Part shown: one piece after another, positions 1-64,000 of the stretch | How positions within the stretch are numbered: the first letter of the stretch is position 1 | Layout of the letters: the number at the start of each line of letters is the position of its first letter | Made by a program: the position numbers and the translations under genes | Assembly: GCA_903889905.1 (NCBI GenBank) | Contig: CAISZI010000008.1 | Span: 40,766 to 104,765, forward strand | Length of the DNA: 64,000 bases | From: Candidatus Wirthbacteria bacterium | Lineage (GTDB): Bacteria; Patescibacteriota; CG2-30-54-11 | Direction of reading: 5' to 3' | The notes under the pieces: model-generated | Databases searched by the model: none | What the model was told of the DNA's origin: nothing | Seen by the model: the letters and a program-made list of their open reading frames with translations, nothing else

Positions 1-1726
1 CGACCACCGTTTTGAGCGCTTTCCCTTTGGTGTGGCCAATGCCTTCGCGCAGGGATTGTTCATGGGTTTTGTCCAGCAGTACCAGCACGTCGGCAACGGC
101 GGCAAGCTGTGCACCCACTTCGCGATGCAGACGAGCTGCATCATCCCCCAACTCCATCATGCCTTTGGTCACGACAACTTTACGGCCTTTTTTGTACTGT
201 TCCAGGTATTTAAGCGCTGCCAGGAATCCTGCCGGGTTGGTGGAATAACTGTCATCCACCACTTTGGTTCCGCTCACGCCACTGCGCAACACAATCGCTC
301 CGGCCACCGCGGTGATCTTGCCGGCAGCCGCGCCGATTTCCGGCAAACTCATGCCCATGCACAGTGCGCCACAAACAGCAGCCAGAAAATTGCTCACATA
401 TTGCGCCCCGATCACGGCTAGGTGCACGTGAATTTTTTCCGTCTTGTCCGTGCGGTTGTCGACCAGGTCAAATTCCACATGTTCGGTGCCTTCCTGAATA
501 TTCATGGCCAATACATCGGCACGGTGACCCGACACCTGATAGCGCCCTTTGGTGGAATAAAACATTTTTTTGCCATTGAACTTTTTGGCCATGGCGCGAC
601 AGTAATCGTTATCGGCGTTGAATACTGCCATGCCACCTTCGGGCAAAGCTTCGACAATTTCGTATTTGGCGGCAAGCGTACGCTCAATCGAACCAAACAA
701 GTCCAGATGCTGTTCATTGACCGCTGTCACGATCGCTACATGGGGTCGGGCGATTTGCGTCATTTCCTTGATTTCACTACCGGTATAGGCGCCCATTTCT
801 GCCACCAAAATTTGCGCCTTGGTATCAAAATCCTGACCAAGGATAAAGCTGGCCAGACCAATGGCTGTATTGTGATTTTTGGGTGAACGCATGACATTGA
901 ATTTGGCCACGAGCAAATCGGCGAGCATTTCCTTGGTGCTGCTTTTGCCGTAACTGCCGGTAATGCCTACCACCTGCAAATCAGCCATAGCGCGCAGTTT
1001 GGCATGCGCGGCCACCGCCTTGGCCTGGCGTTGCATCCGCGTCAGTGGCGCCAGCATCAAGACAGCCAGCGAGAGCAACGGGGAGAGCAGCAAGCTCAGT
1101 ATCGTCGCCCCAAAAACGAAGCCAATATGATAGCCAAAAAAAATGAGCAGGACATAGGCGAGTTGATACGGTGTTGCCAAAGCATAGCGCAATGAATGGC
1201 TCAAAGCGTGGTTAAAAATCAGATTGCCTGGATAAAACAGCACTGCCGGCGCGACCCCATAAAGCACCAACACCAGCACGACCAGGATCAGGATCAGTGC
1301 TTTCAAGGTTGGTTTGGGCAGGCGCACTCCTTCCTGGGAAACTTCGCGTGAATGCTGATAAATTTCCATGCCCCACCAGCCCACCATGGCCAGACTCAGC
1401 AGCGCCGCTGCCAGATAAAAATACTGGAACACCGCCGCAGTCAGGGCGGCATTGCCCATGGACGCCACTCCATAAAAAAGCACAAAACCACCGGTGAGCA
1501 AAAGCAGATAAACTTTCCGTATGAGCGGCGACAGCCCGCACCAAAGCCGCTTGCCGCTGTCAGTACGGCGATGAGCCTGCATACGATCGCGGCGGTATTC
1601 CTTGACCTGCCACCAGTAGACTATTTTGAACCCACGCAGCAATGTGCTGATGGCCCAAAAAAAGGGCATAATAATGGCCAGGACGAGTAATCCAGTACTG
1701 ATTTGACTGCTGATGTCACTGTTCAT
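1..1726 (-). CDS. murF: Mur ligase family protein, MurF-like (UDP-MurNAc-tripeptide--D-Ala-D-Ala ligase) ATP-binding and C-terminal domains, fused in-frame to an N-terminal polytopic membrane region. Partial: the 3' end runs off the window start.
   Basis: Minus-strand translation from the ATG at 988 gives MADLQVVGITGSYGKSSTKEM (P-loop), then ...VDDSYSTNPAGFLAALKYL (MurF DDSYNANP-type motif), open to position 1. Hand translation shows the same frame stays open upstream to an ATG at 1726 (stop at 1760-1762). That upstream segment is hydrophobic and helix-rich (GWWGMEIYQH..., LILILVVLVLVLYGV...). Absent from the ORF track because there is no stop inside the window. Confidence 0.6.
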   Translation of the reverse strand, partial: MNSDISSQISTGLLVLAIIMPFFWAISTLLRGFKIVYWWQVKEYRRDRMQAHRRTDSGKRLWCGLSPLIRKVYLLLLTGGFVLFYGVASMGNAALTAAVFQYFYLAAALLSLAMVGWWGMEIYQHSREVSQEGVRLPKPTLKALILILVVLVLVLYGVAPAVLFYPGNLIFNHALSHSLRYALATPYQLAYVLLIFFGYHIGFVFGATILSLLLSPLLSLAVLMLAPLTRMQRQAKAVAAHAKLRAMADLQVVGITGSYGKSSTKEMLADLLVAKFNVMRSPKNHNTAIGLASFILGQDFDTKAQILVAEMGAYTGSEIKEMTQIARPHVAIVTAVNEQHLDLFGSIERTLAAKYEIVEALPEGGMAVFNADNDYCRAMAKKFNGKKMFYSTKGRYQVSGHRADVLAMNIQEGTEHVEFDLVDNRTDKTEKIHVHLAVIGAQYVSNFLAAVCGALCMGMSLPEIGAAAGKITAVAGAIVLRSGVSGTKVVDDSYSTNPAGFLAALKYLEQYKKGRKVVVTKGMMELGDDAARLHREVGAQLAAVADVLVLLDKTHEQSLREGIGHTKGKALKTVV

Positions 1727-1737
1727 GCTAGCTTCCG

Positions 1738-2517
1738 TTAAAGTTTGAGCATCGACTGACTAAGTGGCTGCTCTCGGCATTGTGTCACCGCATCGACAAT
1801 TGTTTGCGGGTGGGTGAGATGCACACCATGCCGCGCACCTCTTTGGATCACAAGTTGCTTGGGGCCGGTAAGCAGTTCAAATATGCGTTTTCCATCACGA
1901 AGTGGCGTCATTGTATCCTGTTCGCCCCACACCAACAAGCACGGCGCCTGGATCTGTCCCACTAGCGTGGAGAGATCCTCTTCCACCACCTTGGCCATAA
2001 TCGCGCGCATCACTCCCGACGTTTGCTCATAATCGTGTGCTCGCGCCAATTGGTAAAGCAATCGACGGCCACGTGACTGCGGGTTATCGCCGATAAGCTG
2101 TTTACCAATGGCAGACAGATGTTTAAATAGCATTTTTTTGGTACGTGTCAGCACGTCATGATGCACAATGCCAGCCGCGGAGCACAAGATCAAACGGTCA
2201 ATCGCCGCCGGCTCCTTCGCCCCCAGGTAAATGCCGATCCTGCCTCCAAACGAATGCCCCAGCACCCAAAACGGTTGGTCCCAGTACTGCCGCCCCAATG
2301 CAAGCACCCATTTGGCATACTCTGCCACGCCCCAAACCTCATCCGGCGCTGGCGTCATTCCAAAACCCGGCAAATCTGGCGCCATCACGTCAAACCCATT
2401 GTCCGCCAGCGCCTTGATCACCGGCAGCCAGCGGGAAGCTTCACTACCCCAACCATGCAATAGCAGGAGCGGGATACCTTTGCCCTGACGGATCACGTGC
2501 GTCTGCTTCAATGCCAA
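1738..2517 (-). CDS. alpha/beta-fold hydrolase
   Basis: 259 aa with a GHSFGG nucleophile-elbow (GXSXG) and an HGWGSEASRW N-terminal motif typical of the alpha/beta hydrolase fold. Confidence 0.75.
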   Translation of the reverse strand: MALKQTHVIRQGKGIPLLLLHGWGSEASRWLPVIKALADNGFDVMAPDLPGFGMTPAPDEVWGVAEYAKWVLALGRQYWDQPFWVLGHSFGGRIGIYLGAKEPAAIDRLILCSAAGIVHHDVLTRTKKMLFKHLSAIGKQLIGDNPQSRGRRLLYQLARAHDYEQTSGVMRAIMAKVVEEDLSTLVGQIQAPCLLVWGEQDTMTPLRDGKRIFELLTGPKQLVIQRGARHGVHLTHPQTIVDAVTQCREQPLSQSMLKL

Positions 2518-2519
2518 AG

Positions 2520-3650
2520 TTACTTCACCTTCACTAGTAGGCTGTGTTTACTACCGGCTTTCGTTTGTCGCGCTTCGATATATATCCGCACCGATGTCAA
2601 AAACAGCATCGCGATCAGTGGCCCATAGATAAACCCGAGAAAACCAAACAGTTCAATCCCGCCCAAGACACTGATCAGGGTCAAAATCGGCGGCAGTTTG
2701 CCTTCGTCTGCTTCCAGGTATTTGGCGCGGATCAGATTGTCGACAGTACTGATCACCAGATGGCCAAATACGCCCAACACAACAGCCTTAAACCAATGCC
2801 CCTGCAGCGCCAGAATAATGGTAGCAGGCCACCAGATCAATCCGGAACCCATCGGAATCAGGGAGGCAATCATCATCATCACGCCCCAAAACACTGGCGC
2901 CGAAATGCCCAGCGCCCAAAACATCACGCCGCCCAGCGTGCCCTGAAACAACGCAATCACAAACGTTCCTTTGACCAGCGACCGGGTAGTCGATTCGAGC
3001 CGCTCCAAAAAAACCTTGTCGTGTTCGTCATACAGCGGGCTCATGGCTGTCACTTTGGCCAGGATGCGATCTTTGTCCTGGAACATATACATGAGGACAA
3101 AAAAGAAAATCACCACATTGGTCAAAAACTGTGCCGTATTCTGGACAAACGACAGCACCGATGAACTAAAAAAATCACCAACACGGCCAGTTATGGTGCG
3201 CAAAGCATTGATGACTTCGCTCTGTTGAAATACATCAGAAATTTTGTAATGCCCGGGAAATCGATCCAGGACACTCTGTCCTGTGGCAATTATCTGATCA
3301 AACCGAATATCTCCCCGCGCAATCGAATGGTTGAGCTGCAGCGCGTACGTCACCGCCTGGTTAGCCGAAATCGCAATAATCACGCCAAGCGGAATCAGAA
3401 TACAGAAAAAAACCGTAATCGTTGCCAGCAGCGATGCCCAGGAACGTTTACCGCCTGTCATTTTGAGCAGCGACAGATACAACGGATCAAACAGTAGCGC
3501 CACAATCAGCGCAAGTAGCAGCATGGTCAGGTATGGCCGCAGCACCAGGTACAGAAAAAAACCAAAGGCAGCCAGTACGGCCAGCACGGTCCACTGATAA
3601 TTGTTACTTTTCGCTTTTAAAAACATATTGCTTTCTTGGATCATCACCAA
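2520..3650 (-). CDS. AI-2E family transporter (PerM/UPF0118-like permease)
   Basis: 376 aa with about 8 hydrophobic helices. Overall layout and the conserved C-terminal ...GLIWWP...LFGFLGFIYGPL region match the AI-2E/UPF0118 family. Confidence 0.75.
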   Translation of the reverse strand: MVMIQESNMFLKAKSNNYQWTVLAVLAAFGFFLYLVLRPYLTMLLLALIVALLFDPLYLSLLKMTGGKRSWASLLATITVFFCILIPLGVIIAISANQAVTYALQLNHSIARGDIRFDQIIATGQSVLDRFPGHYKISDVFQQSEVINALRTITGRVGDFFSSSVLSFVQNTAQFLTNVVIFFFVLMYMFQDKDRILAKVTAMSPLYDEHDKVFLERLESTTRSLVKGTFVIALFQGTLGGVMFWALGISAPVFWGVMMMIASLIPMGSGLIWWPATIILALQGHWFKAVVLGVFGHLVISTVDNLIRAKYLEADEGKLPPILTLISVLGGIELFGFLGFIYGPLIAMLFLTSVRIYIEARQTKAGSKHSLLVKVK

Positions 3651-3750
3651 ACAACGGCATTATAACAAAGTTGACCCAATAAGCGGTAGGGTCGTCGCCA
3701 TTCTTCAAATCTTCCCCTCCCACCTGGGGGAGGGCAGGGAGAGCGGTTGC

Positions 3751-4710
3751 CTAATTTGCATTCCCTAACTCGCCCACCAACTTTTCCAGCGCCCTGAAAT
3801 TCTGAACTTTTGCGTTCATCTGCGGCTCGGGCACCAGCCAGGTATCGGTTGCCCTAAAAACAGCCAGCAACGACTTCATTTGTTCCCGATCCGGCAAGAC
3901 GCCACTGGCAAAATCCTGCTCCGTGACGCCCTGGTGCGAATCCACCCCGTTGAATGGCGGCAGATTGGTAGTCACGTGGATCAATCCAACCGCATCTCGC
4001 AGTTGCAGTGCGGTGTCCAGTACGTAGGTAAACAAAAACTGACGATCCTCTGATATCTGCTGGGCGATCGTATGCCCAATGTCCAGACAGATCGGATACC
4101 CAGCCTTGGCCAGTTCAAAATATTTGGCCGTCTCCATGCCTTCGGCCTGCATCGGCACGACGTTACTGCGACCCTCGTAATCAAAATCGCTGGGCAAAAA
4201 ACGTGGCACTGTTTCAATGAACGGCACAACATTCCGCTCCAGAGCAAACTGCCGAATCCGCGGCATGAACCGCATCAACTGCGCAAAGCCCGCGTCCCGA
4301 TCAATCGGTTTTTCCTGGTCCAGTGTCCGGATGATGTGTTTATCCAAATCCAGTAAACTGACCCGATAAGACTCGGGATGAAAGTTCACATAATGCGCCT
4401 GCCAATGGCCGGCCAGCTCCAACGTGCGACACAGCGAAGTAAACGTTTTCTCGGCCAACCCATCGCGAGCGGACAAAAAGCTGGGAAAATATTTGCCCTC
4501 AATCGCATCCCAGTAGTGCAAACCAAAGGGAATGTGCTGTTGGGTCAAATAGTTAATCAGCCGGTCGTACCTGTCAGCCCAATCCAACCTGAACCAGATT
4601 TCGACACACTCCGGCGTAATCTGCTCAAACGTTGACTCCCAATCGGTCGGGCCGACTTTGACGCCAATTTTCACGCTGGGCCTGCTTTCCGCGCCAAAAT
4701 ATAAATCCAC
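3751..4710 (-). CDS. hypothetical protein, possibly a TIM-barrel sugar-phosphate isomerase/epimerase-like (xylose isomerase-like fold)
   Basis: 319 aa ORF with an LDIGHT motif resembling the metal-binding DxGH of the AP-endonuclease-2 / xylose-isomerase-like TIM-barrel family. Weak assignment. Confidence 0.4.
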   Translation of the reverse strand: MDLYFGAESRPSVKIGVKVGPTDWESTFEQITPECVEIWFRLDWADRYDRLINYLTQQHIPFGLHYWDAIEGKYFPSFLSARDGLAEKTFTSLCRTLELAGHWQAHYVNFHPESYRVSLLDLDKHIIRTLDQEKPIDRDAGFAQLMRFMPRIRQFALERNVVPFIETVPRFLPSDFDYEGRSNVVPMQAEGMETAKYFELAKAGYPICLDIGHTIAQQISEDRQFLFTYVLDTALQLRDAVGLIHVTTNLPPFNGVDSHQGVTEQDFASGVLPDREQMKSLLAVFRATDTWLVPEPQMNAKVQNFRALEKLVGELGNAN

Positions 4711-5324
4711 GCTACTTCTGGACGCCCTTTGGGATTGCGGTCAATTTCCCGGTATTGCTCGCATTGGGTTATTTCAAAACCACTTTTATCCAAATAATTG
4801 GCCAGCTCAGCTTGCGTATAATACCTAAAAAAACGGTCGTGTTGGGCCAGTTTGTCGTTGACGACGGCTGTGTCATAATCTCCTGTTTGAGCCTTTACCA
4901 GCAAATGCAGTATCCCTCCTTGTTTCAAGACTCGCGCAAATTCCGCAATGGCTTTCACCGCATCTGCTTTGGTTTCAAGGTGCACCAGCGAGGCATGTGC
5001 CCAAATACCATCAAACGAGTCATTTGCCAACGGTAATTGTAAAAAACTACCCTGAATGTATGTCGGCCCAGGATAATGCTGCTGTGCTTGGTCTAAGAGT
5101 CCCTGCGAAAGATCCAAACCAGTCACTTTAAAACCTGCCCGATGCAAAAAACCACTATCCCTCCCACCACCACATCCCGCATCCAATACAGCTCCATTGA
5201 TTGCCACCGCTTGTCGAAAATCCTCCAGCTGCCCAAGATTGACATGGTCATCAATCGTTTGGGCATACTTTGCTGCATTCTGGTCATACCAGGCAATGGT
5301 TGCTTTCAGTCCCATACTAGCCAT
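4671..5324 (-). CDS. class I SAM-dependent methyltransferase (paralog 2 of a tandem pair)
   Basis: Contains ILDAGCGGGRDS (SAM-binding motif I). The ORF-track start at 5441 is probably too far upstream. The internal MASMGLKATIAWYDQNAAKY lines up with paralog 1's MTTMGLKETIEWYDQNAAAY, giving an ATG at 5324 that overlaps the upstream stop as ATGGCTAG. Confidence 0.75.
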   Translation of the reverse strand: MASMGLKATIAWYDQNAAKYAQTIDDHVNLGQLEDFRQAVAINGAVLDAGCGGGRDSGFLHRAGFKVTGLDLSQGLLDQAQQHYPGPTYIQGSFLQLPLANDSFDGIWAHASLVHLETKADAVKAIAEFARVLKQGGILHLLVKAQTGDYDTAVVNDKLAQHDRFFRYYTQAELANYLDKSGFEITQCEQYREIDRNPKGRPEVAWIYILARKAGPA

Positions 5325-5988
5325 TGGAGTTTTTTCCTTGTTGCTCGATCTTTCGCCCCAAAATATAAATCCACGCCACCTCGCTGCGGCCATTGGAATT
5401 GCGGTCGATTTCACTGTACTGGCTGGCTTTATCGATTTCAAAACCGGCGTCAGTCAAATATCCCACCAGTTCCTTTTGCGCATAATACCGAAAAAAGCGT
5501 TCATGATTGCTGAATTTATCGCTCACCACAGCCGTGTCATTTACTCCCACTTTGGCATGAACCACGACATGCAAAATTCCACGGGGTTTCAGAATCCGTT
5601 CAAATTCGGCGATAGCCTGAATCGTGTCATCAACTGTATCCATATGCACCAGCGACGCATGCGCCCAGATACCGTCCATGCTGTCGTCGGCCAGTTGCGT
5701 TGCCGTAAAGTCGCCCTGCACAAAGTTGATCGCGGGATAAGCCCTTTTGGCATAGCCAATCAAACCTGAAGACAAATCGATGCCAGTGATATCAAACCCT
5801 TCCTGGTGAAACAAGTTGCTGTCTCTACCGCCAGCCGACCCGGCATCCAGAATTTTGGCACCCGGTGCCAGCTGCTTTTTGAAATCAAGCAACTGATCAT
5901 ACGAAAACTTGTCGCGGATCAATGTCGCGTAAGCGGCGGCATTCTGGTCATACCATTCGATGGTTTCCTTGAGCCCCATGGTTGTCAT
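5317..5988 (-). CDS. class I SAM-dependent methyltransferase (paralog 1)
   Basis: 223 aa with ILDAGSAGGRDS motif I, about 60% identical to the downstream paralog. Confidence 0.8.
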   Translation of the reverse strand: MTTMGLKETIEWYDQNAAAYATLIRDKFSYDQLLDFKKQLAPGAKILDAGSAGGRDSNLFHQEGFDITGIDLSSGLIGYAKRAYPAINFVQGDFTATQLADDSMDGIWAHASLVHMDTVDDTIQAIAEFERILKPRGILHVVVHAKVGVNDTAVVSDKFSNHERFFRYYAQKELVGYLTDAGFEIDKASQYSEIDRNSNGRSEVAWIYILGRKIEQQGKNSNG

Positions 5989-6072
5989 AGCCTGTATATC
6001 CCAACCTAGATAATTGACAAAAATATTAATACGTTCGTGCTAAAAACCATTTGAGTCTGCCGAGTCTAAAAT

Positions 6073-6591
6073 TCACGTGATGCTTTCGGGCAATGATTTT
6101 ATCCTGGCAAAACCGACGCTTGCATAATACTTCACCCCCGGCGTCAAGCCAAATGCTGCTGCTTCCAGTTCCTCTTCACCAAACCAGCGCAGGGCTTCGT
6201 GTTCATCCGTCAGCGTCACGGCATTGGATCGGCTTTGGACAAAATAGATCAGATTCAAGTGCCGGTGCGTGCCCTCGACATTGGTAAAATGGATATCCAT
6301 AAAAGCTGGAGGGTACAGTGCTTTGACCTTGACCGGGTCGCCGATGACACCAGAGGCTGGTTTGCTGGACAGAATGCTGATATCCCTTGCCAACAATCCA
6401 GATTCTTCTTCGATCTCCCTTAGCAGTGCCTGATCAGAATCTTCGTCCAACTCAATGTGCCCGCCCACTGCCAACCACTTACCGCCGTATTTTTTGTGCT
6501 TGACCAGCAGGACCTTGTCCCCATGGTAAATATAGGCGGCAATAGTAAAATCAATCAAATCATGGATATGCGGCATATTGCCCCCTAGCAA
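6073..6591 (-). CDS. NUDIX hydrolase
   Basis: Nudix box GGHIELDEDSDQALLREIEEESGL (GX5EX7REUXEEXGU). Confidence 0.85.
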   Translation of the reverse strand: MLGGNMPHIHDLIDFTIAAYIYHGDKVLLVKHKKYGGKWLAVGGHIELDEDSDQALLREIEEESGLLARDISILSSKPASGVIGDPVKVKALYPPAFMDIHFTNVEGTHRHLNLIYFVQSRSNAVTLTDEHEALRWFGEEELEAAAFGLTPGVKYYASVGFARIKSLPESIT

Positions 6592-6647
6592 TCATTTCTA
6601 ATCAATCTTTTATCAACACAGGACAATGCAATCTGGCACATTATTTT

Positions 6648-7124
6648 TTACTCTTTGATATTCGAAATCAATCCATCCGTTAGTTCCGCCAGCTGCGCCG
6701 GCGACAATCCAAATACGGCGTTGGGCATCCCTGCTGCAGCAAAAATCCGTTCAAACTGCATCAGGTCTTCATCAATCAAGATCGTCGCCGGTTCGCTGTG
6801 CCCGATCGGCGGTACACCGCCAATGGCGAAGCCTGTGTTTTCCTTCACGAAATCCGCATTCGCCCGTTTGACCTTCTCTCCAACCATCGCACTGACTTTG
6901 TCTATCGACACACGATTAATACCAGAGGTGATGACAATGACCAAACGGTTGGTTGCAACTGTGGCCAAGGCTATCGATTTGGCAATTTCAGCCACCTGGC
7001 ACCCAATCGCATCTGCTGCCTCCTGCGCTGTGTGAGTGGATTCGGGAAAAGTCACGACCTTGAGGTCTAATCCTTTGGCGAATAGCAGGTCCTGGATTTT
7101 TTGGGCGCTAGGGGGAAGCGGCAT
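6648..7124 (-). CDS. ybaK: YbaK/ProX-family aminoacyl-tRNA deacylase (Cys-tRNA(Pro)/Ala-tRNA(Pro) editing domain)
   Basis: 158 aa, about the size and spacing of stand-alone YbaK/EbsC proteins, with ...SGINRVSIDKV..., ...GFAIGGVPPIGH... and ...ILIDEDLMQFERIFAAAG. Confidence 0.75.
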   Translation of the reverse strand: MPLPPSAQKIQDLLFAKGLDLKVVTFPESTHTAQEAADAIGCQVAEIAKSIALATVATNRLVIVITSGINRVSIDKVSAMVGEKVKRANADFVKENTGFAIGGVPPIGHSEPATILIDEDLMQFERIFAAAGMPNAVFGLSPAQLAELTDGLISNIKE

Positions 7125-7127
7125 CCG

Positions 7128-7769
7128 TTATTTCCCTTGTTTATTGATAATTTCCAGAATCAACCTCATCTCGTCCACCACCCAATCCGGTTGGAATTCC
7201 CGTACATGATGCCCGTTTGGCCCAAAGGTGACGCCAATTGTTTTCATTCCCGCATTTTGGCCACCTCGGATATCTGCCTCACTATCACCAACCATCACCG
7301 CATTTGGAGGTTCAACCCCGAGCTTGCTGAGGGCCAGCAACAAAGCTTCAGGATGTGGTTTTTGTTGTTGTACGTCCGCTTCCCCAACCACCACATCGAG
7401 CAGCTTATCTAGACCCGATTGTTCCAAAACGCAATGCAAAGTCTTGGGTCCACGCGTCGTGACCAGACCCGTCTTGAACCCCGTTTCCCGCAGACTCTTC
7501 AAAATCGATAGCGAAGCAGGGAACAATTTGATCAATTGCACATTCTCCAGCTGAAACTGAGTGTGCGCGTCCCGCAGCTCTTCATAGTTAAGCCCCGGCG
7601 CCAATACCTGATAACAATCCCGCAGCGGTATCCCGATTAATTTCTTCATGGTCGCATGGTCAACACTGGCCACACCATTAAGTTTCAAAACATGGTCAAA
7701 AGCCTGCAGAATATACTCCGTCGTATCCGCCAGGGTCCCATCGAGATCAAACAGAACAGCTTTGAACAT
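7128..7769 (-). CDS. HAD-superfamily hydrolase (phosphoglycolate phosphatase-like)
   Basis: MFKAVLFDLDGTLADT (HAD motif I DxDGT), and GDSEADIRGGQNAGMKTIGVTFG (motifs III/IV). Confidence 0.85.
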   Translation of the reverse strand: MFKAVLFDLDGTLADTTEYILQAFDHVLKLNGVASVDHATMKKLIGIPLRDCYQVLAPGLNYEELRDAHTQFQLENVQLIKLFPASLSILKSLRETGFKTGLVTTRGPKTLHCVLEQSGLDKLLDVVVGEADVQQQKPHPEALLLALSKLGVEPPNAVMVGDSEADIRGGQNAGMKTIGVTFGPNGHHVREFQPDWVVDEMRLILEIINKQGK

Positions 7770-7807
7770 TGAATTCCCAAATTAAGCTAAAAATCGATAG
7801 CAAAAAA

Positions 7808-8296
7808 TTATGGCAGCACTTTCCATTCGTCCCAACTGATTTCCCTGCCCGGGTATGCCACTTTCGTAAATGGCCACTCTTCGGCCATCCAATGTTTGAC
7901 CGCTTGATAGAGGACTTCGTCCAAACCGTCATTATAAGCACTTTTTCTCACCCACAGGTATACCTCAACCTCAAATCCGTCCTTGACCGAAGGAAACAGG
8001 TAAACACAACCCAGACACTGGCTCTCATCCTGCGTCATCACCGTATAGGCAAAGGACGACCGCAGCTGAAATTCCTTGTGATGCCAGCCCAGATCGATTT
8101 GATCCTGCTCAAAGGATAAATCTCGAGGTGGCCACTCAATTCGCGACCCGAAAACTCCCTGCAAATGATCAATGCTGGTGATCACAGCCTCATAATCTTT
8201 GGCCACGTCCGTAATTTTCAACATCCGCAATTTGAATTGCACTGTCTCCAGCGTTGGTGGCACATCAAAATTCGGAGGGACAAAGGGCTTGACCAT
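7808..8296 (-). CDS. hypothetical protein
   Basis: 162 aa ORF in an operon-like same-strand context. No confident family match by eye (possibly acyltransferase-like). Confidence 0.45.
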   Translation of the reverse strand: MVKPFVPPNFDVPPTLETVQFKLRMLKITDVAKDYEAVITSIDHLQGVFGSRIEWPPRDLSFEQDQIDLGWHHKEFQLRSSFAYTVMTQDESQCLGCVYLFPSVKDGFEVEVYLWVRKSAYNDGLDEVLYQAVKHWMAEEWPFTKVAYPGREISWDEWKVLP

Positions 8297-8310
8297 GATC
8301 GCCTCTTTAT

Positions 8311-8886
8311 TTAAAATTTCCCCGACCTCTGCATGATAGCGGGAATCAGCTTCGCCGTAAAACCCATGCTCAGCAAATTATTCAATCCATGCAGCCCCAT
8401 CGTCGGCAGCAGCGACCGGGTCCTGAGCCTGATCCAGCCAAATACCGGTCCCACAATCAGCATAGTGTAAAACACTTGATAAAGCATCGTCGGTGGCGAA
8501 TAAACCATGGCATTTTTCAAATGATACAGCCCAAACAAAATCGAGGACAAAACAATCTTCTTGCGGTCGCTCCCTTTGATCTGCTCCATTATCCACCCTC
8601 GAAACAGCATTTCCTCCATGATCGGCGTCAATACTAGTCCCGCAAATGACTCCACCAAGCCAATGCGTGGATTGACCCAAACCAGCAACACTGCCATGAC
8701 CATCAATGCGACAAAAGTCAGGACAAAGTGTCGCTTCTCCACTTTTATTCCTGCCCGCCAAAGCAGTCCGATGATCACCAACTTCCAGACGATTGAAAAC
8801 AGTACCAGTTGAGAAAATCCCAACACCAGACTGGCGACAAAATACGATACAATCACCCCAATTAAGACACCAAGGTTTTTTTCCAT
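8311..8886 (-). CDS. CPBP-family intramembrane glutamic endopeptidase (CAAX protease / Abi family)
   Basis: Membrane protein carrying the three CPBP motifs: EEMLFRGW (EExxxR), LFGLYHL (FxxxH) and GLHGLNN (HxxxN). Confidence 0.85.
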   Translation of the reverse strand: MEKNLGVLIGVIVSYFVASLVLGFSQLVLFSIVWKLVIIGLLWRAGIKVEKRHFVLTFVALMVMAVLLVWVNPRIGLVESFAGLVLTPIMEEMLFRGWIMEQIKGSDRKKIVLSSILFGLYHLKNAMVYSPPTMLYQVFYTMLIVGPVFGWIRLRTRSLLPTMGLHGLNNLLSMGFTAKLIPAIMQRSGKF

Positions 8887-9059
8887 CGTTTCAGTTTGTT
8901 AAAGCAATAACAAAAAATCCTCTGTCCCCCGCACTCGCGAGAAACAGAGGATGGCTCCCCGGGTTGGGCTTCCCCCTTCGCCAATAGGCTTCGGGGGACC
9001 ATGCTTCTCGCCCAGTTACAAAACATCCTTCGTAACCCAAGTATTTGAGTGACGAAGGA

Positions 9060-9134
9060 TGGCTCCCCGGGTTGGGCTCGAACCAACAACCTTGCGGTTA
9101 ACAGCCGCTTGCTCTACCATTGAGCTACCGAGGA
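9060..9134 (-). tRNA. tRNA-Asn (anticodon GTT), CCA encoded
   Basis: The reverse complement, TCCTCGGTAGCTCAATGGTAGAGCAAGCGGCTGTTAACCGCAAGGTTGTTGGTTCGAGCCCAACCCGGGGAGCCA, folds as a cloverleaf. It has a 7-bp acceptor stem, TTCGAGC T-loop and CTGTTAA anticodon loop. Confidence 0.85.
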
Positions 9135-9207
9135 ACGCGAGGAGTATAATAACAAAAAGTGTCATTCTAAACAATACCGGGTCAATAAAGCCGATATTGG
9201 CATCAAT

Positions 9208-9627
9208 TTACGCCACAATCTTGATATCTTCGATCTCTACGCCCATTTGGATAGCGTCTTTCCAAGCAAGTGGCACAAAAGGAACTCTGAAATACTGACC
9301 ATAGCTCAAACTACCCTGTCTCAAATCAATCCCAATCGCCTCATCCCCACCATCCGAACCAATCAGCAGCATTCCCGGCACAGAGGCTTCGACTCGGTAA
9401 GCTTGATTCAGTTCAATAACCTCGGCCGCCTTCCAGATCACTACATAGCTGCCATTGGCGACCTGTCCTTCTAACCCGTTAGTTAACAGCAATAAACTCA
9501 AATAAGAATCAGGAAGTATCCCAGCGGCATACTTTTTGATCGGATCCAAATCTTGGTTAGTTGCCGGTGGATTGAGATGACATTTTTCAATAAACTTTTG
9601 CAAATTCTTGATCATAGGCCAAGCCAA
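9208..9627 (-). CDS. SMI1/KNR4 (SUKH-1) family protein, an immunity-protein-like family from polymorphic toxin systems
   Basis: 139 aa with ...LPDSYLSLLLLTNGLEG... and ...IGSDGGDEAIGIDL..., matching the SUKH-1 signature (LPxxYxxFLxxxNG ... GxDGxGxxxxxD). Confidence 0.6.
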   Translation of the reverse strand: MAWPMIKNLQKFIEKCHLNPPATNQDLDPIKKYAAGILPDSYLSLLLLTNGLEGQVANGSYVVIWKAAEVIELNQAYRVEASVPGMLLIGSDGGDEAIGIDLRQGSLSYGQYFRVPFVPLAWKDAIQMGVEIEDIKIVA

Positions 9628-9706
9628 CCATAAATGGACAACTCTTTACCGCCAAAGATTCAGTGTATAAAAAAAGGGACATATTTGGCGATATGTCCCT
9701 TCTGCA

Positions 9707-11527
9707 TTACATCTCGAGATAATCTTTCAGATTCTTGGCCGATAGCGGAAATCTCAATTTCTTCAGGGCCTTGGCTTCGATCTGGCGGATACGTTCGCGG
9801 GTGACACCAAACTGGACGCCCACTTCTTCCAGTGTCCGGGTACGGCCGTCTTCGAGGCCAAACCGCAGGATGAGGACACGTTTTTCACGCGGGGTCAGGA
9901 GGTCAAGCGCTTTCTGGATTTCTTCCTTGAGCAAAGTACGGGAAGCGGCTTCGGGCGGGCTGAGGCCATTGTCGTCTTCAATAAAGTCCATCAGCAGACT
10001 ATCGCCTTCTTCGCCGACGGGAGTTTCAAGCGAGATTGGTTCCTGGGAAATACGCAAAATTTCTTTGACTTTCTTGACCGGAAGTTCCATTTTTTCAGCA
10101 ATTTCATCGGGGGTTGGATCACGGCCTTTTTCCTGCAGCAGTTCGCGGGAGATACGGATCAGGCGGTTAATGGTTTCCACCATATGCACCGGAATACGAA
10201 TCGTACGGGCCTGGTCGGCAATGGCACGTGTGATCGCCTGACGAATCCACCACGTGGCATAGGTCGAAAACTTGAACCCGCGGCGATAGTCGAATTTTTC
10301 CACCGCACGCATGAGGCCGATATTCCCTTCCTGAATGAGGTCCAATAGGGAAAGCCCGCGGCCAATATATTTCTTGGCTACCGACACAACCAGACGCAGG
10401 TTGGCTTCGATCAGCCGTGTACGGCCGAGTTCATTGCCTTCTTCCAGCATTTTGGCGTATTTGACTTCTTCTTCGGGGGTTAAGAGGTCAACGCGGCCGA
10501 TTTCCTTGAGGTACACGCGGACCGGGTCGTCGACGCGCATCTCGTCAATTTCATGTTCAATGTTGACCGACATGCCTTCGCGGTCGTTGCCGCCAGGCAA
10601 ATTGTCCATCATCGACTTGTCACCCTCAACCACATCGATTTCGTTTTCGATAAAGCGTGCATACAACTCATCCAGTTTCTCAACATCATCTTCCGCCTGC
10701 GGAAAAAGATTGGCAATGTCTTCCTGTGTGACAAAGCCCTGCTCCTCCCCCAGCACCAGCAGGTTATGAATGGCTTCCTCATCGCTGATCACACCTGGTT
10801 CGGCTGTCGCGGCATGGTCATCGGTATCGTGATGGGCTTTGTCGATTTCCACATGTGGCGCAGGTCCAGCTTCCAGTGAAACCAGTTCTTCCTCAGGGGG
10901 TTCGGCCATTTCCAGTGGTGGCGACTCTTCTTCAGCCGCTTCCTCGCTCACCTCAACCGCAGGAGTATCATCAATTTCTACTTTAATGCGTTGCTTATTT
11001 TTGAGTTTCTCTGGTTTTTCTGCTTTGAACTGCAGTTTCTTTTTGGCGATCTCGGCTGCTTCGGTCTCTTGCTTGCTTAACGTTTTGGCTTTGACGGGTT
11101 TGACAGGTTTGGCAATTTTGGAAATTGGCAATTTGGTTTCCTTCCCAGGTTTAGTTGGCTTCGCTTTTTGATTAGGTTTAATTTTGGGGATGACTTTAAC
11201 TGGTTTTTTGACCACTTTCGACTTTTTTACCGGTTGGATTGCTTTGGCAGGTTTCACTTTTTTGACAACCGCTTTGCGCACAGGTTTGACGATTTTTTTG
11301 ACCGGTTTGGATGCCTTTTTTGGGGCTTTGGCAACTGCTTTGGCTTTGTGGGAAAGCACTTTTTTGACGACTTGTTTAGGCACCACTTTTTTGAGGTGTT
11401 TTGTCACTTTGGCTGGTTTGACCATTTTCTTGAGTGGTTTTGCCAATTTCTTGACCGGTTTGGCAACTTTTTTCACAGGTTTCTTAACCTTTTTCACCGT
11501 TTGACGAGACACAACTGGTTTGGGCAT
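9707..11527 (-). CDS. rpoD: RNA polymerase sigma-70 factor RpoD with a roughly 170-aa lysine/proline-rich histone-H1-like N-terminal extension
   Basis: C-terminal 330 aa are canonical sigma-70 regions 1.2 to 4 (...[27 protein letters not shown]..., ...[42 protein letters not shown]). N-terminus is [13 protein letters not shown]... repeats followed by an acidic segment. AGGAGG RBS overlaps the dnaG stop. Confidence 0.95.
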
Positions 11528-11539
11528 GAAAATGCCTCC

Positions 11540-12430
11540 TTAAATCCTATCCAATTCTAACTGCTCGCGCCTCACGGTGAGTTGTTGTTGCTCGTGTTGC
11601 AACGCCACGATCGTGGCTTCGTCATCCGCAATTTCGGCACGCGCGATATCTTTGGGAATTGCGGTCAGACGGTCTTTGATGTACCCATACTCGAGCCGAT
11701 CGTGGAGTTTTGCGAATACCACTTCGGGTGCAAAATCGAGTTGCAAGGGAACAAAGACGGCTTCCGCCAGAATTTTTTGTTCAGTAGTGCCAACGTTAGC
11801 ATAAAACGCCTCGAATTGGAAGGAATTCGCATCCTGCCGCATCAGCTCTTCCAGGATATGTCTAATCTCTGGACTGCTGATCCAATTGAGATTGAGCTGC
11901 GAGAGTGCTTTGATCAAAGTCGGATTTTGTACCACCAGTGTCATGAATTCTTTTTCGATGGCGGGCAATTTGGGGATGTCGCCTGTGTCAATATTGGCCA
12001 CGGGTCTGGCACGACTTGGGATGATTTTAAGCCGCTGTAACTCCACTTGCAACGTATCTTGAGACACCTTGAGCGCTTCCCCAAGCTGCTGCAAATAATG
12101 CATGCGGCTGACCTCTGACTCCAGCCGCGCGATCAGCGTCAAGGCTTCTTTGGCTGACTGCTGTTTGCCCAAACTTGAAGTCAAATCATGTGCGCTTAAA
12201 ATCGATTGCAGTCGATACGTCATCACCGGCACTGCCTTGGCTTTGGCATCCTGCCAGATTTTGATGTCTTGCTTGACAGCTTCGTCCGGGTCTTTGGCTC
12301 CAACGAGACGCACGACACGGGCGTCCATGCCATCGTTTTCGGCCAGTTCAAGCGCGTTCAGGGTTGCTTTGGCGCCAGCACTATCGGTGTCAAAGGCCAC
12401 CAGAAGTTTGGTGACAAAGCGTTTGGCCAG
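11540..12430 (-). CDS. dnaG: DNA primase DnaG, C-terminal fragment (rest of TOPRIM plus C-terminal domain), in frame with the upstream fragment across the TAG
   Basis: Straight after the TAG, the same frame reads LAKRFVTKLLVAFDTDSAGAKATLNALELA, the conserved TOPRIM DxD motif region (vvlcfDgDxAGxxA). ORF track begins this fragment at a GTG (12400) in the same frame. Confidence 0.8.
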   Translation of the reverse strand: MAKRFVTKLLVAFDTDSAGAKATLNALELAENDGMDARVVRLVGAKDPDEAVKQDIKIWQDAKAKAVPVMTYRLQSILSAHDLTSSLGKQQSAKEALTLIARLESEVSRMHYLQQLGEALKVSQDTLQVELQRLKIIPSRARPVANIDTGDIPKLPAIEKEFMTLVVQNPTLIKALSQLNLNWISSPEIRHILEELMRQDANSFQFEAFYANVGTTEQKILAEAVFVPLQLDFAPEVVFAKLHDRLEYGYIKDRLTAIPKDIARAEIADDEATIVALQHEQQQLTVRREQLELDRI

Positions 12431-13315
12431 CTACATTTGTTCAGATGTGAGAGCAGTCCCCAGCGGCGCCACCACGTTCTGCTCACCGGCCTGATGCAAT
12501 TGGATCACATCCAGATTGCCTTCGACCAGGATCAGTTCTTCGCTAAGTCTTGCCTGGTGTTTGGCAAAGTTGTAGGCATACAAAATCTGTCCTTTGTGGT
12601 AGATATCGCTGTCGGGCGAATTGATGTATTTGCCACCTTCAAATTCCTTTTTGAGCGTACGGCCGCTGAACCCCACCACCTTGTCCTGCGGGTCAAAAAT
12701 CGGGAACATCAAGCGGTCGCGGAAACGGTCGTAATAGCCATCCTGCCGGTCGGAACGGATGACCAGGCCAAGCTTTTCGGCAGTCGACAAAGTGTACCCT
12801 TTCTCGGCCAATGTCTTGACCACGGTGTCCCAGCGATCTGGCACATAACCAAGCCGAAATTGCTTCGCAATTGCCTCACCAATGCCGCGTTCCCGCAGGT
12901 AGGCACGCGCGGGTTCTCCCACGGGACTTTGCCACAGGAGGTATTCGTAAAGGCCAGCCACAAACGAATTCAAATCGGTAAACAACTCCCGTTCCTTGAT
13001 TTTGCCGGTCGAAGGTGCCTTGATGTCGTTGGTCAATGCCACGCCCGCCTGCCCCGCAAGCTGTTCGAGCGCTTCCCCGAATTCCAAACCCTCGATTTTC
13101 TGCACAAAGGCAAAAACATCGCCACTCTCGCCACAGCCAAAACATTTAAAAATGTTGAGCTCGGGATTGACCATGAACGACGGCGTTTTTTCGTTGTGGA
13201 ACGGGCACAGCGCGCGCAGATTGGTGCCGGCTTTTTTGAGTGTGACATAACGGCCGACCACATCGACGATGTTGAGCCGGTCCTTGATCTGTTCTATTTC
13301 GTTGCGGGTAGCCAT
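12431..13315 (-). CDS. dnaG: DNA primase DnaG, N-terminal fragment (zinc finger plus part of the RNA-polymerase/TOPRIM core), ended by an in-frame TAG
   Basis: CPFHNEKTPSFMV...FKCFGCGESGD (CHC2 zinc finger), then ...EGNLDVIQLHQAGEQNVVAPLGTALTSEQM ending in TAG at 12431-12433. Confidence 0.85.
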   Translation of the reverse strand: MATRNEIEQIKDRLNIVDVVGRYVTLKKAGTNLRALCPFHNEKTPSFMVNPELNIFKCFGCGESGDVFAFVQKIEGLEFGEALEQLAGQAGVALTNDIKAPSTGKIKERELFTDLNSFVAGLYEYLLWQSPVGEPARAYLRERGIGEAIAKQFRLGYVPDRWDTVVKTLAEKGYTLSTAEKLGLVIRSDRQDGYYDRFRDRLMFPIFDPQDKVVGFSGRTLKKEFEGGKYINSPDSDIYHKGQILYAYNFAKHQARLSEELILVEGNLDVIQLHQAGEQNVVAPLGTALTSEQM

Positions 13316-13429
13316 GGTTGCATGAAATCAGCGGTAAGGGGTATAATATAACTCTACAGAAGAGCGGCTACCAGTATAGCGTATTTGGGTCGCAATCTGT
13401 AGCAAATACCAAAACCAAAGGAGAAAACC

Positions 13430-13768
13430 ATGGAAAATCCCGAAGCGGCGCAGCAGGCCAATCTGGAACAGATGAAACAAAACCTGCTCGACAAACTCGA
13501 CAACTTCCTCGACCAGATGCTCCAGACCGCCGGTCTGATTGCCGAAACCGCCGTCGAAATCTTCAGCAACCTCGTCCCCAGCGTCATTCCGTGGCCGCCG
13601 TTCAATACCATCAAAAGCTTCCTCCCACAGATTCTACAGTTCCGGCAACATCACCCCTCTGCCCAGACTGCAAACCCACATATTCCGCATCCGTTCTCGT
13701 TCATCCACAAAGGCAAAGTTCGCCAAAATATCCCCCACCAATACCGTTTGCAACTCAAACTCAACTAA
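13430..13768 (+). CDS. hypothetical small protein
   Basis: 112 aa ORF with an AGGAGA RBS 7 nt upstream. Transcribed divergently from dnaG. No recognisable family. Confidence 0.5.
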   Translation: MENPEAAQQANLEQMKQNLLDKLDNFLDQMLQTAGLIAETAVEIFSNLVPSVIPWPPFNTIKSFLPQILQFRQHHPSAQTANPHIPHPFSFIHKGKVRQNIPHQYRLQLKLN

Positions 13769-13781
13769 CCGAGGAGGCCCC

Positions 13782-14162
13782 ATGCAACTGCCCGATGTCA
13801 GCAAAGTCGATTCCCAGGAATTGCTTGGTAACATTTTACAAACCGCCGACTTTGCCCAGCCTGACCAGAAACGCCTCATGGACAAGCTTGAATCCGCCAT
13901 TTATGTGCGCTCGCTCAAAACCCTGCTCGCGCTCCTCCCCGAAGAGCAGAAACGCAAGCTCGAGACCACCATGCACTTTCAGCCGCACTTTTTCCTCGAA
14001 CGCGTACTGAGCATTTTGCAGGCCTTTTCCACGCCCGAACAAATCGTCGAAATCCTCAACAAGTCCAGTGAAGAGACATTTTTGGAATTTTTTGACACTT
14101 TTTTGACTGAATGCTCGGAAGAACAGAAGAAGAAGATTAATGAGTATTTGAAGTCGGTATAA
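13782..14162 (+). CDS. hypothetical small acidic protein
   Basis: Inside the 13539..14162 ORF, MQLPDVSKVD... starts at 13782 and is preceded by a GAGGAGG RBS. 127 aa, predicted helical and acidic. Confidence 0.55.
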   Translation: MQLPDVSKVDSQELLGNILQTADFAQPDQKRLMDKLESAIYVRSLKTLLALLPEEQKRKLETTMHFQPHFFLERVLSILQAFSTPEQIVEILNKSSEETFLEFFDTFLTECSEEQKKKINEYLKSV

Positions 14163-14183
14163 TTCCTATCGTAAAAGATATTT

Positions 14184-14831
14184 ATGGATAACACCGATAA
14201 CTTTTTTGAAGCCATCCGGTCATCTTCTGAACTCCAGACTATCATTACATGCAACGCGATTTTTCAACGTATGCTGGATGTTGAAATTATCGAACAAATG
14301 GCTTCGAACCAGCCTTATTCAACACCAGATATAGAAGTTCAGCAGGACTACAGTGACGGACTCCAGGCCGAAGCTGCGGCAGCAAAGGCTAAATTGCTGC
14401 AACTTACGAACCTTGACCCCGACGCAGTCGATGGCATTGTTTTTCAGCTTGAAAGTGATGACAACGAAAAACGACAGGCTGTTTATGACCAGGAATTATT
14501 TGCCAAAGCACGCGATGTGGCAGTGCACGCGCAGCAACACAATGTGCGTCTCGATGATGTCTCCCGTACCACTGCTTCGCCTGATCTCACCAACGCCGAC
14601 AAATTACTGACAGCCTACAAGGTATGGATCGTTGCCATCGTGGATGCAGTAAATGCCAAAGACAGCTCACTGCAAGTGGACTTTAACTATGTCAAAGCAT
14701 TAATCGAGCAGGATTTGGATATCCGCGACAATCTAATTTTCGATCCCAAAAAAAATTGTCGGGTAACACTCGCCGAGCGCTACATGTCTCGTCAATCCAC
14801 TTCTTTGCAAAATCCGAAAAAGGTTTCGTAA
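14184..14831 (+). CDS. hypothetical acidic protein
   Basis: 215 aa ORF continuing the small-gene series on the same strand. A repeat-derived terminator hairpin follows at 14902-14941. Confidence 0.5.
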   Translation: MDNTDNFFEAIRSSSELQTIITCNAIFQRMLDVEIIEQMASNQPYSTPDIEVQQDYSDGLQAEAAAAKAKLLQLTNLDPDAVDGIVFQLESDDNEKRQAVYDQELFAKARDVAVHAQQHNVRLDDVSRTTASPDLTNADKLLTAYKVWIVAIVDAVNAKDSSLQVDFNYVKALIEQDLDIRDNLIFDPKKNCRVTLAERYMSRQSTSLQNPKKVS

Positions 14832-14854
14832 TCACCCCAGCTTCACTTCAATAT

Positions 14855-14941
14855 TCTCCCCATCTCCCCCCAATTCCTCCCCACCTCAACATCAACCTTA
14901 AGTGGAACGGACATGATAAATGCCTGTTCCACTCTTTTATT
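14855..14941 (+). repeat. copy 1 of a ~55-85-bp direct repeat derived from the polA 3' end and terminator (att-like)
   Basis: TTCTCCCCATCTCCCCCCAATTCCTCCCCACCTCAACATCAACCTTAAGTGGAAC..., about 90% identical to 16824-16906. Confidence 0.7.
14902..14941 (+). terminator. hairpin plus T-rich terminator after the 14184..14831 gene (copy 1 of the polA-3' repeat)
   Basis: GTGGAACGGACATGATAAATGCCTGTTCCACTCTTTTATT. Confidence 0.5.
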
Positions 14942-15335
14942 GCCACAATCTCATGAACTCGGCAGGCGGGACAATTTTTGTTCCCTTGAATTCAACCAAT
15001 TGCAACAAGTGGTGGTCGCCCGAGACAAGATAATCGGCTTTGGCCGCGAGGGCGCACTCCAAAAACCGGTTGTCACTTGGGTCTTCCGCAATGACCGAAA
15101 GTTGCGGTAAGTCAGCCAGCTGGCTGACGTTGGACGCCATTTCCAACGTTTCGATGATGAAACCAAGGTAATCCGGACTCACATGTTCTGCCAGAATGGC
15201 CCGATATTCAGCCATAATCGCCGCGGAAAGACACAGCTGAAACTTTCCCTCGAGCCAGAGATTAATGATTGCCTGCGCATGGCCACCAAAAAAGCTCGAG
15301 ATCACCACATTGGTGTCCAGCACTACCTTCCTCAT
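14937..15335 (-). CDS. vapC: PIN-domain toxin (VapC-like, PIN_3 family)
   Basis: MRKVVLDTNVVISSFF... (N-terminal acidic Asp) and ...DNRFLECALAAKADYLVSGDHHLL... (C-terminal Asp cluster). Overlaps the upstream antitoxin gene by 4 nt. Confidence 0.85.
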   Translation of the reverse strand: MRKVVLDTNVVISSFFGGHAQAIINLWLEGKFQLCLSAAIMAEYRAILAEHVSPDYLGFIIETLEMASNVSQLADLPQLSVIAEDPSDNRFLECALAAKADYLVSGDHHLLQLVEFKGTKIVPPAEFMRLWQ

Positions 15336-15661
15336 GGGGTGGCCTTCTGCTTCTGCCGGTATGCTTCAATCATCTGTGGTACGTCCGCTGCGGTCAGTCC
15401 CTTGAATCGCATCTCAGCGCCAGCGGCCGACCAAACCTGTTTGATGTCATCAATCTGCATTTGCCTGGCCAAGCCATTGGCGCCGGCATTGATGAAGGTG
15501 CGGCTGAGTTGCTCGGATCTAAAAAACCATTGTTTACCAAATTTATAAGCAGGGATCTGGTTGGTTTGTGCCTTGCGGATGATGGTTTGTACATTTTTCC
15601 ACGGCACAAAATCCAGTTCTGCCACTTGTTTGGCTGTCAAAAAACCTGAAGTCTTTTCCAT
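15332..15661 (-). CDS. helix-turn-helix (excisionase/HTH_17-type) DNA-binding protein, putative antitoxin partner of the PIN toxin
   Basis: ...LTAKQVAELDFVPWKNVQTIIRKAQTNQIPAYKFGKQWFFRSEQL... matches the MerR/excisionase-type HTH_17 pattern. Its 3' end overlaps the PIN gene start as ATGG. Confidence 0.75.
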   Translation of the reverse strand: MEKTSGFLTAKQVAELDFVPWKNVQTIIRKAQTNQIPAYKFGKQWFFRSEQLSRTFINAGANGLARQMQIDDIKQVWSAAGAEMRFKGLTAADVPQMIEAYRQKQKATP

Positions 15662-15740
15662 AGCTCGTCTCCCAGTAATGATAACTGACTGTATTTTATC
15701 ATACTTCTAGATACGACAAAACACTCAAAAATACTGAATA

Positions 15741-15792
15741 TTCCCCATCTGCCCCAATTCCTCCCCACCTCGACATCAACCTTAAGTGGAAC
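15741..15792 (+). repeat. copy 2 of the same repeat (truncated, lacks the distal hairpin arm)
   Basis: TTCCCCATCTGCCCCAATTCCTCCCCACCTCGACATCAACCTTAAGTGGAACG. Confidence 0.7.
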
Positions 15793-15851
15793 GAAAATTA
15801 TGCTTATTTATTTACCATTGTTATCAAAAATAATATAATACAACACAATAC

Positions 15852-15880
15852 TTGACATAATGTCATATTATACGTACAAT
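15852..15880 (+). promoter_or_regulatory. sigma70-like promoter TTGACA-N17-TACAAT. A TGACAT-A-ATGTCA inverted repeat overlaps the -35.
   Basis: TTGACA at 15852-15857, 17-nt spacer, TACAAT at 15875-15880. Sits in a stretch of about 25% GC, 33 nt upstream of the ATG at 15913. Confidence 0.55.
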
Positions 15881-15912
15881 AATACTCCTATTTTTAACAA
15901 ACAGGACACTAA

Positions 15913-16758
15913 ATGGCAACAACGTCAAAATCGACCACAGGAGATTTTCCCGATTCAATTGATCTAACCACAGCGACAGACAATATTGATAGAAATACCG
16001 CTGATCGTTTTAAGCTAGCGTGTAGCAAGGCCGGAGTCAAATTGTGTGAACTAACTACCCTGACTAAATACTTGGCCGCTAGATATGCCCCTCGCAATGG
16101 AACCGCCCAAGTTCCTAACACAACCAATATTGACAATACATTCGAGAATTTTCGGGGTGCTCCAAACACTCTATTGTTAGATGCGGTTGAGGGGGAAATT
16201 AAACTATTCATGGTATCCCTTGAACCGATGTATAAACAACTGATTGATAAATCTACTGATGATATCGAGCACGCGATTGGAAGGAATCACGTTGTTACCA
16301 GCGACGCTGTACTCGCAGCAATTGAATTATGGGGAACAGACGCCATGACGATTGAACCATGGAAGACTAATTTTGGACATCAACCTACTGAAACCAGTGG
16401 GCTAAATGCTCAAGCAGGCGAGGATACTAGTTGGAAAGATCCACTGGCTTCAGTCAGGCAATCAACGGGATTCGCAAATCGTGCAGCCCGTGCCCAGAAA
16501 GGACATAACCGCCGCAAACAGTATGACAAAGCAACTGAAAATGTTCCCGGTATTTTGGGTTTTATCAGGGATCCGGTGTGGGCTCGTGAAACGATTCTCA
16601 ACGCTAGAATTGATAAAAGTCCAGCAGCCAGGGATATTGTGTCGATTGCCTCAGCGACAACACTTCTAAGCATCAAAACTGACTTAGAGGCCATGCTGGA
16701 TGATCTGCGACACCAATTACCAATGGGTAAATTGCCCGAAACACCCACTCAGTCATAA
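15913..16758 (+). CDS. hypothetical protein (accessory, low-GC flank)
   Basis: 281 aa ORF behind a strong sigma70-like promoter in a 120-bp AT-rich stretch, and followed by a hairpin plus T-run terminator. No family recognised. Confidence 0.55.
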   Translation: MATTSKSTTGDFPDSIDLTTATDNIDRNTADRFKLACSKAGVKLCELTTLTKYLAARYAPRNGTAQVPNTTNIDNTFENFRGAPNTLLLDAVEGEIKLFMVSLEPMYKQLIDKSTDDIEHAIGRNHVVTSDAVLAAIELWGTDAMTIEPWKTNFGHQPTETSGLNAQAGEDTSWKDPLASVRQSTGFANRAARAQKGHNRRKQYDKATENVPGILGFIRDPVWARETILNARIDKSPAARDIVSIASATTLLSIKTDLEAMLDDLRHQLPMGKLPETPTQS

Positions 16759-16813
16759 ACAATCTCAGCTTCAGTCCACGCCGATAAACGAAAAAAATAC
16801 TGTTTGCATAAAA

Positions 16814-19753
16814 TTAGTTCATCTTCCCCATCTCCCCCCAGTTCCTCCCCACCTCAACATCAACCTTAAGTGGAACAGACATCTCAAATGCCTGTTCCAT
16901 TTTTTGTCTCACCAGTTCCGCGACAGTGGCAAGCTCGTCGGTTGGGCACTCCAGTACCACTTCGTCGTGGACTTGTAAAATGAGTTTAGACTCGAACTTT
17001 TGGTTCCGCAGAGCCGCAAAAATCTCGATCATGGCGATTTTGACAATGTCAGCGGCGGTGCCCTGAATCGGCATATTGATCGCTTCACGCTGAGCGGCGA
17101 GCTGCAGCGGAACCGACGGGCTGTGAATCTCTGGAATCTGGCGGATACGGCCCAACAGCGTGCTGACATAACCTTTGGTACGGGCTTCGATTTTGATCTT
17201 TTCAAGGAATACCGACACGTCGGGAAAGCTGCTGAAGAAATTCTGGATAAACATCTCCGCTTCCTCGCTCGAGATCGCAAGCTGCCGCGACAGGCCGTAT
17301 TTGGACTGGCCGTAGATGACGCCGAAGTTGACGGTTTTGGCAATACCCCGCTGCTTTTTGGTCACCTGGTCAAGGGATACGTTAAAGATATTGGCAGCCG
17401 TTGCAGTGTGAAAATCACGGCCGGAATTAAAAGCATCGATCAGTTTCTGGTCGCCTGACATGTGCGCCAGAATGCGGAATTCCATCTGGCTGTAGTCAGC
17501 GGCCAAAAGCTGACAGCCATCACGGGCGATGAAAGCTTTGCGGATTTCATTGCCGAGCTCGGTGCGGATCGGGATATTCTGCAAATTCGGATTGGTCGAG
17601 GACAGGCGGCCAGTAGACGTGATGAACTGGTTGTACGAAGTATGCACACGTTGCTCCGGCCCCTGCGCCAGTGGCGGCAAGGCTTCGGCATAGGTAGATC
17701 GCAATTTGGCCAGTTCACGGTACTGCAAAATGTATTCGATCACGACATGTTCGCCACGGATTTTTTCCAGACTGTCAGCGTCCGTGGAGTAACCAGTTTT
17801 GATCTTTTTGGTCTTGCGAATACCCAAATCCTGGAAAAGTAATTTAGCGAGTTGCTGAGTGGAATTGACATTAAAATTGTAGCCCGCAACATTGATCATC
17901 TGGTTTTCCAGCACTTTCATGTCATCCTGGAGCCGCAACGAAAATTTTTCCAACATCCTGATGTCGAGTTTGACCCCGACAAATTCCATGTCTACCAGCA
18001 CTTCGATCAGTGGCATCTCGAGGCCAAAAAAAACCTTTTCCATGTCGGTGTCAGCATGCGTCTCGGCAACACGTAAACTCACGTCTTTGAGCCGATCGCG
18101 AAACAGGTTATAGAGACGGTAAGTCATCACAGCGTCGGCCGCTGCATAGTTCGTGGCTTCCAGGTAAGGCACAAGGTCAAATGTCCGTTGGTCTTTGCCT
18201 TTTTTGCCAATCAATTCGTCAATTTCCTGCATGCGGACGCCAAGCTCAGTAAACGCCAGGTCCTTGAGGCCGTAATTGCGCAATCCGGGATGAAGGACAT
18301 AGGCCGCGAGCAACGTGTCAAAGTAGTAACCCTTGAGCTCGATGCCAGCCACCCGCAGGATGAGCGCATCAAATTTGAGGTGATGGCCGATTTTGCGGAT
18401 TACGGGATTTTCCAGAACAGGTTTGACGATGGCCAGCGCCTGCTCAAGATCAATCAAACTGCAATCAAAGTGCCGTAGTGGCAGATAATACCCGGCCCCA
18501 GCTTCCACCGCAAAAGACATTCCCACCATTTGGGCAGAATAAGGATCGAGAGAGGTCGTTTCGGTGTCAAGACTGATTTCACCTGCCTGTTCCGCACGCG
18601 CCATAAGCGCCTTGAGTTTGGCCAGGCTGTCGATGCATGTCAGCGCCACATCGCTCAGCGAGGTGCTGATCGGCGGCGTTTTGGTTTCAGGAAGTGCCAT
18701 CAACGGTGGCCCGGCGCCTTCGCCAACCGTCGGCGGCAGGTCAAACAGAGAAGCCTGCACACCAGTCGTGGCAATGGTGCCAAGTGTTGACTTGATCACA
18801 GCTTGAACTTCGGCTTTTGGTGCTGGCTGGGACACAGGTGAAACGACCGGTGCGACAGAAACAGATGGCTGATGACCGGGCAGCAATTTGATCAGACTCG
18901 AAAACTCCATTTCCTTGAGCGTTTGCAGGGCTTTTTGCTCGTCATAGTCATGCGTTCGGGCAGCTTCCAGGTCAAGTGTGATCGGCACATTGCGCACAAT
19001 CGTGGCCAGGTGCTTGCTAAGGTATGCCTGCTCCTTCTGCGTCCGCAGCAATTCCTGAATCCGCACTTTGGTCAGTGCCGCATTGCCCGTCTCAACCGCT
19101 TCGTAAATTTGTTCCAGATGACCATAGGCCAGGATCAATTCCGTCGCCGTTTTCTCGCCAATGCCACGCACACCGGGGATGTTGTCGGAACTGTCGCCCC
19201 GCAAAGCTTTATAATCCACCAAAAAATCCGGGCCAAAACCGTACTTGGCTTTGACACCGGCGCTGTCATAAATCGTATCACTCCCGGCGCTGCCGCGGGA
19301 GGCAATCACATGCACGCGACTGTCGACAAGTTGCAACGAATCGTTGTCACCGGTGACGATATACACATCAACGTCCGGTGTTTGGTCTTCGGCCATTTTG
19401 GACAGCGTCCCGATCACATCATCGGCTTCAAAACCGGACTTCTCGATCATCGGGATATTAAATGCCGCCACGATGTCTTTGATCCGGTCGAGCTGGTGCT
19501 TGAGCGACGCGTCTGTCTCGGGCCGATGTGCCTTGTACGGCGCATACTGCGTGTGGCGAAACGTCGGGCCTTTGAAGTCATAGGCGACGATCGAATATTC
19601 GGGCTGGTATTTTTTGAGGATATTGAGCAGAATCAAGGCAAAACCATACACCGCGTTCAGGCTTTCGCCTTTGGAATTGCTCAAGGGTGGAATGGCGTGA
19701 AAAGCGCGGTGGGCAATGCTGTGACCGTCGAAGAGGAAAAGGGATTTGGGCAT
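16814..19753 (-). CDS. polA: DNA polymerase I (5'-3' exonuclease, 3'-5' exonuclease and polymerase domains)
   Basis: 979 aa. N-terminal ...FRHTQYAPYKAHR... (5' nuclease), then ...ISLDTETTSLD... (3'-5' exo motif I), then ...RRQAKTVNFGVIYG... and ...QVHDEVVLE... (pol motifs B and C). Confidence 0.95.
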   Translation of the reverse strand: MPKSLFLFDGHSIAHRAFHAIPPLSNSKGESLNAVYGFALILLNILKKYQPEYSIVAYDFKGPTFRHTQYAPYKAHRPETDASLKHQLDRIKDIVAAFNIPMIEKSGFEADDVIGTLSKMAEDQTPDVDVYIVTGDNDSLQLVDSRVHVIASRGSAGSDTIYDSAGVKAKYGFGPDFLVDYKALRGDSSDNIPGVRGIGEKTATELILAYGHLEQIYEAVETGNAALTKVRIQELLRTQKEQAYLSKHLATIVRNVPITLDLEAARTHDYDEQKALQTLKEMEFSSLIKLLPGHQPSVSVAPVVSPVSQPAPKAEVQAVIKSTLGTIATTGVQASLFDLPPTVGEGAGPPLMALPETKTPPISTSLSDVALTCIDSLAKLKALMARAEQAGEISLDTETTSLDPYSAQMVGMSFAVEAGAGYYLPLRHFDCSLIDLEQALAIVKPVLENPVIRKIGHHLKFDALILRVAGIELKGYYFDTLLAAYVLHPGLRNYGLKDLAFTELGVRMQEIDELIGKKGKDQRTFDLVPYLEATNYAAADAVMTYRLYNLFRDRLKDVSLRVAETHADTDMEKVFFGLEMPLIEVLVDMEFVGVKLDIRMLEKFSLRLQDDMKVLENQMINVAGYNFNVNSTQQLAKLLFQDLGIRKTKKIKTGYSTDADSLEKIRGEHVVIEYILQYRELAKLRSTYAEALPPLAQGPEQRVHTSYNQFITSTGRLSSTNPNLQNIPIRTELGNEIRKAFIARDGCQLLAADYSQMEFRILAHMSGDQKLIDAFNSGRDFHTATAANIFNVSLDQVTKKQRGIAKTVNFGVIYGQSKYGLSRQLAISSEEAEMFIQNFFSSFPDVSVFLEKIKIEARTKGYVSTLLGRIRQIPEIHSPSVPLQLAAQREAINMPIQGTAADIVKIAMIEIFAALRNQKFESKLILQVHDEVVLECPTDELATVAELVRQKMEQAFEMSVPLKVDVEVGRNWGEMGKMN
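16824..16906 (+). repeat. copy 3 of the repeat. It overlaps the last ~13 codons of polA and carries the terminator.
   Basis: TTCCCCATCTCCCCCCAGTTCCTCCCCACCTCAACATCAACCTTAAGTGGAACAGACATCTCAAATGCCTGTTCCATTTTTTG. Confidence 0.7.
16870..16906 (+). terminator. hairpin plus T-run terminator after the 15913..16758 gene (it is also copy 3 of the polA-3' repeat)
   Basis: GTGGAACAGACATCTCAAATGCCTGTTCCATTTTTTG. Confidence 0.6.
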
Positions 19754-19774
19754 GATAAGTCAATCAAATGCAGC

Positions 19775-21712
19775 TTAAGCACTTGCCGTTTTTACCGGGT
19801 CAGCTGGATCTGTTTGCACTGTGTCCTTGACTGGAGGCAATTTTGCTTCTTCCTTTTTTTTGGGGATGTCCGCAAAAAATTCCTCGAATTGTTTGCCATC
19901 CAGAATTTCCTTGTCCAGCAACGCAACCGCAATAGTATCCAGGCGTTTACGTTCCTGATGGATAATCGCCAAAGCTTTGTTGTAACAGTCTTTCATGATT
20001 TTGCGCACTTCGACGTCAATCTCTTTGGCCACTTCTTCGCTGTAGTCGCGCTGGGTCATCAGATCCTTACCCAGGAAAACTTCCTGGTGGTCAGAACCAT
20101 AGGTTTGGGCACCCAATTTGTCGCTCATACCGAATTCTGTGACCATTTTACGGGCCAGGCTGGTGGCACGTTTGAGGTCATCACTAGCACCCGTCGAGAC
20201 GTCTTCAAAGACAACACTTTCGGTGGCGTGTCCAGCCAGCACCGCAGCGATCAAATCCAGGAATTGCAATTTGGTCCAGTTGCCACGGTCTTCTTCGGGC
20301 AAAAAGCGGGTGTAACCACCGGCCATGCCACGCGCAATGATTGAAATTTTGTGTACCGGATCGGCGTGTGGCAGCATGCGGGCGACCAGGGCGTGTCCAG
20401 ATTCATGATAAGCCGTTAACTTTTTCTGGCGCTCGGTGACCAGTTTGGATTTGCGTTCCGGGCCGGCCAGGACGCGATCAATCGCTTCTTCGATTTCGGA
20501 TTTACCAACTTCTTTTTTGTTGCGACGGGCGGTCAGGATGGCGGCTTCATTCATGACATTTTCAAGGTCAGCGCCACTAAAACCGCTGGTTTGCTTGGCA
20601 ACGACTTCAAGGTTGACATCAGGACCCATGGGTTTGCCACGGGCATGAATGCGCAAAATCGCTTCACGGCCACGCATATCGGCGCGGTCTACCAGCACCT
20701 GCCGGTCAAAGCGGCCAGGACGCAGCAAGGCCGGATCGAGCACGTCGGGCCGGTTAGTGGCCGCCATGACAATCACGTTGGTATTGTTGTCAAAACCATC
20801 CATCTCAACCAGAATCTGGTTCAGAGTTTGCTCACGTTCATCGTGTCCGCCGCCCAAGCCAGCGCCACGATGGCGACCGACCGCGTCCAGTTCGTCAACA
20901 AAGACGATACAGGGCGAACTTTTCTTGGCAGTTTCAAACAGGTCACGCACACGGGAGGCACCCACGCCCACAAACATTTCAACAAATTCAGAACCACTGA
21001 TCGAGAAAAACGGCACGCGTGCTTCGCCGGCAACGGCACGGGCAAGCAATGTTTTACCTGTACCCGGCGGTCCGACGAGCAACACACCTTTGGGAATGCG
21101 GGCACCCAGGCTGGTGAATTTCTTGGGATTTTTCAAAAATTCGACAATTTCCTTCAGCTCTTCCTTGGCTTCTTCAAGCGCGGCAACATCGTCAAAAGTG
21201 GTCACTTTCTTTTTGGGTGCGCCATCTTTGCCTTCCTCAGCGCCTTCTTCCTGGAACAGCTTGGCTTTGCTGCGGCCAAACGAGAACGCGCCACCCTGAC
21301 CGCCACCGCCCGAAGCCTGACGCATCATGAAAAGGAAAAAGCCAATAATCAGGACTGACGGCAAAAACGCCGTGAGCAGATCCATAATCACGGTGCTTAC
21401 CTGATTGTTTTTGACCGTGACACCCGCTTTACCCAAATCCACCTGCTGCCCCGAAAGCAGCGTCATGAAATCGGTCGTGCTGGTGACATTGGTCTGGACA
21501 GCCTGACTCCCTTCTTTGAGTGTGGCTTTGACCGTGGTGCCATCAATGATGACCTCCGTGGTGCTGCCCGCTTTGATGTCAGCAATCATTTCACTGACGC
21601 TGATCGTTTTGACCGAGCTCGAAGGTGGAGTAATCACGGCATAGAGGAAGACAACAGCGATCACGGTCAGGATAATCAACCCCAAGTTATTGCGAAGCCA
21701 TTTACGCGACAT
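19775..21712 (-). CDS. ftsH: ATP-dependent zinc metalloprotease FtsH
   Basis: Two N-terminal TM helices, AAA+ motifs GPPGTGKT and DELDAV, second region of homology, and HESGHAL zinc-binding HEXXH. Only 21 nt upstream of polA, so probably co-transcribed. Confidence 0.95.
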
Positions 21713-21735
21713 GACAAGTTCCTTCCATCAATTTG

Positions 21736-21787
21736 TTGCTTAAATAACAGGAAAACCTGCGTCGACATTGTACGTCATTCGCAGGTT
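21736..21787 (-). terminator. putative terminator between rpsA and ftsH
   Basis: Minus strand: AACCTGCG-(19-nt loop)-CGCAGGTT, then TTCCTGTTATTT. Weak T-run. Confidence 0.35.
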
Positions 21788-21814
21788 CCCTGAAAGCATC
21801 ACTTGGTAACACAT

Positions 21815-23398
21815 TTAGGTGTGGTTCTCAGCCGCTTTTTTGATCTTGTCGGCAGAGGCCATGCGGATGCCGGGAATAAGGGAAAGTTCTGCAACCGACG
21901 AGCTGGCAACTTTGACAATGGAATTGTAACCAGCGTCAAACAGTTTGCCGGCAACCACTTCACCCACGCCATCGAGCAGCATCAATTCCTTGATCGCGGT
22001 TTGCTTGTCTTCGTCGCTGGGCTTGGCTTTTTCTGGAATTGCGGCTTTGGCTTTGGGCTTGGGAGCTTCTTCAGCTTTCACTTCGGCAACGACTGGTTCC
22101 ACAGCTTTGACAACAGGTTCGGCTGCGACAGCGGCTACGGGAGCAGCTGCTTTGGCTTCCACAGGAGTTTCGGCTTTGGCGTCGACGGGTTTGTCCTTGG
22201 CTTCGTCTTTGTCCTCGGATTCCGGGAACAAATCCGGATTGGCTTGCCTGTAGCTCAGGCCCAGGCGTTGATTGTCACGATCGAGCAGGATGATTTTAAA
22301 CTTGGCTTCCTGGCCTTCTTGCAAAACATCAGCGGGATCTTTGACATGGAACGGAGAAAGTTCGGAGATATGAACCAGACCATCGAATCCGGCTTCGAGC
22401 TGCACGAATGCGCCGTAATCCACGATCTTGGTCACAATGCCCTTGATCACCTGGCCCATTTGATACTTGGACGAAAGTTTGATCCAGGGATTGTCGCTGA
22501 GCTGTTTCATGCTGAGCGAGACGCGACGGCCGCCTTCATCGATACCAATGACTTTGACTTCCACGGTCTGGCCAACTTTGACAATGTCGCCAGGGTGGTT
22601 GACACGATCCCAGGACATTTCGGAAATATGTACGAGGCCGCTCGCTTTACCCAAATCGACAAACACACCAAAGTCCTTGATGGCGACCACTTTGCCACTC
22701 ACGCCATCGCCCACCTTGAAGTCCAGATCTTCCAGGGGTTCGAAACCCTTGGTACGCTGCAGGAGCACGCGTTCAGAGAGGATCAAACGATTGGTACCAC
22801 GTTCGTATTCAATAATCTGGGTGTCAAAACCCTGACCAATGAACTGCGTCAGATACGCAATCGCGGCATCTGCAAAACCGGGGCCTTTCTGGATGTTGCT
22901 GGGGTAATGCGTGGGGCCAAGCTGTGAAATTGGCACAAAACCCTGCAGACCTTCAGCGTTGACGATCAGGCCGCCCTTGTTGGGTTGGACAATCGTCACC
23001 TTGACCGGAGATTTGTCCTCGAAACGGTCTTTCATTTCACGCCATTTGCGTTCGGCGCGGGCACGGCGGATCGAGAGGATCGCACGGCCTTCTTCGTCTT
23101 CGGGGATAAGCACAATGGCGAGGATTTTGCCACCAATGGAGATGTCATCATCCATGGAAGAATCCACGAGCTCCTTGCCCTGGACAATACCTTCTGCTTT
23201 ACCGCCGAAATCAACCAGGGCTTCCCCTTTGTTCATCCCGACGACCACCCCTTCGATCACCTCACCGACATCGGGTGTTTGGGTGGTTTTGGTTTGCTGC
23301 AACAGGTCAGCAAATACCTTATAGCTAGCTTCACTGGCTTTGAGGCCAGCGCCAGCCTTGGCAACTGATAGAGACATAACACTATCCTCCTTGTTCAC
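21815..23398 (-). CDS. rpsA: 30S ribosomal protein S1 (four S1 domains) with a C-terminal helix-hairpin-helix domain
   Basis: Repeated S1 signatures (...GKVVAIKDFGVFVDLG...HISE...; ...GIVTKIVDYGAFVQLE...HISE...). An Ala/Lys/Pro-rich linker is followed by LLDGVGEVVAGKLFDAGYNSI (HhH). The start could be the second Met. Confidence 0.85.
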   Translation of the reverse strand: MNKEDSVMSLSVAKAGAGLKASEASYKVFADLLQQTKTTQTPDVGEVIEGVVVGMNKGEALVDFGGKAEGIVQGKELVDSSMDDDISIGGKILAIVLIPEDEEGRAILSIRRARAERKWREMKDRFEDKSPVKVTIVQPNKGGLIVNAEGLQGFVPISQLGPTHYPSNIQKGPGFADAAIAYLTQFIGQGFDTQIIEYERGTNRLILSERVLLQRTKGFEPLEDLDFKVGDGVSGKVVAIKDFGVFVDLGKASGLVHISEMSWDRVNHPGDIVKVGQTVEVKVIGIDEGGRRVSLSMKQLSDNPWIKLSSKYQMGQVIKGIVTKIVDYGAFVQLEAGFDGLVHISELSPFHVKDPADVLQEGQEAKFKIILLDRDNQRLGLSYRQANPDLFPESEDKDEAKDKPVDAKAETPVEAKAAAPVAAVAAEPVVKAVEPVVAEVKAEEAPKPKAKAAIPEKAKPSDEDKQTAIKELMLLDGVGEVVAGKLFDAGYNSIVKVASSSVAELSLIPGIRMASADKIKKAAENHT

Positions 23399-23441
23399 AA
23401 GATGCGAAGAGTATAACTGGTAATATCCAACTTGTGAAGAG

Positions 23442-24062
23442 CTATTCCCAAATCACAGCGTTACCGATCAGTTGTAAAAATGTCCAATCCACATCATCGT
23501 AGACAATATGGCTAAAATCCATTCCAGGCCTCAACTTCAATAGAAACGTTGAATTTCCGCGGGAATCACGCGCACTGACACTACCGACAATCAGTTGTTC
23601 TCCCATTCTTTCTACCAAGTTCAGAGCCAACACCCACGTAATTTTCATATAATTTTCCCAAACCCGGCCATCCGAGTGTCCATGCGACTGATCCAAAGAT
23701 TCCACCATGGCATCGACTTCAGGAACTAAATGAATCGCTTGATTCCGTCTCAGGGATGCAACAATCGGGTATAGCTGAGCTCCAACATATCTCAAAAAAT
23801 CTATCATTACCGCTTTTTCCAAATGACTTCCTTCTTGCTTATTCCCAAACAGGACATCAAACCATTCCCGCATTTCTCGGCCAGAAAAATAGCGTAAATC
23901 AGACGTTGCATCACTCTCCTCTAAAAACAATTCGTCAGCATGACTACGCTGCCGTGCAACCTCGAGCAAAGCAGGGTCATTAAGCAAAAGTTTTAGGATG
24001 CCTTGAGTCTGATCACATTCGGCAACAATCTCAGCGGCGGCCTGTTCAAAAAAAGTCGGCAT
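23442..24062 (-). CDS. hypothetical protein
   Basis: 206 aa ORF between rpsA and the divergently transcribed prmA. No recognisable family. Confidence 0.5.
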   Translation of the reverse strand: MPTFFEQAAAEIVAECDQTQGILKLLLNDPALLEVARQRSHADELFLEESDATSDLRYFSGREMREWFDVLFGNKQEGSHLEKAVMIDFLRYVGAQLYPIVASLRRNQAIHLVPEVDAMVESLDQSHGHSDGRVWENYMKITWVLALNLVERMGEQLIVGSVSARDSRGNSTFLLKLRPGMDFSHIVYDDVDWTFLQLIGNAVIWE

Positions 24063-24144
24063 TAGACATCCATTAGACTCAACATTATAATTTCAATCAG
24101 GTTTTCCAGTATACCATCAATTTCGTATCAATAAAGGCACCAAC

Positions 24145-25038
24145 ATGGACCCGATCCGCTGGACCCAAGTCACTCTCCAGGCCGAAATCGAGGGCGTGGA
24201 AACGATCAAAGCCATTCTGCTCCGCCGTGGTTTTGGCGAAGTCTTAGTCACACGGACCTTCAACGAACAAGGCATGCGCTGGTTCGAAGCACAAACTTTT
24301 TTTGTGCAGGATGATGGCCAGAAAGAACACAGGCAAAAGCTGGAAGAAGATCTCTGGCACTTGCGCGCTTTCAACCTTTGTGCCATTTCTGAGCTCCAAA
24401 CCGAAACCGTACTTACCTTACCCGACCGCGATCAACGTCAGTATCTGAGCGACGTTTGCTATGTCACTGACAAAGTAGCCGTGATTGCCGCCGACTACCA
24501 TGGCAAATTGCCGGCGATCAAAATCCCGATTTTCCAGCACCTCAGCGATGCTTTTGGCACGGGATTACATCCTTCGACAGTACTTGCCATGCTGGCGCTG
24601 GAAAAGCACCTGGAATTAGGCCAGACCGTCATGGATGTCGGCACCGGCACAGGTATTCTCGCCTTTGCGGCGGCCAAAATGGGCGCAAGCCAGGTGGACG
24701 CGATTGACCTTAGCCCCGAAGCGATTGCCGAAGCCAAACGCAACCTGACACTCAATTGCACCTTAGCGGTCCCGCTGGATATCCGTTTTTGGCGTGCCAC
24801 AGCCGCTGAATTGGTCGGCCAATACGATCTGGTGGTGGCCAATATCCCCTTTCCCAGTCTGATGCGTAGTGCCAACCACCTGACCAAAGCAGTACTCCCC
24901 CAGGGAAAACTGATCCTAAGTGGCTTCCTGGCACAGGAAAAAATTGAGATCACAAATACCTATCAGGCATTCAGCCTTGAAAAAATTGACGAAATAGACG
25001 ATAATCAATGGATAACGCAGATTTTCATCAAGCGTTGA
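24145..25038 (+). CDS. prmA: ribosomal protein L11 methyltransferase PrmA
   Basis: ...GTGLHPST... (PrmA motif) and LDVGTGTGILAFAAAKMGA (SAM motif I). Length and layout fit PrmA. Confidence 0.85.
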   Translation: MDPIRWTQVTLQAEIEGVETIKAILLRRGFGEVLVTRTFNEQGMRWFEAQTFFVQDDGQKEHRQKLEEDLWHLRAFNLCAISELQTETVLTLPDRDQRQYLSDVCYVTDKVAVIAADYHGKLPAIKIPIFQHLSDAFGTGLHPSTVLAMLALEKHLELGQTVMDVGTGTGILAFAAAKMGASQVDAIDLSPEAIAEAKRNLTLNCTLAVPLDIRFWRATAAELVGQYDLVVANIPFPSLMRSANHLTKAVLPQGKLILSGFLAQEKIEITNTYQAFSLEKIDEIDDNQWITQIFIKR

Positions 25039-25077
25039 TCACCCCAAACACAAACCAAAATTAGGAGCAGCGACAAA

Positions 25078-26865
25078 GTGGTCGCCAAAAACAAAAGTCT
25101 GGAAGAAACGCTACTTGGCCTGGGCATCATCACGCCTGAGCAGATGGCGGAAATACGCAAAAAAATGGCCGTGGAAAACAAAACTGCGCGCCAGGTGATT
25201 TTGGCGATGAATTTGACCAACGAAGAAATCCTGGCCAAAACCGAAGCCATTTTACTCGACGTACCCTTTATTAATCTCGAAAAAGCCAAAATTCCGCTTG
25301 AAATTCTGAAGCTGATTCCTGAACGAATCTCCAAAACCTACGACACCGTGGCCTTTTTCAAAGGTGACGACAATACACTCAAAGTCGCGATGAGCAACCC
25401 CGCCGACTTTCAGGCGATTGAATTCCTGGAAAAGAAAATTGGCATGGTGATTGAGCCCTACATGGCGCTGCCTGAGCACATTCATGTCATCCAGAGTGAA
25501 TATCATGCCCTCGGCAGCGAAGTCAGCAAGGCGCTCGCCGATGTTGAAGAAACCGCTGTCGACATTACAGCGACGACCGCGACCAGTGCTTCTGAAGCCG
25601 AAGCCACGGGCATGACCGATGACATTGGGGACGCTCCTGTCGCCCGTGTCGTCAATACGATCTTGGAATTTGCCATCAAAAACAAAGCCTCTGACATCCA
25701 TATTGAAGCGCTTGAAAACAAAACCCGCGTCCGTTACCGCGTTGACGGCATTATGAGCGAAGCCCTGACCTTGCCCAAGCAGGTCCACCCGGCCGTCGTT
25801 TCCCGCATCAAAATCATGTCCCGCCTCAAAATTGACGAAAAACGCGTCCCGCAGGACGGTCGTTTCCGCGTCACCATCCATGGCAAAGACAATGACCTGC
25901 GTGTCTCGACCCTGCCAACCATTTTTGGTGAAAAAATCGTCATGCGCGTCCTGGACCGCTCGACATCGGCGCCTACCCTGGAACAGCTGGGCTACCGCGG
26001 TCAGGCGCTCAAGACGATTGAGGAAAACATCAAACGGCCACACGGCTTGATTCTCACCACTGGCCCTACCGGCAGCGGTAAATCAACTTCGCTGTTTTCC
26101 GTGCTGACCCAACTCAATACCGGACTCGTCAATACCATTACACTCGAAGACCCGGTTGAATACTGGATCTCGGGGGTAAACCAGGTACAGATCAACGTCC
26201 AGGCTGGACTAACCTTTGCGGCTGGCCTCCGCGCCGTCCTGCGTCAGGACCCCAACATCATCATGGTTGGAGAAATTCGCGACCAGGAAACAGCCGAAAT
26301 GGCCATTCATGCGGCGCTTACCGGTCACCTGGTCGTTTCAACCTTGCACACCAACAGTGCGGCCGGCGCCATTCCCCGCTTTCTGGACATGGGTGTCGAA
26401 CCATTCCTGCTCGCGTCCTCGCTCAAAGTGGTCATTGGTCAGCGTCTCTGCCGCAAAATCTGCCCGGACTGCCTGGAAAGCTATGAAGCCAGCAAAGAAC
26501 TCGAAAAAACCGTGCGCACGGTGCTGCCGGAATTATTTGATCTCAAACATCCCATCCACGACGACATTTTTAAATGGTATCCCAAAATTCCCAAAGACAT
26601 TGGCAAAAAATCGATCTCACTCGTCCGTGGTACGGGTTGTGACACCTGTAACCACATTGGCTACCAGGGCCGGCTGGGTGTTTACGAAGTCATGGAAATT
26701 ACCGATTCGATGGCCCAGCTCGCGCTCAAGAATGTCTCGGAATTCGATTTGCTGGACCATGCCAAAAAAGAAACCCACATGCTCACCCTGCAGCAGGATT
26801 CCTACCTCAAGGCGCTCGAGGGTAAAACCACGCTCGAGGAAGCCATGCGCGTTGCCCAGAACTAG
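25078..26865 (+). CDS. pilB: type IV pilus assembly ATPase PilB (GspE family)
   Basis: N-terminal T2SSE_N-like domain, Walker A GPTGSGKST, Asp box, Walker B ...IMVGEIRD, His box, and a tetracysteine CPDC...CDTC motif. Confidence 0.95.
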   Translation: MVAKNKSLEETLLGLGIITPEQMAEIRKKMAVENKTARQVILAMNLTNEEILAKTEAILLDVPFINLEKAKIPLEILKLIPERISKTYDTVAFFKGDDNTLKVAMSNPADFQAIEFLEKKIGMVIEPYMALPEHIHVIQSEYHALGSEVSKALADVEETAVDITATTATSASEAEATGMTDDIGDAPVARVVNTILEFAIKNKASDIHIEALENKTRVRYRVDGIMSEALTLPKQVHPAVVSRIKIMSRLKIDEKRVPQDGRFRVTIHGKDNDLRVSTLPTIFGEKIVMRVLDRSTSAPTLEQLGYRGQALKTIEENIKRPHGLILTTGPTGSGKSTSLFSVLTQLNTGLVNTITLEDPVEYWISGVNQVQINVQAGLTFAAGLRAVLRQDPNIIMVGEIRDQETAEMAIHAALTGHLVVSTLHTNSAAGAIPRFLDMGVEPFLLASSLKVVIGQRLCRKICPDCLESYEASKELEKTVRTVLPELFDLKHPIHDDIFKWYPKIPKDIGKKSISLVRGTGCDTCNHIGYQGRLGVYEVMEITDSMAQLALKNVSEFDLLDHAKKETHMLTLQQDSYLKALEGKTTLEEAMRVAQN

Positions 26866-26927
26866 TGTTGTGGGACACCAAAAAATAGTATAATTACAAT
26901 TGGTTAACTAAAAGTTCGGAAAACAAA

Positions 26928-28145
26928 ATGGCAAAATATCAATACAAAGCGCGCGACGGCCAGGGAGCCATCAAATCCGGTGTGATTGATGCGATGAACA
27001 AAAACAGCGCCATTTCACAACTGCGGGACAAACAGTTCATCCCGCTCGAGATCAAAGAAAAAACCGGCGACATTGAAATTTTCAACAAGATCAAAGACGC
27101 GCTGGGCGTACCCATGAAAGACAAAGTCATCTTTACGCGACAGCTCGCTTCCATTATCAACGCCGGCATCACGCTGGTCGAAGCCCTGCAACTGATTCAG
27201 GACCAAACCAACAGCCGTCAACTCAAAAATATCATCGCCAAAGTGCTGGAAGACATTCAGGGTGGGCTAACCTTTGCCGACGCGCTCGCCAAATACCCGG
27301 ATGTTTTTTCCGACTTATTCATCAATATCGTCCGCGCCGGTGAAATCAGCGGTACGCTCGACACGTCACTCGAAAACCTGGCCGAACAGATGCAAAAAGA
27401 TGCCGCCGTCATGGGCAAAATTAAAGGCGCTATGACATTGCCCATTCTCGTGCTTATCGTCATCGTCGGGGTGATTATCCTGATGAGTGTGGCTGTCATC
27501 CCACAGCTCAGCGATTTGTTCAAAGAAGCTGGTGCATCTCTGCCCCTGCCGACGCAAATCATGATGGCCATGAGTGAAGTGCTGACGACACCACTCTACG
27601 ATCTCGCACTGGTGGCAATCATCGCGGTCAGCATTTTTTTGCTGACCAAATTCCTCAAAACCAAACGCGGTAAAGAAATCAAGGATACCGCAATTTTCAA
27701 AATGCCGGTTTTTGGCAGCCTGCAGAAACTGGTCATTTACACACGTCTTACCGGCGTCCTGGCGATGTTGCTCAAAAGTGGCGTGCCCCTGCTCAAGGCC
27801 ATGGATATTATTGCCGACCTGGTGGGCAATACGCTCTATACAAGAGCCCTGCACAAAGTAGCCAAGGAAGTGGAAAAAGGTGTTCCCCTCTCGCAAGCCA
27901 TCTCCCAGGATCCCCTTTTCCCCAATATGATTTCCCAAATGCTGAATATCGGCGAACAAACCGGTTCCATTGACAACATGCTGGAAAAAGTCTGCAAACT
28001 CTACGAAACCGATATGAGTAACCTCATCGGGAACCTCACCACTTTGCTCGAACCGATGCTGATGGTCATTATGGGTGGCGCTGTAGCGTTCATTGTCATG
28101 GCCGTGCTCATGCCTATTTACAACCTGGTAAATGTGATACAATAA
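26928..28145 (+). CDS. pilC: type IV pilus platform protein PilC (T2SS F-domain, GspF family)
   Basis: 405 aa with two T2SSF repeats and three TM segments. Conserved ...PLLKAMDIIADLVGN... segment. Confidence 0.95.
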   Translation: MAKYQYKARDGQGAIKSGVIDAMNKNSAISQLRDKQFIPLEIKEKTGDIEIFNKIKDALGVPMKDKVIFTRQLASIINAGITLVEALQLIQDQTNSRQLKNIIAKVLEDIQGGLTFADALAKYPDVFSDLFINIVRAGEISGTLDTSLENLAEQMQKDAAVMGKIKGAMTLPILVLIVIVGVIILMSVAVIPQLSDLFKEAGASLPLPTQIMMAMSEVLTTPLYDLALVAIIAVSIFLLTKFLKTKRGKEIKDTAIFKMPVFGSLQKLVIYTRLTGVLAMLLKSGVPLLKAMDIIADLVGNTLYTRALHKVAKEVEKGVPLSQAISQDPLFPNMISQMLNIGEQTGSIDNMLEKVCKLYETDMSNLIGNLTTLLEPMLMVIMGGAVAFIVMAVLMPIYNLVNVIQ

Positions 28146-28208
28146 TTTTTGATAATGTGCTATAATAAAAAGAAGTCGAAAAAATTAATTAATAAAAAAA
28201 ACCAAAAG

Positions 28209-28661
28209 ATGCCAAAATCAACTGAAAACAATGTTCAAGCAAATGTCTCCCTGCTGCATGTAACCCACGCACGGGGGTTTACGCTCATCGAACTGCTGGT
28301 GGTGATCGCCATCATTGGCGTGATGGCCGCCCTGGTTATTGTCAACCTAAGCACAGCCAATAAGAAATCGCGCGACGCACGGCGTAAAGCCGACCTCAGC
28401 GAAGTCCGCACAGCCATGGAATTGTACTATGATTCTTATTTGTCATACCCTCTAGCCCCGGCTACAGCTACCAACATTGCGGCACTTTCGAGCTATCTGA
28501 GCCCACAATACATTCAAAAACTACCTGTTGATCCCAAAAATACCGGATCCAATATCTATCTCTATACCATGCCGGCTGTTTCTCCCAGCTCTGCCGGTTA
28601 TCAGTTAAATGTGAGCCTTGAGAATGCGGCCACTCCCTATACGGTTTATGGTACCAATTAA
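28209..28661 (+). CDS. type IV pilin (class III signal peptide), paralog 1
   Basis: Leader MPKSTENNVQANVSLLHVTHARG|FTLIELLVVIAIIGVMAALVIV, with the prepilin cleavage site G|FTLIE and Glu+5. The ORF track's upstream Met at 28149 is less likely. Confidence 0.85.
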   Translation: MPKSTENNVQANVSLLHVTHARGFTLIELLVVIAIIGVMAALVIVNLSTANKKSRDARRKADLSEVRTAMELYYDSYLSYPLAPATATNIAALSSYLSPQYIQKLPVDPKNTGSNIYLYTMPAVSPSSAGYQLNVSLENAATPYTVYGTN

Positions 28662-28707
28662 TCTTCACATAAATTTATTATTTTTTCTCACGAAAGGAGA
28701 AAAACAA

Positions 28708-29127
28708 ATGAAGAGACAAAAAGGCTTCACCCTCATCGAACTCCTGGTGGTGATTGCTATCATTGGCGTGATGGCCGCCCTGGTCATCGTCAACCTCAGT
28801 ACAGCCAACAAAAAATCGCGCGATGCCCGCCGCAAGGCCGACCTCAGCGAAGTCCGCACAGCCATGGAACTGTATTTCGATGCCAATACAGGCTATCCTC
28901 CCCTGACGGTTTCGGGTGCGAATATCACCGGACTGTCCAGCTATCTTAGCCCGACCTACATCCAGACTTTGCCTCTCGACCCCAAAAATACGGCAACCGG
29001 TGGATTCATCTATACCTATACCATGCCAGCAGTCACGCCAAGCACGGCCGGGTATCAGATCAATGCCACCATGGAAAATCCTTCGGCCACGAACCCTTCT
29101 CCTTACTCGGTCTACGGTTCAAACTAA
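28708..29127 (+). CDS. type IV pilin, paralog 2
   Basis: AAGGAGAAAA RBS then MKRQKG|FTLIELLVVIAIIGVMAALVIV. First roughly 50 aa nearly identical to paralog 1, C-terminal domains differ. Strong rho-independent terminator just downstream. Confidence 0.9.
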   Translation: MKRQKGFTLIELLVVIAIIGVMAALVIVNLSTANKKSRDARRKADLSEVRTAMELYFDANTGYPPLTVSGANITGLSSYLSPTYIQTLPLDPKNTATGGFIYTYTMPAVTPSTAGYQINATMENPSATNPSPYSVYGSN

Positions 29128-29144
29128 GTCCTCCATCATGCATC

Positions 29145-29178
29145 AAAAAGTCCCGCCCGCCTGGGCGGGACTTTTTTG
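29145..29178 (+). terminator. rho-independent terminator after the tandem pilin genes
   Basis: AAAAAGTCCCGCCCGCCTGGGCGGGACTTTTTTGA. A 10-bp GC-rich stem with a 4-nt loop, then a T6 run. Confidence 0.8.
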
Positions 29179-29213
29179 ATACACCCCTGCTTTCTCTTAC
29201 CAAAAACAACACC

Positions 29214-30044
29214 ATGCCTATTCCCTATTTTTTTGCCCTTTGTCTGGTTTTTTTGATCGGTGCCGCCATTGCCAGTTTTTTGTGTAACGTCGTTTACCGT
29301 TTGCTGCATCAGGAAAAATTTCTCAAAAACCGTTCCAAATGTGAACATTGTCAGCATTTTCTCGAACCCTGGGACCTGATCCCTGTCCTCAGTTTTGCCT
29401 GGCTCAGAGGCCGATGCCGGTATTGCCGTCAACCGATTCCAGCCAAGTATTGGCTGACAGAAATCATCACAGGTGTCATTTTTGTCATTAGTTTTGTCAC
29501 TGTTTTCCCCTCTATTGCAGCGGATTTCAACAACCCTGAACTCTATTTCAAGCTACTGTTTGAGTGGTGGAGCATCGGTATCCTGCTGTTTGTGGCGCTC
29601 TATGACATAGAGGCCATGATGGTCATCGAAGCAGTGGTCTGGATCGCTATCCTGGTGACGGCCATTTTCCGTATGCTGCTCCTGTCCTGGCAACCACTTG
29701 GCCCCAGTCTGGCAGCCTTTGCTTCCATGGCGGGCGTCGCAATTTTAAACGCCTTGTTTATCTGGACGATTGTGCTGATTTCCAAAGAACAAGGCATGGG
29801 CAAAGGTGACATCGGACTCGCCTTTCTGATTGGACTGATTGCCGGTTGGCCGGGTGCTGTGGCGAGCTTGCTGCTGGCTTTTGTCTCCGGCGCCACCGTG
29901 GGGTTAATGCTGATTGCCCTGCGCACCAAAACCCTGCGCCAGGTTATCCCTTTTGCGCCATTTCTCGCTTTTGGCGGAATTACCGCCATGTTGTTTGGTG
30001 AAGCGATCATCCGTTGGTATAGTCAAACCTTTTTGTTGTTTTAG
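29214..30044 (+). CDS. pilD: prepilin peptidase PilD (A24 family) with N-terminal zinc-finger
   Basis: CEHCQH...CRYCRQ tetracysteine motif, eight TM helices, catalytic Asp regions (...ALYDIE..., ...GKGDIGLAFLIG...). Confidence 0.9.
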   Translation: MPIPYFFALCLVFLIGAAIASFLCNVVYRLLHQEKFLKNRSKCEHCQHFLEPWDLIPVLSFAWLRGRCRYCRQPIPAKYWLTEIITGVIFVISFVTVFPSIAADFNNPELYFKLLFEWWSIGILLFVALYDIEAMMVIEAVVWIAILVTAIFRMLLLSWQPLGPSLAAFASMAGVAILNALFIWTIVLISKEQGMGKGDIGLAFLIGLIAGWPGAVASLLLAFVSGATVGLMLIALRTKTLRQVIPFAPFLAFGGITAMLFGEAIIRWYSQTFLLF

Positions 30045-30046
30045 TC

Positions 30047-30631
30047 ATGCTCAACCTGCACCACAAGCATCAACAGCCATTTGCCTTTACCCTGATCGAA
30101 CTTCTGGTCGTCGTCAGTATTGTCATCCTGGTGTCGGTCATGATTTTGCCACGTCTGCAGCAACAAAACCTCCGTACCCGTGTCTCCAGCGGTGCCAACC
30201 AGATGCGCGCAGATCTCCGCAATGTTCGTGCCTGGGCCCAGGCCGTGCGCAACGGCACCCACGACGCCAGCAGTTTTAATAATCAGTTGGTTGCCTATGC
30301 CTTTCACGCCGACATCACCCCAGGTCAAAATTCCCAGTATTCGATCTGGGAAGTCTGGACCAATGCCAGCGGCCTTCTCGCCACCTACAGTCAGACACCG
30401 GATACACGCAGACACTACTATGCGCTGCCTGATAAAGTCGTCGTGAGCAGCATCACTCCCGTCAACCCTGACAACTCTGGCACAGTTGATATATACTTCC
30501 AGACGCCAACCGGGACTCCCGATACCCACTACACGACTTTTGATACCAATGGACGGGTTGTGATCAATCTCAACCTGAATAACAGCTATCCCCAAACGGT
30601 CACAATATCCTCCAACGGTGTTATTTTTTAA
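30047..30631 (+). CDS. minor pilin / pseudopilin-like protein (prepilin-type N-terminus)
   Basis: N-terminus ...PFA|FTLIELLVVVSIVILVSVMIL, a class III signal with Glu+5. Confidence 0.75.
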   Translation: MLNLHHKHQQPFAFTLIELLVVVSIVILVSVMILPRLQQQNLRTRVSSGANQMRADLRNVRAWAQAVRNGTHDASSFNNQLVAYAFHADITPGQNSQYSIWEVWTNASGLLATYSQTPDTRRHYYALPDKVVVSSITPVNPDNSGTVDIYFQTPTGTPDTHYTTFDTNGRVVINLNLNNSYPQTVTISSNGVIF

Positions 30632-30643
30632 ACGCAAGCACGC

Positions 30644-31282
30644 ATGCGCAGACGGACACATCCAAAGGCTCAAATCCTGATCGAGGTCATCGTCGGCCTT
30701 GCCATGGTTTCTGTCGTGCTGGTTGCACTGATGTCGCTCAGCATTCACTCCCTGCAGGTACAAATCAGCAACAAGCTCAAACAACAGACTTCCCAACTCA
30801 ACCGCGAATCGATGGAAGTGGTGCGACAAATCCGCGACGGCCTGGGACAGGTCAAAGTGAGCGGCAGTGAATGCCCCTGGAACTGGTCCAATACCGCTGC
30901 CAGCAGCGACCCGTGCCAAACGATTTGGGTCAGCAATGACTGGACATACTTTCGGCTGTATTATGAAACCAATAATGGTGCGGCGCACTGGGTTCTGGAA
31001 GCCATGACCAACGCGGCCTGCAATAACGACGTCACCAATCCCAAAGCCGATTGCTACAAACTGAGTTACAATAAAAACACCAACCAATTTGGCTACAAAA
31101 ACGTCGGGGGATTTACGGCCACAACGGATAGTATTTTTTATCGCCAGATCCGGTTGCGGGACCGCACGGCATCCGGCAACAACGGTGTCGTTCTGTCCAA
31201 AACACTGTATTCCATCCTCAGCTGGCGTCAGGCCTCGACCAACCAGAAAAGTGAAGTTTATACTGTATTATCGATGTGGTAA
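30644..31282 (+). CDS. pilin-like protein (prepilin-type hydrophobic N-terminus)
   Basis: N-terminus ...KAQILIEVIVGLAMVSVVLVALMS (Glu+5 in a hydrophobic helix). Sits inside the pilus operon. Confidence 0.6.
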   Translation: MRRRTHPKAQILIEVIVGLAMVSVVLVALMSLSIHSLQVQISNKLKQQTSQLNRESMEVVRQIRDGLGQVKVSGSECPWNWSNTAASSDPCQTIWVSNDWTYFRLYYETNNGAAHWVLEAMTNAACNNDVTNPKADCYKLSYNKNTNQFGYKNVGGFTATTDSIFYRQIRLRDRTASGNNGVVLSKTLYSILSWRQASTNQKSEVYTVLSMW

Positions 31283-31825
31283 ATGAAAAACCATCAACAT
31301 CATGGCATGTCGGTGATTGAAGCGCTGGTTGCCATCACGATTTTTTCGTTCATGACCATGATCGCCATGTCCGTGCTGACCACCATCAGCCGCAGCCAGA
31401 AAAAAACCACCATTGCCAACGACGTTTACGGTTCCGCACAGGAGATGATGGACAACATCGTACAGATCACCAAACAATCCAACGACACTCTCACCAGCGT
31501 CGGTCCGCAGGGCAACCAGCAAGCTTGTGTCAACTCGTGCCTGGCGCTGCTTCAACCCGACGGTTCCACGGTAATTTTTACATTGGTCAACAAACAATTA
31601 TTAATGCTCAAAAGTGACCTCAACGACCCCAGCCCGACACGGCTGAGTTCCCCCAATGTCAATGTCGACAACCTGACGTTTACCATCAACCGGCCGGCCA
31701 TCAATCCTCCCCCACCGTCGGTCAGCATTGGACTCGATGTCTCGGCGATTACCAGCGATCCCAAACACCCGCAACTTTCTGCGAGTACGCATTTACAAAA
31801 TGTTATCGTGCTGCGTAATTACTAA
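31283..31825 (+). CDS. minor pilin-like protein (PilW/PulJ-like)
   Basis: N-terminus ...HHG|MSVIEALVAITIFSFMTMIAMSV, a class III signal. Confidence 0.7.
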   Translation: MKNHQHHGMSVIEALVAITIFSFMTMIAMSVLTTISRSQKKTTIANDVYGSAQEMMDNIVQITKQSNDTLTSVGPQGNQQACVNSCLALLQPDGSTVIFTLVNKQLLMLKSDLNDPSPTRLSSPNVNVDNLTFTINRPAINPPPPSVSIGLDVSAITSDPKHPQLSASTHLQNVIVLRNY

Positions 31826-31839
31826 ATAGACTGCCCAAG

Positions 31840-33150
31840 ATGCCCCCAAAAACAAAAACCAATACGTCTGTCGCTCCCACCTTCAAAACCGGCCAGCTGC
31901 ATCGCGAGGCGCTGCTGCCTCCACTTTCACACATGATCCTGTTTGGTGCTGTGGTGATGCTGGGCTTGGCACTGATCTACAGTTTGCTGCGCCTCAGTGA
32001 TGCCAGCGCTGCGGATGAGATCGCCGTTCAAACCAATCTGGAACAGGAAGTGGAACTGTTGCGCGGCAGTCGTACCGTACTGCGTGACCAACAATTAGCC
32101 ACCACGGCTGCCCGCCAGGACATGCTGGACCAACTCAACGCGATGGGCGCGGCGCTTACGGCTGAAGCATCCAAAGATGCCAATAGTCAATTGGCCAAAA
32201 TCAACGCCGTCTATGACCAGATGGCGGCGATAGACCTGAAGGCACAGGCTGATGGCAAACTCGGGGTCAATCTGGACGAATACAATAAAGCCATACAGGA
32301 CTGGAAAAACAAACTATTTGCCCGTGACTATGCCGGCATTACAGCTGGCATCGCCGATCAAAACACTAAACTCGACGCGGCACTTACAGTCCTCCAAAAA
32401 CAACAGCAGATTGCGCAACAAGCAGCACCCCCCAAAGCCGCGGCCGCTGCCAAAAAAGCAACCGTGTCCAAACCCAGCGGCACCACAGTGAATACGTCAG
32501 CCGGAACTTTTCGCTATGTCAAAATCACAGCCCCGATCGGGACGCGTGTCTTGACACTGACTGCCGCCACTGATGACTGCACCAACAATTGCCCGGCCAA
32601 ATCGCTCGCCGATTATGTCACGAGCGTGGGAGGTTTTGCCGGTATGAACGGGTCGTATTTCTGCCCGCCGGATTACAGTTTTTGCAACACTCAGCTCAAT
32701 GTTTTCTGGTCCTCGGTTTACAATAGCTCCCTCAGCCAGTGGATCTACTGGGACAAACGCAGCTGGAATGACCGCGCTGGCATCACTTTTAGCGGGACAA
32801 CCCCATCGTTTCATGCAACCGGCGCATCGGTGCCTGCCAGTGTCACCGCAGGGATCATGAATTATCCGGCATTGCTGGACAATGGCAACATCGCCGTCGA
32901 CGTCGCTACGCTCGACACCAAACAAAAAAGCAAGGGCACACGCGGGGCATTTGGATTTAATGGCTCAACCCTGTTCCTGGTCACCATGTACAACGCATCC
33001 GTCACGGACGAAGCCTATATCATGCAGGCGCTGGGTGCCACCAATGCCATCAACCTCGATGGCGGCGGGTCGTCAGCCATGTACCAAAACGGACATTACA
33101 TCGTCGGACCAGGAAGATTACTACCCAATGCAATTGTCTTTGCGAATTAG
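31840..33150 (+). CDS. membrane-anchored protein with C-terminal phosphodiester glycosidase (NAGPA/DUF2233) domain
   Basis: N-terminal TM helix (ILFGAVVMLGLALIYSLL), a coiled-coil/Ala-Gln-rich spacer, and a C-terminal ...ATNAINLDGGGSSAMYQNGHYIV... matching the NAGPA-family DGGGSS signature. Last gene of the pilus operon. Confidence 0.7.
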   Translation: MPPKTKTNTSVAPTFKTGQLHREALLPPLSHMILFGAVVMLGLALIYSLLRLSDASAADEIAVQTNLEQEVELLRGSRTVLRDQQLATTAARQDMLDQLNAMGAALTAEASKDANSQLAKINAVYDQMAAIDLKAQADGKLGVNLDEYNKAIQDWKNKLFARDYAGITAGIADQNTKLDAALTVLQKQQQIAQQAAPPKAAAAAKKATVSKPSGTTVNTSAGTFRYVKITAPIGTRVLTLTAATDDCTNNCPAKSLADYVTSVGGFAGMNGSYFCPPDYSFCNTQLNVFWSSVYNSSLSQWIYWDKRSWNDRAGITFSGTTPSFHATGASVPASVTAGIMNYPALLDNGNIAVDVATLDTKQKSKGTRGAFGFNGSTLFLVTMYNASVTDEAYIMQALGATNAINLDGGGSSAMYQNGHYIVGPGRLLPNAIVFAN

Positions 33151-33159
33151 ATTTCGATA

Positions 33160-33245
33160 ACTTCTCCCCCCCCCAGCGGGGGAGGATTAAAGGAGAGGGG
33201 ATTCCCTCTCTCTAGCTCTCCCCCAGCGGGGGAGAGGAAATGAGG
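33160..33245. repeat. two REP-like hairpins downstream of the pilus operon
   Basis: CTCCCCCCC-CAGC-GGGGGAG and CTCTCCCCCAGCGGGGGAGAG (9-bp stem, AGC loop). Confidence 0.7.
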
Positions 33246-33311
33246 GTTGGCCATTTCCCACGCATCTGCTAGAATCCTTCTGTTGAAGCCCATATCACGG
33301 AAGGAATTTCC

Positions 33312-34067
33312 ATGTCCGGTCACAACAAGTGGTCCAAGATCAAGAACAAAAAAGCCGTCACCGACGCCCAGAAAAACTCGGCTTTTACCAAAGCATTGAA
33401 ACTCATTCACAGCACGGTCAAAGCCGGTGGTCCCAATCCCGAGACCAATTTCAAGCTCAAAATGGCCATGGACAGCGCCAAACAAAGCGGCGTGCCGATT
33501 ACCACGATTGAAAATGGCATCAAAAAAGCCAGTGGCGCCGGTGCTGATGCGACGGTCATGGAAGACATCACCTATGAAGGCTATGGCCCGGGCGGCGTCG
33601 CCGTACTGATCCACGTTACCACCGACAACCGCAACCGCTCGGTCTCGGAAATCCGCCACAGTTTCAACAAACACAACGGCAGTTTGGGTGAAAACGGTTG
33701 CGTGGGATGGATGTTTGAACAAAAAGGCGCGATTTATGTCGCGGCTCCCAAGGCAACCCAGGAAGAGCTGATGCTGAAAGTGATGGAACTGCCCGTCGAA
33801 GACATAGAACAGGACGATGCAGGCATGACGATTTATACGCTGGCTGAAAATCTACATACCGTCAAAATAGGCTTGGAAACGGCTAAAATCATCCCCGAAA
33901 ACCCAGAACTGATCATGAAACCCAAAAACACGGTCAAAGTGGAAGATCCAGCCATCGCCAAACAAGTCGTGGCACTGCTCAGCGACATGGAAGACCACGA
34001 AGACGTCCAGGGCGTTTACGCCAACGCCGACTTCCCCGACAGTGTCCTGGCCAATTTGGAAGAATAG
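33312..34067 (+). CDS. yebC: YebC/PmpR family DNA-binding transcriptional regulator
   Basis: MSGHNKWSKIKNKKAVTDAQK...FTKALKLI...AGGPNPETNFKLK... is the highly conserved YebC N-terminus. 251 aa. Confidence 0.95.
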   Translation: MSGHNKWSKIKNKKAVTDAQKNSAFTKALKLIHSTVKAGGPNPETNFKLKMAMDSAKQSGVPITTIENGIKKASGAGADATVMEDITYEGYGPGGVAVLIHVTTDNRNRSVSEIRHSFNKHNGSLGENGCVGWMFEQKGAIYVAAPKATQEELMLKVMELPVEDIEQDDAGMTIYTLAENLHTVKIGLETAKIIPENPELIMKPKNTVKVEDPAIAKQVVALLSDMEDHEDVQGVYANADFPDSVLANLEE

Positions 34068-34156
34068 CTTTCTCGTCCCATTAATAAAATCCTAGACAAA
34101 TTCTCCCTGAACCCATACAATATCCAAGCGTTGTTTGCAGCCCTTTAATAATCCTC

Positions 34157-34251
34157 TCAATCCGTCCAATTTGCGCAGGACCGCTCCAAGCAAATTGGAC
34201 ACCGATTCGTTCTTTTGCCTACTTTTCTTACTCAAAGAAAAGTAGATTCTC
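34157..34251 (+). repeat. conserved ~95-nt tRNA leader element with two hairpins (copy 1, upstream of tRNA-Leu-CAG)
   Basis: AATCCGTCCAATTTGCGCAGGACCGCTCCAAGCAAATTGGACACCGATTCGTTCTTTTGCCTACTTTTCTTACTCAAAGAAAAGTAGATTCT. Confidence 0.75.
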
Positions 34252-34338
34252 GCCGAAGTGGTGAAATTGGTAGACACGCAACGTTCAGGGCGTTGTGAGC
34301 TCACGCTCATGAGAGTTCAACTCTCTCCTTCGGCACCA
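34252..34338 (+). tRNA. tRNA-Leu (anticodon CAG), long variable arm, CCA encoded
   Basis: GCCGAAGTGGTGAAATTGGTAGACACGCAACGTTCAGGGCGTTG...CTTCGGCACCA. Anticodon loop TTCAGGG. Type II variable arm. Confidence 0.85.
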
Positions 34339-34436
34339 ACCTACGCTCGGGATAGCCGTCTAAGAAGCGGCGAGCTACGGTTGGCTGCGCCAGGCTACAA
34401 AAGGTACGCAGCCATTTATGAACATTAAAACTCCCC

Positions 34437-34532
34437 ATCAATCCGTCCAATTTGTGCAGGACCGCTCCAAGCAAATTGGACACCGATTCGTTTTTTGCCT
34501 ACTTTTTTACTCAAAAAAAGTAGAAAGTCTTT
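34437..34532 (+). repeat. tRNA leader element copy 2 (upstream of tRNA-Leu-GAG)
   Basis: Same element. Hairpin 2 reads CTACTTTTTTACTCAAAAAAAGTAG, a compensated change relative to copy 1. Confidence 0.75.
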
Positions 34533-34618
34533 GCCGAGGTGGTGAAATGGTAGACACGCAAGCTTGAGGGGCTTGTGGGAGCAATCCTGTGGAGGTTCAA
34601 GTCCTCTCCTCGGCACCA
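34533..34618 (+). tRNA. tRNA-Leu (anticodon GAG), CCA encoded
   Basis: GCCGAGGTGGTGAAATGGTAGACACGCAAGCTTGAGGGGCTTG...CCTCGGCACCA. Anticodon loop TTGAGGG. Confidence 0.85.
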
Positions 34619-34789
34619 ACCTTCGCTCGCAGCGAGCTGCGGTTGGCAGGCCATCACCCAATTGATGGCTTCGCCAGCTTAATGAACTTATAGCGTACAA
34701 CTGTTAAACCAACACGCAGTTGAGCCAAAGAGGGCCTGCCCTCCGAAGCTTGTCAGGTTACGAGTAACCTGACTTCCCGAAGCGTAGGA

Positions 34790-34866
34790 GGGCGATTAGC
34801 TCAGTTGGTTAGAGCGTCTGCCTTACACGCAGAATGTCGCAGGTTCGAGTCCTGCATCGCCCACCA
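34790..34866 (+). tRNA. tRNA-Val (anticodon TAC), CCA encoded
   Basis: GGGCGATTAGCTCAGTTGGTTAGAGCGTCTGCCTTACACGCAGAA...GGTTCGAGTCCTGCATCGCCCACCA. Anticodon loop CTTACAC. Confidence 0.85.
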
Positions 34867-35010
34867 GCCTACGCTGTAGGCATCCCCATCATAATCATAC
34901 GTAGTGGGTTACCCATATTTCCGCTTTCAGCTTCGGCTGGCAGGCCATCTCTCCCCTCTTGGTTATGTGTTAGCTAACACATAACGGGATTGAACCTTAA
35001 AATCCTAATG

Positions 35011-35105
35011 TAATCCGTTCGTTTTGCGCAGGGCCGTCCCAAGCAAAACGAACACCGCTTCGTTCTTTTGCCAACTTTTCTTACTCAAAGAAAAGTTGAA
35101 TCTCC
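35011..35105 (+). repeat. tRNA leader element copy 3 (upstream of tRNA-Phe)
   Basis: GTTCGTTTTGCGCAGGGCCGTCCCAAGCAAAACGAAC and CAACTTTTCTTACTCAAAGAAAAGTTG. Both stems carry compensatory changes relative to copy 1. Confidence 0.75.
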
Positions 35106-35181
35106 GCCGAGATAGCTCAGCCGGTAGAGCGAAGGACTGAAAATCCTTGCGTCCCCAGTTCGATCCTGGGTCTCGGCACCA
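35106..35181 (+). tRNA. tRNA-Phe (anticodon GAA), CCA encoded
   Basis: GCCGAGATAGCTCAGCCGGTAGAGCGAAGGACTGAAAATCCTTG...GGTCTCGGCACCA. Anticodon loop CTGAAAA. Confidence 0.85.
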
Positions 35182-35305
35182 CTTCGAAAATCCCCCTTGG
35201 CAACCAATTGCCATTTCGTTATACTTCTCTCCGTTGGTTTTGTGAAAATGGCACCACAAACGTTAGTTCCCAGGCGGGCCTGCCCGCCGTAGCTTCTGAG
35301 CGTAG

Positions 35306-35381
<76 letters not shown>

Positions 35382-35397
35382 GATTGCAATCATCACT

Positions 35398-35428
35398 AAA
35401 AGCCCCGATAATTGTCGGGGCTTTTTTG
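35398..35428 (+). terminator. rho-independent terminator after tRNA-Gly
   Basis: AAAAGCCCCGATAATTGTCGGGGCTTTTTTGG. A 7-bp GC stem, then a T6 run. Confidence 0.8.
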
Positions 35429-35449
35429 GTAAATCAGAAGGATTGGGCC

Positions 35450-36076
35450 ATGAAACTATACTTATCGTCTTTTCATCTCGGCAATCAACCCGATCAACTA
35501 GCCTGCCTTGTTGGCCCCAACAAACATGCAGCGGTCATTCTCAACGCCCAGGACCATCAAAATCCCATAAAACGCAATCAGGATCTGCAACGCGAGGTAA
35601 ATGATCTGACTTCCCTCGGTTTGGTGCCTGAAGAAATCGATCTGCGCCAATATTTTGGTCGTCACACAAATCTAGAGACACGGCTCAGTAATTTTGGCTT
35701 GATCTGGGTGCGCGGCGGCAATGTGTTTGTGCTGCGTCGGGCGATGCAGGCAAGCGGTTTTGACCAAATCCTGCTGTCCCTGGCCAAAAAGGATACGATT
35801 GTTTACGGCGGATTCAGTGCAGGCGTTTGCGTACTTGCCCCATCACTGCATGGACTGGAACTGGTCGACGACCCGGCCATTGTTCCTTCCGGCTATCCTG
35901 AAGCCATTTGTTGGGACGGGCTTGGATTGATTGAGTATGGCATTGCGCCACATTATCGTTCCAACCATCCGGAATCGCTTGCGGTGGAACAGGAAGTCGC
36001 CTATTTCGAGCATCACCAGATTCCCTACCGCACTCTGAGGGATGGTGAAGTGATCCTGACAAAAACAGGAGGCTAA
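35450..36076 (+). CDS. peptidase E-like (S51 family) / type-1 glutamine amidotransferase-like protein
   Basis: MKLYLSSFHLGNQPDQL... N-terminus and a GGFSAGVCV nucleophile motif (S51 GxSAG). Start moved to 35450 (AAGGA RBS), because the tRNA-Gly terminator sits inside the longer ORF-track version. Confidence 0.7.
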   Translation: MKLYLSSFHLGNQPDQLACLVGPNKHAAVILNAQDHQNPIKRNQDLQREVNDLTSLGLVPEEIDLRQYFGRHTNLETRLSNFGLIWVRGGNVFVLRRAMQASGFDQILLSLAKKDTIVYGGFSAGVCVLAPSLHGLELVDDPAIVPSGYPEAICWDGLGLIEYGIAPHYRSNHPESLAVEQEVAYFEHHQIPYRTLRDGEVILTKTGG

Positions 36077-36712
36077 CTATGGTTTTGTTTTGGCGGCCTG
36101 CTGGCGTTCACGCAACAGGTGGACAACCGGTGGCAAGATCGAAAGCACAACAATCCCAATGATGATCGGGAGCAAATATTTGTCGATGTTAGGAATGGTC
36201 GTGCCCAGGAAATACCCCGCAACAGACACCCCCATGGCCCACAAAATACCGCCCACAACATTGTAGGTCACAAAGGTCTGGTACTGCATCTGGCCCACAC
36301 CAGCCACGATCGGAGTAAAGGTGCGGACAATGGGGATAAAACGCGCCAGCACGATGGTTTTGGAACCGTGTTTATCAAAAAAAGCCTGGGCTTTGAGCAC
36401 GTTTTTCTTCTGGAATAACAAGGAATCGTCGCGGTTAAAGAGACGGGGCCCAATGCGCCGCCCAAACATATACCCCACGCTATCGCCCAAAATCGCGGCA
36501 ACTGCCACCAGTGGCGCAAGCAGATAAATCGACAACAGTCCCTGCGCAGCCAGCAGTCCCGCAGTAAAAAGCAGGCTATCACCCGGCAGGAAAAAACCAA
36601 TCAGCAGGCCAGATTCGGCAAAAATGATGACAAAGACGCCAATGTAACCCACGGTTTTGATCAGATTTTCCAGGCCTGCGCCACTGAACATACTTAGAAT
36701 TTGATGCAGCAT
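36077..36712 (-). CDS. dedA: DedA family membrane protein (SNARE-associated / TVP38 family)
   Basis: ...VFVIIFAESGLLIGFFLPGDSLLF... DedA signature with multiple TM helices. Tail-to-tail with the pepE-like gene. Confidence 0.85.
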   Translation of the reverse strand: MLHQILSMFSGAGLENLIKTVGYIGVFVIIFAESGLLIGFFLPGDSLLFTAGLLAAQGLLSIYLLAPLVAVAAILGDSVGYMFGRRIGPRLFNRDDSLLFQKKNVLKAQAFFDKHGSKTIVLARFIPIVRTFTPIVAGVGQMQYQTFVTYNVVGGILWAMGVSVAGYFLGTTIPNIDKYLLPIIIGIVVLSILPPVVHLLRERQQAAKTKP

Positions 36713-36823
36713 AAAGCGATCCCGCCATCATGATTTGATCTCTATTCGACGGTCGGGATCATAACATAATGACATTATTCTGTCATATCAGGCCATGGAT
36801 GGCCTAAGCTGATGCGAAGCTAG

Positions 36824-37609
36824 CTATTTCCCCGTTGTCGTATCCTGGTAACCAACCACTTCATAGTGATGATAATTTGGCGACGGGCAGCTCGCGGAAG
36901 CGGAAGCAGAAGTTTGGGCCGCTAGTGACGTTAGTACCTTTCCACTGGCCGTATCTGCGATGCTTGCCTGCGACAGACAAATCGGATGATTGTTCAAATC
37001 AAATCCGACAAAAGTGACTGCGGGATTGGTGACCGGCGTCGAAAGCGGATTTAGAACCACTGCCGTAAATTCGGTCTGGTCTTTGGATGCATTGTGAATG
37101 ACCTGCACCTGGTTAACAGTGAGCGGTGCGACCGGCTGACGTGAAGCGGATGAAGCAAAGACAACCCAGGCCTTGGCCGGAGTTGTGCTACCCGTATAGC
37201 TGAATTCCACATAGGCTTTGGCCTTTGCCAAAAGTCGAGAAGGTCGCATCAATGCTTGCTGCGTTTGGATAATGTTGCCATTATTGTCGGAAAACGTACA
37301 GGTCGCGGTCGCCAAATCAATGGTCTTCTGACCGTTATTCGCAGCAATCGCAATCACGTGCATTGTCACCTGACCCGCGTCGCTGGAGGTAGTGGTGACG
37401 AATTTGTCGACAAAAGTGAGCGGATCGCTAACCGGCGCCGTTACAAGCGCTGAAACCGGTGCGGACAACTTCGTCTCTGGTACCAAGGGGCTGGAAGCAG
37501 GAACTGCAGCCGAGATGGATGAACTTTTCTTTTGGGTACAGGCTGATAACAGCACCAATCCCAGGCAAAAAGCGGTAAAAAGCAATTTGTTTTTGTTTGG
37601 TATTAGCAT
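36824..37609 (-). CDS. hypothetical lipoprotein
   Basis: Signal peptide with lipobox MLIPNKNKLLFTAFCLGLVLLSAC. Ser/Thr/Ala-rich mature protein. No family recognised. Confidence 0.6.
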   Translation of the reverse strand: MLIPNKNKLLFTAFCLGLVLLSACTQKKSSSISAAVPASSPLVPETKLSAPVSALVTAPVSDPLTFVDKFVTTTSSDAGQVTMHVIAIAANNGQKTIDLATATCTFSDNNGNIIQTQQALMRPSRLLAKAKAYVEFSYTGSTTPAKAWVVFASSASRQPVAPLTVNQVQVIHNASKDQTEFTAVVLNPLSTPVTNPAVTFVGFDLNNHPICLSQASIADTASGKVLTSLAAQTSASASASCPSPNYHHYEVVGYQDTTTGK

Positions 37610-37624
37610 AAGTTGCGGGTTAAA

Positions 37625-38209
37625 TTAAAAAGTTTTAATCATTTCCAGATAATTGTTACCCTTATCCCCGGCTGGCAACTGGTCCAGTACCGGCGTTTTA
37701 TCACACAGGGTACCGTTGCGTTCGCCTACGTAATCGGGATACGACGACCATTTGTAGCTATTCAAGTATTCAAATTTGTCATGCGCGGTCAGAAACGCCG
37801 ACAGATTGGTTGGTTGCAGGTGGATATATACCGTCATGCCCAGGATTTCCTTGGGTGTGAGCTCTTTGGCCCGGAAAGGCCCCTCAAACAGTCGGCCACG
37901 CCGCTGCGCCTTACGGTTGAAGTACATGGAGTAGCCCGTCCCAAGCTGATGCATAAAATCCGTCAATCCCCCGTCATTTTCCTGACGCAGAAGCAAGTGA
38001 AATTCGCTATCGAGCAGAACATAAGCAATGAAACTGACGAGTGGCTGCGATACGGCATCCAGGTAATCTTTTTCCTTGGTATTGCGAAAGCGTCGCATGT
38101 ATTCCAAAAACCGTTTACGGTCATCGTCGTCCAAAAAAAGTGGCCGGTTTTCCACGCCACGGTTCATGATGTAGTAGTATTGGTGATTGCTGAATTCAGT
38201 ACGACGCAT
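37625..38209 (-). CDS. IS200/RAYT-family Y1 (HUH) transposase-like protein (REP-associated tyrosine transposase-like) with a degenerate HUH motif
   Basis: ...YYYIMNRGVENRPLFLDDDDRKRFLEYM..., ...IAYVLLDSEFHLLL... (where canonical members have NHvHLLv), ...YFNRKAQRRGRLFEGPFRAKEL..., ...VYIHLQP...YKWSSYPDY. Collinear with PF01797/COG1943 Y1 transposases, with a catalytic Tyr before IHLQP. Confidence 0.8.
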   Translation of the reverse strand: MRRTEFSNHQYYYIMNRGVENRPLFLDDDDRKRFLEYMRRFRNTKEKDYLDAVSQPLVSFIAYVLLDSEFHLLLRQENDGGLTDFMHQLGTGYSMYFNRKAQRRGRLFEGPFRAKELTPKEILGMTVYIHLQPTNLSAFLTAHDKFEYLNSYKWSSYPDYVGERNGTLCDKTPVLDQLPAGDKGNNYLEMIKTF

Positions 38210-38284
38210 AGCGGTATAGTAAAATAATAGGATGTTCCAGTCCTATTATTATACTTGAAATCGTTGATTCGCTCAAGGCTTAGC

Positions 38285-41200
38285 CTAATTGAAGTTGACT
38301 GCGCTGCCATTATTATAAAGCATCTGCACCTGGGCGGCGGTGAGGCCATAATTATAGAATCTCACATCATCTATCTGGCCATCGATAACACGCCAAAAGA
38401 CGGCATCGGGATTCCGGCCAATCATGAAATTACGGGCAACACTGACATTACCGGCTGCAGCGCCACTGCCTTCCAATTTTCCATTGACATAAATATATCC
38501 TACACCAGCGCTGCGCACACCAACGATATGGTACCAGGTACCGGTGGCGATGACCGTCGTGCTGCAAATGGTTGAGCTGGTGACAGAGAAATCCATACGG
38601 TTGGCGACACCGCAGATTGACCCTCCCGTATCATTTTCAAAATGCGTCCCGTCCCAGGTGCCAGAATAGACTGAATTGGAGACAGGCGGATAGTAATCGG
38701 CGAGTCCAGCGTATTTGACCCAGTAGGCAATGCTGTAATCCCCCGTCCCGAAATTGAACTGCGAGGCTGTGCCCAAATCCACATAATCATTAACGGCCGG
38801 ATTAAATGCCAGACTCGCATTCCACTTCCCAGCCGCCCCATTCCCCCAGGCCGTACCCGCCGTGCTACATGTACCCGCCGCGGTCACTCCCATCCAGGTA
38901 CCATTGAACTGATTGGAGCTCACATCGTGAATCGTCGTGCCCTGACATTCGTCCAGGTTGTAGTAGGAGATTGGCTTGCCACGATTGTAGTCCCAGGCAA
39001 CCTGGGCGGCGGAGCGGGCATAATTATAAACCTTGACATCATCGATGGCACCATTAAATGGCCAGACGGTTGCCCCTTCGCGACCGATTTCAAAAGCGCC
39101 CGAACTGGTGGTCGGATTGGAATGGGTTCCCTGGGAGGCATAACCCAGCAAAACACCATTTTTATAAAACTTGACCGTAGTGCCACTGCGCACAGCCACC
39201 ACATGCTGCCAGACATTGGTGACGACACTTCCGGATGCGCTAAAGGAGTTTTGCAGCGCGCCTGCCTGATTGGTCGTCACATTCAACTCATCCCCAAGCA
39301 ACGAAAAATTGTAGCCGTCGGTGTTGTACGTTCCGCGAGCCATAATCCGTGTCGCTGCGGGTAATGCAGTCGGATTGATCCAAGCCTCGAGCGTAAAATC
39401 CGAACTGGTAAAATTCAGTGCAGATGAGGGCGAGTTGTCATTGGCCGTGATGTAATCTCCACTCGCACTGCCGTTACTCCCCGTAAAACTACCCGCTTTG
39501 CCAATTTTGCCGCTCTGCCAATGGCTGTCTGATCCAGTCCAGGTCCCGATGATCCCATTGCCACTGATATCATTGGCCGTGCTGCCGGTTCCTTCGTTTA
39601 GATTCCAATACGCCACCGGCGCGCTGCAGCTGGTACTATCCCCCGGCACGCAATACTCGCGGGCGGCGGAATTATCAGGAACACCGGCCGCAGTGGTACC
39701 GGTGGTGCCAAGCGTAAGGGCTGAACCATGGTTGTAGTCAAGCAGAACCTCGTCGGGCGACAGGGCGTAGTTATAGATCTTGATCTCATCCAAAAGTCCA
39801 TTGAGATAACGACTGGCTAATCCTGAATTGTCATTGCCAAAATAGAGCTTGTCGTCAGCGGCTGAAACCGCACCCTGTGACCAGGTAGCGGAACCTTGGC
39901 TTACCCCATTCAGATACAAGGTCGCCACCTGATTTTGATAAACGCCAACAAGCTGGTACCAGGTGCCCGTTGTCAGGGTCGCCGTGGCATAAGGAGAATT
40001 ACACGCGACGTTGGTTTTACAAATGCTGAAGTAAAATTTGTTCTGTGCTTGATCAATACCCAATCCATAACCAAACTTATTGGCAGTCGAATATTGACTG
40101 ACAATCATGGGCGAAGACAAACTGACTGAGCTCACATTTACCCACGTCGAAATCGTGAAATCATTGGTGGAATTAAACTTATAAATGCTGTTAGTCGCAT
40201 CAACATAGCCGTTTGCGTTAGCCGGGAATGACAGCGCTTTGTTGTATTTGCCAGCTGTGCTCCATGTCACCGAAGAGCCCAGCGTGCCGCTGACATTACT
40301 TGGACTGGCATCGTGTGCAGTAGTGCCATAACCTTCGTCAAATTTCCACCAACCAATGGTCGATCCCACCGGACTTCCGCCCGCCGGATGGCCACCATTC
40401 ATGTCTTCAACGACCTGCTTCCCGGTACGGGCATAGTTATAAATCTTGACCTCGTCGATCTGACCATTGGTGCGATAGTTGACGCCGCTGTTGGCACCGA
40501 TGTTGAGAGTGGAATCCGACTGTTTCATCGTGCCCGTCGTCGTATCGGTCCAGGTGGTGCTGTCTACACCATCAACATACATTTTGAACTGGGTACCACT
40601 ACGGACAACCTCAACATGATGCCAGGCGTTGATACTGATCGTGGGGCCATCAGCCTCGTACTTGGTATTGCTGGTATTCCACCAGTGAAAATATAATTTG
40701 TCGTCAGCGGCCAGCGAGGTCAGGTCAAAGGACGCATAAGGCGAGGCCACGTTACGCTGTACATAAATAATTTGGTCTTCCCCTTTGGCCGACGACAGTT
40801 GACTCAGTTTGACCCAGATCGAGATGGACAGGTCATTGGGTGGCATCAGCGTAGCGCTGTTACTGACACTCAAAAAGTTATCCGAACCATTGAAATTGAG
40901 TGAAGTACCAAATTTCCCCGGTTTCCACTGGCTACCAAGCGTACCATTCAAGGTGCCGCTAAAGCCATTGCCACTCGAGTCATTGGCAGTGACACCCGTG
41001 TGGTCATCGAATTTCCAATACCCCACTGGCCCCGGCGCCCAGTTGTAAAGTTGGGAAACCTCACTGACGGACAAGGCGCGATTGTATAGCCGGACTTCAT
41101 CAATCAATCCATTATAAAAATTGGTGGGCGTGGTGGTTGAATCCTGAGCACCAACCTGGAAGCGTCCGAGGGTGGCAGATATGCTGGAGGGAATTGTGCC

Positions 41201-44200
41201 GGTGGTGGTGGTTGCCTGCAGCACACCGTTAATGAAGATCGTGACAGTCTGCGCTGTTGCGTTGTAGGTGCCGACGACATGATACCAGTTGCCGGTAACC
41301 AGACCGGCGGACGAGGTGGTGACATAATTGCTGGAACTTCCGACATAAAAACGGATATCGGTGGCGTATTGGGCCAGCTGATAATCCGTATTGGCACCAT
41401 CCCACTTGCCCGCAATATCAAATTGGGTCGCTGCTGTGACGGACGAGGGTTTGATCCAGGCGGAGACCGTCAGATTACTTGAAAGACTCACCGTGCTTGG
41501 ATAATTAACGACCAATTGGGGCCGATTCCCGGATGTAGCCCCGTCACTGGAAGTAAAATTTTTATAAGTGCTTGTAGATCCTTCGTTACCGATCAGCCAA
41601 AGACCGTAATTGGTCGCTGATCCGGCTACCCAGGCGGCGACATCGGCCTTAACGTCCCAATTGAGAAACCCGGTAACGTATGTAGCACTTGTGCTGGAAG
41701 TGGGCGAAACGGCAAAGTCAGTCCCGCTCAAGCCACCGGCAGTATTGGATCCCCATTGGACATAGTTACCGGTATTATTGTTTCTGTAATTCCAGGTAGA
41801 ACCGTCGGCAGCACCGGGCGGGGCAACATTTTGACTGCCCTCCCACCACTGGGTTAGGCCCCGATACACTCCGATGTTTTCAGTGGTGCCGCCACCACCC
41901 TCGTTATAGAGCGTCAATGTTGATGAGCTGATCGTGGCATTGCTGGGTATTGAGGAAACATCGAATTTAATTAAAGTACGAAAGAGTGAAGTGGTCGCAC
42001 CACGGCCAACTTCAATGTTAATGGCAGTCCCTTGGTTTGAACCCGGTGCGACCACACCATAAAGATACGTATCCAATCCTGAAGCAGCATCGGGCTGAAG
42101 CGTCAGAGATTGCGACTGATACATGTACTGCGAACTGGCTGCTGTGAAACTGCCGGCATTACTGAATTTACCACTGCTGAACGCAGGAGTATTGACGCTG
42201 GTCAGGGTGTTACCGTTGCCCGAGGAATCATTGGCATTGCCAGAACTCTCATCCATCTTCCAATAACCAACCAACCCGTTGCTCAGTGCCATCGAATTTT
42301 GGGCATTTGAGCCAATCGAAACACCTGTACCATCATCGGCATTACCGCCGTGAGCATTGAAATCTTGTTTGACCTGAATTGCCGTCCGACCATAGTTATA
42401 AATTTTAACTTCATCCATAAAACCACCAAAATATCCGGTCATTGAGGCCATCTTCACACCCAAACCCAACGATAGGCTATTGGTTGGGATTGAACTTGGC
42501 ACTGTCCCAGTCCCATCTGCTTTGCCATTGACATAAAACGTAACTGTCGTCCCAGACTTAACGACTGCCAGATGGTACCACTGACTGGCACTCAATACCG
42601 TATTACCATTAATCGACGTTGGATGAATATATAACGACAATTGCCCGCTGCTATTTAAAAACATCGAATAACCATTGGAGTTATCTTTTTGAATTAAATA
42701 TTGGGTAATGCCGGTGACTGTTATAAATTTGAACCAGCCCTCCCAAGTAGCATCGCCTGTCAGATTTATAGCCGCTGTTGACGGAACGCTGGCATACTGA
42801 GTGCTGCCGTCAAATTTGAGGCACTTGCCACTGACACACATGTCTTCGGCTGCCCAGGTGGGATCAACTGGCAAGGATGTATCGCTACCGCCCAAATACC
42901 CGTTATTACCCATGAGGTAGGTACTGGCTGCAGGGCTGGCGGCCCCCGATGGTACGCCACTAGAATAAACCGTCACACGTCCAACACTGCCTGCGCCTCC
43001 TGTCGCACCACCACCACCACCACCACCACCCCAGCCGTTACAGCCACCATTACCTGCTGCATAACCGCCACCACCACCACCGCCATTGGCAGCGCCAGCA
43101 GGCCCGGCTGTTCCCGTACCGCAACCATCGTCACCATGCCCGCCCGCACCGCCTGCAGCACCGGTTCCGGCCGTACCACCAGAGGCAGTCACCAAACTGG
43201 AACCCAACGTTGCTAGACCAGTCTTGATCAGGACACTACCACCTGCACCGCCACCGCCACTACCTCCGCCGCCGCCGCCCGCACCAATCAACCAAGTCGA
43301 GCCAGCACCCGCCGTTCCTGCCGTTCCATTGGAACCATTTCCCCCATTGCTTCGAATCGCACCACTAGTAGTGACGATTGGAGCAAATATTGTCAGAATC
43401 CCGCCACCTGTCCCACCGCCACCACCGGCTCCACCGGTACCTGGGCTTGCAAGACCATTACCATTTGCTCCCGTTCCGCCTGTCGCTCCATTACTACCTA
43501 GATACAATTTCTGTAAGTCTGAGCTCCCGTATGTAGAGACATTTTTAAAATTATCGGACCCCACTCCCGCAGGACCGGGAGTGCCAATATCCGCATAATA
43601 TCCACCATTCCCATTGCCACTGGTACTAATCGCTCCTCCATTACCAGCATTGGGCGGAGCCGTACAAGGCATTTGCAGACAACTGCTCGTGCCACCCGCA
43701 CCACCAGTCAACGTCACCGCGCCACTACCACCGCCACCACCGGAATTGGCACCAGCACTGCCTGTTGTACTGCTATTTCCTCCCACCACACCATCACCGG
43801 AGCCACCTATTGCGCCGGTACTTGTATTGTTCATCTGAGCATACGCGCCACCGCCGCCACCACCACCACCTTTGGCTGGCATAGATCCGACTGCACCATA
43901 AGATCCCCCTTGACCGCCACCGCCGCCACCACCGCCAGGAAAAGTAGATGACCCGGAACCACCACCAGCACTACCACCGGGCACACCCATCACAACAGGA
44001 TAGGTCGCCGTATAGCCTTTGGCATTCATATCAATTGTTCCGGAAGCAGTCACTGTACCGGTGGCCCGAAAAAAAAGCACGCCATTTTTGGTCCCGTTAA
44101 ACGCATCCACGGTCAACGTTGCACCGCCCGAAACAGTTACTGTTCCATAATTCGGTACGCGCTGCACCATAATTTGCTGAGTGGTGCCATCATAAGCATT

Positions 44201-46108
44201 GGCAAACGGAACTGTCACGTTGATGTTGACGTTATTAGCGCCCGAAAAGCTAGCAATGCGCCTGGTTTCATACTGGCCGACGGTGGAATAATTGGATGAG
44301 GTTCCCTGCAGATTGATGACCAGAATTTCATCCCCAACCGCGAGTCCTAGCGTATCCGGATTGTTGGTTGAAACCGTGACATAAGTCGCACCAACCGAAG
44401 TCAGCACTGTGGAGCTGAAATTCACCGCATCAGCTTTGGCGCGACTGACGCAGGTATTGGAAGATGCGGCGGTTACATTCACCGTACCGCTGGGGACGCT
44501 GCAGTTGCCATCGGCGCCAGTACCATAGTCAGCACTGTCTTTGGCGGTGACGGAGTCATAAACTTTTTGACCACTTCCCTCATCAAATTTCCAGTAAGCA
44601 GCTGGCCCGGTTGACTGCTCCTCGGTCCCGCTCAGCGTCACTGTCGGCATCGTACTGACTGTCTTGTGCACAAACACCCAATCCAACGTCGTGGTAAAAG
44701 TCAGCGTATTGCTAAATTCCAGCTCCAAACTACCCGTCGGCACATTGGTTGTGGGATTAGAAATTTGGGAACCATTTTGATAAAACAATGTACCCGATGC
44801 ACTATAACGATTGATTCGGTAATTCTGCATGGCCGTACGGTCAGTCACCGTCAGGGCAGCACTCGTCGTTGCTGAACTGGCTGCCTTGGAACTCGAATAG
44901 ACATTGGTCGTTGTGGCACTATTGGTATAAAGTATGGCGTTGTTCGTATCGGTCACGTCACGATAGCCCGCAGCCGCCAGTTTATTGGTACCATCTCCGG
45001 CCGCGGTCTGCATGCGATAATCCATGATTGAATAACCATAACTGAGATTGGAACGAATTTTGGCACCAGTGCTGATTGAAGCCAATCCGCTGCCTGCTGT
45101 CACTGAGCCCGTTACAGTCCAATTTCCAGTATCAATACTACTGCCACTGAAATCATCAAAAAACTGAAAAACACTGGTTCCACTGGCAATGTTAACCACC
45201 TGCGAATTGCCATAGTAAACATAAATTGCCGTGCCTGTTGTGACAACAGAGGGGACCTTGGTCCAGATGGCAGTAGTCTGACTGTCGCACTGATTGGTTC
45301 CTGTCTCGATCCAGTGCGGGAGCAATTTCCCATTGATGTCGGTAACCCGTATATCGGCGCAATCTGAAAGCAGCTTGCCCTGGTAGATCAATCCGGAAGC
45401 ATTATTGCTGCGAGTATCCAGCGTAATCGACACCTGGAAATCCGTCTGGTTGGACGAAATACTGGTGAGGTCAACACGTTTGCGATAAAGCCAGTTTTCG
45501 TTCCACCAAGCCGCGGCTGCGGATTTGCGGTTGAGGAAGAAGACGATGCCCACGATCACGACCAGAGAAGCAGCCAGGCCAAACCAGAAACGGCGGGAAC
45601 GGAGAGAGAGTAACCCCTCCTTGCCTCCCCTTACTCTAAGGGGAGGAATAAGAAAATGCCAAAAGCGACTTAAACCTCCTTCCCTTAGAGTAAGGGAAGG
45701 TTGGGATGGGTTACTCTGTCTTATCTGCTCAGTGCTGGAGCCTGCGACGTGCTTAGAGTAAGAGGGGGCAGGGGGAGTTACTCCCCATTCTTTTTTCGGT
45801 TTCTCCCGCGCTGCCGCCACCATCCCTTCCGCCCGCTGCTCAACCACCGGCGGCAAATCCATTTTTTTGACAAATATTTTGGGCTTTTTGATCACAAATA
45901 CCGGCATCCCAGCCTTGGGGCGGAGGTCGATGGGGTGGGCATGGTTGGTTGAAGGTTGTGGTTTTTTCGTTGTTTCAGCTTGATCTAACCCACCTTTATC
46001 CTCCCTTACTCTAAGGGAGGACTTCTGAAAGTCTCCCCTTAAAGTAAGGGGAGATTTAGAGGGGTTATGATTCTCCCCGAATTCTAGTTTTTTCCTGGCA
46101 TTTGACAT
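38285..46108 (-). CDS. giant membrane-anchored surface protein (2607 aa). Layout: N-terminal cytoplasmic tail with REP-derived repeats, TM anchor, DUF2341-like domain, Gly-rich region, about 10 LamG-like (concanavalin A-like) domains.
   Basis: TM helix FWFGLAASLVVIVGIVFFL. DUF2341-like block WWNENWLYRKRVDL...DIRVTD...IYVYYGN. Gly-rich low-complexity stretch about 330 aa long. Repeated LamG-like units of the form VGYWKxDExSG...DSSGNGN.GT...GKFG.A.SF.G...Y, each ending ...IDEV+IYNYA. Confidence 0.9.
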   Translation of the reverse strand: MSNARKKLEFGENHNPSKSPLTLRGDFQKSSLRVREDKGGLDQAETTKKPQPSTNHAHPIDLRPKAGMPVFVIKKPKIFVKKMDLPPVVEQRAEGMVAAAREKPKKEWGVTPPAPSYSKHVAGSSTEQIRQSNPSQPSLTLREGGLSRFWHFLIPPLRVRGGKEGLLSLRSRRFWFGLAASLVVIVGIVFFLNRKSAAAAWWNENWLYRKRVDLTSISSNQTDFQVSITLDTRSNNASGLIYQGKLLSDCADIRVTDINGKLLPHWIETGTNQCDSQTTAIWTKVPSVVTTGTAIYVYYGNSQVVNIASGTSVFQFFDDFSGSSIDTGNWTVTGSVTAGSGLASISTGAKIRSNLSYGYSIMDYRMQTAAGDGTNKLAAAGYRDVTDTNNAILYTNSATTTNVYSSSKAASSATTSAALTVTDRTAMQNYRINRYSASGTLFYQNGSQISNPTTNVPTGSLELEFSNTLTFTTTLDWVFVHKTVSTMPTVTLSGTEEQSTGPAAYWKFDEGSGQKVYDSVTAKDSADYGTGADGNCSVPSGTVNVTAASSNTCVSRAKADAVNFSSTVLTSVGATYVTVSTNNPDTLGLAVGDEILVINLQGTSSNYSTVGQYETRRIASFSGANNVNINVTVPFANAYDGTTQQIMVQRVPNYGTVTVSGGATLTVDAFNGTKNGVLFFRATGTVTASGTIDMNAKGYTATYPVVMGVPGGSAGGGSGSSTFPGGGGGGGGQGGSYGAVGSMPAKGGGGGGGGAYAQMNNTSTGAIGGSGDGVVGGNSSTTGSAGANSGGGGGSGAVTLTGGAGGTSSCLQMPCTAPPNAGNGGAISTSGNGNGGYYADIGTPGPAGVGSDNFKNVSTYGSSDLQKLYLGSNGATGGTGANGNGLASPGTGGAGGGGGTGGGILTIFAPIVTTSGAIRSNGGNGSNGTAGTAGAGSTWLIGAGGGGGGSGGGGAGGSVLIKTGLATLGSSLVTASGGTAGTGAAGGAGGHGDDGCGTGTAGPAGAANGGGGGGGYAAGNGGCNGWGGGGGGGGATGGAGSVGRVTVYSSGVPSGAASPAASTYLMGNNGYLGGSDTSLPVDPTWAAEDMCVSGKCLKFDGSTQYASVPSTAAINLTGDATWEGWFKFITVTGITQYLIQKDNSNGYSMFLNSSGQLSLYIHPTSINGNTVLSASQWYHLAVVKSGTTVTFYVNGKADGTGTVPSSIPTNSLSLGLGVKMASMTGYFGGFMDEVKIYNYGRTAIQVKQDFNAHGGNADDGTGVSIGSNAQNSMALSNGLVGYWKMDESSGNANDSSGNGNTLTSVNTPAFSSGKFSNAGSFTAASSQYMYQSQSLTLQPDAASGLDTYLYGVVAPGSNQGTAINIEVGRGATTSLFRTLIKFDVSSIPSNATISSSTLTLYNEGGGGTTENIGVYRGLTQWWEGSQNVAPPGAADGSTWNYRNNNTGNYVQWGSNTAGGLSGTDFAVSPTSSTSATYVTGFLNWDVKADVAAWVAGSATNYGLWLIGNEGSTSTYKNFTSSDGATSGNRPQLVVNYPSTVSLSSNLTVSAWIKPSSVTAATQFDIAGKWDGANTDYQLAQYATDIRFYVGSSSNYVTTSSAGLVTGNWYHVVGTYNATAQTVTIFINGVLQATTTTGTIPSSISATLGRFQVGAQDSTTTPTNFYNGLIDEVRLYNRALSVSEVSQLYNWAPGPVGYWKFDDHTGVTANDSSGNGFSGTLNGTLGSQWKPGKFGTSLNFNGSDNFLSVSNSATLMPPNDLSISIWVKLSQLSSAKGEDQIIYVQRNVASPYASFDLTSLAADDKLYFHWWNTSNTKYEADGPTISINAWHHVEVVRSGTQFKMYVDGVDSTTWTDTTTGTMKQSDSTLNIGANSGVNYRTNGQIDEVKIYNYARTGKQVVEDMNGGHPAGGSPVGSTIGWWKFDEGYGTTAHDASPSNVSGTLGSSVTWSTAGKYNKALSFPANANGYVDATNSIYKFNSTNDFTISTWVNVSSVSLSSPMIVSQYSTANKFGYGLGIDQAQNKFYFSICKTNVACNSPYATATLTTGTWYQLVGVYQNQVATLYLNGVSQGSATWSQGAVSAADDKLYFGNDNSGLASRYLNGLLDEIKIYNYALSPDEVLLDYNHGSALTLGTTGTTAAGVPDNSAAREYCVPGDSTSCSAPVAYWNLNEGTGSTANDISGNGIIGTWTGSDSHWQSGKIGKAGSFTGSNGSASGDYITANDNSPSSALNFTSSDFTLEAWINPTALPAATRIMARGTYNTDGYNFSLLGDELNVTTNQAGALQNSFSASGSVVTNVWQHVVAVRSGTTVKFYKNGVLLGYASQGTHSNPTTSSGAFEIGREGATVWPFNGAIDDVKVYNYARSAAQVAWDYNRGKPISYYNLDECQGTTIHDVSSNQFNGTWMGVTAAGTCSTAGTAWGNGAAGKWNASLAFNPAVNDYVDLGTASQFNFGTGDYSIAYWVKYAGLADYYPPVSNSVYSGTWDGTHFENDTGGSICGVANRMDFSVTSSTICSTTVIATGTWYHIVGVRSAGVGYIYVNGKLEGSGAAAGNVSVARNFMIGRNPDAVFWRVIDGQIDDVRFYNYGLTAAQVQMLYNNGSAVNFN

Positions 46109-46300
46109 CGGTTTTGGGCTTGGTTTGGGTGGAATGGTGGTTATCGAATTAGTATAGGGGAAATTTGTGGAAATAAGATGGATAGGGTGTCCGGATCTAA
46201 CCCCTCCTAACCTCCCCTTGCTCCAAGGGGAGGAATCGAACCCGCACTTTCACTTTCTGTGCTCCTCCCCTTAAGCTAAGGGGAGGCTGGGAAGGGTTAT
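45590..46300. repeat. cluster of G/C-rich REP-like palindromic hairpins (CCTCCCC-loop-GGGGAGG family) in the 5' end of giant gene 1 and the gene-1/gene-2 spacer
   Basis: CCTCCCCTTACTCTAAGGGGAGG (45612-45634), CTCCCTTACTCTAAGGGAGG, CTCCCCTTAAAGTAAGGGGAG, CCTCCCCTTGCTCCAAGGGGAGG, CTCCCCTTAAGCTAAGGGGAGG. Confidence 0.8.
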
Positions 46301-46306
46301 GCATCC

Positions 46307-49300
46307 CTATTTCAGGTTTACCACGGCGTTTTGATTATACAATATTTGGACCTGGGTGGGAGTGAGGGAATAATTATAAAGTCGGACATCGTCGATCTGG
46401 CCGGTGAAGGGGAAATCGGTGCCACCAATATAGGTGGTCGCCGCTGAGGATGGCAACGTGGCCGGAATGCTCGTCGTGGTATAAACTTTACGAATAGCAT
46501 CAACATAAATCGCAATAGACGTGGATGGAGTATAAATCGCAACCAAATGATGCCAGCCACCATCGGCAACCGTCACGGCATTGTCATACACTTGCGTTGA
46601 CCCAAAGAACACGGCCGGCACTTTGCCATTCACACCTGCGCCCAAACCAATCGACATCATATAGGTGCCTGACCCCTTGGCAATTACCCGTCCTGCATTG
46701 GCCGACGTTTTGACCCAGGTAGACATGGTCATCGGGCCGGTGAAATCCAGTCCGCTGGGGTTGCCCAAGGTTACGACATCATCCGTCCCATCAAAGTTCA
46801 AACTACCATTGTACTTGCCACTGCGCCCACTGTACCAGGCCGTGGAAGCATTGGTCGCGCACTTCCCTACCGACGTCTGACTGCCACCGGCCCCACTCCA
46901 GGTGCCGCTCAGGTTATTGCCGCTCGAATCATGCAGAGTTGCGTTTTGGCATTCATCAAACTTCCACCACGCCACGGGCAGGCCACGGTTGTAATCCCAG
47001 GCGATCTGGGCAGGAGTGCGGGCGTAATTGTAGAGGCGTAAATCGTCGATCTTGCCATGAAACATGTTTGCAGCAGCGACATCAGTGCCAATGCGCGGCA
47101 CAAAATTCGGCGTTGTATTGTCAAAGGCAACGCTCGCAGTACTTTGGGAATAATTCACGCCATTTAGATAAATATGATGGACATCCGCAACTGAGTCATA
47201 GACAACGGCCACGTGGTACCAGGTATTGGCTGACAGCGCACGCGAATCCGATGCCCAGGTAACATATCCACCGGCATCCGGGGCGCGTCCGCCGATGCCA
47301 AGCATGTTGGATGCATTGACCATAAACTGGAATCGATTGGATCCATCGACATTGATCGGTTCCGTGAAAATCGGATTGATAACACCCAATTGTGTGAGAT
47401 AGATCCATCCTTCTATTGTAACTTGTGTCAATCCTTTGATTGAATTCCCATTATTGGTCGTCAGATAATTATTTGTCCCATTAAAATTTCCCGCTCCCCC
47501 TATCTTCCCCGGTTTCCACTGACTTCCCAATGATCCCTGCCATGCTCCGTTAAAGGCATTCCCACTGGTATCCGTCGCCGTACTTCCTGTCCCCTCATCA
47601 AACTTCCACTCTGCCACCGGCGGATTACACGAACTGGCATCTCCCGGCACGCAGTAAAGCGATGCATCCGACCGGCTGGCATTGCCCGACGAGTCGACGG
47701 TATTGGCGCCCACCACTGTGGCTGAACCGTGATTGAAGTCGAGCAGCACTTCGTCGGGGGTGATGGCGTAGGTATAGACTTTGACTTCATCGATGGGGCC
47801 ACTGAAGTAGTGTGTACTATTATCATTACCAATACGGAGAGCATCGGCATTAGTGATATTGGGCCAGGTGCCGTGCGTGGTGAGGGTGGTGGCGACTTCT
47901 TTGCCATCGACAAACAGCCGCACTTTGTCCGTACTTTGGTCAGCAACCATGGCGTAATAATGCCAGTTGCCATCGGCCACATCGGCCGTGCTCACCGCGA
48001 TCCGATCGACGGTACCGTTTGCCTGAGTGAACGACCCAACCAGAAACTGCCCCGCAGCCGAACAGTCGCTGTTGCCACAAATCATCAGGCTGTATTGCGG
48101 GTAATTGGCGCTGTTCTGGCGCTTGGTGACAATCGGCCCAGTCTGATCACTGTTTGCGGGTTTGGCCCAGGCGCTCACGGTCCAGCTCGCACCTGCGCCG
48201 GGCTGCAGGCTGGCGGCATCGGGAACATTGACATAGGCGCTGCTGCCATTAAATGTGAGCGCTTTGCCGAATTGCCCAGCCGTCGTCCAGGTGGCGCTAA
48301 CAATGCTACCGTCGTGGCCTTTGGCTTCGGAGTCATGCGCCGTGCTGCCCGTGCCTTCATCAAATTTCCAGTAGGCGGCCATCATCTTGGTACCCACGGC
48401 AGGATGATCGGCAGCCTGGGTGGATTCGATTTGTTTTTGGGTCAAGGCATAGTTGTAGATGCGGATGTCATCCAAGGCACCAACAAAAGCATGACTATTC
48501 AAGCCAATATCCCAAGTACCAATTTGGAAATTCTCAGCAGTATTAAATACACTTGTAGGTAAACCTGATTGGGTGGAATCTAAAATACCATTGACATAAA
48601 AATCAACTGTCCCAGAGCTAGCATGATAAACCGCCGAGACATAAGTCCAAGCACCGGCTACAATAGATGAATTAGATGCTACTTGAACTGCATTCGTACC
48701 ATCATTACTGATTGTGAATAACAGCTTGCCCGCGCCATTTCCAATACCAAAACGATAACCACGGTTTCCGACAGTGTTATAAAATTTAGAAACCATGCCG
48801 CGACTATAAGTCGCATCAATATTGGCCACTTTTTCCCACAGGCTGATCGTGAAGTCTGACCTCATTTGCAGCGGCGTGGTGTTTCCCTCATCCACCCAGG
48901 TATTCGTACCAGAGAAATTTAATGCATTGCTGATCTTACCAGCCGGTAGCCAAGTTGCCCCGGTGATGGTTCCGGTCGATCCTTTGCCTGATGAATCGGC
49001 AGTGCTAGTTCCGCTCCCCTCATCCATCTTCCACCAACCCACCGGCCCCGGCGCCCAGGTGTAGAGCTGCTGGACTTCCAGGGCGGTGAGGGCGCGGTTG
49101 TAGATGCGGACGTCGTCTTGCGAGCCATTCCACCAGTTCTCCCACATGGTGTTAGCAAGTTTGAAATGTGGCAACGTAATATTACCTGTCAATGTTGTTG
49201 GGGCCGACGCATCAAGCTTGCCATCGATATAAATCGACATGATTTTGAGTCGTTGCACCGAAACCACCACATGATGCCACGCTCCATCTCGAACACCCGT

Positions 49301-52300
49301 TACCGAACACAAGCCGGTCTCGCGATTTGTACCATTGGCAAAATTAAAATAAAGTTTATCGGTTCCGCTGCACGCCCAACCTGACGCAATGATCAAACCA
49401 TAACCAGAGGTAAAGGACCCGCCGCTATTGTTGGAAGCATCGATAATATCTGCTGCGGTTGACGTCTTAATCCAGGCAGCCAGTGTAAAATTGCTCGCGC
49501 CCGGGGAAATATTGGCATAAGTCGTCACATCGGCATGATCATCAGCACCATCAAAGACACAACCTCCCCCATATTTCCCCGCTCCTGTGCAATTCATCCC
49601 CGTCGTGTTGGCACCATAATGCGTCGTCCCATTATTTCCCGCCCCCGACGCATCCACCAGCGTCTGGTTGTCACCACTGACGTTATCATCCATTTTCCAA
49701 TACCCCACCAGCCCATCCACCAGCGCCGTGTAATTGTTGGCAAGCCGGCTGAGGGCGAAGCCACCGTTGGTGCTCGCGCCGCTGCGGTTATTGTAGTTGA
49801 GGTTGACGATCGTGGCGGAGATCGCGCTGTTGTAGACTTTGACGTCGTCCATGAACCCGTTCAAATAGGCTGCGCCTACCCGTCCCAGCACGATGTTGGG
49901 CGAATCCATGCCCGTGCCCGTTGTAACCACCACATACTGCCACTGATAAAGTGCAAGTTGCGAGCTGACCTTGCCATTGACATAAACCGTGGGCGAATTA
50001 AATCCGGCTCCTACCTGAATCACACCCGACCCGTTGGTTGTTAGCGTGGCGGTGCCGGCAGTGCCATCGAGCGCTCCCAGTGGCGCGGGCCAAACGGTGG
50101 GACGTACCCAGAATGAGAGTGTCTGTACTCCCGTGATCGCCGAGTTGATATTGACGTATTGCGACGATGCTGCTGTAAATTTAAGACACTTGCCACTCAT
50201 GCACATATCCTCGGTCACCCAGGTTGGATCATCGGCGGCGACGGATGAATTGGCGCCCAGAGTGCCACTGTTGGCATTGAACGCCGAATCATGCACCACC
50301 TGGCCGCTGCCTTCATCCAATTTCCAGTAACCCACCACCGGCCCGGGCATGGGAAAACCCCAGTTGGTGTTGTGACCTTCGTCGGTGAGATCGAGCCCGG
50401 AGATGTCGATCACATTGACGTTGATGTTGTTGGAATATTTGACATTGAGGTAATTAAAATCGCGCGTGCTCTGCGGGTCAAAGCGCCACTGCGTATTGGC
50501 GGCCGACGAATGCAGGCTGAGGCGGTTGACGGTGGAATTACCCTTGAGCGTCGTCGTCCCGAGGATGACTTGCGTTTTGGTGGCGTTACCCGGGAAAACC
50601 AATGTCTGCGGTGATGTCGCGATTTTGCTCAAACTGTTGAACGTCGTACTGCCGACAATGGTCTGGTCAGTACCAGTTAAATGCACCGTGCCACCGTTGT
50701 GGTTAAAGGTGCCGTTGTTGGTCCAGTTGCCCGCCACGTTGAAGGTGCCCGGCGAGGTAAACCCACCACTATTAATACTAAAATCCTTGGCCACCGTGAT
50801 TGTACCCAGCGCACCGGGCACGACCGTATCACTGGCATCGGTCATGTCGATCGAGAGGTTGCTGTAAGACCAGTTCTGGATGTTGTAGTTATCGGCGGCA
50901 CTATCTCCGTCACCCTTATACGACACAGTCGAGCCACTGCTAAGCGTTGGCGCCGTGGGTGTTTCTGACCCAACCAGCCGCAAAGTTCCGGTAGCCTGAA
51001 CAGTAAAGGTCGAGCCACAGACAAAAGCCTGACCATTGATGTCCAAAGTCCCTTGTTGCAACGTACAGGTCTGGCCCGAGACCGTGAGTGCATTGTTGAG
51101 CGTCAACGTTCCACCGGCTTTGTTGACATTAAAAATCGAGGCAAAGGTACCATTCGTTTTGGTGAAACCTTGCGCGCCGGTGCCGTTAAAATTAATCGTC
51201 AAATTGGCGCCGCCCAGGTTGTTGGCCGACGACTCGCTGAAATTACCCGCTACATTCAAGATCATGCCGCCGACCGGGTTGGAAATCGTACCAGCCGAAT
51301 AAGTAAAATCCGTCGTCGTAAAGCCCTGCGTCAAAGTCAGGGCAGAAGCGGCTGACTTGCTCCAGGCGTTGTAAGTCACATTGGCAGCATCCAAAGTCTG
51401 GGTACCACCACTGCCGTTCAGGATCAAGGATATTGGCGTGGTAAAAGTCGACGCACCATTAATGGTCAGGTTGCCAAAAATAGTAAAGGTTGGGTTGGCA
51501 GCTGTCGTCAATGTCTTGCCGGAATTGTTGGTAAGATGACCAAAACTGTACCCATACGCCGCCGCCGTGTAAGTGGTCAATGACGAAAGTGTGGTCGTGC
51601 CATTGTTGACATAATCGCCGTTCATGGCCCACGTCGTGACATTGCCAGACAAGGTGCCGGTGTTGGTAAAAATCCCGCCCACGTTGGCTGTAAGCGTGCC
51701 GGTCCCGACAGTAATCGTGCCATTGTTGGTGAGTCCGTAGCTGCAATTACTATTGGCACAATACGTGTTAACGAGCGTCAGCGTCGGTGTATTACCCAGT
51801 GGCAACGTGGTGCCGCTGGCCACGGTCATGAGCGCATTGGTGCCAAAGCTGGACATGGAACGGTTGATACTGACCGGCGTATTAAAAGTGACGGTGGGCG
51901 CATCGATCGTACTATTGTAAGAGCTGCTGCCATTCAGATTGAGCGTGACATTGGAGGTCGGAAAACCGGTATTGGGACTGGTGATGATGAAACTATCGGC
52001 CACATTGAAGGTCACACCGGCGGCGGCCGTAAAGGTTTTGCTGGCATTGTTGGTAAAACTGCCCTGACCATGGAAATACGCACTGGAGCTAAAAGTCGCC
52101 AGTGACGCCAACGTCACCGTGCCGTTATTGACAAAGTCTCCACTGTGCGACCACGCCGTGGCACTGCCGGAGATCGTGCCTGCATTGGTAAAAAAGCCGC
52201 TCACGTTGGAGGTAAAAGTACCTGTCCCGACGGTAATCGTGCCGTTGTTGGTCAAATCGTACTGGCATACTCCCATGCAACCGTTATTGACCACCGTAAT

Positions 52301-55144
52301 GGTCGGGGCATTGCCCAGGGGCAAGGTCGTGCCACTCGCAATCGTCATGCCGATCTGAACACTGATGGAACCAAAGACGCGATTAATCCCCACCGGTGCA
52401 TTGAAGGTCACACTGGAGGCGTCAATCGTAGAATTCCCCTGATAAGTACCGTTTAGATTGAGATTGACATTGGCAGCCGGAAAACCGGTATTGGGATTGT
52501 TGATAAGAAAACTGCTGGCGATATTGAATGTCGGTCCAGCGGCAGCGGTAAAAGTCTTGTTGGCATTATTGGTAAAAGCGCCGGTACCGTTGAAATAAGT
52601 ACTCGACGAATAAGTAGCCAGCGACGCCAAAGTCACGGTGCCGTTGTTAACAAAATCCCCATTCATGTTCCAGGTGGTGGCGGAACCGGAAATCGTCCCG
52701 TTGTTGGTCAACACGGCACCGACATTGCTCGTGAACGTACCTGTGCCAACCGTGATCGTACCGTTGTTGGTCAGGAAATACTGGCACCAACTCGAGGTAC
52801 AATAAGTATTCACCAGCGTGAGGGTCGCAGTATTGCCGAGCGGCAAAGTTGTCCCGTTGGCCACGGTCAACACCGGCGAATCGGCAAAACTACTGATCGA
52901 ACGACTGATCGTCACCAGATTAAAAGTGATTCCCGCGGCATCCACCGAACTACTGCCGACGACTGTCCCGTCAAACGCCACCGTACCGCCATTGGCGCTA
53001 AAGGTGGGTGCACCGGATTTGGTAAAACTGGCGGTGATATGCATGGTGCCGGAGGTATTGGTAAAAGTCCCGCTCGACAGGGTAAAACTGCCGGCATTGC
53101 CGCCCGACCCGATGTTGATCGCGCCACTGCCCCCCGCAAAGGTGCCCGCGCCAAAGACAAAGTTCGACGTCCCCACCGTCACCTGGTAACTGCCTGATTG
53201 GGTAAAAGTGCCACTGTAACTGCTGCCAAAACTCAGTCCCGCCACGTTGACATCCGCGCCCAGTGTCACTGATCCATTATGCGTGCTGGTAAAAACTGCC
53301 GTGTCACCGGATTGCGGATAGGAACCGCTGCAGCTGCCCCAGTTGCCGGCCGTGGCAAAAGTTCCGGTCGTGTCATTGAGCCAGGCGCAGGCCGCGTCCG
53401 AGGCGATCTGCCACGACCGCGCTTCGATAAAAAAAAGCGAACCGGTCGCCGAACCGGTCAAAAATTTGAGCGGCCCCACCAGATAAAATTCTGGCGATAC
53501 TTCGGGCGCCTTGTACTGGTAACCAATCGTTAGTACCGTGTTCGCATGCATGTCGACGGTCCAGTCGATGTGTTGCACATCACCGACTCTGCGCACCGTA
53601 GCGTAAGCTGTTGTCGATGCCAAAGGCGTTATCACAAAGTTCGCTGGCACGGTTTCTTCGATAACTCCCTGAAACGACTGATTGGCCGTGATGCGCAACG
53701 TGACCGGCAGCGGATTAAAGGGGAACAAACGTGTGGCAGCGATGCGTTCAACGGTAAGTGGTACACTGTCTTGGACGACGATGGTATCTGTAATCGTATA
53801 GGGCCCTTTGTCAGTCCGCGCCAGCAACGTGAGTTGATAATCGCCGCTATCGCCCAGTTTGTAGGTCGCCTCAAAGTCTGGCCTGGTATTGATACCATAA
53901 ACAAGGCACTCGGGGTTACGCACAATTTTGCCATTGGCCGTCGACAGTTCATCCACCTGACCATTGTGGCTAATACGCAAAAACAAGGCTGCATTGCAAT
54001 TCATATCCCCACGCTCATCGAGCACGGCAAAGGACAATTTGGCCATCTGGTTGGGTGTGTAAATGGACTGGTTGGCATTCATGGCCAGCACACCCCAGGT
54101 AAAATCCTGGGTAATTTGTTTGTGGTTACCGTTTTGGATGACGTCAACGGCCAGCCGATATTTGCCGGGCTTAAACGTATTCCCCTGTTTGGGCACAACG
54201 GCAAAGGAATAGGTATGATCCACGAGCGGCGACACCTGCACGCCAACGATGGCTGACTCAGTCCTGGCTTGATTCAAATCCGCATTGTCGCGCACGTAAT
54301 AGACTTTGGCATCCACCGTGGTCTGGCTGTCGGTGATTGTCGATGATACCGGTGCTACATCGGCGGCATAAGCTGTGGCAATCAGCGACGAAGTGGCCTT
54401 GGCCGGCAATTTGGCACTGGCGTCATAGGCCATGACAAACACCACCGCTTCACTGGCGCTGAAGTTAGTCTTGGGTTTGAGCAGCGTCTGCTGATCGTTT
54501 GCCACGCTAAACAGCGCGGCTGAGGAAACCGCAGTATTCCTGGATGAGGCAAAAGTCTGCGGTTTGGAGACAAAATAACTCGCCCCCAACCCCGCCAGCA
54601 GAACAATAAAAATCGCCCCCAGCGCGACCCGACGAGCATGTACAAAACGGCCAAAAACGGATTTAAGAGCGGGCAGGTGGATGGGAGTGGTGAGGAGGGG
54701 AATCACCCCCCTCATGGCCTCCCCCCGCTGCTGCAAGGGGAGGGATAAAATCTGCCCCGCCCCTGCCTTAGCAGGCTTTAGTCCCCCTTGCGGGGGGGAG
54801 GGCAGGGAGGGTGTAGTTTTGACCGCCACTGTCTCAACGGGCTTCATTCCCCCTTGCGGAAAGGAAGGTTGGGAAGGGGTAGTCTTATTAAACGTCACCA
54901 ATCTTCCCCTCCCCCCTTGGGGGAGGGCTGGGGAAAGGGGTCTTGCAGAAATCCCCTCTCTCTGTCTCTCCCCCGGGGGGGGAGAGGAAAGTTTGTTCCT
55001 CAGATCAACTGTCCTCGTCACTGGCATACTTCGCCCAATCCCATAACCTGTTTGCGGTCGCGGGGTATCGGTTGCATCGTCAAATTGTAGTTTTTGTCTG
55101 ATCTTGGCCATGGGTTCCTGTTTGATCTGACGGTATTGTAGCAC
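46307..55144 (-). CDS. giant membrane-anchored surface protein (2945 aa). Layout: N-terminal tail, TM anchor, beta-sandwich-like domains, beta-helix-like tandem repeats (autotransporter-associated type), about 9 LamG-like domains.
   Basis: TM helix VALGAIFIVLLAGLGASYFV. Three near-identical ~160-aa tandem repeats (NGTITVGTGTFTSNV...GTISGSATTW..GDFVNNGTVTLASL...). The C-terminal half is LamG-like repeats ending ...QIDDVRLYNYSLT.... A plausible internal start is the ATG at 54715. Confidence 0.9.
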   Translation of the reverse strand: MLQYRQIKQEPMAKIRQKLQFDDATDTPRPQTGYGIGRSMPVTRTVDLRNKLSSPPPGERQREGISARPLSPALPQGGRGRLVTFNKTTPSQPSFPQGGMKPVETVAVKTTPSLPSPPQGGLKPAKAGAGQILSLPLQQRGEAMRGVIPLLTTPIHLPALKSVFGRFVHARRVALGAIFIVLLAGLGASYFVSKPQTFASSRNTAVSSAALFSVANDQQTLLKPKTNFSASEAVVFVMAYDASAKLPAKATSSLIATAYAADVAPVSSTITDSQTTVDAKVYYVRDNADLNQARTESAIVGVQVSPLVDHTYSFAVVPKQGNTFKPGKYRLAVDVIQNGNHKQITQDFTWGVLAMNANQSIYTPNQMAKLSFAVLDERGDMNCNAALFLRISHNGQVDELSTANGKIVRNPECLVYGINTRPDFEATYKLGDSGDYQLTLLARTDKGPYTITDTIVVQDSVPLTVERIAATRLFPFNPLPVTLRITANQSFQGVIEETVPANFVITPLASTTAYATVRRVGDVQHIDWTVDMHANTVLTIGYQYKAPEVSPEFYLVGPLKFLTGSATGSLFFIEARSWQIASDAACAWLNDTTGTFATAGNWGSCSGSYPQSGDTAVFTSTHNGSVTLGADVNVAGLSFGSSYSGTFTQSGSYQVTVGTSNFVFGAGTFAGGSGAINIGSGGNAGSFTLSSGTFTNTSGTMHITASFTKSGAPTFSANGGTVAFDGTVVGSSSVDAAGITFNLVTISRSISSFADSPVLTVANGTTLPLGNTATLTLVNTYCTSSWCQYFLTNNGTITVGTGTFTSNVGAVLTNNGTISGSATTWNMNGDFVNNGTVTLASLATYSSSTYFNGTGAFTNNANKTFTAAAGPTFNIASSFLINNPNTGFPAANVNLNLNGTYQGNSTIDASSVTFNAPVGINRVFGSISVQIGMTIASGTTLPLGNAPTITVVNNGCMGVCQYDLTNNGTITVGTGTFTSNVSGFFTNAGTISGSATAWSHSGDFVNNGTVTLASLATFSSSAYFHGQGSFTNNASKTFTAAAGVTFNVADSFIITSPNTGFPTSNVTLNLNGSSSYNSTIDAPTVTFNTPVSINRSMSSFGTNALMTVASGTTLPLGNTPTLTLVNTYCANSNCSYGLTNNGTITVGTGTLTANVGGIFTNTGTLSGNVTTWAMNGDYVNNGTTTLSSLTTYTAAAYGYSFGHLTNNSGKTLTTAANPTFTIFGNLTINGASTFTTPISLILNGSGGTQTLDAANVTYNAWSKSAASALTLTQGFTTTDFTYSAGTISNPVGGMILNVAGNFSESSANNLGGANLTINFNGTGAQGFTKTNGTFASIFNVNKAGGTLTLNNALTVSGQTCTLQQGTLDINGQAFVCGSTFTVQATGTLRLVGSETPTAPTLSSGSTVSYKGDGDSAADNYNIQNWSYSNLSIDMTDASDTVVPGALGTITVAKDFSINSGGFTSPGTFNVAGNWTNNGTFNHNGGTVHLTGTDQTIVGSTTFNSLSKIATSPQTLVFPGNATKTQVILGTTTLKGNSTVNRLSLHSSAANTQWRFDPQSTRDFNYLNVKYSNNINVNVIDISGLDLTDEGHNTNWGFPMPGPVVGYWKLDEGSGQVVHDSAFNANSGTLGANSSVAADDPTWVTEDMCMSGKCLKFTAASSQYVNINSAITGVQTLSFWVRPTVWPAPLGALDGTAGTATLTTNGSGVIQVGAGFNSPTVYVNGKVSSQLALYQWQYVVVTTGTGMDSPNIVLGRVGAAYLNGFMDDVKVYNSAISATIVNLNYNNRSGASTNGGFALSRLANNYTALVDGLVGYWKMDDNVSGDNQTLVDASGAGNNGTTHYGANTTGMNCTGAGKYGGGCVFDGADDHADVTTYANISPGASNFTLAAWIKTSTAADIIDASNNSGGSFTSGYGLIIASGWACSGTDKLYFNFANGTNRETGLCSVTGVRDGAWHHVVVSVQRLKIMSIYIDGKLDASAPTTLTGNITLPHFKLANTMWENWWNGSQDDVRIYNRALTALEVQQLYTWAPGPVGWWKMDEGSGTSTADSSGKGSTGTITGATWLPAGKISNALNFSGTNTWVDEGNTTPLQMRSDFTISLWEKVANIDATYSRGMVSKFYNTVGNRGYRFGIGNGAGKLLFTISNDGTNAVQVASNSSIVAGAWTYVSAVYHASSGTVDFYVNGILDSTQSGLPTSVFNTAENFQIGTWDIGLNSHAFVGALDDIRIYNYALTQKQIESTQAADHPAVGTKMMAAYWKFDEGTGSTAHDSEAKGHDGSIVSATWTTAGQFGKALTFNGSSAYVNVPDAASLQPGAGASWTVSAWAKPANSDQTGPIVTKRQNSANYPQYSLMICGNSDCSAAGQFLVGSFTQANGTVDRIAVSTADVADGNWHYYAMVADQSTDKVRLFVDGKEVATTLTTHGTWPNITNADALRIGNDNSTHYFSGPIDEVKVYTYAITPDEVLLDFNHGSATVVGANTVDSSGNASRSDASLYCVPGDASSCNPPVAEWKFDEGTGSTATDTSGNAFNGAWQGSLGSQWKPGKIGGAGNFNGTNNYLTTNNGNSIKGLTQVTIEGWIYLTQLGVINPIFTEPINVDGSNRFQFMVNASNMLGIGGRAPDAGGYVTWASDSRALSANTWYHVAVVYDSVADVHHIYLNGVNYSQSTASVAFDNTTPNFVPRIGTDVAAANMFHGKIDDLRLYNYARTPAQIAWDYNRGLPVAWWKFDECQNATLHDSSGNNLSGTWSGAGGSQTSVGKCATNASTAWYSGRSGKYNGSLNFDGTDDVVTLGNPSGLDFTGPMTMSTWVKTSANAGRVIAKGSGTYMMSIGLGAGVNGKVPAVFFGSTQVYDNAVTVADGGWHHLVAIYTPSTSIAIYVDAIRKVYTTTSIPATLPSSAATTYIGGTDFPFTGQIDDVRLYNYSLTPTQVQILYNQNAVVNLK
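51330..52850 (-). repeat. three tandem ~500-bp intragenic repeats (about 80% identity) encoding the beta-helix-like repeat units of giant gene 2
   Basis: DNA and protein repeat units match, for example ...LTNNGTITVGTGTFTSNV...GTISGSATTW.NGDFVNNGTVTLASLAT.SSS.YF.G.G.FTNNA.KTFTAAAG.TFN... three times. Confidence 0.8.
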
Positions 55145-55320
55145 CTCAAAGCAGTGGCAAGCTACAGGAATGCAACTACCCCCTACCTAGCCTCCCCCCG
55201 CTGCTGCAGGGGGAGGGATATGATCTTCACCGCCCCTGTCTTAGCGGGGGAGGATGTAGGAGGGGGTAGGTTTGTCCGCCCCTGACCATTCTGATGGACG
55301 GGGGAGGGCAGCGAGGGGGT
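54700..55320. repeat. array of at least 8 G/C-rich REP-like hairpins, in the 5' end of giant gene 2 and the spacer toward the ATPase gene
   Basis: CCTCCCCCCGCTGCTGCAAGGGGAGG, CCCCCTTGCGGGGGGGAGG, CCCCCTTGCGGAAAGG, CCTCCCCCCTTGGGGGAGG, TCTCCCCCGGGGGGGGAGAGG, CCTCCCCCCGCTGCTGCAGGGGGAGG. Confidence 0.8.
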
Positions 55321-55323
55321 AAT

Positions 55324-56451
55324 TCAGACCACAAACCCCAACCAATTCTCCTTGCTCACCACCTCCCAACTTGCATCCGGATAGGTCCGGCGCCACAGTT
55401 TGGGTTCTTTGGATTTTTTGATGCCCCACTTGAATTCATAACCATGTAATTTGCCATCGTAGTCTTCGACGTAGTCCACTTCCTGCTGGGTGTAGGTGCG
55501 CCAGAAGTAGGTATTAGCATGGTGCAGTAAATAATGATTGCGCTTGAGGCGCTCGGTGAACAGGTAATTTTCCCACAACTGGCCGACATCATTACGCTGG
55601 TCAAGCGGATTGAAATTATTGATCAACGCGTTACGGACACCATTGTCAAAAAAATAAAAACGGGAACTTTTACTAATTTCCTTGCGCAGGTTGCGGCTAA
55701 AACCAGTAACACGCCGGATGACAAACACTTTTTCCAGAAGATCCAGATAACGTTCAATCGTGCCCAGGTTCAATGTTAGCGAGGATGCCAACTCCTTGAG
55801 CGAAACCTCATGGCCAATCTGAAACGCAACCAGGCGCAGTAGATCCAGCAATTTGTCGGCGTGGCGAATATCCTGGAGAGCAAGCAAATCCCGAAACAGG
55901 TAATTGTCGACGACCGAACCCAGAATTCCCCGCTTGTCGCCCATATCCACCGCCGTCACCACGTCAGGAAAACCACCAAAAATAAGCCGCTCGGGGAGAC
56001 GCTCTGTTGTCTGCATGAAATTTTCGGTCTTGCCAATCTCCATTTGCGCCAATGGATACAGATAATACATCCACTTGCGGCCCACCAGTGGTTCACCCAC
56101 CTGATTGGCTAGTTCAAAAGAGGATGAGCCAGTCGCCATGACGCGGATACCGGGAAAGCTATCCACGATAATTTTGAGATTCAGCCCTATCTCATCAATG
56201 CGTTGCGCCTCATCAATCAAAAGCACATCGGCGTTACCAATATTATTTTTCAATATTTCAAAACTACGCGAGCTGAGCCAGCGTGAATTCACATCATCGC
56301 CATTGACCCGAAGGACTTTGCCCTCAATCTGCGACTCGATATGTTTCATCAGCGTCGTTTTGCCCGTACGCCGTGGACCATAGAGAACAACAACTTTGTT
56401 GGGCGTCAGATGTGACAAAATAGTAGACGTGAGGGCTCGCTCAATGTACAT
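55324..56451 (-). CDS. AAA+ superfamily ATPase (AAA_14 + DUF4143 family, COG1373)
   Basis: Walker A LYGPRRTGKTT, Walker B ...VLLIDEAQ..., and a C-terminal DUF4143-like region with DNA-binding characteristics. Confidence 0.85.
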   Translation of the reverse strand: MYIERALTSTILSHLTPNKVVVLYGPRRTGKTTLMKHIESQIEGKVLRVNGDDVNSRWLSSRSFEILKNNIGNADVLLIDEAQRIDEIGLNLKIIVDSFPGIRVMATGSSSFELANQVGEPLVGRKWMYYLYPLAQMEIGKTENFMQTTERLPERLIFGGFPDVVTAVDMGDKRGILGSVVDNYLFRDLLALQDIRHADKLLDLLRLVAFQIGHEVSLKELASSLTLNLGTIERYLDLLEKVFVIRRVTGFSRNLRKEISKSSRFYFFDNGVRNALINNFNPLDQRNDVGQLWENYLFTERLKRNHYLLHHANTYFWRTYTQQEVDYVEDYDGKLHGYEFKWGIKKSKEPKLWRRTYPDASWEVVSKENWLGFVV

Positions 56452-56537
56452 ATTTGACCAAATTAGTATGTTGTACTATTCTAATTATATTGAATTAGTA
56501 CGTTTTTGTAAATAATCAATACCACGCAGTTGTTATA

Positions 56538-56613
56538 TTTGACTGAATTCGTAAGGTTGAGTTCACGAATTTGACTGAATTGGTCTAGTACGATGTGCGT
56601 ATTTGATGGAATT
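56538..56613. promoter_or_regulatory. three direct repeats, (A)TTTGA(C/T)(T/G)GAATT, phased exactly 32 bp apart, in the AT-rich region upstream of the ATPase gene
   Basis: TTTGACTGAATT at 56538 and at 56570. TTTGATGGAATT at 56602. Confidence 0.5.
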
Positions 56614-56624
56614 GGGATGGTGAC

Positions 56625-56725
56625 TATGGGAAGGGGAGTAACACCCCCCGCCCCCTCTTACTCTAAGAGGGGGTCTGATCCGATCCCCCCGCTTAAGGTA
56701 AGCGGGGGCTAGGGGGCGTTATGAA
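56625..56725. repeat. two REP-like hairpins between giant gene 3 and the ATPase gene
   Basis: CCCCCTCTTACTCTAAGAGGGGG and CCCCCCGCTTAAGGTAAGCGGGGG. Confidence 0.75.
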
Positions 56726-56728
56726 TCT

Positions 56729-59700
56729 TTATCTGAACTCCACCGCCGAACTCCCATTGGCCAGGGTCTGCACCTGCGTCGCGGTCAGGGCGTAGTTGTA
56801 GATGCGGACGTCGTCGATTTGGCCATTGTAATAAAGTCCTGAATAAGATCGTCTACCAATTTCAGTTGTGGCAGTACTGTAATCTATCACCGCACCTGCG
56901 TCATTATCCCCAATTACAAGTGTCTGACTGATGCCATTAATATAAATATGAATCCCCGACGCATTGCCTGATCCGTCATATGTCATGACAACATGATTCC
57001 ATGAGTTCAGAATCAACCCGTTTGACACCGTGACATAGTATTTATCAGTTCCCGAAGAAGCGAGAACTGCAGAAAGTCCATCGTCGTCAAATATAGTGAA
57101 ATTCCAACCATTAAATGTAGAGGCACTCTGGTTTTGGATTATAGCGGAATAATTTGTCATACCTGTGATTGGTTTGATCCAAGCCGAAGCAGAAAAAGAA
57201 CTAGTTGTCTGAAATGATAATGCGGTTTTGTTGGTTCCAGCATTTAAATAATCACTATTCCCACTATTAAACGCCAGACTCCCATTAATCTTCCCACTCG
57301 CCCCGTTCCCCCACGCCGTCGCTGCTGTGGTGCAAGTCCCGACCGCTGTCCCGCCCATCCATGTTCCGTTCAATCCATTGCCACTCCGATCATGCAACAC
57401 CGTACCCGTACACTCGTCGAAATCCCAGTACGCCACTGGCGCGCCACGGTTGTAGTCCCAGGCAATCTGTGCAGGCGAGAGTGTATAAGTATAAATCCTG
57501 ACTTGATCTATCAGTCCATTAAATGCATTGGTATAGCTTGCACCATTTTTGAGTGCACCGAGATAAAGCGGTCTACTGTTATTGTTTAACCCTGCAAAAG
57601 TTGTCGCCACTTCGTTTTTGCCATCAATATAGCCACTTACCGCCGTTCCACTGATCGTAATCGCCACATAATGCCACTTGCCATCCTTGAGGTTGGTAGT
57701 CGAAAGAGTAACGCTGTTGTTGGAACCAAAATACAGTGTCAGATATCCGGTTGCATTGGCAACATACATTCCATAGTCATAGATCGGTGATAGAGCCATA
57801 TCGCCTTTGCCAACGATGAAACTTCCGCCAGCCGATGTTTTGATCCAGGCCGAATAAGTCATCTGAGCTGACGACGCAAGTGCTGCCGGTGTCGAAAGAT
57901 CAACATGTTTTGTGGCATTAAAATTCCCAGCATTCCCAAACTTGCCTGGCTTCCATGAATTCCCCCCCTGCCACGTCCCATTATTACCGCCACCACTTGA
58001 ATCATTGACCGTCCCGCCGCTGCCCTCATCAAATTTCCACTCCCCCACCGGCGGGTTACAAGTGCTGCTATCCCCAGGCACGCAATACGCCCGGCTGGCA
58101 GAGTTGTCCGGAGCTCCGGTCGAAGTCGTGCCACTAGCGCCCATGGCGGTCAGGGAACCGTGGTTGAAGTCGACGATGACGTCGTCGGAGGTCAGATTGT
58201 AGTTATAAATTTTGGTTTCATCGATAGTGCCAGCCATGCGATTCGCTGTGCCACCATCCTCGGAACCGGTCTCCAGATTGGCATTGGCGGCGCTATCGTA
58301 GATGGCAGCTGGGATCGCAGTGGTGTTCTGGCCGTTCTGTTTGGAACCGACGTAAACCGTGAGTGACGTACTCGGAACATAAACACCCGTGACGTAATAC
58401 CAGGTGCCCGTGGCAAGCGTCGTCGTACCCGTTGCGGTTTTGACATTACCTGCGGTGCCGTCCGAACTGATATCAAAGTTCACCTTGCCGCTCGCGTCGG
58501 TATAGAGGCGGTATGAACGGTAGTTGGTCGCACCTGACGTCTTCCATTTGGCCATGATGTCATGCGCCGCGTTGTTGGTCGTAAGGTTGACCCAGCCCGA
58601 TAGGGTGATCGCACCGGTTTGACGCAAGATCGAGTTATTGCCATGGGTGACATAAGCTGTGGTGCCGTTGAAGCTTAGTGCTTTGCCAAATTTGCCGCTA
58701 TTGGTCCAGCTCGGCAGTGTGGCGCCGGATAAGGTGCCATTCAGCACAGAACCCGAGTTGCCGGAATTGTTGATCGTACCGCCAAACCCTTCGTCCATGT
58801 CCCAGTGGCCAATCATCATTTTGGTCCCCACACCGGGGTGGTTGTAATTCATGTCTTCGACAATTTGTTCAGGGGTGCGGGCGTAGTTGTAAATTATCAA
58901 GTTATCTATAGAACCGTTAAAAAAAGCACTTCTTTTTCCAATTGCCAAGTTGCCCGCATTTGCCAATGACAAGGCTGAAGACCATGTATCCTGCTGGACA
59001 CCATTGAAGTAAGTATAAAAATTATTCCCATTGCGCTCGACAGTACGGTAAACCCACTGTCCAAGACTATATGGACCAATACTGCGTGCACTGGCAATGT
59101 CCCAGCCTGAACCGTTAGAACTTGCCCAGAATCGTGAATAATCGCAAGTAAAATCCTGGCCCGCGACAAAACCGACATAGCCACCGACATTCGCCGCATC
59201 TGAAAGTAGTACCGCCTGGTCAAAAGAACAACTCTTTTTATTTTCCCACCATGAAATAGTAAAACCACCTGTCCCAAAATTAAATACCGAGCTACTGGGA
59301 ACCTGGACAAAATTATCCGTCCCATTGAAATTCCCCGCATTACTGATCTTCCCCACTCTCCACTGATTCCCCAATGTCCCCGCCCATGTCCCCGTATTCC
59401 CAAAACCGCTGCTGTCATTGACCTTGGCGCCACTGGCTTCATCAAACTTCCACCACCCCACCGGTCCCGGCGCGAAGTTATAAAGTTTCTGAACATCGTC
59501 GGCACTGAGAACGCGGTTATAAACACGCACCTCATCAATGGTACCCGGGAACAAATTGAGCAGTGCACTGGCAGAATCCGAATACGACGCCCCGATATAG
59601 AAATTATGGTAATACCCGTTGAGTGTGCGGGCGCCTGAGTTTTCCAGTAAACCATTGAGATAAAGTTTGGCGGTCGTGCCATCGAATGTTCCTACCACGT

Positions 59701-62700
59701 GATACCAGGTATTGGCCACGATCGTCGTTGCGGACTTCATGTCATTGCCGTTGCCGCAGCCGGTGGGGTCAAGGTTCCAGTCAACTTTGCTGTCATTGGT
59801 AATGCCAATACGATAGCCATAAAGGCAGCTCGAGACGTCCTGTCCCATCATGCCTGCAATTGCATACAAATTGTTGACACTAGTGGGTTTGACCCAGGCT
59901 GAAACCGTAATCGTCGTTGGTTTGAGCAGTGACTGATCACCCATGCTGACATTATCATTGGTTCCATTAAAACCACCACCTTTGCCGTATTTTCCCACGG
60001 TGTAATGGTTTGCGCCTGCTCCTGCCCAAGTGCCGGTAAGCCCATTTCCCGATGCATCAGCCAGTGATCCCGAAGATTCATCCATTTTCCAATACCCCAC
60101 CAATCCATCGGTCAGTGCCGGGTCATTGGCATTCGACGAACCCAGTTTGATGCCACTACCATCAGCTGAAAGACTGCCGCGGGCATTGAAATCGTTTTTG
60201 ACCTGCGCCAAGGTGCGCGGGTAACTAAACAGCCGGATCTCATCCATAAACCCGGCAAAATATCCGCCATTGACCCGGCCCAGCATAACATTGGAGGCGA
60301 TGACGGCGGTCGACGAAGTGACCGTCACCAGTTGCCATTTGTTCAAGGTGAGTTGCGAACTAACCACATTATTGACATAAATCGTGGGAGAGACAAAACC
60401 TGCTCCGGCGACAATCACATTGGATCCATTGGTCGTAAGATTGGCGTCACCGGTGGCACCGTTGAGGACTAGCAGGCTGGTCGAGGCTGCGGTTGGTTTG
60501 ACCCAGAATGAAACGGATTTGATGCCACTCAAAGCCGTTGCAACATTGATATACTGGGACGAAACCGCAGTAAACTGCAAACATTTGCCACTCACGCACA
60601 TGTCCTCGGTCGCCCAGGTCGGGTCATTCGCGGCGACGGCATCAGTCGCACCCAGAGTTCCAGTTTGTCCATTGGGCAAAGTGGCAAAAGTTGGTGTCGT
60701 GGTACCAGAAATGGCAATATTGGAATAAACCGCCACACGACCGACACTGCCAGCACCACCCGATGCTCCACCACCGCCGCCGCCACCGGCGTACAAATAA
60801 GTACAGCAGTCCCACATCCAGACATAACCATGCCCGCCACCGCCACCATCTGCAGTCCCGCCACTCCCTGGTGTGATCGTATAGGATTGCCCATAATCAT
60901 GGGTATTGACGCCGCTGCCACTACCGCCGATGGCACCAGTGCCGGCAGTTCCACCCGCTGCGGTAACGATACCTGCGCCCAATGTGACTGCTGCCGACTT
61001 GATGACGAGACTGCCACCGGCACCACCGCCACCACCTCCTCCGCCACCACCACCACCGGCAGGCCCACCAGCGCCGGAACCAGCAGTTCCATTAGAGCCC
61101 ACCGCACCATTGCTGCGAATCGCTCCGCTGGTGGTGATAGAACTTGCATAAATCGCTACAATCCCCCCACCGGCCCCTCCTGCTCCACCCGCCTGTCCCA
61201 CGCCAGCACTTCCACCTTCCGAACCGCCACTGCCTCCAGCAGCACCTGATGCTCCCTGGCTACCAAAATACAATCTCGTCAGATTTGCCGCACCATAGGT
61301 AGCATTATTTTTGAAACGGCTGGATCCACTACCTGGTGTTGGTGTGACAAAATCAGTATAGCTACCGCCCGCTCCGTTACCACTGGTGGCAATTGAACCA
61401 CCCGCGCCACCCACAGAAAAAACACCGCTCCCTCCCCCACTGGCTCCACCGGCAGCAGTAGCGGCACCACTGCCACCACCCGGCCCTGGGCCAAAAATAG
61501 TACCGGGGACTTCATAAGTATCATAACCATACCCATCATCACCCGATCCAGCAATCCCATCGCCACTCCCACCACTACCTCCTGTAGAGTCACCACCACT
61601 CTCGCCAATATCCGCACCACCGCCACCGCCGCCACCACCTTTGGTCGGCATGGCGCCAGCGGTTGCATAGGCACCCCCCTGACCGCCGCCACCACCACCG
61701 CCACCCGGCATATGGGAACCACCCGACCCGCCACCAGCACTGCCGCCGGGAATTGCGAGTAAACTCGGATTGGCCGCTGAATAACCTTTGCCATTCATAT
61801 CAATTGTTCCCGTCGCCGTCACGGCACCGGTGGCGCGAAAAAAAAGCACACCGCCTTTGGTGCCATTAAACGCATCAACAGTTAGCGTCGCTCCGCCGGT
61901 AACGCTGACGGTGGTGTAATTCGGTACGCGCTGCACTATGATCTTCTGGGAAATACCATCATAGCGGTAATCAAAAGGGTCCGTTACATTGATGTCGGTA
62001 TTGTTGGTGCCACTGAAACTTGCAATGCGTCTGGTTTCGTATAACCCGACGGAACTGTAATCCGTTGCCGTCCCCTGTAGATCCATGACCAGAATTTCAT
62101 CACCGACCGCAAGCCCAAGTGTATTGGGATTGGAGGAAGTTACCGTGATTTTGGTGTCACCAACACTAGTCAAAGTCGTTGAACTGAAATTCACGGCATC
62201 GGCCTTGGCTCTCGCCACGCAGGTGTTGGTCGCGGCCGCAGTCAACGTGATCGTGCCACTCGGGACACTGCAAGCTCCGTCAGCGCCATTGCCATAATCA
62301 GGGTTGGCCTTGCCGCCTACGGCATCATTCAGAATCTGGCCAGTGCCTTCATCCAGCTTCCAGTAAACTACCGGGCTCGATGACAGTTCCTCTGTTCCGC
62401 TCACCGCAACGCCTGGGAGTGACGATGCTGTTTTCCTGACAAATATCCAATCCACAGAAGTGGCAAAGGCCAACGTATTGCCAAATTCCAATTCCAGGCT
62501 ACCCGTCGGCACATTGGTCGTGGGATTGGAAAGCTGTGCGCCATTTTGATAGAACTTGGAACCAGCGGCACTGTAACGGTTGATGCGGTAATTCTGCATG
62601 GCAGAGCGATCCGTGACCGTAAGCGCGCCGCTGGTAGTGGCGGTACTGCTGGCTTTGGAACGGGTCACGACATTGGTCAAGGTACTCGTGTTGGTCAGGA

Positions 62701-63994
62701 ATTCCACGTCATTGGTATCACCACTGTCGCGATAACCGGCCGAAGCCAGATAATTTACCGCATCCCCGGGAATCGTACGCATCCCAAACTCGGCGATCGA
62801 ATATCCAAAATTGGCAACCGACCGGATTTTGGAATTGGTGCCGATCGTGGCAACACCATTGGCCAATGTCACAGTACCGGTCGTGGCCCACTTACTGCTG
62901 TCCAAAAACGTACCGCTGAAATCTTCAAAAAATTGAAAGACACTGCTGCCATTTTGTATCGATGGCGCACTGGGATTGCCGTAGTAAACATAAATCGTGG
63001 CGCCGGAGGTCGGGAGAATAGGAACTTTGGTCCAGATGGTGGTGGTCTGGGTATCGCAGGCATTGTTGCCGGTTTCAATCCAGTAATTCAGCAAAACTCC
63101 ATTGCCGTCAGTCACGCGGACATCACTGCAATCCGATGTCATTTTGCCCTGATAAATGAGTCCACTGGAATTAGCACTACGGGTGTCGAGGGTAAAGGAC
63201 ACCTGAAAATCCGTCAGATCACCACCCGAACCATTGGTCAGGGCAACCGACTGGCGATAAAGCCAGCTGTCGTTCCACCAGGAAGCCTGTGCGCTGCCAC
63301 GACCAACGAGATACCAGGTGAGTGCCGTGCTGAAGAGGATGAGGACCGCGATCGCGGCAAGGGACGCCCGGCCTTTTGATGTCTTGATTCTTCGGCCAAA
63401 CTCCCCCAGCCCCCCCTTTAACCAAAGTGGGGGTAAAGCAAGACGACGAAAGATACCCCCTATTAGAGTAAGAGGGGGCAGGGGGGTGTTACTCTCCGTC
63501 TTTGTCCCACTCCCCTCTTTGATTAAAGAAGGGGGAAGGGAGTTCTCTTTCCCCACCGACGGTGCCGGGGAGGGCGCATTACGATGCGCCCCTACGGGAG
63601 GTTTGGGTTCTTTCTTCTTTTTCCTATACAGCGAGGCAAAGGGAGAGGAGGGATTGGGTACGGGGGTGGGTTCGGGGGCAGATACGGGTTCGGGTTCAGG
63701 GGAAGACCGGCCCTGGGCCGCTTCTACGGGGACAAAGGATTGGGGATTTACCCCCCTCCTGCCTCCCCCCGCTGCTGCAGGGTAAGGGATGACAGTCTCA
63801 ATCTTCCCCGCCCCTGTATCCGCACGGGGGAGGGCAGGGAGGGGGGCGTTCGTCTGCGATCTCAAATCCATCACCCGTCGCTCATCAGCATGAGCTATGG
63901 ATGACTTCGCCACACGCCCAAAATCCAACCGCTTACGGGCTGAGGCGGTATCATTGGCTGTTTTGAATTGTGGGGTGGGTTTGGTTTGGGACAT
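56729..63994 (-). CDS. giant membrane-anchored surface protein (2421 aa), paralog of the 38285..46108 gene. Layout: DUF2341-like domain, Gly-rich region, about 8 LamG-like domains.
   Basis: TM helix ASLAAIAVLILFSTALTWYLV. DUF2341-like block ASWWNDSWLYRQSVAL...DVRVTD...IYVYYGN. About 600 aa after it are 60-70% identical to the other paralog. Gly-rich region, then LamG-like repeats ending ...QIDDVRIYNYALT.... Confidence 0.9.
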   Translation of the reverse strand: MSQTKPTPQFKTANDTASARKRLDFGRVAKSSIAHADERRVMDLRSQTNAPLPALPRADTGAGKIETVIPYPAAAGGGRRGVNPQSFVPVEAAQGRSSPEPEPVSAPEPTPVPNPSSPFASLYRKKKKEPKPPVGAHRNAPSPAPSVGKENSLPPSLIKEGSGTKTESNTPLPPLTLIGGIFRRLALPPLWLKGGLGEFGRRIKTSKGRASLAAIAVLILFSTALTWYLVGRGSAQASWWNDSWLYRQSVALTNGSGGDLTDFQVSFTLDTRSANSSGLIYQGKMTSDCSDVRVTDGNGVLLNYWIETGNNACDTQTTTIWTKVPILPTSGATIYVYYGNPSAPSIQNGSSVFQFFEDFSGTFLDSSKWATTGTVTLANGVATIGTNSKIRSVANFGYSIAEFGMRTIPGDAVNYLASAGYRDSGDTNDVEFLTNTSTLTNVVTRSKASSTATTSGALTVTDRSAMQNYRINRYSAAGSKFYQNGAQLSNPTTNVPTGSLELEFGNTLAFATSVDWIFVRKTASSLPGVAVSGTEELSSSPVVYWKLDEGTGQILNDAVGGKANPDYGNGADGACSVPSGTITLTAAATNTCVARAKADAVNFSSTTLTSVGDTKITVTSSNPNTLGLAVGDEILVMDLQGTATDYSSVGLYETRRIASFSGTNNTDINVTDPFDYRYDGISQKIIVQRVPNYTTVSVTGGATLTVDAFNGTKGGVLFFRATGAVTATGTIDMNGKGYSAANPSLLAIPGGSAGGGSGGSHMPGGGGGGGGQGGAYATAGAMPTKGGGGGGGGADIGESGGDSTGGSGGSGDGIAGSGDDGYGYDTYEVPGTIFGPGPGGGSGAATAAGGASGGGSGVFSVGGAGGSIATSGNGAGGSYTDFVTPTPGSGSSRFKNNATYGAANLTRLYFGSQGASGAAGGSGGSEGGSAGVGQAGGAGGAGGGIVAIYASSITTSGAIRSNGAVGSNGTAGSGAGGPAGGGGGGGGGGGGAGGSLVIKSAAVTLGAGIVTAAGGTAGTGAIGGSGSGVNTHDYGQSYTITPGSGGTADGGGGGHGYVWMWDCCTYLYAGGGGGGGASGGAGSVGRVAVYSNIAISGTTTPTFATLPNGQTGTLGATDAVAANDPTWATEDMCVSGKCLQFTAVSSQYINVATALSGIKSVSFWVKPTAASTSLLVLNGATGDANLTTNGSNVIVAGAGFVSPTIYVNNVVSSQLTLNKWQLVTVTSSTAVIASNVMLGRVNGGYFAGFMDEIRLFSYPRTLAQVKNDFNARGSLSADGSGIKLGSSNANDPALTDGLVGYWKMDESSGSLADASGNGLTGTWAGAGANHYTVGKYGKGGGFNGTNDNVSMGDQSLLKPTTITVSAWVKPTSVNNLYAIAGMMGQDVSSCLYGYRIGITNDSKVDWNLDPTGCGNGNDMKSATTIVANTWYHVVGTFDGTTAKLYLNGLLENSGARTLNGYYHNFYIGASYSDSASALLNLFPGTIDEVRVYNRVLSADDVQKLYNFAPGPVGWWKFDEASGAKVNDSSGFGNTGTWAGTLGNQWRVGKISNAGNFNGTDNFVQVPSSSVFNFGTGGFTISWWENKKSCSFDQAVLLSDAANVGGYVGFVAGQDFTCDYSRFWASSNGSGWDIASARSIGPYSLGQWVYRTVERNGNNFYTYFNGVQQDTWSSALSLANAGNLAIGKRSAFFNGSIDNLIIYNYARTPEQIVEDMNYNHPGVGTKMMIGHWDMDEGFGGTINNSGNSGSVLNGTLSGATLPSWTNSGKFGKALSFNGTTAYVTHGNNSILRQTGAITLSGWVNLTTNNAAHDIMAKWKTSGATNYRSYRLYTDASGKVNFDISSDGTAGNVKTATGTTTLATGTWYYVTGVYVPSTSLTVYVGSKQNGQNTTAIPAAIYDSAANANLETGSEDGGTANRMAGTIDETKIYNYNLTSDDVIVDFNHGSLTAMGASGTTSTGAPDNSASRAYCVPGDSSTCNPPVGEWKFDEGSGGTVNDSSGGGNNGTWQGGNSWKPGKFGNAGNFNATKHVDLSTPAALASSAQMTYSAWIKTSAGGSFIVGKGDMALSPIYDYGMYVANATGYLTLYFGSNNSVTLSTTNLKDGKWHYVAITISGTAVSGYIDGKNEVATTFAGLNNNSRPLYLGALKNGASYTNAFNGLIDQVRIYTYTLSPAQIAWDYNRGAPVAYWDFDECTGTVLHDRSGNGLNGTWMGGTAVGTCTTAATAWGNGASGKINGSLAFNSGNSDYLNAGTNKTALSFQTTSSFSASAWIKPITGMTNYSAIIQNQSASTFNGWNFTIFDDDGLSAVLASSGTDKYYVTVSNGLILNSWNHVVMTYDGSGNASGIHIYINGISQTLVIGDNDAGAVIDYSTATTEIGRRSYSGLYYNGQIDDVRIYNYALTATQVQTLANGSSAVEFR
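63395..63860. repeat. array of G/C-rich REP-like hairpins in the 5' end of giant gene 3
   Basis: CCCCCCTTTAACCAAAGTGGGGG, CCCCCTATTAGAGTAAGAGGGGG, CCCCTCTTTGATTAAAGAAGGGGG, CCTCCCCCCGCTGCTGCAGGGTAAGGG, CCCCGCCCCTGTATCCGCACGGGGGAGGG. Confidence 0.75.
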
Positions 63995-64000
63995 AAGTCT

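Follow-up and report, generated by a model that had tools for sequence, protein, structure and literature searches.

Rickettsia palindromic elements (RPEs) are described as short palindromic repeats that lie between genes and also in frame within genes (Ogata et al., 2000, 2002, via PMC10969869), and in the same account they form several subfamilies and are tolerated as extra peptide segments (PMC10969869). The GTAG-tagged REPs are imperfect palindromes of 20-40 nt with a terminal tetranucleotide (PMC3733652), and intragenic copies are documented for both REPs and RPEs (PMC3733652, PMC10969869). MITEs (Correia/NEMIS, RUP, ERIC) and the small dispersed repeats of cyanobacteria are small, non-autonomous elements that fold into hairpins and exist in many copies; in-frame fusions may result, and neighbouring mRNAs may be altered in stability or translation (partly PMC10969869). 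Across REPs, REPINs and BIMEs, units occur as singletons, as head-to-head dimers that form one long hairpin, and in mixed clusters with tandem reiteration. For REPINs we draw on what Bertels and Rainey reportedly described, and for BIMEs on the E. coli literature. The locus described here, at 54700-55325 of a 64,000-nt stretch of DNA (hereafter the window), resembles each of these systems. We classify it as a REP/BIME-like, Rickettsia-RPE-like cluster, and its elements are probably non-autonomous palindromic mobile DNA, of the REP or small-MITE type.

At least nine GC-rich hairpins lie within about 620 bp of this array (Table 1), in line with the initial annotation, which had counted at least eight in some 600 bp. 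That annotation saw a single array across the spacer and the first ~140 codons of giant gene 2; both a spacer and a coding part are indeed involved, but as two blocks (54700-54998 and 55174-55325), and ATG 55111 lies in the 175 nt of unique sequence between them. One of the two hairpins it named does start at 54718, and the other lies at 55191 rather than 55195. Their CGCTGCTGCA loop, which it placed again at 63765, recurs exactly at 63770-63779 (and once, by chance, at 47069), but what recurs is a whole element of ~100 nt and not the loop as such. Folding energy, put forward as a check, is -289 kcal/mol for a 651-nt region; dinucleotide shuffles give -250.6 ± 7.1, and none of 20 folds as well (z = -5.4). 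The sequence CCTCCCCC is present 16 times in the window versus 2.46 expected, with eight of the 16 within 54718-55307. Composite doublets give z = -3.5 to -5.6 in the array and -3.5 to -8.2 over the whole window; taken one by one, single units fold no better than their shuffles, since C-runs and G-runs pair well in whatever order they are shuffled.

Table 1. Features of the array, of giant gene 2 and of related copies in the window (z, folding score).
Feature	Position	Strand	Details	z
Isolated B-like unit	3715..3745		..CTCCCTGCCCTCCCCCaggtGGGAGGGG; in spacer	
Cluster of related hairpins	33150..33260		CTCCCCC..GGGGGAG, CTCTCCCCCagcGGGGGAGAG; intergenic, upstream of yebC	
A2, A-type doublet	45609..45715		NPSQPSLTLREGG...IPPLRVRGGKEG; within giant gene 1	-8.2
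A-type unit and second hairpin	45990..46067		HNPSKSPLTLRGDFQKSSLRVRED; near 5' end of giant gene 1	-4.2
A1, A-type doublet	46196..46302		Spacer between gene 2 stop and gene 1 start	-6.6
Giant gene 2	46307..55111	-	2934 aa from ATG 55111; LamG-rich surface protein, 5 Laminin_G_3 domains	
Signal-anchor/transmembrane helix of gene 2	54569..54628	-	VALGAIFIVLLAGLGASYFV	
B1, doublet with extra inner hairpin	54700..54822		123 nt = 41 codons	-3.5
Hairpin (B1)	54718-54743		CCTCCCC-ccgctgctgcaa-GGGGAGG; CGCTGCTGCA loop	
Hairpin (B1)	54762-54775		CCTGC-ctta-GCAGG	
Hairpin (B1)	54783-54796		CCCCC-ttgc-GGGGG	
Single decayed B unit	54823..54888		Peptide TTPSQPSFPQGGMKPVETVAV; 66-nt tandem duplicate of B1 right half, 75% identical	
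Hairpin	~54845-54866		Degenerate	
Two opposed B-type units	54889..54998		Jointly a 100-nt long hairpin (54897-54996); gene-frame peptide LSSPPPGERQREGISARPLSPALPQGGRGR	-4.0
Hairpin	54907-54927		CCCTCCCCC-ctt-GGGGGAGGG	
Hairpin	54966-54986		CTCTCCCCC-ggg-GGGGGAGAG	
Unique 38-codon N-terminus	54997..55111	-	MAKIRQKLQFDDATDTPRPQTGYGIGRSMPVTRTVDLRNK; no special fold	-0.3
Unique non-repeat spacer	55112..55173	-	Directly upstream of ATG 55111	
B2, doublet (two B units head-to-head)	55174..55272		One 99-nt long hairpin; non-coding, in spacer	-5.6
Hairpin (B2)	55191-55216		CCTCCCCC-cgctgctgca-GGGGGAGG; CGCTGCTGCA loop	
Hairpin	~55230-55250		Weak	
Single B-type unit	55273..55325		G-rich tail ...GAGGGGGTAAT; adjoins TGA stop (55324-55326) of upstream AAA_14/DUF4143 ATPase gene	
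Hairpin	55277-55307		In the single B-type unit	
Doublet	56640..56720		CCCCCTCTTA/TAAGAGGGGG hairpin type; between gene 3 stop and ATPase promoter	-7.0
Three decayed units	63400..63545		SLPPSLIKEGSG, PLPPLTLIGG, LPPLWLKGGLGE; gene-3 tail, downstream of GTG 63556, the last possible start of gene 3	
B3, third B doublet	63745..63851		N-terminal tail of giant gene 3; frame differs from that of B1	-6.0

Judged by alignment, the hairpins of the array are copies of one repeat family and not independent hairpins with a common loop. In the unit, a C-rich tail (YTAC-CCCCTCC-nnn) lies 5' of a CCTCCCC...GGGGAGG stem-loop; units are found singly or head-to-head with the tails outside, as a long hairpin of ~100 nt. 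The window has 19 occurrences of this tail-plus-arm motif, where Markov simulations gave 0-6. CGCTGCTGCA itself just marks three copies of one ~100-nt doublet (at 54700, 55174 and 63745): B1 is homologous to B2 and B3, the three align over ~100 nt, and B1 shares 81% identity with B2 over 83 nt. Among eight 10-bp hairpins all positions are paired, both sides have changed at five of the ten pairs and no G-U pair is present, which argues that the palindrome is kept at the DNA level. Because the copies share stem sequence, they are not generic GC hairpins, a possibility raised at the outset, and the term BIME-like is fair for the architecture, a mosaic of REP-like units that are single, head-to-head or tandemly duplicated. 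Of the ten B units, four end in GTAG and two in GTAA. A sister subfamily, A (TAACCCCTCC-nnn-CCTCCCCTTA..TAAGGGGAGG), occurs in and beside giant gene 1.

The family also departs from each described system. RPEs are AT-rich, measure ~100-150 bp and end in CGTC according to Di Nocera's analysis (PMC10969869), whereas the units here are extremely GC-rich, measure 35-50 nt (doublets ~100 nt) and end in YTAC/TAAC. As far as the RPE account extends, those elements are evenly spread and confined to Rickettsia, while here the copies crowd into the N-terminal tails of the giant paralogues, and belong to an uncultured lineage near Chloroflexota/Patescibacteria and to many metagenomes. In REPs the tetranucleotide abuts the stem, whereas a C-rich tail of 12-16 nt intervenes here, and A-type units end in GTTA instead of GTAG; REPs are mostly extragenic, but over half of the window's copies lie within ORFs. 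No RAYT or other Y1 transposase was found among the window ORFs scanned, so that the RAYT-like protein invoked in the initial annotation has no counterpart there. In contrast to MITEs, no pair of terminal inverted repeat and target-site duplication is demonstrable (neither a target-site duplication nor an empty site was seen), and no parent IS was found. Typical MITEs are also much longer than these units.

The gene-2 ORF (46307..55144, minus strand) counts 2945 aa from GTG 55144, and it does read through 54716-54998 as the PQGG-containing repeats first noticed there (ALPQGGRG / SFPQGGMK / SPPQGGLK). Its upstream limit is an in-frame TAG (55187-55189) in the tail of B2. We consider ATG 55111 the likelier start, with GTG 55144 as an alternative. 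A weak SD-like AGGA precedes ATG 55111 (55116-55119), and no sigma-70-like promoter was found in 55112..55173. The 38 codons that follow weakly resemble the N-termini of genes 3 and 1 (..QF..DT.., ..DLR..; p ~0.01-0.07). Since basic residues (HARR) stand before the membrane helix, the tail upstream of it would be cytoplasmic by the positive-inside rule.

A less probable reading, to which we give perhaps one chance in several, is that gene 2 begins at ATG 54715 or GTG 54706 and that the array is a structured leader (5' UTR or intercistronic), whose hairpins would govern how stable the mRNA is or how well it is translated, for instance by burying GGAGG in hairpin 54718-54743. The internal ATG does exist and is usable, 29 codons ahead of the helix, but it lies, like GTG 54706, in the right-hand tail of B1 and thus within a mobile-element copy; the homologous position in B2 holds the in-frame TAG. 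A strong SD-like motif, GGGGGGAGG (GGAGG / GGGGGAGG), forms the 3' arm of this stable first hairpin of B1, 11 nt before GTG 54706 and 2 nt before ATG 54715, the latter too short a spacing against the 6-7 nt of rpoD, ftsH and yebC in the window. The distant homologues P0001-P0004 start a few residues ahead of the membrane helix, which favours a leader; N-tails of 50-230 aa in other members of the family favour translation instead. No promoter-like site is present from the ATPase gene to gene 2, so that a long structured intercistronic RNA is plausible. Codon usage in the extension is also not gene-like (-0.09 bits per codon, against a 5% quantile of -0.05 in real genes), as in the tails of genes 1 and 3. 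Against this, the 132-143 upstream codons are stop-free in the gene frame only (0 stops versus 5, 6, 4, 2 and 7 in the other five frames; Poisson p ~0.01).

The paralogues speak further against a leader, as they carry the same kind of hairpin where no downstream start exists. Gene 1 has no ATG, GTG or TTG from codon 97 to the membrane helix and gene 3 has none after codon 147 up to its anchor; the anchor therefore cannot be reached without translating hairpins. Stops are again absent from the gene frame alone (0 versus 10, 10, 8, 4 and 9 in the gene-1 tail; 0 versus 10, 9, 5, 7 and 2 in that of gene 3). Going by these reading frames, the elements of the paralogous giant genes almost certainly end up in protein, and A2 would be translated obligatorily under any canonical start; the database call for gene 1 (P0125) includes the doublet. 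The gene-3 tail is conserved as protein: it aligns in frame with that of a fourth paralogue on the same contig (P0172), with ~73% identical residues in the unique segment and every indel a multiple of three. Like those of its paralogues, the copies in gene 2 would be translated as Pro/Gly/Ser-rich linker peptides (PQGG), as happens with RPEs and with intragenic REPs. The initial choice between a regulatory leader and uptake as coding sequence is thus mostly settled in favour of the latter by the openness of the gene frame only, the starts within B1, genes 1 and 3, and P0172, while a gene-2 leader keeps the SD-like GGAGG and the codon usage on its side.

It is very improbable that the PQGG repeats are a selected, functional cytoplasmic repeat domain with the hairpin potential as a by-product of the peptide. 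Three PQGG motifs do follow each other with a period of 20-22 residues in a stop-free tail, but the same DNA element lies in non-coding spacers (55174-55325, 46196-46302), on either strand and in another frame in gene 3, what is conserved is a DNA palindrome, with compensatory changes and without G-U pairs, and the encoded peptides vary among copies. A CRISPR-like or TIGR-like guide-RNA or defence array processed to small RNAs is barely credible: the hairpins do stand in tandem, in a lineage close to Patescibacteria, a group with known TIGR arrays, but a TIGR unit measures 36 nt, in which two 8-12-nt repeats alternate and the spacers have 9 nt, and such arrays lie beside a Nop-domain Tas gene (PMC12045711), whereas here units of 50-66 nt are irregularly spaced beside an AAA_14/DUF4143 ATPase gene, it is the stems that are conserved and not the spacers that vary, copies are scattered, some within enzymes, and the elements have no match in Rfam.

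As a cluster of mobile elements, the array would have grown as new copies inserted beside or within older ones, with a 66-nt tandem duplication as one further step. One block occupies the spacer that separates gene 2 from the ATPase gene. The other lies in the 5'-proximal part of gene 2, which would encode a low-constraint cytoplasmic tail between the unique N-terminus and the membrane anchor, and the copies in it have kept the gene frame open. Such elements would need no host function, and may persist because the tail tolerates them. They are probably mobilised as single-stranded DNA, and the Y1/HUH transposase responsible, of the RAYT or the IS200/IS605 TnpA type, would be encoded elsewhere. 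As side effects, the spacer hairpins may stabilise mRNA as REPs do, or terminate part of the transcripts, and hairpin 54718-54743 may hide the SD-like GGAGG ahead of the internal ATG/GTG.

The B subfamily was searched for elsewhere and found nowhere else. The A-type 22-mer, by comparison of sequences, is present in at least 120 metagenome contigs (GC 0.33-0.65) and in 24 viral contigs, among them in frame within Pfam-confirmed LeuRS, TruB, MnmA, UvrC and amidohydrolase domains. Related copies in housekeeping enzymes (LeuRS, TruB, MnmA, UvrC) are an RPE-like trait and argue against a dedicated leader; the peptide and frame at 45990..46067 equal those in metagenomic LeuRS and TruB. Relatives of the array elements thus turn out, on these matches, to be widespread in uncultured bacteria. 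Small palindromic elements within genes are themselves a known kind of thing.

Reading both strands of 54300-55700 confirmed the hairpins that the initial annotation had described at the 5' end of giant gene 2, one of three paralogous surface-protein genes in the window, and the array is real. The folding energy of the region is -289 kcal/mol, whereas shuffled sequences give -250.6 +/- 7.1 (z = -5.4), and the window contains 16 occurrences of CCTCCCCC where 2.5 would be expected, half of them inside the array. Two blocks can be distinguished, 54700-54998 and 55174-55325; the 175 nt between them, which include ATG 55111, are unique and show no more structure than shuffled sequence (z = -0.3). 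The CGCTGCTGCA loop, previously singled out as recurring, is common to the hairpins at 54718-54743 and 55191-55216, and the identical decamer is found at 63770-63779; it serves only to mark three longer doublets (B1-B3) in which these hairpins are embedded.

Repeat elements, genes and example loci (window positions unless a locus number is given)
Feature	Position	Strand	Remarks
Giant gene 1	38285..46108		DUF2341 and LamG
Giant gene 2	46307..55144	minus	2945 aa from GTG 55144; in-frame ATG 55111; five Laminin_G_3 domains
Giant gene 3	56729..63994		DUF2341 and LamG
AAA_14/DUF4143 ATPase gene	55324..56451
Doublet A1	46192-46306
Doublet A2	45605-45719
Doublet B1	54696-54826
Doublet B2	55170-55280
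Doublet B3	63741-63856
Further array hairpins	54762-54775, 54783-54796, ~54845-54866, 54907-54927, 54966-54986, ~55230-55250, 55277-55307
Other units	3715-3745; 33150-33260; 63400-63545
Example A-type loci	L112:166-2673, L155:4711-5553, L130:2924-4081, L152:4157-5554, L122:6889-8208

A repeat search detected an 83-nt repeat (54693-54775 and 55166-55248, 81% identical), a 64-nt tandem pair within the array with a period of 66 nt, a G-rich 31-nt tail in three copies, and long inverted repeats joining the outer tails. The underlying unit consists of a 5' C-rich tail (YTAC-CCCCTCC-nnn) followed by a CCTCCCC..GGGGAGG stem-loop, and a fuzzy search of the window for the tail-plus-arm motif found 19 sites, whereas Markov simulations gave 0-6. 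There are about 30 units within the 64 kb, on either strand, in spacers as well as in ORFs and there in differing frames; about 15 of them fall in the N-terminal ORF segments of giant genes 1-3, segments that together account for some 2.5% of the window. Two subfamilies can be recognized: A, in and beside gene 1 (TAACCCCTCC-nnn-CCTCCCCTTR-nnn-YAAGGGGAGG), and B, at genes 2 and 3 (CTACCCCCTCCCTGCCCTCCCCC...). An A-type nhmmer profile recovers A units only, and the B-type profile is too short for sensitivity.

Units pair head-to-head with their tails outward, giving doublets of about 100 nt, five of which can be mutually aligned (B1, B2, B3, A1, A2). Their outer tails are inverted repeats (TCATAACCCC...GGGGTTATGA; CTACCCCC...GGGGGTAG), B1 carries a nested extra hairpin, and tandem duplication also occurs in the family. 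Folding of the doublets is exceptionally stable (z = -3.5, -5.6, -6.0, -6.6 and -8.2), as is that of the composites at 56640-56720, 45990-46062 and 54897-54996 (z = -7.0, -4.2 and -4.0), whereas single units fold no better than shuffles. The eight 10-bp hairpins of A and related types are 100% paired with zero G-U pairs and show both-sided changes at five of the ten pairs, a count biased by the seven perfect pairs required for selection; this bias notwithstanding, such a pattern is expected of a palindrome at the DNA level, not of an RNA structure. Covariation within the A family is uninformative: the stems are near-invariant, and most extra matches are the same palindromes on the opposite strand. 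A separate small repeat family is found at the tRNA genes Leu-CAG, Leu-GAG and Phe-GAA, each of which has 7-10 nt upstream a near-identical AT-rich 10-11-bp hairpin (CTACTTTTCTT-actca-AAGAAAAGTAG, with CTAC...GTAG ends; 34219-34245, 34499-34523, 35072-35098); these hairpins may act in processing or as promoter elements, or may be REP-like units.

Among known systems, the nearest are REPs located within genes, REP clusters (GTAG-tagged REPs, REPINs and BIMEs) and the Rickettsia palindromic elements (RPEs). Like REPs, which are imperfect palindromes of 20-40 nt, the units are short palindromes present in many copies in the window, and as in REPINs and BIMEs, inverted pairs form one long hairpin (seven doublets or composites, z = -3.5 to -8.2) within mosaic clusters, the array itself being mixed and including the 66-nt tandem duplicate. 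In REPs, one end of the unit bears a conserved tetranucleotide, GTAG or CGTC (PMC3733652). Here, the ten B-unit ends examined include GTAG four times, GTAA twice, and GTGA, GTCT and GCGT once each. The A units have GTTA as their end, and the stem is 12-16 nt away from the tetranucleotide instead of adjoining it. REPs are mobilized by a RAYT, the gene for which is typically flanked by REPs. The RAYT-like protein invoked in the initial annotation was not found within the 64-kb window: individually scanned ORFs of at least 150 aa gave no PF01797-type match to a RAYT (Y1/HUH), and the best 25 families from a scan of 118 ORFs of at least 100 aa did not include one. REPs are typically extragenic, yet about half of the units here are in ORFs. 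Because GTAG is present in only four of ten B units and off the stem, no RAYT was seen in the window and the location is not mainly extragenic, membership in REPs sensu stricto is not established.

Palindromes lying in frame inside proteins have been described for RPEs and intragenic REPs (PMC10969869, PMC3733652). The same trait, an in-frame insertion flanked on either side by the host domain, is found for subfamily A in five metagenomic enzymes; in-frame insertion also applies to genes 1 and 3, from start-codon logic and in-frame paralogue alignment, and probably to gene 2. In its behavior the family is like the RPEs. Homology to the Rickettsia families is unlikely, judged by composition, because the elements here are GC-rich and RPEs AT-rich. 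MITEs, which derive from DDE-transposase elements, have terminal inverted repeats bordered by a target-site duplication and are related to a full-length IS; the doublets do have inverted outer tails, but a search for a duplication, an empty site and a parent IS found none. A TIGR-Tas guide array is excluded: such an array has 36-nt units with two alternating 8-12-nt repeats, 9-nt spacers and an adjacent Nop-domain Tas gene; here the units are 50-66 nt and irregularly spaced, and the neighbor encodes an AAA_14/DUF4143 protein. Structured RNAs in Rfam can also be dismissed, as only tRNAs reach the gathering score in the window, and 45400-64000 gave only sub-threshold miRNA-precursor resemblances that correspond to generic long hairpins.

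Whether such hairpins are translated can be approached through the paralogues. Gene 1 has no ATG, GTG or TTG from codon 97 (45820) to the middle of its membrane helix, and in gene 3 the last one is at codon 147 (63556). Production of the signal anchor therefore requires translation of the hairpins at 45624 and 45678 and of the three units at 63400-63545. On this start-codon logic, translation of array-type hairpins in the paralogues is close to forced. The database gene call for gene 1 begins at ATG 45907 and takes in the hairpins. In all three genes the segment preceding the anchor is stop-free in the gene frame only, with 0 stops against 5, 6, 4, 2 and 7 in the other five frames for gene 2, 10, 10, 8, 4 and 9 for gene 1, and 10, 9, 5, 7 and 2 for gene 3.

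An exhaustive HMMER search with residues 1-330 of gene 1 retrieved P0172, a fourth giant DUF2341/LamG paralogue of 2821 aa on the same 121,946-nt contig. It lies outside the window, and the giant-gene cluster therefore extends past it. Its N-terminal tail, which contains the hairpin-type peptides PPLFVKRGQGE, QPPALREGAG and TPPRLGGDKGEG, is homologous to that of gene 3 and aligns with it in frame (SSPFASLYRKKKKEPKPPVGAHRNAPSPAP vs TSPFATLYAKKKKEP--PVGAYRNTPSPAPAH; SLIKEGSGT vs SLIKEGTGT). All indels in this alignment are multiples of three, and its identity matches the level of the DUF2341 domain; the tail, which contains hairpin-derived segments, appears to be under protein-level constraint.

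For gene 2 itself, the choice is between ATG 55111 (or GTG 55144), with which the array is translated, and ATG 54715 (or GTG 54706), with which it would be a leader. On indirect evidence, we consider the upstream start the probable one. Other members of the protein family have pre-anchor tails of 50-230 residues, and the unique N-terminus of gene 2 shows weak similarity to its counterparts in genes 3 and 1 (shuffle p = 0.01, 0.017 and 0.066). An exclusively downstream start is unlikely in our view, although several observations speak for it: codon usage in the tails is unlike that of genes (as it is, by log-likelihood score, even in the certainly coding membrane-helix segment), distant homologues have short N-termini, a search for orthologues of the gene-2 and gene-3 N-termini found only distant homologues that lack long tails, and GGGGGGAGG is located 2 nt before ATG 54715 and 11 nt before GTG 54706. 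Against it, the gene-2 tail frame is open (Poisson p ~0.01), and both downstream codons lie within the right-hand tail of B1, which reads GCC ATG AGG GGG; the corresponding stretch of the spacer copy B2, GCT AGG TAG GGG, contains an in-frame stop. Gene 2 has no further start codon between this element and its anchor. Besides the favored upstream start, dual initiation is possible, and a hairpin may mask the internal Shine-Dalgarno sequence.

The cluster is co-directional, in the order giant gene 3, ATPase gene, giant gene 2, giant gene 1. The ATPase gene, between giant genes 3 and 2 (region 55324-56729), has a lower GC content (0.46) and palindromic doublets on both sides (56640-56720 and 55174-55325), and resembles an inserted cassette within the giant-gene cluster. 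A good, near-consensus promoter-like site precedes the ATPase gene (TTTACA-17-TATAAT, 56512-56484), and none was found in the spacer between it and gene 2 (55112-55323). The spacer hairpins may protect or attenuate the ATPase/gene-2 transcript in a REP-like manner.

Beyond the window, the two subfamilies differ. Among 185,579 species genomes, the B 18-mer CCTCCCCCCGCTGCTGCA gave only 61 single, chance-like matches in unrelated genomes, with one more in viral contigs, and a B-doublet 30-mer had no match in JGI metagenomes; B is therefore known only from this window and looks private to this genome. The A-type 22-mer TAACCCCTCCNNNCCTCCCCTT is present in at least 120 contigs (L064-L183; GC content 0.33-0.65) of groundwater, lake, sediment and soil metagenomes, and in 24 predicted viral contigs (IMG/VR; L184-L207). 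Among the matches listed, the commonest form is a single long hairpin of 48-50 nt (TAACCCCTCC-nnn-CCTCCCCTTA-loop-TAAGGGGAGG-nnn-GGTGGGGTTA), and many run on into a second hairpin, CCCCCTCTTAAG.TAAGAGGGGG, of a type present at window positions 56651 and 56686. Most of the listed copies are intergenic, 13 of 130 being in long open frames. Five of these 13 were examined for Pfam domains, and in each the domain match extends either side of the in-frame element: the LeuRS editing domain (HNPSPPPLTLRGGDETVTPLKVRGARGVM), TruB (HNPSPPPLTLRGGEAQ), MnmA, the UvrC endonuclease domain and an amidohydrolase. The peptide recurs, identically framed, in gene 1 of the window (HNPSKSPLTLRGD, 46033-46067). The element's TAA is not enriched over other frames as the stop codon of the upstream gene. 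GGGGTTATG was rejected as a gene-start marker: TTATG is enriched (32/150) but represents the element terminus (TCA-TAA...TTA-TGA), not ORF starts. Sequence, peptide and keyword searches found no description of the A-type family in a searchable literature that is incomplete, so that its novelty is unproven.

The source lineage is deep-branching, as judged for the whole window from PolA (16814-19753), whose nearest relatives among 5.8 billion database proteins are 56%, 54% and 52% identical; identity to Chloroflexota and Patescibacteria sequences is about 45%. Such hairpins are absent from the contigs of the two nearest PolA relatives (L062, 56%; L063, 54%). With its type IV pilus/T2SS genes, several giant LamG proteins and a tRNA cluster, the window has a gene content like that of Patescibacteria and Chloroflexota relatives. 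Elsewhere in the window, the minus-strand dnaG has a lone in-frame TAG at 12431-12433 (..ALTSEQM*LAKRFVTKLL..) between an N-terminal part (12431..13315) and a Toprim/DnaB-binding part (11540..12400) in one frame; sequencing error, pseudogene formation and readthrough/recoding are possible explanations. At 14937-15661 (minus), a PIN-like ORF (14937..15335) overlaps an upstream 109-aa ORF (15332..15661), and the pair, judging by sequence, looks like a putative toxin-antitoxin module.

We propose that the units are non-autonomous mobile elements. Y1/HUH transposases (RAYT, IS200/IS605 TnpA) recognize element ends on single-stranded DNA, and YTAC 12-16 nt 5' of a hairpin lacking G-T pairs may recall such ends. 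New insertions would occur preferentially beside or into earlier copies, giving rise to arrays, and copies would survive where sequence is unconstrained, in spacers and in the presumably cytoplasmic, disordered tails of the giant proteins. More tentatively, the elements might belong to a cross-lineage, probably horizontally spreading and possibly phage-borne superfamily of 35-50-nt GC-rich "coding palindromes" (consensus TCATAACCCCTCC-nnn-CCTCCCCTTA..TAAGGGGAGG-nnn-GGTGGGGTTATGA) in the spacers and housekeeping enzymes of many uncultured bacteria, a private derivative of which would here have given rise to the greater part of the cytoplasmic N-terminal tails in four giant surface proteins; we hold this to be possible, with the balance somewhat against it.

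For annotation, the hairpins are no ground for shifting the start of giant gene 2 downstream, and they explain the odd low-complexity N-termini throughout the giant-gene cluster. They provide a clear case outside Rickettsia of palindromic selfish DNA tolerated in coding sequence, in a deep-branching uncultured lineage. Of greater novelty is a secondary result, the wide occurrence of the A-type unit in metagenomes and viral contigs, where it also lies within essential enzymes. If this spread holds up, the family would be a tractable system for studying how such elements cross lineages and may show elements supplying new disordered protein segments, and many "PLxLRGG"-type peptides in MAG proteomes would be mobile-element scars. 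Should the superfamily reading be true, new protein sequence would have been made by the accretion of mobile hairpins.

Follow-up and report, generated by a model that had tools for sequence, protein, structure and literature searches.

The window analysed here, a 64-kb stretch of DNA, carries three paralogous giant genes (referred to as genes 1, 2, and 3), with putative starts at 46108, 55111, and 63994 respectively. The annotated ATG of giant gene 3 is at 63994, and its long N-terminal tail has a high content of Pro, Gly, Ser, Lys, and Arg (P 0.15, G 0.09, K+R 0.16). The tail leads to a transmembrane anchor that is preceded by the basic residues RRIKTSKGR and followed by WWNDSWLYR, the start of DUF2341 (a domain that Pfam places at residues 288-371). 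Repeat scores below refer to a family model, R1, which was built from 57 foreign units only, taken from other phyla, and then run on the 64 kb. The features of this region are:

63362-63994, minus strand: N-terminal tail of giant gene 3 (codons 1-211), housing hairpin elements; based on translation and composition
63305-63361, minus strand: transmembrane anchor of gene 3, LAAIAVLILFSTALTWYLV, the most hydrophobic 19-mer (mean Kyte-Doolittle 2.21)
63397-63433, minus strand: left unit of the gene 3 doublet, CCCCC(A)CTTT-GGTT-AAAGGGGGG plus flank GGGGGAGTT; degenerate, hairpin of 9 pairs
63456-63491, plus strand: right unit of the gene 3 doublet, CCCCCTATTA-GAG-TAAGAGGGGG-CAG-GGGGGTGTTA; R1 39.0 bits, E = 1.1e-8
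63509-63545: degenerate hairpin CCCCTCTTTGATTAAAGAAGGG of 8 pairs with a GGGAGTT-like flank; translates to LPPSLIKEGSG
63572-63591: perfect 8-bp hairpin GGGCGCAT-TACG-ATGCGCCC; translates to VGAHRNAP; fold z = -3.4
63749-63860, minus strand: "C+B" composite of a second repeat type, CCCTCCCTGCCCTCCCCC...ACAGGGGCGGGGAAGAT, spacer, CCCTyCCCyTGCAGCAGCGGGGGGAGGC-AGGAGGGGGGTA

The first-pass annotation had described 63395-63860 as an array of at least five G/C palindromes in the 5' coding region of gene 3, between the ATG and a membrane helix. The array is real and lies as described, with the anchor placed at 63361-63305: there are 4 hairpins of at least 8 bp in this segment, versus a mean of 0.67 expected from 300 dinucleotide shuffles, among which the maximum was 3 and none (0/300) reached 4. 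Perfect or near-perfect G/C-capped hairpins are found at 63410-63433 and 63456-63478 (9 pairs each), and at 63512-63533 and 63572-63591 (8 pairs each). Both peptides that had been read from the array, PLPPLTLIGG and LPPLWLKGGLGE, are present in the gene 3 translation. The fifth palindrome is a degenerate copy (see below). Of the four hairpins, 63572-63591 is a singleton of another type, the sole copy in the window and outside the repeat family, and 63512-63533 is not significant under R1.

The two units of the gene 3 doublet together translate to NTPLPPLTLIGGIFRRLALPPLWLKGGLGEF, and the predicted fold of the doublet as a whole (63395-63495) has an energy of -47.5 kcal/mol (z = -3.1); its left unit matches R1 over the full length (24.4 bits, E = 1.1e-4). 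The neighboring 63509-63545 is possibly an eroded unit of the repeat; its fold is no better than that of shuffles (z = -1.0), and R1 does not pick it up even at a cutoff of E = 10. The C+B composite translates to APLPALPRADTGAGKIETVIPYPAAAGGGRRGV and is a 112-nt imperfect long hairpin (-70.4 kcal/mol, z = -5.5), within which the palindrome with loop CGCTGCTGCA is a degenerate copy. Its purine arm GGGGGGAGG is followed by the mirror GGAGGGGGG, as read off the sequence, and 63749-63781 gives a weak R1 match (E = 0.58).

A 36-nt repeat unit and its copies around the giant genes

The repeat unit is 36 nt long and consists of a 10-bp hairpin, CCTCCCCTTA-nnn-TAAGGGGAGG, and a purine flank that mirrors the 3' arm, in the order pyrimidine arm, 3-nt loop, purine arm, 2-3-nt linker, mirror purine tract, and terminal GTTA. 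Units end in TAAC/GTTA, often in TCATAAC/GTTATGA. Two inverted units make up a doublet of 80-100 nt that can also fold as one long hairpin, and the window doublets do so at -45 to -65 kcal/mol (z from -3 to -8). The hairpin arms covary with pairing kept, and changes in the flank mirror those in the arm: after arm GGGGAGG, the flank is GGAGGGG 126 times and the other main mirror 4 times, and after arm GAGGGGG it is GGGGGAG 43 times versus 1. Eight window units contain 8-9 of 10 allowed purine-motif triads (9/10 by manual count at 63456-63491, with arm TAAGAGGGGG, linker CAG, and third tract GGGGGTGTTA), and units of this composition would be able to form intrastrand purine-motif triplexes in single-stranded DNA.

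In the 64 kb, R1 finds ten full-length units that make five doublets (E 1e-4 to 1e-12, including 63397-63491), and no comparable match elsewhere. The window copies belong to a family defined independently of the window, and the R1 matches bear out the earlier grouping of the hairpins as one REP-like repeat family. All five doublets are inverted pairs, each joining two similar subtypes; doublets in other genomes pair a CCCCCTC-type unit with a CCTCCCC-type unit. The copies at genes 1 and 2 and between genes are:

45611-45713: doublet in the gene 1 tail, translating to NPSQPSLTLREGGLSRFWHFLIPPLRVRGGKEGL; R1 53.1 + 49.1 bits
45986-46067: doublet in the gene 1 tail, translating to NPSKSPLTLRGDFQKSSLRVREDKGGL; R1 37.0 + 42.0 bits
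46198-46299: intergenic doublet upstream of gene 1; R1 52.1 + 52.2 bits
54690-54995, minus strand: gene 2 tail, with a C+B composite (54690-54835) and further G/C hairpins (54783-54815, 54852-54881, 54907-54927, 54966-54986); PQGG-type peptides
55165-55325, minus strand: intergenic region upstream of gene 2, with two C-type segments and one B-type hairpin, CCTCCCCCCGC-TGCT-GCAGGGGGAGG
56639-56721: complete intergenic doublet just past the gene 3 stop codon (56731-56729); R1 43.0 + 45.6 bits

As had been claimed, genes 1 and 2 show a pattern like that of gene 3, with 4 hairpins versus 0.44 expected in the gene 1 tail (0/300 shuffles) and 3 versus 0.51 in the gene 2 tail (2/300 shuffles). The gene 1 doublets fold at -65.4 kcal/mol (45611-45713, z = -7.9) and -45.8 kcal/mol (45986-46067, z = -6.0), and the latter stands between the conserved KKLEFG and DLR motifs and shows up as an insertion in the alignment with genes 2 and 3. 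R1 matches are weak in the gene 2 tail (E = 0.04-1), and one is found upstream of the gene at 55177-55216 (E = 0.011). The doublet past gene 3 (-58.9 kcal/mol, z = -5.9) has stops in all three sense frames and can be aligned over its full length with copies from Uhrbacteria, Nitrospira, Desulfuromonadaceae, and others; the next gene has a promoter-like site (56512-56484), and the doublet stands upstream of it.

Intergenic and coding copies are one DNA element: coding 63454-63497 is ~93% identical to intergenic 56633-56676 (manual count from the alignment), and a three-way alignment of the C+B composite joins one intergenic copy (55165-55325) with two coding ones (54690-54835 and 63749-63860). 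PPLxLRGG-like peptides recur in all three tails, as they would if they were a selected protein repeat (e.g., a proline-rich binding motif) with DNA palindromy as a by-product. We find this scarcely credible and rejected it: identical DNA units are also found between genes, in either orientation and with every frame interrupted by stops, the arm pairing and mirror-flank covariation are not protein-level constraints, and a model from other phyla matches at the DNA level.

The first-pass annotation had linked the hairpins to the 5' ends of the three giant genes. The link to the genes stands, as all five strong doublets of the 64 kb are in or beside them. The elements are not confined to 5' ends: copies also fill the intergenic region that follows gene 3 and those that precede genes 1 and 2. 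All three intergenic regions of the giant-gene cluster hold copies, whereas the remaining 19 intergenic regions in the window that reach 60 nt contain no strong copy and one weak match. This clustering exceeds what simple tolerance would give and has a local cause: short-range spread, a recently acquired region, or selection.

Translated copies and copies in other genomes

REPs annotated at N-termini often in fact precede the true start codon (Di Nocera et al., 2013, PMC3733652), and the arrays could likewise be 5' UTR structures in untranslated leaders. In gene 2, ATG 54715 and GTG 54706 lie between array and anchor, and a start past the array is possible there. Genes 1 and 3, however, have no in-frame ATG, GTG, or TTG between the last doublet and the anchor; the last in-frame start-type codons before the anchor, at 45820 in gene 1 and GTG 63556 in gene 3, are upstream of the respective doublets (45611-45713 in gene 1). 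Further, the gene frame is the sole frame without stops through each of the A-type doublets in coding sequence (3/3), and conserved N-terminal motifs precede the arrays in frame. The M..QF / ARKRLDFG and DLR motifs of gene 3 are common to genes 1 and 2, KKLEFG/RKRLDFG/RQKLQF and DLR are conserved upstream of the arrays in the three paralogues, and the homologue P0002 has NKAKILDF at its own N-terminus. Given the missing downstream starts, the single open frame, and the shared upstream motifs, the reading frames indicate that the gene 1 and gene 3 copies must be translated. An untranslated leader is thus very improbable, and the "leader structure" proposed earlier does not fit these two genes. 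Six homologues (P0001-P0006) have about 20-45 residues before the anchor, without a Pro/Gly hairpin stretch.

Outside the window, the pattern CCTCCCCTTANNNTAAGGGGAGG matches more than 120 loci among the matches listed, a count that is a lower bound. The hosts listed include Geobacter/Desulfuromonadales, Nitrospirota, Thermodesulfobacteriota, Myxococcota, MAGs labelled Gammaproteobacteria, Clostridia, and at least eight candidate phyla radiation (CPR) lineages. The flanks and the two-unit layout are conserved among these copies, some of which occupy intergenic regions beside unrelated genes in a wide range of phyla, and 27 of 136 hairpins in other genomes fall within stop-free spans of at least 150 codons.

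The element resides in frame in housekeeping genes of other genomes. In CPR genomes it is read in the same frame within RuvB, TsaD, RecG, Fmt, and PrmC, and the Pfam domains of the last four span the inserts. An alignment of the Uhrbacteria RuvB with a solved RuvB covers residues 9-239 and 271-363, and the ~29 extra residues between them are the element. RecJ also holds an in-frame element, with the host named by its flanking peptide alone and no Pfam check.

The consistent association with the giant genes had earlier been taken to point to a role rather than to chance insertion. This does not follow, because the element is scattered across many phyla and is in frame in these unrelated housekeeping genes. 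Such a scatter is what one would see of a promiscuous insertion that is tolerated. We consider it probable that the gene 3 hairpins, which are copies of a dispersed repeat, are tolerated in a dispensable tail and are not a dedicated control element. A short dispersed non-coding repeat family would have settled where harm from extra DNA is slight, namely between the genes of the giant-gene cluster and in the N-terminal tails ahead of the three surface-protein anchors. A copy within a gene would persist solely in the one stop-free frame, giving peptides of the NPSx-PPLxLRGG and PPLRVRGG-EGL types, and would require a protein segment tolerant of about 30 extra residues. The giant-protein tails are presumably disordered and cytoplasmic, and the insertions presumably near-neutral. 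The tails may have grown from the ~20-45 residues of homologues to 170-215, largely via such insertions, and the link to 5' ends may reflect tolerance and the clustering habit of the family rather than a dedicated function. Neither the doublet flanks nor the Pfam scan of window ORFs gave an empty site, a target-site duplication, or a mobilising enzyme, so that we infer insertion from the shorter homologues.

The hairpins might instead be cis-acting RNA elements that aid giant-gene expression, either as 5'/3' stability barriers on 7-9-kb mRNAs or by slowing early translation during anchor insertion. The five strong doublets and every weaker relative are gathered in the giant genes or the intergenic regions beside them, which would agree with this, as would the very stable structures (z from -3 to -8) and the doublet directly past the gene 3 stop, a classic site of mRNA-stabilising REPs (PMC3733652). 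We nevertheless think it unlikely. The element is also in RuvB, TsaD, RecG, Fmt, PrmC, and unrelated intergenic regions of many phyla, the coding copies are 100-600 nt into the ORF rather than at an mRNA end, and no T-run terminator is present. A plain RNA hairpin needs no mirror flank, purine-motif triplexes do not form in RNA, and the E. coli analogue discussed below showed neither promoter nor terminator activity (PMC4666352). Even as tolerated repeats, structures predicted to be this stable (-45 to -70 kcal/mol) in the first 600 nt of the mRNA could well affect expression.

Relation to known repeat systems

Intrastrand-triplex (class II purine-motif) repeats known as BoxC, PIT elements, or TM_ECO were reportedly described by Hoyne, Maher, and colleagues in 2000. 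Such repeats consist of a pyrimidine stem, a complementary purine stem, and a mirror purine/T tract (loops of 1-6 nt, stems of at least 8 nt), and the window units have the same three-block (pyrimidine-purine-purine) layout. In TM_ECO, a loop of 3-6 nt and then one of ~3 nt (often TTA) precede the second purine stem, which would lie antiparallel on the first in G*G-C, A*A-T, and T*A-T triads, and the unit here is alike. Both are of similar size (about 37 nt versus 36 nt), dispersed in high copy number, and commonly found as inverted pairs of two subtypes, with no associated transposase known. Despite the same architecture, the family here is distinct in sequence: its stems have a fixed TTA/TAA by the loop and a terminal GTTA, and the pattern CCCTCNCCC-N3-6-GGGNGAGGG-N3-GGGNGAGGG for TM_ECO has no match in the window. 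TM_ECO/BoxC/PIT repeats are found in E. coli and cyanobacteria (Holder et al., 2015, PMC4666352), i.e., in Enterobacteria and cyanobacteria rather than in CPR, Nitrospirota, and Desulfuromonadales, and are reported as always intergenic in E. coli, whereas the family here is repeatedly translated within genes.

Among E. coli strains, rearrangement is far more frequent at TM_ECO loci than in intergenic regions used as controls (PMC4666352), and the elements here could similarly be DNA instability or recombination hot spots that vary the tails and upstream regions of the three paralogues, with this variation tolerated or even favoured. The tails do differ in element number, type, and position while their N-terminal motifs and anchors align, the C+B composite is common to the gene 2 upstream region and the coding sequences of genes 2 and 3, and the purine-motif triad rules are satisfied at 8-9 of 10 positions. 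Against this, triplex folding of TM_ECO was shown in vitro but went undetected in vivo (PMC4666352), diversifying selection is unlikely to act on a cytoplasmic tail, and there is no close relative in the protein database (best match 55% identity) and no match in exact look-ups. We therefore give this explanation little credence.

REPs and REPINs are also short G/C-rich palindromes, mostly intergenic and sometimes clustered, in which two inverted copies with a short spacer form one long hairpin, as is found here. Intragenic REP dimers encode 20-30 residues, favour N-termini, and are often in replication/repair genes (Di Nocera et al., 2013, PMC3733652), all of which is shared by the copies here. 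However, the conserved terminal GTTA/TAAC takes the place of the REP tag GTAG/CGTC, the mirror-repeat flank is not a REP feature, and the unit is nearly identical across phyla, whereas REP families are lineage-specific and co-inherited with the RAYT that mobilises them. The RAYT-mediated rearrangement suggested earlier finds no support in the window, with no GTAG or CGTC tag at unit ends. RAYTs are Y1/HUH transposases whose genes usually have REPs on either side, and a Pfam scan of 42 window ORFs turned up neither these nor any further transposase domain. In Rfam 15, only tRNAs reach the gathering score in the window, and permissive thresholds add just spurious microRNA-precursor matches.

Rickettsia palindromic elements (RPEs) insert in frame (Ogata et al., 2000, via PMC10969869) in many unrelated genes including essential ones, adding a conserved peptide while the protein is kept. 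The same behaviour is found here in RuvB, TsaD, RecG, Fmt, and PrmC. RPEs are about 100-150 bp and confined to Rickettsia, versus 36-nt units and 80-100-nt doublets in many phyla here, and homology to RPE-1 to RPE-10 is unlikely given the difference in size and host range. MITEs are likewise small, non-coding, and multi-copy with terminal inverted repeats (here TCATAAC...GTTATGA), but are typically far longer. The flanks of 64 doublet occurrences (both strands read) show no direct repeat beyond the TCA/TGA inverted-repeat extension, no target-site duplication was detected in them, and no parent insertion sequence is known. The architecture matches BoxC/PIT/TM_ECO, and the behaviour intragenic REPs and RPEs.

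Units are conserved almost to the base from phylum to phylum, and the mirror covariation is strict. Both point to a constraint that acts on the element, and this constraint could include a benefit to the host. A more far-reaching and rather doubtful proposal is that this is an unnamed, cross-phylum mobile triplex-hairpin repeat whose doublets routinely colonise CPR genes in the single stop-free frame, adding cassettes of ~30 residues (NPSx-PPLxLRGG...PPLRVRGG-EGL) to essential proteins. It would have built most of the three tails, and would act as local DNA-instability hot spots leading to strain variation in the tails and adjacent regulatory regions.

The long, odd-looking N-terminal extensions of the giant genes are probably genuine coding sequence into which selfish or neutral DNA has been packed, not mis-annotated leaders. 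BoxC/PIT-type triplex repeats have been described as strictly intergenic in E. coli (PMC4666352), yet their relatives in architecture are translated here, even in RuvB, TsaD, and RecG of ultra-small CPR genomes, where extra DNA of any sort is unexpected. For annotation, PPLxLRGG-like peptides in predicted proteins would flag these insertions rather than functional motifs. The near base-level conservation of a 36-nt element across distant phyla, with no known transposase, could point to an undescribed mode of spread or host interaction.

Hairpins in the N-terminal tails of the giant genes

The three giant genes of the window are arranged on the minus strand as follows.

38285-46108, minus: gene 1
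46307-55144, minus: gene 2 (probable ATG at 55111)
56729-63994, minus: gene 3

All three encode multi-LamG proteins, with an additional DUF2341 domain in genes 1 and 3, and each protein runs from a Pro/Gly/Ser/Lys-rich start of 170-215 residues (referred to here as the tail) through a single hydrophobic helix to the extracellular domains. The gene 3 tail is probably disordered, and the basic residues directly preceding the anchor suggest that it is cytoplasmic. Its start at ATG 63994 is backed by alignment with genes 1 and 2 (the window ends at 64000).

The first-pass annotation described at least five G/C palindromes in the gene 3 tail. Four hairpins with at least 8 pairs are present in 63395-63860 (63410-63433, 63456-63478, 63512-63533, and 63572-63591), a number reached in 0 of 300 dinucleotide shuffles of this segment (mean 0.67 hairpins). 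The fifth palindrome (loop CGCTGCTGCA) forms a weak hairpin locally and belongs to a 112-nt segment, 63749-63860, which folds as one long imperfect hairpin (-70.4 kcal/mol, z = -5.5). The peptides quoted in that annotation do occur in the gene 3 translation, and the pattern it reported for genes 1 and 2 was recovered as a hairpin excess of the same kind in both tails in the shuffle comparison.

The remainder of the window is ordinary chromosome, encoding PolA, FtsH, ribosomal protein S1, RpoD, DnaG, type IV pilus genes, YebC, and tRNAs. Here, dnaG contains an in-frame TAG at 12431-12433 (minus) within the Toprim domain (…TSEQM*LAKRF…), resulting in ORFs 12431-13315 and 11540-12400; this could reflect a pseudogene, a sequencing error, read-through, or a genuinely split primase. 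RpoD (9707-11527) has an N-terminal extension of ~250 residues ahead of region 1.1, and AT skew is strong (-0.25) across 10001-12000. The genes for tRNA-Leu(CAG), tRNA-Leu(GAG), and tRNA-Phe have a conserved A/T-rich hairpin, CTACTTTTCTTACTCAAAGAAAAGTAG, 6-9 nt upstream (at 34219-34245, 34499-34523, and 35072-35098); its first two copies are preceded by caccgattcgtt..ttttgc, and it may act as a promoter or in processing of the tRNAs. The tRNA-Leu(CAG) at 34252-34338 was found by ARAGORN and is absent from the Rfam list at gathering threshold.

A repeat family with a mirror-image flank

Scanning the 64 kb for C4...G4 hairpins gave 25 matches, 20 of which lie at 45614-46283, 54721-55304, 56644-56708, and 63403-63830. 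The best-formed hairpins are perfect 23-mers in which a 10-bp stem closes on a 3-nt loop (CCTCCCCTTA-nnn-TAAGGGGAGG); variant stems stay complementary, and a conserved flank, GGAGGGGTTA, follows 2-3 nt beyond the hairpin. Together these form a 36-nt unit (a pyrimidine arm, the loop, a purine arm, a linker, and a second purine tract), and two inverted units 2-30 nt apart form a doublet of 75-100 nt with the ends TCATAAC...GTTATGA. A candidate triplex-forming oligonucleotide is CCCCCTATTAGAGTAAGAGGGGGCAGGGGGGTGTTA.

A covariance model of the unit (R1), built from 57 units that all came from other genomes, was used to search the entire window with filters off. It recovered ten full-length units (E = 1e-4 to 1.5e-12), which pair into five doublets.

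45611-45713: doublet in the coding tail of gene 1
45986-46067: doublet in the coding tail of gene 1
46198-46299: intergenic doublet upstream of gene 1
56639-56721: intergenic doublet immediately downstream of gene 3
63397-63491: doublet in the coding tail of gene 3, the core of the finding

Manual counting from the alignment puts the identity between the right-hand unit of this gene 3 doublet and the intergenic unit 56633-56676 at ~93%. Hairpin 63512-63533 has no significant R1 match, leaving its membership in the family unsupported, and the perfect hairpin at 63572-63591 (GGGCGCAT-TACG-ATGCGCCC, encoding VGAHRNAP in the gene 3 tail) was rejected as a member, being an unrelated singleton and the sole copy in the window. 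A second, related repeat type is found both between genes, upstream of gene 2, and in two of the tails, those of gene 2 and gene 3 (63749-63860 in the latter). In it, a C-type segment precedes the hairpin CCCTCCCCyTGCAGCAGCGGGGGGAGG with its mirror, and the match to R1 is weak (E = 0.011-0.7). Further G/C hairpins (e.g., CTCTCCCCC-AGC-GGGGGAGAG) occur in two other intergenic regions (33162-33186, 33216-33236, and 3713-3736). They resemble the gene 2 tail hairpin 54966-54986, match R1 weakly, and may be eroded relatives of the family.

Nothing within a unit is complementary to its 3′ flank. The flank instead mirrors the purine arm, and the two covary (GGGGAGG with GGAGGGG, GAGGGGG with GGGGGAG, GGGAGGG with GGGAGGG, GGGGGAG with GAGGGGG, and GAGGAGG with GGAGGAG, arm first). 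Across 416 hairpin strands, the flank was the arm's own mirror in 126 cases against 4 for one main arm class and in 43 against 1 for the other, and the window itself holds four different arms, each with its own matching mirror. The A-to-T changes in the flank are those that T*A-T triads allow, and the units in the window comply with the antiparallel purine-motif triad rules at 8-9 of 10 positions. We therefore predict from these regularities that the units may fold into triplexes. G-quadruplex formation was dropped as many variants have only two G-tracts, and integron attC sites were dropped because the resemblance is limited to the AAC...GTT ends. Pairing of a Shine-Dalgarno-like/anti-Shine-Dalgarno-like kind was considered, as the purine arms resemble TAAGGAGG, and was not adopted.

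This architecture is shared with the BoxC/PIT repeats of E. coli (TM_ECO), which are reported to be always intergenic, often in inverted pairs of two subtypes, and which have no known transposase and are tied to local genomic instability (PMC4666352). The TM_ECO sequence pattern has 0 matches in the window; the family described here therefore shares the TM_ECO design and not its sequence. Among the matches listed from other genomes, doublets nearly always combine a CCCCCTC-type and a CCTCCCC-type unit, whereas those in the window pair two similar subtypes.

Copies in other genomes and inside reading frames

Scanning the 23-mer pattern in one genome per species gave more than 120 loci among the matches listed. 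Their hosts, again among the matches listed, are Geobacter and other Desulfuromonadales, Nitrospirota, Thermodesulfobacteriota, Myxococcota, Clostridia, MAGs labelled Gammaproteobacteria, and many lineages of the candidate phyla radiation (CPR), including Uhr-, Doudna-, Gottesman-, Nomura-, Portnoy-, and Dojkabacteria, Saccharibacteria, and Parcubacteria; this taxonomic spread rests on those matches, and some MAG labels may be wrong. Copies from Uhrbacteria, Nitrospira, and Desulfuromonadaceae can be aligned with the intergenic doublet 56639-56721 over its full length. In one Desulfuromonadaceae MAG (JAQUHA010000012.1; L017:2700-4230), doublets form a tandem array with a period of ~220 bp and at least 8 hairpins within 1.5 kb. 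The 23-nt hairpin pattern occurs in just 9 of 2.9 million viral contigs (L121-L129), so phages are no obvious reservoir and the family is essentially chromosomal.

Rfam searches of the window and four foreign loci, at gathering and permissive thresholds, returned tRNAs and spurious microRNA matches only, and a full-text literature search with the element sequence returned only unrelated primer matches. The Geobacter "multicopy nucleotide sequences" were considered as the same element and rejected, as the published descriptions concern other repeats. A protein search with the element-encoded peptide yielded 8 candidates and zero matches.

Several features argue that the gene 3 copies are translated. 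The last in-frame ATG/GTG/TTG ahead of the anchor lies upstream of the doublet both in gene 3 (GTG 63556) and in gene 1 (GTG 45820, upstream of doublet 45611-45713). In each coding doublet of the R1 family, every frame but that of the gene is broken by stops; in the intergenic copy that follows gene 3, all three frames are. The three paralogues also have in common the in-frame N-terminal motifs M..[KR]KL.F and DLR upstream of the arrays, and the N-terminus of one homologue of the DUF2341 region of gene 3 (P0002) itself carries NKAKILDF. For gene 2, a start downstream of the array at 54715 or 54706 is formally possible.

The copies in the giant genes are probably insertions, as suggested by two comparisons. 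Doublet 45986-46067 of gene 1 aligns as extra sequence between motifs that gene 1 has in common with genes 2 and 3. Each of the six homologues retrieved for the DUF2341 region of gene 3 has ~20-45 residues before the anchor and no Pro/Gly hairpin stretch; the query, residues 1-480 of gene 3, was dominated by low-complexity words and gave six distant matches, sufficient to show the short tails. The closest homologues of this region are 35-55% identical, one of them labelled candidate division CPR3.

Elsewhere, stop-free spans of at least 150 codons hold 27 of the 136 hairpins of other genomes (among the matches listed), read in the same frame as in the window (NPSx-PPLxLRGG, PPLRVRGG-EGL). The hosts, mostly in CPR genomes, are RuvB, PrmC, TsaD, RecG, Fmt, RecJ (named from flanking peptide only), a sugar kinase, and membrane proteins. 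The loci listed below come from MAGs of Uhrbacteria, Doudnabacteria, and Gottesmanbacteria and from MAGs labelled Gammaproteobacteria.

L009:3561-4667 (minus), L021, L041, L081, L089, L104: in-frame copies in RuvB, PrmC, Fmt, TsaD, RecJ, and RecG

Compared with solved RuvB structures, the Uhrbacteria RuvB matches over residues 9-239 and 271-363, and the ~29 extra residues between them are the doublet.

Clustering at the giant genes

All three intergenic regions of the giant-gene cluster and all three tails carry copies, and no strong copy lies in any of the other nineteen intergenic regions of the window that are 60 nt or longer; clustering at the giant genes is thus real within the window. 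The first-pass annotation had tied the hairpins to the 5′ ends of these genes. The association with the genes holds, but 5′ ends are not its only site, as one doublet directly follows the gene 3 stop codon. Just downstream of that doublet, and upstream of an AAA/DUF4143 gene, is a near-consensus sigma-70-type promoter (TTTACA-17-TATAAT, 11/12 matches; 56484-56512, minus). Around the elements, scans for promoters and terminators yielded no convincing candidates other than this strong promoter-like site of the AAA gene.

As to interpretation, the repeat family, its coding location, and its clustering stand, but the dedicated role and the RAYT-mediated mechanism gain no support from the data. No RAYT, GTAG/CGTC tag, or transposase domain was found in the window, and no target-site duplication at the doublets. 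The most economical reading is that of tolerant tails and local clustering, in which the tails would serve as tolerant landing sites and copies would cluster through short-range spread or copying between paralogous regions. Two rival readings, in which the elements help to stabilise the mRNA or make the DNA locally unstable, are less likely.

In its behaviour the family is like intragenic REPs and RPEs. REPs are known to form clusters and ORF-internal dimers encoding 20-30 residues, with an N-terminal excess (PMC3733652), and in-frame palindromic elements are described from Rickettsia (PMC10969869). The element is a new sequence variant combining a BoxC/PIT-type triplex-hairpin architecture with intragenic REP/RPE behaviour. 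Its main points of interest are the conservation of the unit across phyla and its repeated translation within genes of small CPR genomes.
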